A program made the position numbers and the translations under genes. From NCBI GenBank assembly GCA_020528935.1, contig JAJDFU010000095.1:1-33973 (forward strand): a stretch of 33,973 bases of DNA, read 5' to 3'. Positions 1-33,973 of the stretch are shown here, piece after piece (position 1 is the stretch's first letter; each line of letters opens with the position of its first letter). The notes below the pieces were generated by a model. That model did no database searches. It worked only from the letters and a program-made list of their open reading frames with translations, and was not told the DNA's origin. Source of the DNA: Saprospiraceae bacterium (GTDB taxonomy: Bacteria > Bacteroidota > Bacteroidia > Chitinophagales > Saprospiraceae).

Positions 1-5
1 CAGAC

Positions 6-1442
6 ATGATCTTCGATTTGCCCAGGGATGAGAGCCCCATCATCAAACTGATCGGCGTGGGCGGCGGCGGCAGCAATGCCGTTACGCACATGTATCGGCA
101 GGGCATAGTAGGGGTAGATTTCGCCATTTGCAATACGGATGGGCAGGCCATGGAGCAGAGCCCGGTACCCACGCGCATCCAGCTGGGCCCCAACCTCACG
201 GAGGGCCGCGGTGCGGGCTCCAAACCCAATGTGGGCAAGCTGGCCTGTGAGGAATCCATAGAGGAAGTACGCAAGTATATGGAGAACAACTGCAAGATGA
301 TGTTCATCACGGCCGGCATGGGGGGCGGCACGGGTACCGGAGCTGCACCCATCATCGCCAAGGCCGCCCAGGAGATGGATATTCTCACTGTGGGCATCGT
401 CACCCTGCCGTTCTCTTTTGAGGGAAAACGCCGGTTGCGCCAGGCCATGGACGGACTCAACGAACTCAAGAAAAACGTGGATACGCTGATCGTGATCTCC
501 AACGATAAGCTGCGGCAGATCCACGGCAATCTTTCCCTTTCGGATGCCTTTGCCCAGGCAGACACTGTGCTCACTACGGCAGCCAAAGGCATTGCTGAGA
601 TCATCACCGTGCCCGGTTACGTCAACGTGGACTTTGAGGACGTCAATACCGTCATGCGGGAGAGCGGGGTGGCCATCATGGGCACCGCCACCGTCGAGGG
701 CGACGATCGGGCCAAGCGCGCGGTAGACGAAGCCCTGCACTCGCCCCTGCTGGAGGACAACGACATTCGCGGCGCCCAGCACATCCTGCTCAATATCAGC
801 TCGGGCACCCGGGAGGTGACCATGGACGAGATCTTTGAGATCACCGAGTTTGTACAGGAAGAGGCCGGGCACGGCACCGACCTCATCTGGGGCAACTGCT
901 TCGACGAGAACCTGGGCGATGCGATCAGCGTAACCGTGATCGCCACGGGCTTTGAAAAAAGCCGGAACAGCATCCTCCGCCCGGAAGAGAACCGGATCGT
1001 GGTGTCGCTGGATGAAGAGGAACGGCAGCCCGCCAAGCCCAAAGGTCCCGGACTGTCGGATATCGGCTTCCAGCAGAAGGAAGAGGCCGGGCAGACCTTC
1101 GAGTTTGAGGACATTCAGCCGCGAAAGTCGGTGCGGTCGGCCGATGCCGAGGAACCCTGGACGAACGAGGAGAAGAACGCTATAGAGGAGGCCAAACGCC
1201 GCCGCTACGAAGAAGAGCAACGCCGCAAGCAGCACCTGCAGAACAACGGCAAGCTCAAGCTCAACAACCCCAAAACGATCAACGAACTGGAAAGCGAGCC
1301 GGCTTACCTGCGCCGCGGCGTCAACCTGGACGCCCTGCCCGATGCCGAGGAGCCCTCGCTCTCCAAATGGACAATTTCCGATGAGGAGGAACCCACCCTG
1401 GAAGAAGGTGGAAATTCCTTCTTGCACGATAATGTGGATTGA
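6..1442 (+). CDS. ftsZ: Cell division GTPase FtsZ; the true start may lie upstream of the window
   Basis: N-terminal IKLIGVGGGGSNAV and the tubulin signature GGGTGTGAAP, followed by a long low-complexity acidic/basic C-terminal linker. The frame is still open at base 3, so the ATG at 6 may not be the real start. Stop is TGA at 1440-1442. Confidence 0.95.
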   Translation: MIFDLPRDESPIIKLIGVGGGGSNAVTHMYRQGIVGVDFAICNTDGQAMEQSPVPTRIQLGPNLTEGRGAGSKPNVGKLACEESIEEVRKYMENNCKMMFITAGMGGGTGTGAAPIIAKAAQEMDILTVGIVTLPFSFEGKRRLRQAMDGLNELKKNVDTLIVISNDKLRQIHGNLSLSDAFAQADTVLTTAAKGIAEIITVPGYVNVDFEDVNTVMRESGVAIMGTATVEGDDRAKRAVDEALHSPLLEDNDIRGAQHILLNISSGTREVTMDEIFEITEFVQEEAGHGTDLIWGNCFDENLGDAISVTVIATGFEKSRNSILRPEENRIVVSLDEEERQPAKPKGPGLSDIGFQQKEEAGQTFEFEDIQPRKSVRSADAEEPWTNEEKNAIEEAKRRRYEEEQRRKQHLQNNGKLKLNNPKTINELESEPAYLRRGVNLDALPDAEEPSLSKWTISDEEEPTLEEGGNSFLHDNVD

Positions 1443-1490
1443 TTCCTGGTGTCTGTAACCAGGCATTAGGTTGGTTGAGTCGGTAACTGG

Positions 1491-1533
1491 GATGGGGTTT
1501 GGTCCGCTGTGATTAAACCCCTATCCTTTTTTG
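1491..1533 (+). terminator. Rho-independent terminator downstream of ftsZ
   Basis: GGATGGGGTTT (1491-1501) pairs with AAACCCC(T)ATCC (1516-1527), giving an 11-bp stem with one bulged T. It is followed directly by TTTTTT (1528-1533), 49 nt after the ftsZ stop. Confidence 0.65.
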
Positions 1534-1937
1534 CCTTCCAACAGGTAGTGCATCAGCAAAACGGCTTGAATGCACATTAACAAAGCTTTAACCCGAAAAT
1601 TCACCGAATTTATCACTTCTAGGCTGCACAATTTCAAGACTCTGAAAATCAAACTTTTACGAATAATTCAGTCCCATTCTTTCGGCAACTATCCTACCCG
1701 CGTTCGGGTATACAGCCAGTTGCAAGGGTCAGGGCAATACGGACGATCCTTCGGATATCAGCATCGAAGATGCTTGTATAAGTGTTTGAAAATGAGCCTG
1801 TTTTAAGCCATTTGTCGTCGTTATTTACGGGTTTCCCTGAATAATTCGGGGTAATTCCTTGTTTACAACAAGAAGGGAAAAATCACAGTTAAATAGATTA
1901 AAGAAGCAAGTCGTATTCCCATAACACATCCAAGACC

Positions 1938-2210
1938 ATGAATAGCCGAAAGATTAAACTCGCACTCAGCGTGAGCCTGTTGAACGACTCTTCGGGCAAT
2001 GCGCTGCTGGCCGCCCAAGACCTGATGGCCAGCTTCAAAGACGAGGTGGGCGCTTTTCTGGGCCTGTCCCAGTTGAAGCGCGAACCCCTCAACGAAAGCC
2101 ATATCCGCGAGCGCTACGCCCTCAAGTACGAGCGCTGTACGCTGGATCTGGACCTGGTGAGCAATTCCATGACCAACAGCCGCCAGGTACAGCGCCTTCA
2201 ACTGCGATAA
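1938..2210 (+). CDS. Hypothetical small protein (90 aa), no family recognised
   Basis: ATG-initiated ORF with protein-like composition. A clear hairpin plus T-tract terminator lies 28 nt downstream on the same strand, which favours this ORF over the overlapping minus-strand ORF 1863..2201. Confidence 0.45.
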   Translation: MNSRKIKLALSVSLLNDSSGNALLAAQDLMASFKDEVGAFLGLSQLKREPLNESHIRERYALKYERCTLDLDLVSNSMTNSRQVQRLQLR

Positions 2211-2237
2211 CCTCTGTGAACCTATCCAATAATGGAA

Positions 2238-2268
2238 GGTCGCATCCCTGCGGGTTGCGGCCTTTTTT
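2238..2268 (+). terminator. Rho-independent terminator
   Basis: GGTCGCATCCC / TGC loop / GGGTTGCGGCC forms a GC-rich stem of about 10 bp with one mismatch and one G-U pair. It is followed by TTTTTT at 2263-2268. Confidence 0.6.
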
Positions 2269-2516
2269 CGTCGCTGAGGGGGCTTCGTTTAACCCGGAAA
2301 GTTCGCTGTATTTTCAGCCGCTTATCGTCATTATTCACGGAGACCCGTGCATAATCCGGGTCAATGCGATTTCAAGGGTAAAAGGCCACGAACGAATATG
2401 ACATTTTTCCTGGAAAACCGTATTCCATTCCCGCTTGCCGTTTACCTGCCGAAGGCATGGCAGGCAGGTTGCCCTAAAAACCGGATAGGGCCAAACGTCC
2501 GGGCTTGAATTCCTGC

Positions 2517-2524
2517 TATATTTG
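2517..2524 (+). promoter_or_regulatory. Candidate Bacteroidota -7 promoter box (TATATTTG)
   Basis: Exact match to the TAnnTTTG -7 consensus of Bacteroidota primary-sigma promoters. It ends 8 nt before the ATG at 2533. No well-spaced -33 TTG was seen. Confidence 0.3.
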
Positions 2525-2532
2525 CTGATCCG

Positions 2533-4134
2533 ATGATGCGCATTAAAAAGATCGACGGCTGGCTATTTCGAAGCTTCATTCCGCCCTTTATCGTCACCTT
2601 TATGATCGCCACTTTTGTGCTGCTCATGCAGATCCTGTGGCTGTACATAGACGATCTGGCCGGCAAGGGGCTCAATATTTTCCTGGTGGTAGAACTGCTG
2701 GCCTACAAGTGTGTATCTCTGGTACCGCTCGCTTTGCCGCTGGCCATCCTCATCTCTTCCCTCATGGTGCTGGGCAATCTGGCTGAACGTTACGAGCTGT
2801 CCAGCCTCAAGTCGGCGGGCATCCCCCTTTTGCGCATCATGCGTCCCATACTTTTTTTCGGGCTGGGCGCCCTGGTCCTTTCCTACATGTGTTCCAACTA
2901 CTTCATACCGGTTGCCAACCTGAAATTCGGCTCGCGCATGTGGGATATCCAGCGCCAAAAACCCACGCTGAGCCTGGATGCCAAGGTGTTCAACTACGAC
3001 TTCGACGGCTTTGTCATCCACATCGGCGAAAAGGGTAAAGACGGACGCCGGATCGAGAACGTACTCATCTACGACCACTCCGGCTCTGCCCAGGAAGGGG
3101 TGAGCGAGATCACGGCCCGGGAGGGGGAGATGTTTTCGGCCGAAAACGGGAAGTACTTCGTCATGCGCCTGCTGGATGGGCATCAATACATGGAGGCCCA
3201 GCCCTCCGGAAAAGGGACCTTTCCCTTTATTCGGACCTCCTTCGGGGAGTGGGTAAAGGTGTTTGATCTGTCCGAATTTCAGCTGACGCGCACCGATGAG
3301 GAGCTGTTCAAGTCCAACCGGACCATGCTATCCAGCGGTCAGTTGCGCGAAGCCATGGATTCCATCGAGATGAAGATCGAACAGCGCCGGGAAGGCGTGG
3401 TCAAATACCTGAGGAATTTTTACGCCCCGGTGCGCAGTGAAGAACAGCAGCTTCCCATTCAGCGGATGAAGAGCAAAGCAGTTGAATCCGCCGGCGCAAA
3501 AGTCGCGGAGCGCCTCGATACCCTCCCCAAACAAGAGGAAGCCCCCATGCAGGAAGGCATGGGGCCGCCCGACCGCTCCTATGAAGCACGGGCGTATGAG
3601 CTGCCGGATTCCGTTTCTTCGTTTGATCAGCTCCTGGCCGGGCTGCCCCGATACCGCAGAAAAAGCTATATCAACAAGGCGCAGACCTTTGCCCGCAGCA
3701 TCCTCAACCAGACCCAGTCGGCCAATCGAACGATCGCCGACCTGGCCGAATCCCATGTGAAGCACGAGTACGACATGCACATGAAATACAGCATGGCCGT
3801 GATCTGCATCCTCTTTGTGCTGATCGGGGCTCCCATGGGGGCCATCATCCGCAAAGGGGGGTTCGGTTACCCCATATTGGTCGCCATCCTGTTTTTCATG
3901 CTGTTTATCATTCTCACGATCTTTTGCCGGAAAATTGCCGAATCCTTTATCGTTCCGGCCTGGCTGGCGGCCTGGATCCCCTGCATGATCTTTCTGCCGT
4001 TGGGGCTTCGGCTTACCTTCAAAGCTATGAACGATTCCAAGCTGCTGGATGTAGATCGCTACCTGGCGCCTTTGCGCCGATTTTTACAAAAGCGGAAAAA
4101 GAAGAAAGACCATGCGGCAACTGTGGTGGGCTAA
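2533..4134 (+). CDS. LptF/LptG-family (YjgP/YjgQ) permease
   Basis: N-terminal KKIDGWLFRSFIPPFIVTF...LLMQILWLYIDDL and LSSLKSAGIPLLRIMRPI are typical of YjgP/YjgQ permeases. There is a large central extracytoplasmic insert, and C-terminal TM helices with GAPMGAIIRKGG. Confidence 0.85.
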   Translation: MMRIKKIDGWLFRSFIPPFIVTFMIATFVLLMQILWLYIDDLAGKGLNIFLVVELLAYKCVSLVPLALPLAILISSLMVLGNLAERYELSSLKSAGIPLLRIMRPILFFGLGALVLSYMCSNYFIPVANLKFGSRMWDIQRQKPTLSLDAKVFNYDFDGFVIHIGEKGKDGRRIENVLIYDHSGSAQEGVSEITAREGEMFSAENGKYFVMRLLDGHQYMEAQPSGKGTFPFIRTSFGEWVKVFDLSEFQLTRTDEELFKSNRTMLSSGQLREAMDSIEMKIEQRREGVVKYLRNFYAPVRSEEQQLPIQRMKSKAVESAGAKVAERLDTLPKQEEAPMQEGMGPPDRSYEARAYELPDSVSSFDQLLAGLPRYRRKSYINKAQTFARSILNQTQSANRTIADLAESHVKHEYDMHMKYSMAVICILFVLIGAPMGAIIRKGGFGYPILVAILFFMLFIILTIFCRKIAESFIVPAWLAAWIPCMIFLPLGLRLTFKAMNDSKLLDVDRYLAPLRRFLQKRKKKKDHAATVVG

Positions 4135-4792
4135 TCGCCTCTTTTTCAGTTTGATCGTCATTTTCATACTCTTGGCATCGGCCGGGCTGGCCGTATGGGA
4201 ACACGGAGAGGCCATTTTGCTGTTCAGCGGACATCGCAGTCCGTTCTGGAACGAGTTCTTTCGCGTGGCCAATACCTTTGGCGAAGAGCCCGCTTTCGTG
4301 CTGGCCTTTCTTTTTCTCCTTTTTGTGGGGTATCGCTATGCCGCGGGTGTGCCCCTGCTGGCCGGGGCAGCCACCCTGCTGGCTTTTGGCGCCAAAAGCT
4401 TGTTTGGCAGGCCTCGGCCCATGGCGTACTTCCGGGAAGTTGACCGCTGGCACGAAGTGGTTCCCGTGGAGGGCGTCGCTGTGCACAGCGGGCTGAATAG
4501 CTTTCCCTCTGGACATACCCTGGCGGCCTTTGCGCTGTTCACCTATCTGGCCCTGGTCGTTCCCCGAAAGCAGGGCACTGCGCTGCTGTTCTTTCTCCTC
4601 GCCTTGAGCGGCGGCCTGGCGCGCATTTATCTGGTCCAGCACTTCCTGGAAGACGTACTGGCCGGCGCCGTACTGGGCGTTTTGCTGGGCTTGGCGGCCT
4701 ATCTCCTGCTCCGGCCCACTGCAGGGCGGAAGAGCTGGTGGGACGGCAGCCTCGGCCAGTGGAACCTATCGGCATTCAAATCCAAGGCATGA
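4112..4792 (+). CDS. PAP2-family phosphatase (phosphatidic acid / undecaprenyl-PP phosphatase type)
   Basis: The three PAP2 motifs are present: KSLFGRPRP, PSGH and ARIYLVQHFLEDV. It is a polytopic membrane protein and overlaps the upstream permease gene by 23 nt. Confidence 0.8.
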   Translation: MRQLWWANRLFFSLIVIFILLASAGLAVWEHGEAILLFSGHRSPFWNEFFRVANTFGEEPAFVLAFLFLLFVGYRYAAGVPLLAGAATLLAFGAKSLFGRPRPMAYFREVDRWHEVVPVEGVAVHSGLNSFPSGHTLAAFALFTYLALVVPRKQGTALLFFLLALSGGLARIYLVQHFLEDVLAGAVLGVLLGLAAYLLLRPTAGRKSWWDGSLGQWNLSAFKSKA

Positions 4793-5343
4793 AGCCGCTC
4801 GTCCCGGACATCCGAACCGAGCGCCTGTTGCTGCGCGAGCTCAATCCGGGGCTGTCGGATTGGCTTTTTCATCAGGCAGATCCCGAGGAGCAGCAGCGCT
4901 TTTTCGGCTGTGCGTCCAGGGAGGCCCTGCACGGACAAGTCCGGCGTTTTCGCGACAGCCTGGTCAGTAATGCCCGCTTTTCCTTTCGCCATTGGCTTTT
5001 GGTACAGGCTGAAGACGGAACCGTGATCGGCGATGCGGGGTATCACACCTGGCACATACAGCATGCACGCGCCGAATTGGGCTATGGGCTGCGCAGCGAG
5101 GAATGGGGGGGGCGTGGATTCATGAGTGAGGCGTTGGAACGCATCCTCCAGCTGGGTTTCGGCGACATGGATCTGTACCGGGTAGAAGCTTTTGTGAGCC
5201 CCTACAACCGGCCTTCCCTGGCCATTCTACACCGCCTGGGTTTCGAACGGGAGGGCTGCCTGCGCGGGCACTTCCGGGCCAATGGGCGCCAAAACGACGC
5301 CTGGTGCTATGCCCTGCTTCGGCCCCAGTGGGCATCCAGGTGA
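4789..5343 (+). CDS. GNAT-family N-acetyltransferase (RimJ/RimL-like)
   Basis: TERLLLREL near the N-terminus and the GRGFMSEALERIL...GFEREG core are typical of RimJ/L-type GNATs. The start is set at ATG 4789, which forms an ATGA overlap with the PAP2 stop. The track ORF begins at 4738, inside the PAP2 gene. Confidence 0.8.
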   Translation: MKPLVPDIRTERLLLRELNPGLSDWLFHQADPEEQQRFFGCASREALHGQVRRFRDSLVSNARFSFRHWLLVQAEDGTVIGDAGYHTWHIQHARAELGYGLRSEEWGGRGFMSEALERILQLGFGDMDLYRVEAFVSPYNRPSLAILHRLGFEREGCLRGHFRANGRQNDAWCYALLRPQWASR

Positions 5344-5391
5344 GCATGGGCCTTCCGGCAACGGCCGTGCTCTGTTCGGGCGGAAACGCCC

Positions 5392-6915
5392 TTACTTCAC
5401 CGTTTCGATCTCGCCGGTTCGGATCTTTTGGATGTACTTCCGGAGTTCTTTGCGCACATCGGGCAGCAAGAAGAGCAGACCGATCATATTGGGCACGACC
5501 ATGGCGAAGATCATAGCATCCGAAAAACCGATGACCGCATCCAGGCTGGCGGCGCTGCCTACAATGATAAACAGGCAAAAGAGGATCTTATACACGGTAT
5601 CTGTGACCTTACTGCGGCCAAAAAGGTACATCCAGCTCTGCAGGCCGTAGTACGACCAGGAAAGCATGGTCGAGAAGGCGAAGAGCACTACGGCTATGGT
5701 GAGCACATAGGGGAACCAGGGAATGACGTCGGCAAAGGCGGCGGAGGTGAGGTCCACCCCGCTGATGGAGCCATCGGTCTGGTAGTTGCCGGTTATTGTT
5801 GTACCCCTGCCGGTCTGCTTGCAACGCGTCTGGTGTTCAATGAAGGGTGCCAATAGGCCATCCAGGCCCGACATGGCCTGGGTCTCGGGTTGGACGGCCG
5901 AGGGCGCGATGGCGGCAGATCACAGCCCGGCCTCATGCGACAAGGCCGCCCGCCGAAAGCCCTTGACCAGCACCCCGACGATGCCGCCGGCTATGCCCTG
6001 CCCGGTAAAGGCGCCGTTGAAAATCTTTCCGAAGGCATCGGGCACCTGGCCCAGATTGGCGAAAATGATGACCAGGGCAGCTAGCACATACACCCCGCAC
6101 ATGAAAGGGACGACCCGTTCGGTCACCAGGCCGATGCGCTTGATGCCGCCGATGATGACCAGAGCGACCATTACGGCCAGAATAAGGCCGAAGATCAGCC
6201 CGGAACTTCCCCCCTGGATATTGAACATGTCAATGAATTGCTGGGCAGCCTGATTGGCCTGAAACATATTGCCGCCCCCGAAACTGCCTCCAATACACAT
6301 GATGGCGAAAAGTACGGCCAGGATCCGCCCCAGCCCGGCATAGCCCTTTCCGGCCAGGCCGCGGGAAAGGTAGTACATGGGGCCGCCGTACACCGTGCCG
6401 TCCGGGCCGATATCGCGGTACTTTACTCCGAGGGTGCATTCGGTGAACTTGGAGGCCATACCGAGCAGCCCGGCGGTGACCATCCAAAAGGTAGCGCCGG
6501 GCCCGCCCAGGGAGATGGCCACGGCCACCCCGGCGATATTGCCCAGCCCCACCGTGCCGCTCAGCGCCGCGGTGAGTGCCTGAAAGTGGGATACCTCGCC
6601 GCTTTCATTGGGATCCGAATACTTGCCCCGCACCGTATCGATCGCGAGCTTGAAATTCCGGAATTGCACAAACCCGAAATACAGGGTGAAAAACGTGGCG
6701 CCCAAGAGCAGCACAATAACGACGATCGGCAGGGCAGTGGCGTCGGTTTCTCCAAAGTTGATGGGGTAAAAAACGATCTTTTCCACCATTTCGGTGATGG
6801 GCTGAACCGTTTCGTTAATGCGCTGGTCCAATCCTTTGGGTTCTTCGTTTTGGGCCAGGCCCAGGAGGGGAAGGAGGCCGGCCATAAAGGTACCCAACAG
6901 ACGACGATTGATCAT
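5392..6915 (-). pseudogene. Alanine/glycine:cation symporter (AGCS family) interrupted by a single in-frame TGA
   Basis: Track ORFs 5920..7191(-) and 5392..5874(-) are in the same frame. Translating across the gap gives ...RRAALSHEAGL*SAAIAPSAVQPETQAMSGLDGLLAPFIE..., which matches the conserved AGCS block SNEAG-L-G-SAAIAH with TGA (5920-5922) in place of Gly. Other family motifs are FQALTAALSGTVGLGNIAGVA and GGPGATFWM. The start is set at MINRRLL (ATG 6913-6915). Confidence 0.85.
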
Positions 6916-7147
6916 GCTCGCTTGCTTTCGGAGTGTAGGGAATAGAAAACCCGAGGTGAAGGCGGGGCCAACTCCGGCTATGCCAAGCCCGTCGAGATGG
7001 CCCAGAAGCCAGATCCGGAGGGCGTGATCAGCCCGGCGATCACCGGGCGCCACACTGGCCGAAGATCGACGATCACAATCCACTTCGACCTCGGTAAAAT
7101 GGACGTTAAGGTATTTTTTTATTTTTACTTGGTCAAAGAAAGCGAAA

Positions 7148-7155
7148 TAATTTTG
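7148..7155 (+). promoter_or_regulatory. Candidate -7 promoter box (TAATTTTG) upstream of the ECF sigma gene
   Basis: Exact TAnnTTTG match in an AT-rich stretch, 51 nt upstream of ATG 7207. A TTG lies at 7129-7131 with a 16-nt spacer. Confidence 0.3.
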
Positions 7156-7206
7156 GAGCCGGTCGCCGAGGCCATTCCCCGATCCGCCCATCGCTCAGAA
7201 TGCTAC

Positions 7207-7758
7207 ATGCCGAGCCAGCCTCCTACAGATGATGAACTCCTTGCATTGTTGCAGCGCGCTCCGGAGCAGGGCATCGACCTCCTGTTTCGCAAGCACTATG
7301 CCTGGCTCTGCCAGCGCATTATCCGGCTGGTCAAAGAACCCGCATTGGCCGAAGACCTCGCCCAGGACGTGTTCCTCGAGCTCTGGAAGAAGCGCGAGCA
7401 ACTGCGCATACAGGCATCGATTCCGGCTTACCTGGCACGAGCCGGCCGGAACAAGGCGCTCAACTATCTGCGCGACCACCGCATGGATCAGCAAAGGGAA
7501 GAGCTCACCGACGAACGCTGGCTGGTTGAGGCCCAGGCGGTAGCACAGCTTCAGGCCAGGGATCTTCAGGACCGCGTGGATGCCCTGTTGGACAGCCTGC
7601 CGGATCGGTGCCGGCTGGTTTTTGTGCTCAGCCGTTTCGAAGACCTCAGCAACAGGGAGATCGCACAGCAATTGGGCATAGCGGAAAAAACCGTGGAAAA
7701 CCAGATGAATAAGGCCCTGCGCTTGATGCGGGCCGGGCTCGATTCGTATTTTTCATGA
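7207..7758 (+). CDS. ECF-type RNA polymerase sigma-70 family factor
   Basis: Region 2 (LAEDLAQDVFLELWKKRE) and region 4 (LPDRCRLVFVLSRFEDLSNREIAQQLGIAEKTVENQMNKAL) are present. The 183-aa length is typical and a FecR gene follows. The start is set at MPSQPP; the longer track ORF from 6997 has a non-protein-like extension. Confidence 0.9.
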   Translation: MPSQPPTDDELLALLQRAPEQGIDLLFRKHYAWLCQRIIRLVKEPALAEDLAQDVFLELWKKREQLRIQASIPAYLARAGRNKALNYLRDHRMDQQREELTDERWLVEAQAVAQLQARDLQDRVDALLDSLPDRCRLVFVLSRFEDLSNREIAQQLGIAEKTVENQMNKALRLMRAGLDSYFS

Positions 7759-7931
7759 GTCAGGTGGCTGACAGATCGCAGTTTACATCTTTTTGGCCTG
7801 GGGGGTAATGCCTTGCTTTGTGTCTCAAGAACAAGCGAGACGCCCCCCTGGAGGCACGAGCTTCGGATTGGGACTCAAAAAATCAAATGCGGGCAGCTTC
7901 GGCTCGCCCTAATCGAAACGCTCCAGTTGGC

Positions 7932-8780
7932 ATGGATCCATTTGGAAAATATATTTCCGGCTATAAAAGCGCTTACCAGCCCCAGGTAGACAGGGGGCTG
8001 CAACGACTGCACGAAAAGATGGGCCGTACCCCATCCGAACCCCGCAGAGCCTCCTCCCGCTTGTGGTGGATGGGGGTGATCGCAGTGCTTATACTGGCGC
8101 TGTTGGCCTGGTTTTTCTGGCTGCGCGACGGCACCCAGATCCACGCCACTCAAGAAGGGGAAACCCTTCCCCTGGTATTGGAGGAAGGCCTGGAGGTCGT
8201 ACTCAACGAAAGCAGCAGCCTGGAGTTTTTTCCCGCCGAAGACCGGCTTCTTCTCCATGGAGAGGCCTACTTCCGCATTGAACCCCGGCCTGCGCGCCCT
8301 TTGCTGATAGAGACTCCGCATACCCAGGTGCAGGTGCTGGGCACCGCTTTCAATTTACGCGCTCGATCCCGCGAGCTGTTCACCGAGGTGGAAATGGAGC
8401 ACGGCAGCGTAGTATTCGTAGATAAAAACAGTCGCGACAGCACGGTACTGAATGCGCTGCAGCGCGGGCGCTGCTGGAAAGACGGCAAGGGCATGACCGT
8501 GGAACCCGCTTCGCACGGCAGTGCGCATTACTGGCGCACCGGCCAGGCCCGCTTTCTGCATCAACCCCTGCAGCTTGTACTCCGGGAAATGGAGCGCCAT
8601 TACGACCTGGAAGTAGAAGCGGCCGATCATCTGTTGAATTGCCCGGTAACTATTACCTTTTCGGGGTCCCGGTCTTCAGACATCCTCCGGATCCTGGAGC
8701 GCATCCTGGATGCGGAAGCTACGCCTGCGGGTACGAAGGGATACCTGCTTCGGGGAGGAGCGTGTCCGCGGGAAGAGTAA
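7932..8780 (+). CDS. FecR-family anti-sigma / transmembrane sensor
   Basis: There is a single TM helix (WWMGVIAVLILALLAWFFWL), the periplasmic FecR core (GEAYFRIE...VQVLGTAFNL...GSV) and a C-terminal DUF4974-like segment (LQLVLREMERHYDLEV). The gene sits between an ECF sigma and an STN-domain receptor. The start is ambiguous; ATG 7887 is an alternative. Confidence 0.8.
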   Translation: MDPFGKYISGYKSAYQPQVDRGLQRLHEKMGRTPSEPRRASSRLWWMGVIAVLILALLAWFFWLRDGTQIHATQEGETLPLVLEEGLEVVLNESSSLEFFPAEDRLLLHGEAYFRIEPRPARPLLIETPHTQVQVLGTAFNLRARSRELFTEVEMEHGSVVFVDKNSRDSTVLNALQRGRCWKDGKGMTVEPASHGSAHYWRTGQARFLHQPLQLVLREMERHYDLEVEAADHLLNCPVTITFSGSRSSDILRILERILDAEATPAGTKGYLLRGGACPREE

Positions 8781-8925
8781 ATTTTCCGCATTTCTTCGAC
8801 CGTTGGTATGTGCCCCACCGGAAGAGAACGCACATTTTCGTAGCTTTCCATGGGAGATCGTCGAACCCCGGCTTCCAATAGCCCACTCCACCTAAAACCC
8901 GCAAAGCCATCTATGCCAGATCGTT

Positions 8926-11577
8926 ATGTGGAGAGGCCTGTATGCCGGATTGCTCATCGCTTTGCTTCCGCTGTGCTCCCATGCACAGGATGATCCCCTT
9001 TCCCTTCGTCTTTCCCTGCAGGTACAGGATGAACCGCTGGAAGCCGTGCTGATCCGTTTGATGCGCCAGGAGGGCGTCTTGCTGAGTTTCAGCCCGAATA
9101 TTCTGCCGGCCAGGCGTATTACGGTCGAGCTGGAGAACAGCTCACTGAAGCGCATACTGGATGTCTTGCTGAAGGATACCGGCCTCGCCTATGAGCGCAT
9201 CGGCGCCCAGGTGGTTCTCTTCAGGGCCAAGCCCGAAAAGTACACCCTGAGCGGCTATGTGGTGGATGCCCAAAGCGGTGAGCGGCTCATTTCTGCCACG
9301 GTATACGATGAGGCCTCCGGGAAGGGCGCCGTCACCAATGCCTACGGATTTTTCAGCCTCACCCTGCCTGCCGGCCGCCTCGAGTTGGTGATCCGGTACC
9401 TGGGGTACCAAACGCAACGTCGGGAGTTGGTACTCGACCGGGCCCGCCACTTGCAATGTGCGCTTCAGCCGGCCCTTGTCCTCCGGGAAATTGAGGTGGT
9501 CGCGGCCCAATCTCCCGCCCTTGCATATCCCTTGCCGGTGGACGAGCTGAAGGAAAACCTGTGGCAACAGTTGCCCCGCCTGGGCGGGGAACGGGACGTA
9601 TTGCGGACAGCCTATTTCATGCCGGGCGTGCAAACGGGAGCCGACGGCATCGGGGGCCTGCACGTGCGAGGTGGCGATCGCGGGCAAAACCTCATTTTGC
9701 TCGACGGCGTGCCGGTCTATGACGTGGCCCATGCCGGCGGGTTGATTTCCCTTTTTACCGATGAGATCGTCAAAAAAGCTACACTGATTAAAGGCGCTTT
9801 TCCTGCCAGGTACGGCGGACGCCTTTCCTCCGTGCTCGACATCAGGACCAGGGAAGGAAGCCTGAAGAAATGGGAAGGCATGGCCGGCTTGTCCATGCTC
9901 ACCAGCCAATTGGCCATGGGCGGCCCCCTGGTGAAAGAAAAGGTTTCAGTTTTCGCTTCGGCCCGTTGGTCGCACCTGGGCATGTACCTGCGGCCCTATT
10001 CCCGAAACAAGAAGCGCGAGGAGGGTGGGCAAGGAGCGTTGGACTACGATTTTTTCGACCTTCACCTCAAGCTCAATTACCTGATCTCGGATAAACACCG
10101 CATTTACCTCAGCCTGTATCGGGGCCGGGACCGGTTTTCCAATGTGGACGAAAAACGCGACACCCTGCTTGCAGGCCAAAATCCGGACCAGCGGAAACTG
10201 TTGTTCGGTCAGAACCTGCAGGAACGCAACGAATGGGGCAATACCCTTGGCGTTCTGCGCTGGAACTTCCTGGTATCCCCGCGCCTGTTTTCCAACTTCT
10301 CCCTGACGTACAGCCGGCTGGATGTTTTGTCCGATTACTTCCGCGGGGAGCAGTTGACCGACCTTGGAGATTCCGAAGTCCTGGACGAGTTCGGCGAATT
10401 TCGCACAGCGCGTTCCCTGGTGCAGGACTTCAGCCTGAAGACCGATTGGGATTGGGTGGCTTCTCCGGTGCATCACCTGCGCTTTGGCGGCGGAGCTACC
10501 CATCACACCTTTGACCCGGGCTTGTGGTGGGGCTTTGCCAACAACGGCACGCAGCCGGAGCCGTGGGAGAGCAACGCCCAGGCCCTGCAGGCCGCAGAAT
10601 GGTGGATGTACGCCGAAGATGAATTTCAGCTGGGCAGCCGCTGGTCGTTCAATCTGGGGTTGCGCTATGCGGGCTGGCAGATCCGGAGCGAGGCTTTCCA
10701 CGTCCTGGAACCGCGTGTGGCCGCGGCCTTCCAGGTCGCCAACCCCTTGCAGGTGCGGGCCAGCCTGAGCCGCATGTCCCAGTTTGTACATCTGCTGTCC
10801 AATTCAGAAGTGGGTTTACCTACGGATCTCTGGGTTCCTGCCACCGCCAAGACCGGCCTACAGGCCTCCTGGCAGACCACCCTGGGGCTGGACCTGAAGA
10901 CCCGCAACGGCTGGATGGGGCGCACAGAAGCCTACTACAAGCTCCTGCAGCCGCTCCTGGCCCTCAGCGAGGGCGCTCAAGTGCGCACCAACTGGGAGGA
11001 GAACATTACCCGGGGCAGTGGCAGGGCCTGGGGCATCGAATGGGAACTGGGTCGACGAAAAGGCCCGCTCGAAGGCTGGGTGAGCTACGGCCTCAGTTTC
11101 ACAAACCGGACCTTCGAACGCGTCAATTTTGGAAGGCCTTATCCCCTGCGGTACGACCGGCGGCACGATATCAAGGCCGCTCTTACCTATGCGCCCAAGA
11201 ATTGGATTACCTTCAGCTGCAGCTGGATGATGAATTCCGGGCTGGCCTTCAACCTGCCTACCCAGCAGTTTGCCGTAGATTATCCCGGCCTGCCCGATCC
11301 CGATCCCATCTTCATTTTCGGCGATAAGAACGAATTCCGGATGCCCTGGTATCATCGCCTGGACGCCGGAGTCACCCTCCGGTTCGGACAAAAGAAGCCC
11401 CTGAAACACAACCTGTACCTGGGCGTGTACAACCTGTACAACCGCAGGAACCCTCTCTACATCCAGCTCCAGGAGCAACTGGCCGTTTCAGCGGGCGAAC
11501 TGGAGGTCCGTCGCGAATTCCAACAGGTGTTTCTGTTTCCCGTTTTGCCGTCCCTGTCCTACGCCATACGCATATAG
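8926..11577 (+). CDS. TonB-dependent receptor/transducer with an N-terminal STN signalling domain and a CarboxypepD_reg domain
   Basis: Domain order is: signal peptide (LLIALLPLCSHAQ), STN-like segment (LSLQVQDEPLEAVLIRLMRQEGVLLSF...LLKDTGLAYERIGAQVVLF), CarboxypepD_reg (YTLSGYVVDAQSGERLISATVYD...AVTNAYGFFSLTL), plug (LHVRGGDRGQNLILLDGVPVYD), then a long beta-barrel region. Confidence 0.9.
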   Translation: MWRGLYAGLLIALLPLCSHAQDDPLSLRLSLQVQDEPLEAVLIRLMRQEGVLLSFSPNILPARRITVELENSSLKRILDVLLKDTGLAYERIGAQVVLFRAKPEKYTLSGYVVDAQSGERLISATVYDEASGKGAVTNAYGFFSLTLPAGRLELVIRYLGYQTQRRELVLDRARHLQCALQPALVLREIEVVAAQSPALAYPLPVDELKENLWQQLPRLGGERDVLRTAYFMPGVQTGADGIGGLHVRGGDRGQNLILLDGVPVYDVAHAGGLISLFTDEIVKKATLIKGAFPARYGGRLSSVLDIRTREGSLKKWEGMAGLSMLTSQLAMGGPLVKEKVSVFASARWSHLGMYLRPYSRNKKREEGGQGALDYDFFDLHLKLNYLISDKHRIYLSLYRGRDRFSNVDEKRDTLLAGQNPDQRKLLFGQNLQERNEWGNTLGVLRWNFLVSPRLFSNFSLTYSRLDVLSDYFRGEQLTDLGDSEVLDEFGEFRTARSLVQDFSLKTDWDWVASPVHHLRFGGGATHHTFDPGLWWGFANNGTQPEPWESNAQALQAAEWWMYAEDEFQLGSRWSFNLGLRYAGWQIRSEAFHVLEPRVAAAFQVANPLQVRASLSRMSQFVHLLSNSEVGLPTDLWVPATAKTGLQASWQTTLGLDLKTRNGWMGRTEAYYKLLQPLLALSEGAQVRTNWEENITRGSGRAWGIEWELGRRKGPLEGWVSYGLSFTNRTFERVNFGRPYPLRYDRRHDIKAALTYAPKNWITFSCSWMMNSGLAFNLPTQQFAVDYPGLPDPDPIFIFGDKNEFRMPWYHRLDAGVTLRFGQKKPLKHNLYLGVYNLYNRRNPLYIQLQEQLAVSAGELEVRREFQQVFLFPVLPSLSYAIRI

Positions 11578-11666
11578 TTCGTATCTTTAAAGTCGGAAAA
11601 GAATATTTGGCAGGAAAGCGCCGGGACAGGTTTTCGCTTTTCGACAAATACCGCTATGAAAAGCTC

Positions 11667-12617
11667 ATGTTTCCCTTTAGATATATAAGCCTGGGCATAT
11701 TGCTTCTGATCCTCAACAGCTGCGAAGAGCCCTTTGATCCTCAACTTTACGAGGAAGAAGCGCAACTGGTGGTGTTGAGCAACTTCAGCCCCAACAGCCC
11801 GATCGAGGTGTACGTCTCGGTGAGCCAATCGGTGGTGGAACAGAACCCAACTGCCTACCTGAGCCATGCCGAAGTGGACGTGTTGCACGGCGATACCCTC
11901 TTGATTTCCCTGGCGCCTGCTGCTAAAATGGACGGAGAACGGGTCGTTCCGTATTACACACATCCAAGCTTCGTCCCGGAAGAAGGTCGGGTGTACACCC
12001 TCCGGGTTCGCGCGGAAGGCTATGCTCCGGTCTATGCTTCCAGCTATATCCCTCAGCAAGTGGCGCTCGACAGCATAAACCTGGAGAACTTGGCTACCGA
12101 AACTCCGGAAGCATCCTCGGATGAAGAGGAAACCCAGATCTACACCTACGATATCAAATTGCGTTTTCTGGATCCCGCCGGGGAGAAGAACTACTACCAC
12201 CTCAACGTGTATCAACAGATCAAAAAAGAGATTCCCCAAGGGGATACGACCCTTTCCGACTTGCTTACCTACAAGATCTTCTTCTCACCGGTGCTGAATA
12301 CCAATCACATCACCGTTAATCACGACGGCGGCATTCTGCTCGAGGATACGCCATTCGACGGAACCTACGCCCACTTGTCTTTTCCCGTCCGGTTTGTGCT
12401 GAACCTCGGACAGGGGGAAGAATTGGGCGACCTGCTGGTGGAATTTCGCTCCGTGTCCCGCGAGTACTTCTTGTTTCACGCTTCGCTCAGCAAACAGAAA
12501 GAACAGGGCGAAAACCCCCTCCAGGAGCCCGTGCTGGTGTACGACAATATCCAGAACGGGTACGGCATATTCGCCGGTTTCAACACCTCCAAGGATTCCC
12601 TGCTGATCGGAAACTGA
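11667..12617 (+). CDS. DUF4249-family lipoprotein, the usual partner of CarboxypepD_reg TonB receptors
   Basis: Lipoprotein signal with lipobox (LLLILNSC) and the C-terminal NGYGIFAGFN motif characteristic of DUF4249. It lies immediately downstream of the receptor. The start is set at ATG 11667. Confidence 0.75.
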   Translation: MFPFRYISLGILLLILNSCEEPFDPQLYEEEAQLVVLSNFSPNSPIEVYVSVSQSVVEQNPTAYLSHAEVDVLHGDTLLISLAPAAKMDGERVVPYYTHPSFVPEEGRVYTLRVRAEGYAPVYASSYIPQQVALDSINLENLATETPEASSDEEETQIYTYDIKLRFLDPAGEKNYYHLNVYQQIKKEIPQGDTTLSDLLTYKIFFSPVLNTNHITVNHDGGILLEDTPFDGTYAHLSFPVRFVLNLGQGEELGDLLVEFRSVSREYFLFHASLSKQKEQGENPLQEPVLVYDNIQNGYGIFAGFNTSKDSLLIGN

Positions 12618-13212
12618 GCTTTTTCTCATTCCCTCCTCCAAATTTTTGTCGACCAGCCGTGGGTGCTCACTTCTTTTTTGGTGTCTTTTTGAATAAAGGG
12701 AGAAGGTAATACCGTGAAAAAGTAAAATGGCATACCGCTTACGTATGGATGCGATGAATGACTTAACCAAAGAGGAAGCGGTATTATTTTTCAAGCGCGT
12801 ATGCACGGTTTTCATGCCTTTGAAGGTTGCGGCATTCCCGACTGCTGTCAGGCAGATCATCCTTAACCCGGATTATTCGCGGAAACCCGAACCGGTGCAT
12901 CATGACGATAAGTAGTTGAAAACAGCTTTCTTTTCAACCACTTAGGTGAGAGCCAGCCCTGACCCTTGCAAAATTTTCGATGCCCAAATTGGGGTATGGA
13001 CAATAGGGCGAAGCAAAGGAGCTACCCTGCTTATGATTATCTGGTGCTCCAAACTTCAATTCGTCAGCCCTTGGGCGGAAAATGCCGTGCATTTTCCCGC
13101 TCAAAACCATACGATCTGCGGCAGCAGCCCCGGTTGCGCCAAATCCGGATCGCAAGCTTGTCCCTGCCAAACGCCGAGCCCTGGCCATCAAAACCAAAAG
13201 AACCACTGCACT

Positions 13213-13893
13213 ATGGTAGCCAAGATCAATACGGCCTTCCTGAACGAATTTGACCTGTTCGACAGCCTCTCCACCGAAGAAAAAGCCCGTTTGGCGAGCG
13301 CGATGGAATACCAATGCAAGCCCAAGTATCAGCACATCTACATGCAGGGCGAGCCATCGGAGAAAGTGTATTTTCTGCAAAAGGGCGTAGTGAAGCTCAG
13401 TACTTTTCACGAAGAAGGCAAGGAAGTGATCAGGCAGTTGGTGTATCCCAAAAGCATGTTTGGAGAACTGGGGCTGATCGGTGAGGCCCGCCGCAAAGAT
13501 TTCGCGCAGGCAATGCGCGAGGACGTTCATCTGTATGCCATAACCGTAGAGGAGGTCAAGGCACTCATGCGGGAAAACTTCGACCTCTGTACCCTTGTTA
13601 TGAACACCTTCGGCCAGCGGCTGCTGAAAGCCGAGCACAAGCTGGAGGCCGTGATCTTCAAGGACGCCCGCGCGCGCATCATCGAATTTATTAAAGAAGC
13701 CGTCGAACAACGCGGCCGCCGGGTGGGTTACGAAATGCTCCTCAAACACAGCCTCACTCATCAGGACATTGCCAGCCTCACCTGCACCTCCCGCCAAACC
13801 GTCACCTTGGTGCTGAACGAACTCCGCAAATCCGATCTGATCTATTTCAATCGCGGCCGCATACTGGTGCGCGATATCGACAAACTGGCCTAA
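13213..13893 (+). CDS. Crp/Fnr-family transcriptional regulator
   Basis: cNMP-binding fold (YFLQKGVVKLS...GKEVIRQLVYPKSMFGELGL) plus a C-terminal HTH (LTHQDIASLTCTSRQTVTLVLNELRK). The start is set at MVAKINT (ATG 13213); the upstream extension of the track ORF is not protein-like. Confidence 0.9.
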   Translation: MVAKINTAFLNEFDLFDSLSTEEKARLASAMEYQCKPKYQHIYMQGEPSEKVYFLQKGVVKLSTFHEEGKEVIRQLVYPKSMFGELGLIGEARRKDFAQAMREDVHLYAITVEEVKALMRENFDLCTLVMNTFGQRLLKAEHKLEAVIFKDARARIIEFIKEAVEQRGRRVGYEMLLKHSLTHQDIASLTCTSRQTVTLVLNELRKSDLIYFNRGRILVRDIDKLA

Positions 13894-15242
13894 GGCAGGT
13901 CCATTCGAATGCGCCAGGCCGTAGGGTAGTAGTTGTTGATCCGGTTGGGCAAGCCCTTGAACCAACCTATGCCGAGTTTAGTATAGCTTGCCAATCCCCA
14001 TCCGGTATGCGGCTGTTCCAGCCGGGGCAATTCCTTTTTCAGAAAGCGCAGTGCGTCAGGCCGCGAAAGCTCTACCCGTTGTACAGCTTTTGAAAGGTGC
14101 AGGCTGAAAGCCAGCCCGGCAGCCGGTACGAACTGGTTGCCCTTGTGTTGCCCCAGTTCCAGGAGCGGCCGGCTGCGCTTCAGATGTCCGAGTAGCTCTT
14201 CGGCCGGTTGAGCCACCTCCTGCGGCAAGGCATAATACCGGCCTTTGCGATCGCGGTAGCCGGCCCAGGTGAGCGATGCGTCCAGCCAGTACTCCAGTGC
14301 GGCAACTTCCTCTCTGCTGATTTTCTGAAAGCGTTCCGACGGAAAACCTCCGGCCGATTCGCCTTTGCCCGATCCGGCTTCCTTGCGCAGAACCGCCAGG
14401 AAAAACCCCTCACCGGCCACCCGGTGTGGATAGCACTGATAGCCCCGTCCCGTGTCCACTATGCCCCAGGCCGGATCCAGCTGAAGAGGGCACAACCGCA
14501 TGTCGTTCTGCTGCAACCAGCCCACCTGTTCCTGGTTTTCTGCGGGGTTGTACGTACAGGTGCTGTACAGGAGGAGCCCCCCGGGTCTGAGCAGGGGCAG
14601 AGCCTCGCTCAGAATGCGCCGCTGCCGCAGGCTGCAGTATTGAGCGTGCCCGGACGACCACTCTTCCACGGAGCTGCTGTCCTTGCGAAACAGGCCTTCC
14701 CCACTGCAGGGGGCGTCCAGAAGCACCAGGTCGAAAAGCCCTTCGAGGCCGTGAAAATCGCGCGGATCGTGGTTGCTGGTAACCACGGCAGGGTAGCCCC
14801 ACTTCAGAAGATTGTGCCGAAGGACCTGGTACCGGCTGCGGATCACCTCATTGGCCACCAAAAGGCTGCCGGTGGAGAGCAGCTCGGCCAGCAGAGTGCT
14901 TTTTCCGCCGGGTGCGGCCGCCAGGTCCAGCGCCAGAAGAGGCCCGGATGGCATCCATTGCTGCAGGGCCGTACCCACCAACATGCTGGAAGCTTCCTGC
15001 GGATAATAGGCGCCGGCGTGAAAGGCGGGATCCAGGGTGAAAACCGGCCGTTCGTCCATGTATCTTCCGCCGGTATACCATTTTACTCCGTCGGAAAATT
15101 CCTGGCAAGCTGAATGTTTTACAGGATGAAGGCGGACGGCGGTCGGCGGCGGGGCTTCGAGGGCCTCCAGAAAGCCGGCAAATTCACTGCCCAACTGCGC
15201 TTGCATCCGGGACAGGAAGGCCCGAGGTAAGGGTGCGGCCAT
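13890..15242 (-). CDS. RsmB/RsmF (NOL1/NOP2/Sun) family RNA cytosine-C5 methyltransferase
   Basis: SAM-binding LDLAAAPGGKST, catalytic DAPCSGEGLFRK and LLYSTCTYNPAENQ are present. The start is either ATG 15242 (MAAPLPRAFL) or ATG 15281, which would overlap the upstream gene by 11 nt. Confidence 0.85.
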   Translation of the reverse strand: MAAPLPRAFLSRMQAQLGSEFAGFLEALEAPPPTAVRLHPVKHSACQEFSDGVKWYTGGRYMDERPVFTLDPAFHAGAYYPQEASSMLVGTALQQWMPSGPLLALDLAAAPGGKSTLLAELLSTGSLLVANEVIRSRYQVLRHNLLKWGYPAVVTSNHDPRDFHGLEGLFDLVLLDAPCSGEGLFRKDSSSVEEWSSGHAQYCSLRQRRILSEALPLLRPGGLLLYSTCTYNPAENQEQVGWLQQNDMRLCPLQLDPAWGIVDTGRGYQCYPHRVAGEGFFLAVLRKEAGSGKGESAGGFPSERFQKISREEVAALEYWLDASLTWAGYRDRKGRYYALPQEVAQPAEELLGHLKRSRPLLELGQHKGNQFVPAAGLAFSLHLSKAVQRVELSRPDALRFLKKELPRLEQPHTGWGLASYTKLGIGWFKGLPNRINNYYPTAWRIRMDLP

Positions 15243-15270
15243 GGCCTCGTTTTGGATCAAAAATAGCCGT

Positions 15271-15975
15271 TTATCGGTCATTCAGCGACCAATCGTAAGC
15301 CTTGAAGCGCACGGAGGCGTCGGTCTGAATAGGGGTATCGGCATATTGATTGAGGTAGGAGTGCAAGTTCCCGAAATCCTCTTTGTACCAGTCGAAGATC
15401 CTGGAGACCGTTACGGCCTCTTCGCGCAGCGTGTTGAACCGGGGGTTATTAATGAACTTTCGGGTTTGATCGCGGAGCTGGTGGTCCAGCACGACGGCCT
15501 TGTAGGCCTTGTTGAGCAGGGGCGGACAGGATCGCGCTGCACAATTCACGGCGAAGTGGATGCGCGCGTCCTTGAACTGAGGCCGGATAATGTTGTGTTC
15601 GATCTGGTTCAGGGAGTACACGGCCCCGCCCAGTCGGATCCAGCTTACGTCCCAGGGGTTGCCATCGTGGAGATCGCGGATGCTTTCTACGGGGTAGTTT
15701 TCGAGGATCAGTTTGATCGTGAAGGCGTTGTAGGTATTGATCCAGTAGGCCAGCTGTTCGGCGCGCGACCAGGAGCGCTTTGCGGGATTCTGGCGCAGGC
15801 TTTGGAGGTAGCCGTCGAGTTTGGCCTCATCGGTTTTGAAGCCGGCATAATCCACCCGTCCGCGGTCGTCTACGTATTGTTGAAGCAGCTTATCCCAGGC
15901 CTCGTGACCGGGCTGGGCGAGCAGGGCCGTCTGGATCAGGAGCAAGAGGCTGATCAGCAGTGATCTGGATTCCAT
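15271..15975 (-). CDS. DUF547 domain-containing protein (secreted)
   Basis: Signal peptide MESRSLLISLLLLIQTALLAQ and DUF547 core motifs YWINTYNAFTIKLIL, IHFAVNCAARSCPPL and FDWYKEDFG. The start is set at ATG 15973-15975. Confidence 0.85.
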   Translation of the reverse strand: MESRSLLISLLLLIQTALLAQPGHEAWDKLLQQYVDDRGRVDYAGFKTDEAKLDGYLQSLRQNPAKRSWSRAEQLAYWINTYNAFTIKLILENYPVESIRDLHDGNPWDVSWIRLGGAVYSLNQIEHNIIRPQFKDARIHFAVNCAARSCPPLLNKAYKAVVLDHQLRDQTRKFINNPRFNTLREEAVTVSRIFDWYKEDFGNLHSYLNQYADTPIQTDASVRFKAYDWSLNDR

Positions 15976-16056
15976 GTGTTTTTCAGGGGAAACGACAGCA
16001 CGCTTCACCAGGTTGCCCGAAAGGTGTCGCAATTGTTTGCGGCCCGACAACTGCAG

Positions 16057-17802
16057 CTAGTAAGCGTATATCATGCGCTTGGTAGCCAGTCGCCTGCCGT
16101 CCACCCAGAGGCTGTAGGAATAAGTTCCGGGCTGATAGCGGTGATGTTGGTAGTTGTACAGCACCTCGTTGATGCCGGGCCGCAGTTCGATAGGCAGCCG
16201 GACCAGCTCGCGCCCCTGCATATCCGTGACTTGTATGAATGCCTCGCGATAGGGCAGGGGTTCGTGGATGTACACCCCGAAGGTGGTTGCTTCGTCAAAA
16301 GGGTTGGGCCGGTTCTGTAGCAGCTCAAAACCGCGCTGCCTCATTTGAATTTCGGCCGTACTGGTGAACACGATTTTCTGCACCTCTTCGGTGAAGAGAC
16401 TCTCAATGCCGTTGGAGTCCACGGCGCAGGCGGAGAAGAAGTACACCTCCACGCCGGGCAGGCGCAGAGTGTCGGTGGTCCGGTTCAGGACAATGATCGA
16501 GTCCTGATCCTGGTCGCCGTCGCTCCTCCGGATGAAGAGGCGGTAGTTGCCGTAGGACAGGCTGTCTTCAAAGGAAACGACCAGTTCATTGCCCAGTTCT
16601 TCCACCATGAGGTCGTAAGGAGCGGAGGGGCCGGCGGCGGCCATGGCGATGGCATTGCCGTTGATCAGGGTATTGCGGGCCAAATAGTTGAAGTCAATGA
16701 AAAAGCTGTCGATGAGCTGGTCGCCGTCGGTATCCAGGCCGAGTACATCTTCTACGGTGTGCTGGCGGTCTTCATAGCCGGCCTGGCTGGGATCGCCGTC
16801 GCCGTGCTCGTTGGCTGCTGTGAAGCGGATGGCCGGGAAGCCGCGCTCGCGGAAGGGAATGTGGTCTCCGCCCCGCCCTATGCGATCTTCCGGGGTCATG
16901 ATGTTGATCTCGTTGGACGGGGAAAGCTGGGGAGCGGCCATCTCTTGGTACTGCAGCTTGGTGAAGCGGGCGAGCTGCTTGCTGGAGGAGGTGCTCCCGG
17001 CCGAGTAGATGCGCACGTTGATGCTATCGATATGATTCAGGCCGGGGCAGCCGGGAGGAGAGGCCGTGCTGCCGCAGATGGTGCCGCCGATGATATCGTT
17101 GTTGAAGACGGCCTGAAGCTTTGCGTTTTCCCGCACACAATATTCGGCAAAGGCATCGGCACCCAGCAGACCCTGCTCTTCGCCCGTAGTGAGCAGGAAA
17201 GCAATGCTGCGGTTGAAGGTCAGCGGGGCCATGGTGCGGGCCAGCTCCAGCACCAGGGCGCTGCCGCTGACGTTATCCTCCACTCCCTGGGCATCGCAGT
17301 CGGTGTCGCAGCGGTCGGCGCAGCGGCTGTCCAGGTGCCCTTCAACCAGCACCAACTCCCGGGCTTTGGGGCCTTGGCCGGGCAATATGGCCAGTACATT
17401 GCGGTGTTGGGCGGCGCCGCAGATCAGGCGGTCAAACTGCACGTAGCTCACCAGGAGCCGGTTGTCGTTGGCTGCGCTCATCGCCTGGAATGTCTCGTAG
17501 GCCCAGCGCCGTGCAGCACCGATGCCAAAGTTGTCGCTGAGCGTATCCGAACCCGTATTCCGGCTGCCGAAGCTGCTCATCACCTCCAGGTAGGCGCGCA
17601 GGGTGTCGGGGGAGATCGTCTGCACAAGGGCGTCCACCACCTCCTCGGGGTGTTCCACCAGCGTGGCAGGTGCGTAGTCTGCCGGATCAAAGTCTCCTTT
17701 TAACACCCGCTCCGCTTCGGGATTGGTGATGCGGATGTTGGTGGTTTGGCCCGTGGATATTTGGAGAAACAGTACAAACAGTAGTAAACAAGCGGCTTTC
17801 AT
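16057..17802 (-). CDS. M28-family metallopeptidase with a T9SS (Por) C-terminal sorting domain
   Basis: M28 metal-ligand blocks GHLDS...EDNVSGSA and TTGEEQGLLGA. The C-terminal roughly 80 aa begin LLQNRPNPFDEATT, which is the T9SS type A CTD signature. Signal peptide is MKAACLLLFVLFL. A Cys-rich insert (RCADRCDTDCDAQG) lies within the M28 core. Confidence 0.85.
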   Translation of the reverse strand: MKAACLLLFVLFLQISTGQTTNIRITNPEAERVLKGDFDPADYAPATLVEHPEEVVDALVQTISPDTLRAYLEVMSSFGSRNTGSDTLSDNFGIGAARRWAYETFQAMSAANDNRLLVSYVQFDRLICGAAQHRNVLAILPGQGPKARELVLVEGHLDSRCADRCDTDCDAQGVEDNVSGSALVLELARTMAPLTFNRSIAFLLTTGEEQGLLGADAFAEYCVRENAKLQAVFNNDIIGGTICGSTASPPGCPGLNHIDSINVRIYSAGSTSSSKQLARFTKLQYQEMAAPQLSPSNEINIMTPEDRIGRGGDHIPFRERGFPAIRFTAANEHGDGDPSQAGYEDRQHTVEDVLGLDTDGDQLIDSFFIDFNYLARNTLINGNAIAMAAAGPSAPYDLMVEELGNELVVSFEDSLSYGNYRLFIRRSDGDQDQDSIIVLNRTTDTLRLPGVEVYFFSACAVDSNGIESLFTEEVQKIVFTSTAEIQMRQRGFELLQNRPNPFDEATTFGVYIHEPLPYREAFIQVTDMQGRELVRLPIELRPGINEVLYNYQHHRYQPGTYSYSLWVDGRRLATKRMIYAY

Positions 17803-17965
17803 GTGTATCTCAGGTATGGTGTTCGTTCTGAGTGAAAGGTATAAAAGAAAAAATGGTTGCGAGGGCATGGAGGCCATCCCGGGCAGTCAGGTACCCCAGA
17901 TGGAGGGGGTTGGCCCTGGTCAGGGATTGCCGCACATTTTGTAACCTTGTGAAAAACGCAGGTAT

Positions 17966-18658
17966 ATGAAGCTATTTCCAATGTTGTTGATCGCCGTCCT
18001 GAATATGCCGTTTTTCGCTGCCGGGCAGGCTTGTGAAGCGTTCATGGCTTTTGAGGAAGGCACCAAGCTCGAATACACCTACTACAACAAAAAGGAAAAG
18101 GAGGAGGGCTCTTCCACTCAATACGTCAAGTCGGTTAGGGCCCTGCAGGACGGCGGCACTGTGGCCGTATTCGAAACGGAGCTGCGCGATAAAAAAGGCA
18201 AGGAGGCCATGACCGGCACTTTTGAGGTGAGCTGTCAGGGCAATGCCCTTCGCATGAACGTTAGCGACATGCTCGGTCCCGACATGTCCGAAGCCTTTCA
18301 ACATATGGAAGTGAAGGTGGAGGGTGATGCCCTGATCATCCCCCACGAGCTGGAGGTTGGTCAAACGCTACCCGATGCCCAAAGTGTGGTCACACCCGGG
18401 ATGAACGGCATGAACCTGATGAAATTCACCTTGACCGTCACCGACCGCAGGGTCGTGGCCCGGGAAGAGGTCCGCACGCCTGCCGGCACTTTCGATTGCT
18501 TCAAGATCACCTCCATCTTCAAGACCAAGATGATGGGCAGCCGCGAGTTCACCCAGTCCCAATGGTTGGCCAAGGGAGTTGGCATGGTAAAAGCAGAGAC
18601 CTATGACAAAAAAGGCAAACTGGAAAGCCGGCAGCTTTTGACCGGCCTGGAGCGGTGA
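17966..18658 (+). CDS. Conserved hypothetical secreted protein (beta-rich, family not named)
   Basis: Signal peptide MKLFPMLLIAVLNMPFFAAGQ with a protein-like, beta-strand-rich composition. The TPAGTFDCFKIT...WLAKGVGMVKAE segment resembles small secreted Bacteroidota proteins I cannot name with certainty. Confidence 0.65.
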   Translation: MKLFPMLLIAVLNMPFFAAGQACEAFMAFEEGTKLEYTYYNKKEKEEGSSTQYVKSVRALQDGGTVAVFETELRDKKGKEAMTGTFEVSCQGNALRMNVSDMLGPDMSEAFQHMEVKVEGDALIIPHELEVGQTLPDAQSVVTPGMNGMNLMKFTLTVTDRRVVAREEVRTPAGTFDCFKITSIFKTKMMGSREFTQSQWLAKGVGMVKAETYDKKGKLESRQLLTGLER

Positions 18659-18665
18659 ACGATAC

Positions 18666-20159
18666 CTACCGGCGACGGATCTTTTTCCACCACTGCAGCA
18701 ACAGCTTGTTGACCTCCGGCGACACCTGCAGATAGAGCACCGGCGGGAAAAAGAGCAGGGCAAAGAGGCCGCTGCGCAATACAATGTTGAGCAGTGGGAT
18801 CCCGCTGGCCGGCAACAGGTACACCAGCCCGCCGGCCAGCGCCGCCAGTGCGATCAGCAGGGCGGTATGCCCGGAGAAGGGATGGAGGCCCAGCCGCAGC
18901 CAGAGGTACCCGCCCCGCAGCAGGTTGAAGCTGGTGATGGCTATAAACGAAGCCAGGGCCGCGCCCTGAATGCCCATGCGCGGAATGAAGAAGTAATTGA
19001 GCAGGACATTGACCACGCCCAGCCCCAGCACGGCATACAGGTTGAAGCGATAGTGACTCGAAAAGGCAATGATCTGTCCGTTCACGCTGAAGGCCATGTC
19101 CACCAGCTTGCCCGAGCCGATGAGTACGACCACCCAGCTGGCCGCCTTCAGGGTTTCGTACTTGGCCGTGAGCCGGAAGAGGTCGTCCAGGTTCAGGACT
19201 ATGGCTCCGAAGACGAACAGCCCGAAGATGAGCAGGTTGATGGAGGAGCGCTTGTAAATGTGCTCGATCTCCCGGGTGTTGCCCTCCGTCCAGGCCTTGG
19301 CAATGATGGGGCTGGCGATGGCGTATATGGAACGGGTGGGCATTTCAATGGCGTTGCCGATGAACTGGCCGATGCCGTAAATGCCAGTATTGCTCAGATT
19401 GGTCAGGGTGGAGATCATGATGTGATCCAGCTGAAAGGCGAAAATGCTGCCCACCTGACCCAGCATGCCGTACAGTCCGTAGTGGGTCATTTCGCGCAGC
19501 TGGCCGGAGCGCCACACCGGCGACCTCGCCTTCAGGCGCAGCTCGCCCAATTGCCAAAGGTACCACAGCATGCCGATCACGATGAGTCCTTCCATGATCA
19601 AAATGCCGGCGATGTATTCCTGCAGGCCCAGAAAACCGGCCCAGGATAGAAGGATAAGTATGGGAAGTGCTATTTTTGGCCACAGGTTTTTGAAAATGCC
19701 CGGCACCACAATGCGGTGAAAGTTGCTGATGTAGTTGCCCAGCAGGGTGTACAACAACAGCAGAAAGGTAAAAAGGAGGATGACGGGCAGGTAGGTGTCG
19801 ATCAATCCGGCATTGGGAAACTGCAATTGCCCCAGCAGGCGCAGCAGCGCTTCTCTGCCCAGCACAAGCAGGAGGGCGAACACACTGAAGAAGATCAACA
19901 CCGCTCCGAGCAGGAAGCTCAGAAAACCCCGATGCCCGGTTTCGGGCTCGCGAAAGGCCGGAAAGTAGCGTATGGCCACTGCTCCCAGGCCGAGCGAGGC
20001 AAAGGGCATGAAAAAATTGGCCGTGCTGTACAGGAACAAAAACAAGCCGTAGCGCGCCTCCTCCAGGGGGTACACAAACAAGATGCTCAAAGCACCGATC
20101 CCTGCGGCCGCGTAGTTGACCACGGTTTGCTTGATGCCTTGCCGTTGGATAATGCCCAT
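18666..20159 (-). CDS. Polysaccharide biosynthesis protein / oligosaccharide flippase (MOP superfamily, Wzx-like)
   Basis: About 14 predicted TM helices. The N-terminal IKQTVVNYAAAGIGALSILFVYPL and overall layout are typical of Polysacc_synt flippases. It is divergent from the pse operon. The start is set at MGIIQRQG (ATG 20157-20159). Confidence 0.8.
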   Translation of the reverse strand: MGIIQRQGIKQTVVNYAAAGIGALSILFVYPLEEARYGLFLFLYSTANFFMPFASLGLGAVAIRYFPAFREPETGHRGFLSFLLGAVLIFFSVFALLLVLGREALLRLLGQLQFPNAGLIDTYLPVILLFTFLLLLYTLLGNYISNFHRIVVPGIFKNLWPKIALPILILLSWAGFLGLQEYIAGILIMEGLIVIGMLWYLWQLGELRLKARSPVWRSGQLREMTHYGLYGMLGQVGSIFAFQLDHIMISTLTNLSNTGIYGIGQFIGNAIEMPTRSIYAIASPIIAKAWTEGNTREIEHIYKRSSINLLIFGLFVFGAIVLNLDDLFRLTAKYETLKAASWVVVLIGSGKLVDMAFSVNGQIIAFSSHYRFNLYAVLGLGVVNVLLNYFFIPRMGIQGAALASFIAITSFNLLRGGYLWLRLGLHPFSGHTALLIALAALAGGLVYLLPASGIPLLNIVLRSGLFALLFFPPVLYLQVSPEVNKLLLQWWKKIRRR

Positions 20160-20198
20160 AGCTTGAAGCCCTGATTCGCCCGCTGCATGCCAGCCGGG

Positions 20199-20206
20199 CA
20201 AAAGTA
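20199..20206 (-). promoter_or_regulatory. Candidate -7 promoter box (TACTTTTG on the minus strand) for the flippase gene
   Basis: The plus-strand sequence CAAAAGTA is the reverse complement of TACTTTTG, an exact TAnnTTTG match. It lies 40 nt upstream of the flippase ATG, in the 70-bp divergent spacer. Confidence 0.25.
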
Positions 20207-20229
20207 CGCATTGAAACACAGACCAGGAC

Positions 20230-21264
20230 ATGATGGATTTGAACGGGAAGTCGATATTGATCACAGGAGGAACGGGCTCTTTCGGCAAAGCATTTGTCGC
20301 GCGCATTCTTCAGCAGTTTCCACAGGTCAGGCGCCTGGTGATTTATTCCCGGGACGAACTCAAGCAGTTTGAGATGGCACAGCGCTTTTCGCCCCGCGAG
20401 CACAAGGCCCTGCGTTATTTCATCGGCGACATTCGCGATGGAGATCGCTTTCGCCGGGCCTGCGAGGGCATCGAGATCATCGTGCATGCCGCAGCCCTCA
20501 AGCAGGTGCCCACCGCCGAGTACAATCCCTTTGAATGCATAAAGACCAATGTGCTGGGCGCGCAAAATGTCGTGGAGGCTGCTCTGGACTGCGGCGTGAA
20601 AAAGGTCGTGGCGCTTTCGACGGACAAAGCGGCGGCCCCCATCAATCTGTACGGAGCCACCAAGCTGTGCTCGGACAAGCTCTTCATCGCGGCCAATAAG
20701 ATGAAAGGGCAGCGCGACCTCACCTTTTCCGTGGTGCGCTACGGCAACGTGATGGGTTCCCGCGGCTCGGTCATTCCCTTTTTCCTGAACAGGCGCAAGG
20801 AGGGCGTCCTGCCCATTACCGATCCGCGCATGACGCGCTTCAACATTTCCCTGGAGGAAGGGGTGGACCTGGTGGTCCATGCGCTGGGCCACGCCTGGGG
20901 CGGCGAAATTTTCGTGCCCAAGATTCCCTCCTACCGCATCACGGATGTGGCCGAAGCCATCTGCCCCCATTGCGAGCACCGGGTGGTGGGCATCCGACCC
21001 GGCGAAAAGATCCATGAGGAGATGATCACCGAAGCGGATTCGCACACCACCGTGGACCTGGGCAAGTACTACGCCATTCTGCCGCAGCTGCCCCACTGGT
21101 CGCTGGAGGACTACCTCAAAAAGACGGGAGCCAAACCCGTGCCGGCCGGATTCAGTTATAATTCCGGCACCAACGACGAGTGGCTGACCGTGGACCAGAT
21201 TCGGGAACTCATCCGGCTGCATGTAGATGCCGCATTTACCGTTGAACCCTCGCGCGTATCATGA
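20230..21264 (+). CDS. pseB: UDP-N-acetylglucosamine 4,6-dehydratase (inverting), PseB
   Basis: ILITGGTGSFG, IVHAAALKQVP, ECIKTNVLGAQNV, ALSTDKAA.PINLYGATKLCSDKLF and VRYGNVMGSRGSVIP match PseB/FlaA1 along the full length. Confidence 0.92.
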   Translation: MMDLNGKSILITGGTGSFGKAFVARILQQFPQVRRLVIYSRDELKQFEMAQRFSPREHKALRYFIGDIRDGDRFRRACEGIEIIVHAAALKQVPTAEYNPFECIKTNVLGAQNVVEAALDCGVKKVVALSTDKAAAPINLYGATKLCSDKLFIAANKMKGQRDLTFSVVRYGNVMGSRGSVIPFFLNRRKEGVLPITDPRMTRFNISLEEGVDLVVHALGHAWGGEIFVPKIPSYRITDVAEAICPHCEHRVVGIRPGEKIHEEMITEADSHTTVDLGKYYAILPQLPHWSLEDYLKKTGAKPVPAGFSYNSGTNDEWLTVDQIRELIRLHVDAAFTVEPSRVS

Positions 21265-22439
21265 AAAAAATACCCTACGGACGCCAGCATATCACCGAGG
21301 AGGACATCGAGGCCGTCGTGGAGGTACTGAAGTCCGACTTTCTCACACAAGGGCCGCGCATTGGCGCTTTCGAGCAAGCCTTTGCCGAATACGTGGGTGC
21401 CCGCTATGCCGTGGCGGTCTCCAACGGCACCGCCGCCCTTCACCTTTGCGCCCTGGCGCTGAACGTAGAACCCGGCCAGAAGGTCATTACCAGCCCCATC
21501 ACCTTTGCCGCCTCGGCCAATTGCATTCGCTATGCCGGGGGAGAGGTCGTCTTTGCCGACATCGATCCGGAAACGATCCTGTTGGACCTGGACAGGACGG
21601 CCGCCCTGCTGGAGTCTGCGCCCCGGGGTACCTATGCCGGCATCATACCGGTAGATTTTGCGGGCTATCCCGTGCAAATGGATGCCTTCCGGCAACTGGC
21701 CGATGCCTACGACCTCTGGATCATCGAGGATTCCTGCCATGCGCCCGGCGGCTCCTATGCCGATGCCCGGGGCGAGATCCAGCGCTGCGGCAACGGCGCC
21801 TATGCCGACCTGGCCATTTTTTCCTTTCATCCGGTAAAACACATCGCCAGCGGCGAAGGCGGCATGATCACCACGAACCGCAAAGACCTCTACGAGCGCC
21901 TCCAGTTTTTGCGTACCCACGGCATCACCAAGCGCGAAGACCTGCTGGCCGAAAACCACGGCGGCTGGTACTACGAGATGGTGGAGTTGGGCTACAACTA
22001 CCGCCTGACCGACATCCAGGCCGCCCTCGGCCACAGCCAGCTCAGCCGGGCGGAAGACGGACTGGCCCGCCGCCGGGCCATCGCCGGGCGCTACGACGAA
22101 GCCTTCGCCGAAACCGCCGTGCAGACCATCGCCCCGGCGCCCGGTTTTCACCATGCCTACCATCTGTACGTCATCCAGGTGCCGGACCGCGGGGGCCTGT
22201 ACGAGCACCTGCGCCAAAAGGGCATCTACGCCCAGGTGCACTACATTCCGGTCCATCTGCAGCCCTACTACCGGCGGTTCGGCTGGAAAAAGGGCGATCT
22301 GCCCCATGCCGAGACCTATTACGAGCATTGCCTGAGCCTGCCTATGTATCCGACCCTTGCGCCGGAAGAACAGGACTATGTCATTGAAGAGGTACTCGAC
22401 TTTTTTAGCTTAGCGCCTGCCGCTCGAACGGAGGCGTAA
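21261..22439 (+). CDS. pseC: UDP-4-amino-4,6-dideoxy-N-acetyl-beta-L-altrosamine transaminase, PseC
   Basis: IPYGRQHITEEDIEAVVEVLKSDFLTQGPRIGAFEQAFAEY..., the DegT/DnrJ/EryC1 fold and SFHPVKHIASGEGG (PLP lysine region). There is an ATGA overlap with pseB. Confidence 0.92.
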   Translation: MKKIPYGRQHITEEDIEAVVEVLKSDFLTQGPRIGAFEQAFAEYVGARYAVAVSNGTAALHLCALALNVEPGQKVITSPITFAASANCIRYAGGEVVFADIDPETILLDLDRTAALLESAPRGTYAGIIPVDFAGYPVQMDAFRQLADAYDLWIIEDSCHAPGGSYADARGEIQRCGNGAYADLAIFSFHPVKHIASGEGGMITTNRKDLYERLQFLRTHGITKREDLLAENHGGWYYEMVELGYNYRLTDIQAALGHSQLSRAEDGLARRRAIAGRYDEAFAETAVQTIAPAPGFHHAYHLYVIQVPDRGGLYEHLRQKGIYAQVHYIPVHLQPYYRRFGWKKGDLPHAETYYEHCLSLPMYPTLAPEEQDYVIEEVLDFFSLAPAARTEA

Positions 22440-22460
22440 TCGCTTCGAAAACACAAGTGC

Positions 22461-23345
22461 ATGCACGATATTGTCAAAAATGAATTCGGATTTTATGAGG
22501 TCGCCGAAAAACCGAGCCCCGAGGCCTTGAGGGCGTACTACACCGAGAAGTATTACCAGAACGCAAAGACCGATACGTATTCGAGGGCTATTACCGAGGA
22601 GGAGAAGATCTACAAGTACAACAAGGTAGAGCAGCGGTTCCGCTATCTGGAGAACAAGGTGGATGCCGATTTTGAGGAAAGTCCGGCCTTCCTGGATGTC
22701 GGATGCGGAGAGGGCTTTGCCCTTCATTACTTCAAGCAAAGAGGTTGGTCCGTAACGGGTTTGGAGTACAGCTCCTATGCCTGTTCTTTTTTTCATCCGG
22801 ATTGTTGCGACGATCTGATAACCGGCGACATTGCGGAGAATCTCTCCGATCTGGCCGATCGCCGGGATGTGTACGACCTGATCTGGTTGGACAACGTACT
22901 GGAGCACGTCAGGGATCCGCTGCAGCTGCTGAATCAGGTGCGCCAACTGGGCTGTTTTTTGGTTGTGGAAGTGCCCAACGATTTTTCACCGCTTCAGATG
23001 GCTTTGTTGGAAGCGGGAAAAATTGACCGGGAGTTTTGGGTCAGCCTGCCGGACCATCTTTCGTACTTCAACAAAGAAGGCTTGCTCAATATAGCGGAGC
23101 AGTCCGGCTGGAAACCGGTCGGCGTTTTAGCTGATTTTCCGATCGACTGGTTTTTGGCCAACGATCATTCCAACTACGTCGAGAACCGAACGGTGGGCAA
23201 GCAGGCCCACTACGCCCGCGTAGCGATCGACCTGCTCATGCACGAAGAGTCCGTCGCCAAAACCAACCGCCTGTACGAAACCCTGGCCGATCTGGGAATG
23301 GGCCGGCAGATCGTAGCCTTCCTGGAAAATCCGGAAATTGCTTAG
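22461..23345 (+). CDS. Class I SAM-dependent methyltransferase embedded in the pse operon
   Basis: SAM motif I LDVGCGEGFAL, the acidic loop (GLEYS), and post-I/II motifs (DLIWLDNVLEHVRDP). It sits between pseC and the cytidylyltransferase gene. Confidence 0.8.
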   Translation: MHDIVKNEFGFYEVAEKPSPEALRAYYTEKYYQNAKTDTYSRAITEEEKIYKYNKVEQRFRYLENKVDADFEESPAFLDVGCGEGFALHYFKQRGWSVTGLEYSSYACSFFHPDCCDDLITGDIAENLSDLADRRDVYDLIWLDNVLEHVRDPLQLLNQVRQLGCFLVVEVPNDFSPLQMALLEAGKIDREFWVSLPDHLSYFNKEGLLNIAEQSGWKPVGVLADFPIDWFLANDHSNYVENRTVGKQAHYARVAIDLLMHEESVAKTNRLYETLADLGMGRQIVAFLENPEIA

Positions 23346-23346
23346 G

Positions 23347-24192
23347 TTGAAAACTGCTTGCATCATACAAGCCCGCATGACCTCCAGCCGCCTTCCGGGC
23401 AAGGTCCTTCTGCCGCTTCCCTACGGGGGCTCGGTGACGGCACTGGAGCAGGTGTTGCGTCGGGCCGGGGCCTGTGGGCGCATCGATCAGGTGGTGGTAG
23501 CCACTACTACGAATCCCGAAGACGATGCCATCGAGGCGCTGTGCCGGGCAAAAGGGCTTTCGTGCTTCCGGGGCAGTGAGCACCACGTGCTGGAGCGCTT
23601 CTGGGGTGCTGCGAAATCCGTACAGGCCGATCGCATTGTGCGCGTCACGGCCGATTGCCCCTGCCTCGATCCCGCCATCCTGGACCGGGTGCTGGTGGAG
23701 CACGAGCGGGAAGAGGCCGACTTCACCTCGAGTGGCATCCGCCGAAGCTTCCCGATCGGCATCGACCAGGGGGTGTTTTCCTTTGAGATGCTGGAAGCGG
23801 CTTACCGGAATGCCCGCCATGCACACGAACGCGAACACGTGACCCCGTATTTCTACCAAACGCACCCGGAGCGGTACAAGATCCACATCGTTGCCGCCGA
23901 ACCGGAAGAGCACCGGCCCGAACTCCGCCTGACCCTGGATACGCGGGCCGATTACCTCATGCTCTGTGCCCTGTACGATCAGCTGTACTCCCGGGACGAC
24001 CTCTTTCGCCTGCCCAGCATCCTCGCACTCCTGGATCAAAAAGGATGGATTGCCGGAATCAACGCGCAAACGGTGCAAAAGCGCATCTATTCCAGTCTGG
24101 AGGAAGAGCTGCATGCGCTTCGAGCATGGGCAGACCGGCAAGACCTGCACCGCGCGCTTGCCTTTTTGAATACGCATATTTCCAATTCATGA
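23347..24192 (+). CDS. SpsF-type cytidylyltransferase, probably filling the CMP-pseudaminic acid synthetase (PseF) role
   Basis: ACIIQARMTSSRLPGKVL is the SpsF/acylneuraminate-cytidylyltransferase-like N-terminal motif; VRVTADCPCLDP and EHVTPYFY are also present. No ATG precedes the motif, so candidate starts are TTG 23347 (MKTACIIQAR) or TTG 23338. Confidence 0.8.
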   Translation: MKTACIIQARMTSSRLPGKVLLPLPYGGSVTALEQVLRRAGACGRIDQVVVATTTNPEDDAIEALCRAKGLSCFRGSEHHVLERFWGAAKSVQADRIVRVTADCPCLDPAILDRVLVEHEREEADFTSSGIRRSFPIGIDQGVFSFEMLEAAYRNARHAHEREHVTPYFYQTHPERYKIHIVAAEPEEHRPELRLTLDTRADYLMLCALYDQLYSRDDLFRLPSILALLDQKGWIAGINAQTVQKRIYSSLEEELHALRAWADRQDLHRALAFLNTHISNS

Positions 24193-25238
24193 TGGAAGTC
24201 TTCCTGCTTGCGGATGCTCACCACCGGATCGGGACCGGCCATGTGACCCGTTGCCTTTGGCTGGCCGAAGCGATACGCGAACGGAGAGGAAGGGCCTGCT
24301 TCCTGTTGCGCGAATCGGCCCGTTTTGCCCGGGAACGCGTTGAGGCCGAGGGGTTTCCCGTCCTGCTGGTTCCGGACGAACAACTGGATGATGCCGGAAC
24401 CTTGCTGGACCAGGTAAAGCGCCGGGCGGAAATGGCAAACCCCTGGATGCTCACCGATGGTGATGAAGCCGGATGGTACGAGCTCGATTTTCAACGGGCG
24501 ATCCGGTCTGCGGGGGTCCGTCTGATGATGATCGTATTCCCCATCGAAGGGCGCTTTGAGGTGGATATCCTGCACAATCAAAACCCCCGTTCACTGGATC
24601 ACACCTACGAATTGCTGCCCGACACGCGATTGTTGGCCGGCCTGGAGTATCTGATCCTGGCCCCGGTCTTCCGCAACTCGAGCTGGAAGCCGCCGGAAAA
24701 GGCGATCCGGACGGTTTTCGTCAATTTCGGAGGAGCCGATCCCCAGGATCAGACGATCCGGGTCTGCCGGCTGCTGAACGATCGCTTTCCCCAATGGACC
24801 CAGATTGTGGTCGTCGGAGGCCTGTACAACCACAGAGCAGCGCTGGAAAAAACACTGAAGGCGAAAACCGAGGGTCCGCCTTCCCGCCTGTATCAAAACA
24901 CACCCGCTATGGCCGAGCTGATGCGCGAGGCCGATCTGGCCATTACTGCGGGAGGATTGACGGCCTGGGAGCTGGGCATCCTCGGAGTGCCCAACGTCGT
25001 GCTCCCCGGTTCCGAACGCGAGCGCCTGACAGCCGACTATCTGGCTGAGCGGGGAAAGATCTTTTTTCCCGGTCCGGCCCGGGAGGTGACGGAGGATGAC
25101 CTTTGCCGGCTGCTCGCCCTGCTGGAAAAAGAGCCGGAGCGGCGGCAACGCCAATCCAGGGGGCTGTTCGAGTTGTTAAATCCCCAGGGAATTGAACGCG
25201 TAGTGGATGCCCTTTTTGAGATGCATTCGCCCAACTGA
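24189..25238 (+). CDS. pseG: UDP-2,4-diacetamido-2,4,6-trideoxy-beta-L-altropyranose hydrolase, PseG (GT28-like)
   Basis: N-terminal RIGTGHVTRCLWLAEAI and C-terminal ADLAITAGGLTAWELGILGVPNVVLP are typical of PseG/SpsG. There is an ATGA overlap with the upstream gene, and it sits between the cytidylyltransferase gene and pseI. It is 349 aa with no fused GNAT domain. Confidence 0.8.
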   Translation: MMEVFLLADAHHRIGTGHVTRCLWLAEAIRERRGRACFLLRESARFARERVEAEGFPVLLVPDEQLDDAGTLLDQVKRRAEMANPWMLTDGDEAGWYELDFQRAIRSAGVRLMMIVFPIEGRFEVDILHNQNPRSLDHTYELLPDTRLLAGLEYLILAPVFRNSSWKPPEKAIRTVFVNFGGADPQDQTIRVCRLLNDRFPQWTQIVVVGGLYNHRAALEKTLKAKTEGPPSRLYQNTPAMAELMREADLAITAGGLTAWELGILGVPNVVLPGSERERLTADYLAERGKIFFPGPAREVTEDDLCRLLALLEKEPERRQRQSRGLFELLNPQGIERVVDALFEMHSPN

Positions 25239-25252
25239 AAAATAACCAAGCT

Positions 25253-26302
25253 ATGCCCGGTTTCAAGATCGGTGGCCGACCGATAGGAGATGGACATCCC
25301 GTTTTTATCATCGCCGAGCTTTCCGCCAACCACAACGGCGAATTCGAGCTGGCCAGAAAGACCATCGCTGCTGCAAAAGAAGCAGGGGCGGACGCCATCA
25401 AACTGCAGACCTACACCCCCGATACCATCACCCTCGACAGCGATCTGCCGCATTTTCGCACCCGGGAGGATTCGCCCTGGGCCGGGCAAAAACTCTACGA
25501 CCTGTATGCCAAAGCCTACACGCCCTGGGAATGGCACGAGGCGCTGCGCAATTTTGCCCGTGAATTGGGGCTGATCTTCTTCTCTTCGCCCTTTGACCCC
25601 ACCGCCGTCGATTTACTGGAAGACCTGGATGTGCCGGCCTACAAAGTAGCATCCCCGGAGATCACGGACATTCCCCTGATCCGCTACATCGCTTCCAGGG
25701 GCAAGCCCGTCATCCTCTCCACGGGCATTGCCCGCGAAGACGACATTGCGCTGGCCCTGGACGCGTGCCGGGCAGCGGACAATGAGCAAATCGCCCTGCT
25801 CAAGTGCACCTCGGCCTATCCCACACCGCTGGAGGAGGTCAACCTGGCCGCGCTGCCCCTGCTGCGCGAGCGCTACGGGGTCGTTCCCGGCCTGTCGGAC
25901 CACACCATGGACGTGGTCGTGCCCGTGGCGGCGGTGGCGTTGGGGGCAAAGATCATCGAAAAACACCTCATCCTGGACCGCGCCCTGGGCGGGGTGGACA
26001 GTTCCTTTTCCCTGAACGTGGACGAGTTCCGGGAAATGGTGGAAGCCGTTCGCAAGACCGAGCTCGCCCTCGGTCGCCCTTCCCTGGAGCCCTCTCCCCG
26101 TCAGCTCAAAGGCCGGCGGAATGCCCGTTCGCTATTCGTTGTCCAAACGATTGAGGCCGGGGAGGCGATTACGCGGGCAAACGTGCGATCGGTACGGCCG
26201 GGTATGGGCTTGCATCCCAGGTACTTTGAGGAAGTGCTGGGGAAGAAAGCCCTGCGGCGGCTGGAAAAAGGCACCCCGCTGCAGTTGGCGGACCTTTCGT
26301 AG
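25253..26302 (+). CDS. pseI: Pseudaminic acid synthase, PseI (NeuB family)
   Basis: FIIAELSANHNG...AGADAIKLQTYTPDTITLD, FSSPFD..AVDLLEDLDVPAYKVASPEITDIPLIRYIA..GKPVILSTG, LLKCTSAYPTP and a C-terminal SAF domain. Confidence 0.92.
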   Translation: MPGFKIGGRPIGDGHPVFIIAELSANHNGEFELARKTIAAAKEAGADAIKLQTYTPDTITLDSDLPHFRTREDSPWAGQKLYDLYAKAYTPWEWHEALRNFARELGLIFFSSPFDPTAVDLLEDLDVPAYKVASPEITDIPLIRYIASRGKPVILSTGIAREDDIALALDACRAADNEQIALLKCTSAYPTPLEEVNLAALPLLRERYGVVPGLSDHTMDVVVPVAAVALGAKIIEKHLILDRALGGVDSSFSLNVDEFREMVEAVRKTELALGRPSLEPSPRQLKGRRNARSLFVVQTIEAGEAITRANVRSVRPGMGLHPRYFEEVLGKKALRRLEKGTPLQLADLS

Positions 26303-26303
26303 A

Positions 26304-27599
26304 TCAACCGTCCACGCTGGTATCCAGTAGGTAGGAATCGAGATCAAAACCCTCCCTTTTCAGGCTCTGGCCCGACTCGTCCAGAAAATCAATGGCCTCC
26401 ATGGCTGCCCGGAAGGCCTGGTGGCACTGAGCAGGGGTATCTCCTGCGGTCACTATGTAGAAAAAGCGATCGCCCCCGTGCCGCAGCGGGGTAATGTGGG
26501 GAAGGCCGGAATGATGCTGAAAATAATCGGCCTCCAGCACCCCTTCAATTGCCAGGGCTTGGTCCTTCCCCTTCAGCTGGGCGACGTGGCCCTCTTTTAA
26601 CGGCCCGGGGTAAGCGTTGAGGAAAGATATGATCCCCGCCGGATAGGAAGGCAGCGTCCGGTAGCTTTCATAGGCCTTCACCTCGCCCAGGCAGATATCC
26701 AGATAAAAGGCGGTGAGGTCGATCCCGCTGGCATGTTCCATCAGCCTATTCATGACACCCCCGGGGATCCGCACGCCGATCTCCAGAAACACCAATTGCT
26801 GATCGCCCTCCATGATGAATTGCGGAAAGACGATGGCGTGCTCCAGTTCCAGCGCGCTCACCAGCTGCCGGCACTTTTCCCGGACGGCACGCTCTATGCG
26901 GTCCTCGTAGCGCGACGGGTACAGGTGTCTTTTGACCAGGCCGAAAGATTCCCTGTCCTTCATGCGGTCGGAGATGATCAGATCCCTGATCTGACCGTTG
27001 TAAACCGTGAATACGGCATTGATCTCCGGCCCTTCCGCGAACCGCTCCAGGATGACCCTTCCCTGGTAGGCTTGTCCCACCGATTGTTGAAAACGATCTT
27101 CCAGTTCGTCCATGTTCCGGATTTTGAACAGCCCGGTTTGTCCGCCCGTATCACTGGACTTGATGACCAGGGGAAAGCCGGTTTGGCGGGCAAATGCCCG
27201 GGCTTCCGCCAGGCTGGTGGGGTGGGCATAGGGAAGGTCGTTGATCCCGGTTTCGGTGAAGATCCGCCGCATCTCGATCTTGCTCAGGCTCGCCTGTACG
27301 CTGTTCAGATTAAAGGTGGGCAGCCCCATCCGGCTGGCCGTGTAGTACATGGAGTACAAGCCGGATTCGGTGATCATGGAAGTGATGGCATCAATGCCCT
27401 CCCGGTGCGCATAGGCGGCGATCTTTTCGTGATCGCGCGTGCTGGCCAGCAGAAACCCATCGGCCAGTGCTCTGCCCGGCGATTCGGGATTGCCGTCAGC
27501 AAGGAGGGTGTGGTAGCCCCGGGTTTTACACCTTGCGATCATGGGCAGCTGTTCCTTGCCACCTCCCAGTACCAGTACTTTTTTTGATGCGTCGGGCAT
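26304..27599 (-). CDS. ATP-grasp domain ligase (carboxylate-amine/thiol ligase superfamily)
   Basis: Pre-ATP-grasp Rossmann segment KKVLVLGGGKEQLPMI, the ATP-grasp core (FPLVIKSSDTGGQTGLFKI...VILERFAEGPEINAVF...FLEIGVRIPGG), and a C-terminal extension of about 100 aa. It is the last gene of the comA operon. Confidence 0.85.
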   Translation of the reverse strand: MPDASKKVLVLGGGKEQLPMIARCKTRGYHTLLADGNPESPGRALADGFLLASTRDHEKIAAYAHREGIDAITSMITESGLYSMYYTASRMGLPTFNLNSVQASLSKIEMRRIFTETGINDLPYAHPTSLAEARAFARQTGFPLVIKSSDTGGQTGLFKIRNMDELEDRFQQSVGQAYQGRVILERFAEGPEINAVFTVYNGQIRDLIISDRMKDRESFGLVKRHLYPSRYEDRIERAVREKCRQLVSALELEHAIVFPQFIMEGDQQLVFLEIGVRIPGGVMNRLMEHASGIDLTAFYLDICLGEVKAYESYRTLPSYPAGIISFLNAYPGPLKEGHVAQLKGKDQALAIEGVLEADYFQHHSGLPHITPLRHGGDRFFYIVTAGDTPAQCHQAFRAAMEAIDFLDESGQSLKREGFDLDSYLLDTSVDG

Positions 27600-27609
27600 A
27601 TGCGTTGAG

Positions 27610-28137
27610 CTAAAATTTCAGAATGATCAGCTTGTTGTTCGGCACCTCAAAGGCATTCATCCTGGCGATGTTGCCGTACCGGTGAATGGCCAGAAGGCCG
27701 CGGGTGACCGCGCCGTGACCGAAGGCGAGCAGCTTGTCGCAATGGCGGTATTTTTTGAGCAGCTCAAAGAGCCGGTCCTGGAAGCCGGATAGCGGTTCGC
27801 CCAGGGTGAGCTCGAGCGCGTTTTCCTGCCAGGAGGGCGAGGTTTCGGCGATCAGCTTGTCCTTGGGCTGCCCCTCGTAGGGGCCAAAGTCCAGCTCATT
27901 CAGTAGGGGCTCCGGCCTGCCTGGCGAATAGCCGTACAGCGTTGCCGTTTCCCGCGTGCGCTTGTACTGGCTGGTCAGTACGTAATCGAAAACCACAGCG
28001 TCCAGCACGGCCTTATTGGACTGCACGGCTTCCAGTACTTCCGCCGTGGGCGGAAGGATGCCGATGTCCTTTTTGCCCTGCAGAATGCGCCGCTGGTTCC
28101 AGGAGGTCGGCAGGTGGCGTATGAGGTACCAGTTCAT
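27610..28137 (-). CDS. Histidine phosphatase superfamily protein (phosphoglycerate-mutase-like)
   Basis: N-terminal catalytic LIRHLPTSWN (an RH-x5-N block with Leu where RHG has Gly), the second Arg region (YKRTRETA) and C-terminal FGHGAVTRGL (HG). It is short at 175 aa. There is a 1-nt gap after comA and a 10-nt gap before the ATP-grasp gene. Confidence 0.75.
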   Translation of the reverse strand: MNWYLIRHLPTSWNQRRILQGKKDIGILPPTAEVLEAVQSNKAVLDAVVFDYVLTSQYKRTRETATLYGYSPGRPEPLLNELDFGPYEGQPKDKLIAETSPSWQENALELTLGEPLSGFQDRLFELLKKYRHCDKLLAFGHGAVTRGLLAIHRYGNIARMNAFEVPNNKLIILKF

Positions 28138-28138
28138 A

Positions 28139-28888
28139 TCAGGTGTTCATATCAAAGGTTTCTTTGCGCAGTCCCTGCCGCTGGGCTTCCAGGACGAGCA
28201 CACCCTGGGGAGCAATGTTGCCGAGATTGACGTTGGCGCCCACCTGATTGATGAAGAACATCTGGGCCTGGGGGGTGGGCGCTTCGAAAATGAGCCAGTC
28301 AGCACCGACCTCCTTGATGATGTCGGCCACCAGTCCGGTGCGGATCTCCCCGGACTGCCGATACACCCCGGCGGTGCCGGAATTGCGGCCCTCCGTGATC
28401 ACGTAGGTACTGCCGGCAGCACGAAGGCTCTTGATTTCGCGTATCCACTGGCTGGGCGGCATGATCTTTTCGGCGTCCTTGCTGCCCACTTCCGACAAAA
28501 CCTCAAACTCGCCGGCGAAGCGCTCAATGAGGCGCACCCGCTCTTCGAGGCTGATGTCGATCGAGCCGGCCGAAATTTCTACCGTGCGGACCCCCAGGTC
28601 GCGAACAAAGGCCATGTAGTCGTCTACCTTGCCCTGAATGTAAAATTTTTCGAACAGGGTGCCGCCCAGATAGACCTTTACATCCATGCTGTGATACAGT
28701 TCGACCTTCTTTTTGACGTTGGGCATGACGTAGGCCGTACCCACGCCCAGCTTGGCATAGTCAATGAACGAATGAAAATCGTCGAGGATATGCCGGAGCT
28801 CGCCGACTGAACAGCTCACGTCGTACAGGGAGGTGAGGCCGGTCGAACGCGGCTTTTCCGTGCGGATAGGAAGTTGAAGGGTGCGCAT
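28139..28888 (-). CDS. comA: (2R)-phospho-3-sulfolactate synthase, ComA family
   Basis: Collinear with archaeal ComA across the whole length: FIDYAKLGVGT, KVYLGGTLFE, VRTVEISAGSIDISLEER, LSEVGSKD, YVITEGRNSGTAG, LIFEAPTPQAQ and VNLGNIAPQGVLVLEAQRQGLRKETF. The start is set at MRTLQLP (ATG 28886-28888); the 737-aa track ORF is an artefactual upstream extension. Confidence 0.9.
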   Translation of the reverse strand: MRTLQLPIRTEKPRSTGLTSLYDVSCSVGELRHILDDFHSFIDYAKLGVGTAYVMPNVKKKVELYHSMDVKVYLGGTLFEKFYIQGKVDDYMAFVRDLGVRTVEISAGSIDISLEERVRLIERFAGEFEVLSEVGSKDAEKIMPPSQWIREIKSLRAAGSTYVITEGRNSGTAGVYRQSGEIRTGLVADIIKEVGADWLIFEAPTPQAQMFFINQVGANVNLGNIAPQGVLVLEAQRQGLRKETFDMNT

Positions 28889-29079
28889 GCGGGAAAGAGA
28901 TTTGGAAAGAGGCGAAAATAGGGATATTTGGGAATCGAGCCACGCGCGAGAGGATTCGGGACGTTGTGGCTTCCGTACGCCGGCCAGGGGCGGTCTGCCG
29001 CATTTCCGGTGTTCCTGCGTTTTCGAAAGGGCTTTGCTCCGGTAAAAATCACGCGATGGGGGTACCGGTCCTGCTTCCG

Positions 29080-29087
29080 TATATTTG
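29080..29087 (+). promoter_or_regulatory. Candidate -7 promoter box (TATATTTG)
   Basis: Exact TAnnTTTG match ending 8 nt before ATG 29096, the same geometry as at 2517-2524. Confidence 0.3.
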
Positions 29088-29095
29088 CGCATTCT

Positions 29096-30604
29096 ATGAG
29101 GATCCTGTTCTATTCCATTCAGGGCTTGTCGCCCTTTCACTTCGGCACGGAGCTGGAGATCATGACCCGTTTGCAGGAAGAGGGGCACGAAGTGCACGTG
29201 CTGGCCTGCAATCAGGCCCTGGACAGTTGTTTTTTCAACCCCTGCCACAACCTGCTGGGCTGTGCCATCTGCCAGGGGCGCACCGATACGTTCTTGAAAA
29301 AGATCGGAATACCGGCTGAGCGGATCCACTACCTGACCGATCATTCCGCCGACGGTCCGGATACCGAATTGGCCTTCGGGGACCTGGACGAATTGCTCCG
29401 GCTGGATGTGGACGGCCTGGAGATCGGGCGGGGAGTGGCCTCTTCGGCCATTTCCACCTTTCGGGATTACCAGCTCACCGACCAGGCCGACAAGAGCGAA
29501 TACCTGGCCGTTCAGTGGCGCATGGCCCGGCAGGTACTGCGCGACTTCGGCCGGCTGGCCCAACAGCTGCAGCCCGACCGGGTGTACCTCTTCAACGGGC
29601 GCTTTGCCGAGTATTTCCCGCTGGTGGAATACTGCCGAAAGCACGGCATTGACTACGTTACCCACGAACGGGGCAGCACCTATCAATCGTATGCCTTGTA
29701 CCCCAACAGCCTGCCCCACAGCATCACCGTCCGCCAAGGGCGCATAGCTGAACACTGGGCAGCCGCCGACCCCGAAGGGCGGGAGCGCATTGGCAGGCAG
29801 TGGTTTACCCGGCGGCGAAAAGGCGTTCTGCCCGACGCCAAGAACTTCGCCCGGGAACTGGCGACAGGGACCATGCCCGAAGGTTTCGATCCCGACCATA
29901 TAAATGTGGCCGTATTCAACTCCTCGGAAGATGAAATGAAGGCCATAGGAGAATGGCAAACGCCCCTGTATCGCCACCAAAACGAGGCGATCCGCAACAT
30001 ACTCGAGGGCTTCCGGGGGCGTCCCGGCGTGCATATCTACCTGCGAATGCACCCCAACCTCCGGGGCGTGGACAACGTGCAAACGCAGGAACTGTACGAG
30101 CTGGATTACCCCTACCTGACACTCATTCGCCCCGAGGAGCGCATCGATACCTACGCCCTGCTGGAAGCCTGCGACAAAACGATCAGTTTTGGATCCACCG
30201 TCGGCATAGAAGCCACCTTCTGGGGGCGTCCGTCCATTTTGTTCGGCAAGGCGTTCTACGATCAGCTGGATGCGGTGTATCGCCCCCGGTCGGTAGACGA
30301 ACTGATCGGACTCGTGCTGGACCCGGGCCTCCCGCCCAAGCCCTGCGCACACACCCTGCCCTACGGCTATTTCCTCAGCACCTTCGGCCGGCCGTTCCGG
30401 TATTTACAGTATCGCGACAAACACCATGCACAATTCATGGGGAAGCCCATGCGGCGCATTCACGCCGCCACCCTGTGGCGCTTTCTGCAATACCTGCCCC
30501 GCCTGGGCTGGTGGAACCGGATGAACCGGCTCATTTTTGGTCGCTCTATTACCTGGCGGGATATTTTCAAGCTCAAGTCACATACCGTTGAAAAGATCGG
30601 CTGA
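29096..30604 (+). CDS. Capsule_synth (KpsS/KpsC)-like protein, putative CMP-ulosonic-acid-dependent glycosyltransferase
   Basis: HIYLRMHPN (an HP motif) and CDKTISFGSTVGIEATFWGRPSILFGKAFY resemble the C-terminal nucleotide-sugar half of KpsS/KpsC-type proteins. An N-terminal Cys cluster reads CNQALDSCFFNPCHNLLGCAIC. The family call comes from motif memory only. The start is set at MRILFYS (ATG 29096). Confidence 0.55.
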   Translation: MRILFYSIQGLSPFHFGTELEIMTRLQEEGHEVHVLACNQALDSCFFNPCHNLLGCAICQGRTDTFLKKIGIPAERIHYLTDHSADGPDTELAFGDLDELLRLDVDGLEIGRGVASSAISTFRDYQLTDQADKSEYLAVQWRMARQVLRDFGRLAQQLQPDRVYLFNGRFAEYFPLVEYCRKHGIDYVTHERGSTYQSYALYPNSLPHSITVRQGRIAEHWAAADPEGRERIGRQWFTRRRKGVLPDAKNFARELATGTMPEGFDPDHINVAVFNSSEDEMKAIGEWQTPLYRHQNEAIRNILEGFRGRPGVHIYLRMHPNLRGVDNVQTQELYELDYPYLTLIRPEERIDTYALLEACDKTISFGSTVGIEATFWGRPSILFGKAFYDQLDAVYRPRSVDELIGLVLDPGLPPKPCAHTLPYGYFLSTFGRPFRYLQYRDKHHAQFMGKPMRRIHAATLWRFLQYLPRLGWWNRMNRLIFGRSITWRDIFKLKSHTVEKIG

Positions 30605-31919
30605 CAAGAAAAAGGTGCTCGTCATTACTTATTACTGGCCGCCCTCCGGCGGCATCACCGTGCTGCGCTGCCTCAAGATCGTGAAATACCTGCGCGACTT
30701 CGGCTGGGAGCCGGTGGTGTATACGGCCGAAAATGCGCATTATCCCTCCCTGGATCCCTCCAACCTCCGGGACATCCCCGAGGGGCTGGAGGTTATCCGT
30801 GGCAGGATCTGGGAGCCCTACGCCCTCTACAAGAAATTTACCGGGCAGGCCCGGGAAGCCAATGTCAACAACGTCTTTTACACCTCGGAGGAGGAGCAGG
30901 GAGCTGCCCACAGACTGGCCGTATGGATCCGCAGCAATTTTTTCATTCCCGATGCCCGAGCCCGCTGGATTCGGCCTTCGGTACGCCGCCTGATGCAGTA
31001 CCTGAAAGAGCATCCGGTAGATGCCCTGTTCTCGGACGGTCCTCCCCATACCAATACCCGTATCGCGACCTTGATCAAGCAAAAGACCGGTATACCCTGG
31101 CTGGCCGACTTCCAGGATCCCTGGACGCAGGTAGATTACTATCAGCTCCTTCGCCTCATGCCCTGGGCAGATCGCAAACACCACCGCCTGGAACAGGAGG
31201 CGTTTGCCGCAGCCGACAAGATCACCATCGTCAGCCCGACCTGGCGCGAAGAGCTCATGGCGCTCGGCGCACAGAACGTGTCGGTCATTCCCTGGGGATT
31301 CGATCCCGACGATTTCCCCCCAACGCCCGTCCGTCCGCCCGCGTCCTTTTCCCTGGCGCACATCGGCATTATGGGATACGACCGCAACCCCCGGCAGCTT
31401 TTCCGGGCTCTGGCCCGCCTGAAAACGAACTACCCGGCCCTGGATCAGGAGCTGGAGCTGCGTTTTGCCGGGCAGATCGATCACTCTGTGCGGGCTTCCC
31501 TGGAGGAAGCGGGGCTGGCGCCCCATCTTCATTTTCTGGGCACGGTGCCCCGCGAGGAAGCCCTGCAACTGGCCCGGGAATCTGCCGTTCTGCTTTTGCT
31601 CATCAACCAGCAGCCCAATGCGCAGGGGCGCATTCCGGGCAAGGCCTTCGAGTACCTTGCGGCCCGGCGGCCCATTCTCAGCCTGGGCCCTCCACATGCC
31701 GACGTCTCGCGCATGATCGAGGAGGTGTGTGCGGGGCGCGGCATTGCCTACGAGGCAGAAGACGCCCTCTACCGGCAGTTGGAAGAGTGGTATTTGCAGT
31801 ACCGCGCCGGTCGCCTGCAGGCGCCGCTGGACACCTCCATCGAGCAGTACTCCATCCGAAACCTCACCAGGCGCATGGCCGGCTTCCTGGATGAGATCGC
31901 TGTGCATGCCGATGCCTGA
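30588..31919 (+). CDS. GT-B fold glycosyltransferase (GT4-like)
   Basis: N-terminal KKVLVITYYWPPSGG, and C-terminal GRIPGKAFEYLAARRPIL (an EX7E-type region). There is no in-frame ATG before the conserved N-terminus, so candidate starts are TTG 30588 (MKRSADKKKVLVI), GTG 30615 or TTG 30537. Confidence 0.75.
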   Translation: MKRSADKKKVLVITYYWPPSGGITVLRCLKIVKYLRDFGWEPVVYTAENAHYPSLDPSNLRDIPEGLEVIRGRIWEPYALYKKFTGQAREANVNNVFYTSEEEQGAAHRLAVWIRSNFFIPDARARWIRPSVRRLMQYLKEHPVDALFSDGPPHTNTRIATLIKQKTGIPWLADFQDPWTQVDYYQLLRLMPWADRKHHRLEQEAFAAADKITIVSPTWREELMALGAQNVSVIPWGFDPDDFPPTPVRPPASFSLAHIGIMGYDRNPRQLFRALARLKTNYPALDQELELRFAGQIDHSVRASLEEAGLAPHLHFLGTVPREEALQLARESAVLLLLINQQPNAQGRIPGKAFEYLAARRPILSLGPPHADVSRMIEEVCAGRGIAYEAEDALYRQLEEWYLQYRAGRLQAPLDTSIEQYSIRNLTRRMAGFLDEIAVHADA

Positions 31920-32717
31920 TCAGGCTTTCGCAGGCAGTTGCAATACGATGTACAAGGCCGAGGTCACCACATTGCGCAGCCCGGGCAGCGCTGCGACCAG
32001 CGGGCTTTGCTTTCGGGGTTTCAGGCCGAACTTCGTCTCGTAATTGGGTTGGATGAGGTAAGCCTGCTGGCGCGCGATGCGATAGCCTTCCTCGCGGACG
32101 ATGCGCAGAAAGCGATCGATGCTGATGCCCGTTGCCTTGATGTCCAGGAGCTCTTCGATGCGCGATTCGGGCTCGCCGCCCCAGCGAAGGACCTGCCGGT
32201 ACAGGAGGTTGGGCAGGAGATGGTAGTAGGGGAGTTTGGACAACAGCGGATGCGCACAGATCTGCTGGTGCCCTCCAAAGGGCATATACCAGGGCGGAAA
32301 GCCCAGGAAGAAGAGGCCATCCGGTTTGAGAAAGGCCTTGGCGTAGCCCATGAAACGCTCCTGATCGGGAATGTGCTCGATCACATCCCGCATAAGGATA
32401 AGGTCAAAGGGTTCGGACAGCAGGGGCATGGCCTGGTAAATATCTTCTGCGTACAGTTCGAGGCGGTCCCGCTGCGGGTGGCCTTCGAAAAAAGCCTCGG
32501 CCAGCGCGATGCGATGCGCAGACAGGTCCACCCCGACGCAGTGGCAGCCCCGCTCCAGGAAGGGCTTGAGGTTGCCCGCTTCGCCACAGCCGATCTCCAG
32601 CACCCGCATGCCGGCCTGCAACGGCCGGACCTCCTCAATAAAGGGAATGACGTATTGGTCGGTAGTGCGGGCCTGTTCCCGGAAATACTGCTGCTTGTTC
32701 TGGTGCCTTTCCTGCAT
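31920..32717 (-). CDS. Class I SAM-dependent methyltransferase
   Basis: Motif I VLEIGCGEAGNL, the acidic residue in VGVDLS, and DLILMRDVIEHIPD. The start is set at MQERHQ (ATG 32715-32717), 4 nt after the upstream YfhO-like stop. The track ORF extension to 33032 overlaps that gene in another frame. Confidence 0.8.
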   Translation of the reverse strand: MQERHQNKQQYFREQARTTDQYVIPFIEEVRPLQAGMRVLEIGCGEAGNLKPFLERGCHCVGVDLSAHRIALAEAFFEGHPQRDRLELYAEDIYQAMPLLSEPFDLILMRDVIEHIPDQERFMGYAKAFLKPDGLFFLGFPPWYMPFGGHQQICAHPLLSKLPYYHLLPNLLYRQVLRWGGEPESRIEELLDIKATGISIDRFLRIVREEGYRIARQQAYLIQPNYETKFGLKPRKQSPLVAALPGLRNVVTSALYIVLQLPAKA

Positions 32718-32721
32718 GGCA

Positions 32722-33973
32722 CTACTTTCTTCGGCGTTTCCGCTTTTTGCCGGGGGCCTTCTTTTCGGTGCGCCGGGCTTTGGGCTGGGTTGCGGCTTTC
32801 CGCGGCTTTGGCTTTTCCTCGGCCGGGGGCGTTTCTCGCGCCTTTTTGCGCACATGCAGCACGATGTAGGTGCCCAGGGCCAGGAGCAAGAGGGAAGATG
32901 AGATCCAAGACAGGGTGCGCCCCAGCACAAAACTTCTGGGAGCAAACACAAATTCGTGCTCGTGCTGCCCGGCCGGCACCCGCATAGCCCGCAGGATGTA
33001 ATTGACTCGGATGTGATCCACCGGCTCGCCATCCAGATAGGCCTGCCAGCCTTTGCCGGGGCCGTACCAGATCTCCGAAAAGACGGCCAGCTGCTCGCTG
33101 CTGCTGTTGCTTTGGTATTTCAGGTGATTGGGCGCATATTCCGTCAGTTCGATCTTGCCATTGGGCCGGGGATCGAAGCCCTGTACGTATTCGCCAAACT
33201 CCGGGGTCCGCACCACAGCCGTCCGGGCCGGATCGATCTCGTTCAGCGCATTGATCTCTTCGTTGGGGGTTTGTACGGGGCGAATGTCGTCCACAAACCA
33301 GGCATTGCCCAGGGCATCCGGATTGGCCTGCACCTGTTCCTGGCCCGGCTGTCCGCTGATGATGTAGCGGGTATTCAGCATGTTGAGCACCCGTTGGTTG
33401 TTCCGGGAGATATGCCGGTCGATGATGTCCTGGTAGCGCTGGAGTTTGGCCGCGTGGTAGCCGCCGATGGTCTTGTGGTAAAAGGAGGCCTGGGCCGAGT
33501 TGAAGGTGTTGATCGAAAGGTCGAGCACCCGGTAATTGGGGGTTTTGTCCCGGAGGATCTGCTCGTCCACGGGCCGCATGGGGAAGGGCCGCTCCACTTG
33601 CCTTTTCGCCGTGAAGTTCTCCTCGGTCAGATAGCGGCGCCCCACCGTGAAGACGTCGAAAAGGAGAAGGATACCCAACCCGCCCAGGAGGATGGCCCGG
33701 CCGGCCTTTTGCTGGATAAACGCCCAGATCAGGGCGCTGCCGAGCAGCACCAGCGCCAGGGCCCGCAGGGCATCGCGCCGCATCATGGCCTGGCGGTCTT
33801 CCAGGATAGCCCCGGCGTCAAATCCGGCCTGCACGTAGCGGGCGTCGCCGGGATTGCTGAACTCGAACAGGGAGGGGCCAATGAGCCAGAAAACCGCCGC
33901 GATGGCGGCCAGGGTGCCTCCGGCAATGTAGAGGGCCCGCAGCGCTTCCTTGTGCGATGCCTTGCCGCTGGCA
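32722..33973 (-). CDS. YfhO-like membrane protein (GT-C type), 3' portion; the gene continues beyond the window end
   Basis: The frame stays open to base 33973, upstream of the GTG at 33834 used by the track. Motifs GGYHAAKLQRYQDII, LNMLNTRYII and LGNAWFV match the C-terminal half of Bacteroidota YfhO-family proteins. There is a terminal TM helix followed by a 42-aa K/R-rich tail. Confidence 0.65.
   Translation of the reverse strand, partial: ASGKASHKEALRALYIAGGTLAAIAAVFWLIGPSLFEFSNPGDARYVQAGFDAGAILEDRQAMMRRDALRALALVLLGSALIWAFIQQKAGRAILLGGLGILLLFDVFTVGRRYLTEENFTAKRQVERPFPMRPVDEQILRDKTPNYRVLDLSINTFNSAQASFYHKTIGGYHAAKLQRYQDIIDRHISRNNQRVLNMLNTRYIISGQPGQEQVQANPDALGNAWFVDDIRPVQTPNEEINALNEIDPARTAVVRTPEFGEYVQGFDPRPNGKIELTEYAPNHLKYQSNSSSEQLAVFSEIWYGPGKGWQAYLDGEPVDHIRVNYILRAMRVPAGQHEHEFVFAPRSFVLGRTLSWISSSLLLLALGTYIVLHVRKKARETPPAEEKPKPRKAATQPKARRTEKKAPGKKRKRRRK

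Follow-up and report, generated by a model that had tools for sequence, protein, structure and literature searches.

We analyzed a 33,973-nucleotide stretch of DNA from a Saprospiraceae bacterium (contig JAJDFU010000095.1 of assembly GCA_020528935.1; hereafter, the window) and propose that three adjacent genes in it, encoding a ComA-family synthase, a small histidine phosphatase, and an ATP-grasp ligase, form a cassette that makes a sulfonated acyl group and attaches it, here to pseudaminic acid (Pse). The probability of this reading is roughly 0.6, and neither an enzyme activity nor a glycan structure is known. Because the ligase is specific to pse operons and no pseH gene is visible in those bearing ComA, the most likely product is inferred to be 7-N-sulfolactyl-pseudaminic acid, that is, Pse acylated at N7 with 3-sulfolactate.

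The three genes lie on the minus strand in the order ComA (28139–28888), histidine phosphatase (27610–28137), and ATP-grasp ligase (26304–27599), between pseI and a putative nonulosonic-acid transferase gene. In the list of open reading frames they are separated by only 1 nt (28138) and 10 nt (27600–27609), at the coordinates given in the preliminary description, and its family assignments for all three genes were borne out by profile searches, in which PF02679, PF00300, and CPSase_L_D2 matched above their cut-offs. The same trio was found in four metagenome contigs at 87–94% identity and in unrelated genomes at 41–60% identity; the arrangement is therefore not due to chance. Scanning metagenomes with ComA yielded only 4 short contigs and gave no further information.

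The trio is embedded in a Pse locus. On one side, pseB (UDP-GlcNAc inverting 4,6-dehydratase; 20230–21264, plus strand) scored 528 bits against a cut-off of 408 with TIGR03589, and pseC (21261–22439, plus), the aminotransferase creating the 4-amino group that becomes N7 of Pse, scored 476 against 424 with TIGR03588. The UDP-sugar hydrolase pseG (24186–25238, plus) passed TIGR03590 narrowly (154.3 against 153.6 bits), and the pseudaminic acid synthase pseI (25253–26302, plus; TIGR03586, 481 against 340 bits) converges with the ATP-grasp gene, their stops being 1 nt apart. A CMP-nonulosonate synthetase of the CTP_transf_3 family (23338–24192, plus; PF02348, E = 7e-28) would take the pseF role; the PseF model was absent from its NCBIfam hits at E ≤ 0.01, and its position is conserved in loci L001, L015, and L019. 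The operon also holds a SAM-dependent methyltransferase gene of unassigned function (22461–23345, plus; Methyltransf_23/11/12) with orthologues of 45–46% identity in the pse operons of a Saprospiraceae and a Bacteroidota metagenome-assembled genome (MAG) and none in Rossellomorea. A Wzx-like flippase gene (18666–20306, minus; Polysacc_synt, 29.7 bits) precedes pseB; its true start is probably near 20159, and the gene call in locus L001 is 497 aa.

On the other side, ComA is separated by a divergent intergenic region (28889–29095) from the transferase gene. Reading of this region revealed TATATTTG at 29079–29086, which fits the TAnnTTTG consensus of the −7 box. The putative transferase (29096–30604, plus; Capsule_synth, PF05159, 26 against 20 bits) has 502 aa when started at 29096, the same length as the L001 gene call, and is followed by a GT4 glycosyltransferase gene (30537–31919, plus; Glyco_trans_4_4 and Glyco_transf_4). 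Judged by sequence, the putative transferase resembles the BFO_1060/Tanf_01245 family and is not a member of it, since NF046086 (BFO_1060_trans) gave 31 bits where 200 are required and aligned at model positions 197–292 only; a sequence search of the PDB gave no match. Members of that family are needed for the transfer of Pse or Leg derivatives in Tannerella forsythia (PMC5420450). The claim that flippase, nonulosonic-acid, and glycosyltransferase genes flank the trio on both sides thus holds, with the flippase and pse genes on one side and the transferase and GT4 genes on the other. T. forsythia shows the same layout, with wzx at one end and a BFO_1060/Tanf_01245-like transferase at the other.

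Like the canonical PseB-C-H-G-I-F pathway of Campylobacter and Helicobacter, also present in T. forsythia (PMC5378307), the window has pseB, pseC, pseG, and pseI genes above equivalog cut-offs. Unlike that pathway, it has no PseH: the pse locus contains no PseH N-acetyltransferase and no GNAT at all, and the trio stands in its place, located between pseG and pseI in the Saprospiraceae MAG, the Bacteroidota MAG, and Rossellomorea. The sole GNAT gene in the window (4738–5343) was rejected as PseH; it is RimJ-like, scored 18 bits against 93 with TIGR03585, and lies about 15 kb away behind unrelated genes.

In the proposed mechanism, ComA, whose family membership is established and whose activity is inferred, would combine sulfite with phosphoenolpyruvate, forming (2R)-phospho-3-sulfolactate. 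The histidine phosphatase, in ComB's place, would then strip the 2-phosphate to yield free 3-sulfolactate. The ATP-grasp ligase may activate the sulfolactate carboxylate as an acyl phosphate and transfer it to the PseC-made 4-amino group of UDP-4-amino-4,6-dideoxy-beta-L-AltNAc, replacing the missing acetyltransferase; acylation is drawn at the UDP-sugar, and the stage is undetermined, CMP-Pse being the other possibility. PseG, PseI, and the CMP-synthetase would convert the product into CMP-Pse5Ac7(3-sulfolactyl), provided that they tolerate the bulky anionic N-acyl group, which is undetermined. The BFO_1060-like transferase, the GT4 enzyme, and Wzx would then place sulfolactyl-Pse on a surface glycan. 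By our own calculation, the predicted residue mass is 426.09 Da, compared with 316.13 Da for Pse5Ac7Ac, with a further 14.02 Da if the methyltransferase of the operon acts on the residue.

The third protein of the trio, a carboxylate-amine ligase of LAL/PurT-like type (431 aa), matched CPSase_L_D2 with 43 bits (cut-off 20) and LAL_C2 with 29.8 bits (cut-off 29.4). Foldseek comparison of an AF2 model (pLDDT 84) placed it nearest to 4dim, RizA, PurK, YwfE/BacD, and PurT (probability 1.0, TM about 0.6), and the protein thus shows both an ATP-grasp domain match and the three-domain fold. PurT and the L-amino-acid ligases (RizA, YwfE/BacD), the closest solved folds, join a carboxylate to an amine through an acyl phosphate, whereas the window ligase is only 15–19% identical to them and is proposed to couple a sulfonated hydroxy acid with a nucleotide-linked amino sugar. 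PurT, one of these close folds alongside the L-amino-acid ligases, joins a small acid to an amine on a sugar phosphate. K147, E185, E192, N194, E273, and R277 are invariant in the ligase family. This family is rare, 1.84 billion representatives having given 100 clusters at E ≤ 1e-30; a genome scan with a 4-sequence alignment returned only 4 loci. All seven distinct contexts of its homologues were pse operons, and the window-type ligase is specific to such operons. We propose that it is a sulfolactate:amino-sugar ligase replacing PseH, with substrates inferred from gene context only.

We compared nine independent glycan-locus contexts of ComA. An ATP-grasp gene was adjacent in 9/9 and a histidine phosphatase gene in 8/9, and all nine were glycan or flagellin-glycosylation loci. 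The co-occurrence with glycan genes in other genomes that the preliminary description had proposed checking was thus found, and its view that the target is a surface glycan gained support, without chemical evidence. In the ComA-bearing pse operons pseH is not visible; the order pseG-ComA-HisPhos-ATPgrasp-pseI, which puts the trio within the operon with no PseH-like gene, was shared by the Saprospiraceae MAG, the Bacteroidota MAG, and Rossellomorea aquimaris, of which strain AcN35-5 is in culture and where the trio sits in a flagellin glycosylation island. A Peptococcaceae MAG has the order pseG-ATPgrasp-ComA-pseF, and no phosphatase gene was present on this contig. Outside pse loci, ComA-HisPhos adjoins a second ATP-grasp family in five further polysaccharide loci, including one of a Burkholderiaceae MAG, with a DegT aminotransferase within reach in four of the five. 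The cassette is found repeatedly, in surface-glycan loci that span three bacterial phyla. Two contexts link it to sulfite supply. The Burkholderiaceae locus adjoins cysNC, cysD, cysQ, and TauE, and Cytobacillus suaedae has an operon ComA-HisPhos-cysH-sat-cysC with neither ligase nor glycan genes, which is the form that an operon leading from sulfite to free sulfolactate should take.

These comparisons bear on the possibility that the ligase merely lies next to the sulfolactate genes and does not act with them. The ATP-grasp enzyme would then load a different acid onto Pse (glycerate, lactate, or an amino acid), and the free sulfolactate produced by ComA and the phosphatase would have a separate purpose, whether as a solute, as a constituent of spores, or as a group that some other enzyme attaches. 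The C. suaedae operon lacking a ligase would fit this, as would the L-amino-acid-ligase C-terminal domain of the window ligase. Some pse operons contain a ligase orthologue but no visible ComA or phosphatase gene (L016, which additionally carries a PseH-like GNAT, and L013 as far as this partly visible locus extends), and therefore the ligase family is not tied to sulfolactate alone. Moreover, ligases of loci with and without ComA could not be told apart by any residue, for instance an Arg or Lys suited to binding the sulfonate; the differences were only conservative hydrophobic or small-residue changes. However, an ATP-grasp gene, whose product the preliminary description had suggested as the attaching enzyme, adjoins ComA in every one of the nine contexts, and two families lacking BLAST-level similarity to each other are represented. 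The genes are separated by only 1–10 nt or overlap, and no other candidate attaching enzyme is common to these loci. A phosphatase-ligase fusion also exists: the metagenomic protein P0267 joins a phosphatase (44% identity) to a ligase (43% identity). It is known from a single 14-kb contig, and an assembly error of one base might account for it, given that the phosphatase and ligase genes usually overlap or directly adjoin. On balance, we regard an unpartnered ligase as unlikely and retain the make-and-attach reading.

The first gene of the trio encodes a ComA-family (2R)-phospho-3-sulfolactate synthase of 249 aa, counted from the ATG that starts MRTLQLPIRTEK; the mechanically called frame is longer at its 5′ end merely because it meets no stop codon there. 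PF02679 matched with 271 bits against a cut-off of 25 (E = 9e-81), residues 9–242 covering model positions 3–242 of 243, and every one of the motifs reported previously (GGTLFE, VEISAGSIDISLEER, ITEGRNSG, IFEAP, and LEAQRQGLRKETF) is present in the translation. The best solved structures were Bacillus subtilis YitD (1u83, E = 4e-48; 39% identity) and Methanocaldococcus jannaschii ComA (1qwg, E = 3e-38; 41% identity). Missing catalytic residues would have refuted the assignment; instead, alignment indicated that the blocks common to both enzymes are all kept, including the Lys of EVGsK, presumably Lys137, the proposed general acid. The activity is inferred, with indirect support only, from clade members that lie in operon with cysH-sat-cysC or next to cysNC, cysD, and TauE. 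D..K.G.G, GGT.FE, E.S.G, E.G.K, G...I.E.R, IFEAP, G..VN..N, and LE..R.GLR..TF were invariant in the alignment. A coenzyme M pathway is rejected, as the preliminary description had it, because comB, comC, comD, and comE are all missing from the window, no match to a ComB, ComC, or ComDE family, or to the bacterial alternative xcbC-E, having been found by Pfam among the roughly 28 ORFs scanned.

It is conceivable that the nucleophile of this ComA homologue is not sulfite, or that the enzyme gives a sulfur-free 2-hydroxy acid in some other way, leading to a product like the 7-N-glyceroyl Pse (Pse5Am7Gra) of T. forsythia, a known compound whose genes are unidentified (PMC5378307). The window protein scored 215 bits, below the cut-off of 280, with TIGR03849, the equivalog model built for archaeal CoM enzymes, and it falls in a clade separate from both characterised enzymes, with about 40% identity to each. 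The preserved blocks described above speak against this alternative, and so does the company that the clade keeps: the window ComA groups with other phosphatase-linked ComAs, among them that of Cytobacillus in operon with cysH-sat-cysC, and clade members lie beside cysNC, cysD, cysQ, and TauE. In addition, there would be no need for an enzyme dedicated to hydrating PEP, 2-phosphoglycerate being a central metabolite. A sulfur-free product is accordingly judged improbable, and sulfolactate remains the preferred acyl group.

The phosphatase (175 aa, branch 1) matched PF00300 (His_Phos_1) with 74 bits against a cut-off of 22 (E = 2e-20), and the RH...HG signature noted earlier was located at residues 7–8 (RH) and 150–151 (HG). 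RH, R..TA, E..G..EG, and HG...R are invariant in nine ComA-linked members, as are the catalytic R7, H8, the R of KRTRETA, the E of NELDFG, and H150. Identification as a phosphoglycerate mutase or CobC was ruled out by the equivalog scores, all NCBIfam equivalogs being below cut-off (best, CobC, TIGR03162, 71 against 163 bits). The nearest solved structure was a 177-aa phosphatase of Thermus thermophilus (E = 6e-10). The protein does not belong to the ComB family, His_Phos_1 being its only Pfam match; it looks like a phosphosulfolactate phosphatase substituting non-orthologously for ComB, an activity inferred from context. The earlier suggestion of such a replacement agrees with its adjacency to ComA in all but one of the nine contexts and with the C. 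suaedae operon. No ComA lies near a more distant homologue from Ca. Venteria (41% identity), so the association with ComA is confined to the closer subfamily.

The phosphatase also bears on how sulfolactate would be attached. The 2-hydroxyl might serve as the nucleophile in a VanA-like reaction that forms an ester on a sugar carboxylate, or phosphosulfolactate might be ligated first and dephosphorylated later. Some ATP-grasp enzymes, the D-Ala-D-Lac ligases, use a 2-hydroxy acid as nucleophile; the nearest characterised relatives of the phosphatase are CobC-type enzymes, which act on a late assembled intermediate, CobC acting at the last step of cobalamin synthesis; and the Peptococcaceae contig has no phosphatase. 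Nevertheless, without PseH an amine stays free and needs acylation for the canonical pathway to go on, and the ligase-free Cytobacillus operon argues for phosphosulfolactate itself as the substrate of the phosphatase. These routes seem improbable, and N-acylation with free sulfolactate is the one we adopt.

The first part of the proposed route resembles the sulfolactate branch of CoM synthesis and B. subtilis YitD/YitC (ComA plus ComB), sharing the first enzyme family and the same logic of PEP plus sulfite followed by dephosphorylation to sulfolactate. In contrast to these systems, the window has a histidine phosphatase instead of ComB and no comC, comD, or comE; genes of its type occur in glycan loci beside a ligase, and its ComA belongs to the separate, phosphatase-linked clade. 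The second part recalls the type B flagellin glycan of Clostridioides difficile, in which a taurine-containing peptidylamido group is carried on Fuc3N and the ATP-grasp protein CDR20291_0245 is genetically required (PMC5207245, PMC5207246). In both cases, the window's by inference, a surface-glycan amino sugar carries a sulfonate-bearing group through an amide bond and an ATP-grasp enzyme takes part; however, the C. difficile sulfonate is taurine in a short peptide and not a 2-hydroxy acid, the sugar is not a nonulosonic acid, and no ComA is involved.

These results point to a sulfolactate decoration of glycans that is undescribed as far as the literature was searched, full-text searches having found no description of a sulfolactyl-bearing glycan, and the case rests on genomic inference alone. 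In its general form, about which we consider the odds even, 3-sulfolactate would be an unrecognised building block of bacterial surface glycans, placed as an N-acyl group on amino sugars by a mobile ComA-phosphatase-ligase cassette. The cassette would act on N7 of Pse in the pse operons of Bacteroidota and Bacillota, flagellin islands among them, with the ATP-grasp enzyme replacing PseH, while in polysaccharide loci of Bacteroidota and Proteobacteria the second ligase family would serve other amino sugars. The subject addressed by this model is the genetic basis of unusual N-acyl groups of Pse; the origin of the Am and Gra substitutions was called a major challenge by the authors of the T. forsythia work (PMC5378307).

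If the model is true, a carbon-bonded sulfonate acyl group, which sulfatases could not remove, unlike sulfate esters, would be added to the known N-acyl decorations of nonulosonic acids. The cassette could then serve glyco-engineering by putting a permanently anionic group on glycans. The ComA family would have a role beyond coenzyme M synthesis and Bacillus spores, the histidine phosphatase would be the missing ComB equivalent in many bacteria, and the ligase would provide an ATP-dependent alternative to the acetyl-CoA-dependent PseH step.

Three minus-strand genes were found within a pseudaminic acid (Pse) glycan locus. The ORF list contained an ATP-grasp protein of 431 aa (26304-27599), a histidine phosphatase of 175 aa (HisPhos; 27610-28137), and ComA (28139-28888), separated by gaps of 10 nt and 1 nt, respectively, exactly as the preliminary description had placed them, and all of the motifs quoted there were present. 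Pfam agreed with the three family assignments (ComA, E 9e-81; His_Phos_1, E 2e-20; ATP-grasp, CPSase_L_D2 and LAL_C2). The third-position GC of the trio, 0.72-0.80, was like that of the neighbouring genes.

Upstream of the trio, the plus strand carried pseB (528 bits, cut-off 408), pseC (476 bits, cut-off 424), pseG (154.3 bits, cut-off 153.6), and pseI (481 bits, cut-off 340), preceded by a divergent wzx-like flippase gene. The pseF position was occupied by a CMP-sugar synthetase gene (23338-24192, +). Its product matched only the general CTP_transf_3 model and, weakly, KdsB-like models, and no PseF model was among its NCBIfam matches at E ≤ 0.01; in a paper on Tannerella forsythia, the PseF homologue of that species likewise scored just 37 bits. 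pseI and the ATP-grasp gene were convergent, with stop codons 1 nt apart. On the other side, a divergent intergenic region of 207 bp separated the trio from a plus-strand gene for a Capsule_synth/BFO_1060-like protein (502 aa, putative transferase; ATG at 29096), which was followed by genes for a GT4 glycosyltransferase, a second methyltransferase, and a YfhO-like protein. The sequence TATATTTG at 29079-29086 (+), 10-17 nt upstream of this ATG, fits TAnnTTTG, the consensus of the Bacteroidota -7 promoter element. The match of the 502-aa protein to the BFO_1060 model was weak (31 bits, cut-off 200). In T. forsythia, the attachment of a Pse or Leg derivative to its O-glycan depends on the BFO_1060/Tanf_01245 family (PMC5420450).

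A scan with the model of PseH, the canonical acetyltransferase of the Pse pathway, found no PseH in the locus. The sole GNAT of the window, a RimJ-like protein encoded about 15 kb away, was rejected as PseH (18 bits, cut-off 93). In Bacteroidota, the pse operons with the trio had a conserved SAM methyltransferase gene (window, 22461-23345, +; L014, 5673-6566; L017, 6719-7561), whose product could methylate a sulfolactyl 2-hydroxyl or Pse itself; none was present in the locus of Rossellomorea aquimaris. Elsewhere in the window, a sodium:alanine symporter was encoded in two minus-strand ORFs (5392-5874 and 5920-7191), which covered positions 8-226 and 245-388 of the Pfam model, respectively, suggesting a frameshift, pseudogene, or sequencing error. 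The approximately 1.1 kb between ftsZ and lptF/G (1443-2532) had a lower GC content (0.50 against about 0.59). It lacked a convincing ORF, and neither a tRNA nor any Rfam family at gathering score was detected in it.

The window ComA was 39% identical to Bacillus subtilis YitD (1u83) and 41% identical to Methanocaldococcus jannaschii ComA, and kept every block common to the two. ComAs linked to a phosphatase were 46-60% identical to it. In a neighbour-joining tree, they formed one group with the window protein, apart from YitD and including the protein of a Cytobacillus sulfate-assimilation operon. The phosphatase scored under the cut-off of every named equivalog; its branch-1 catalytic residues were all invariant among nine aligned members, and its homologues were common in Bacillaceae. 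The fold of the ligase, predicted confidently (pLDDT 84), was nearest to the solved folds of 4dim, RizA, PurK, YwfE/BacD, and PurT. The ligase family was rare, in that a search of 1.84 billion representatives gave 100 clusters at E ≤ 1e-30. In one metagenomic representative (P0267), a full-length phosphatase (44% identity) was fused to the ligase (43% identity), although this protein is known from a single contig and an assembly indel is not excluded. In another (P0272, 620 aa), a Bac_transf sugar-phosphate transferase domain was naturally fused to an ATP-grasp of the window family (38% identity), a second tie of the ligase family to glycan assembly.

Ten informative contexts were compared: eight homologues picked from three protein searches and traced to their contigs, and two loci from a genome scan with the ligase alignment. 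The whole window locus was found on four metagenome contigs (protein identity 79-95%). A Saprospiraceae MAG and a Bacteroidota MAG showed wzx set off from the run pseB-pseC-pseF-methyltransferase-pseG-ComA-HisPhos-ATP-grasp-pseI on one strand. In R. aquimaris AcN35-5 (Bacillota; L020, NZ_JAIVAR010000002.1, 467309-488454), the order was flagellin, two Maf-type (MptE-like) genes, pseB-pseF-pseG-ComA-HisPhos-ATP-grasp-pseI-pseC, and flaG-fliD-fliS-fliT. No PseH-like gene was visible in any ComA-bearing pse operon examined. A Peptococcaceae MAG (JACDOK010000055.1, 1-7609) carried pseB-pseI-pseG-ATP-grasp-ComA-pseF, and no phosphatase gene was visible on this 7.6-kb contig; the gene is either elsewhere, or the variant keeps the phosphate or removes it in some other way. 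One rival reading is that sulfolactate is attached through another chemistry, or with the steps in another order, than proposed below.

Five further contexts were polysaccharide loci that lacked pse genes; three were Bacteroidota-type contigs, and the others came from Flavobacteriaceae MAGs and a Burkholderiaceae MAG. In these, ComA and HisPhos adjoined an ATP-grasp gene of a second family. Members of this family were 27-55% identical among themselves, and BLAST found no similarity between them and the ligase of the window. A DegT aminotransferase gene lay within 9-10 kb in four of the five. One of these loci, L009 (1-8840), also encoded a second ATP-grasp, of the PylC-like kind, together with a HAD hydrolase, LicD, CDP-alcohol phosphatidyltransferase, nucleotidyltransferase, FGGY kinase, and aldolase, which looks like a separate tailoring module whose product is unidentified.

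In the Burkholderiaceae MAG (L026, 13761-18732), cysNC, cysD, cysQ, and TauE directly adjoined ComA-phosphatase. Cytobacillus suaedae (L027, 10567-13074) carried ComA-HisPhos-cysH-sat-cysC, and this locus had neither a ligase nor glycan genes. The adjoining genes in both are sulfate-activation and sulfite-forming genes. A second rival reading is a sulfur-free product, for example the glyceroyl carried by Pse5Am7Gra in T. forsythia, for which the responsible genes are unknown (PMC5378307). Another is that the ligase is unrelated to sulfolactate; two orthologues lay in pse operons without visible ComA (one with a PseH-like GNAT, the other on a contig only partly visible). Across the glycan-locus contexts, ComA adjoined an ATP-grasp gene in nine of nine, which speaks against that reading, and the phosphatase in eight of nine.

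The preliminary description had proposed that the trio makes sulfolactate and attaches it to a surface glycan. The comparative data support this interpretation and narrow the acceptor to N7 of Pse. ComA would convert PEP and sulfite to phosphosulfolactate, and the phosphatase would release sulfolactate; because the Cytobacillus operon has no ligase, it favours a phosphatase that acts on the free intermediate. The ligase would form sulfolactyl phosphate and then acylate the amine made by PseC. PseG, PseI, and the synthetase would next convert the product to CMP-Pse5Ac7(3-sulfolactyl), which would be transferred and exported; the predicted residue mass is 426.09 Da by our own calculation. The second ligase family would perform the same acylation on other amino sugars. 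Under this model, pseH and the trio are predicted to exclude each other within pse operons. The enzyme families, synteny, and PseH absence were observed, whereas this chemistry is inferred; we give the full mechanism a probability of roughly 60%.

Among bacterial glycans that carry a sulfonate, the nearest known case is that of type B flagellin in Clostridioides difficile, in which a taurine-containing peptidylamido group is carried on Fuc3N and an ATP-grasp enzyme is needed (PMC5207245, PMC5207246). In a full-text literature search that did not cover subscription journals, so that absence is not proof, we found no use of the term "sulfolactyl", no combined mention of sulfolactate and nonulosonic acids or of phosphosulfolactate synthase and pseudaminic acid, nothing on glycans under spelling variants of sulfolactate, and no description of such tailoring where ATP-grasp and pseudaminic acid were both named. 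Each enzyme family, sulfolactate synthesis, and the Pse pathway are already known, as is N-acyl tailoring of a nonulosonic acid; the new part would be a donor pathway and an acylating enzyme type for such tailoring.
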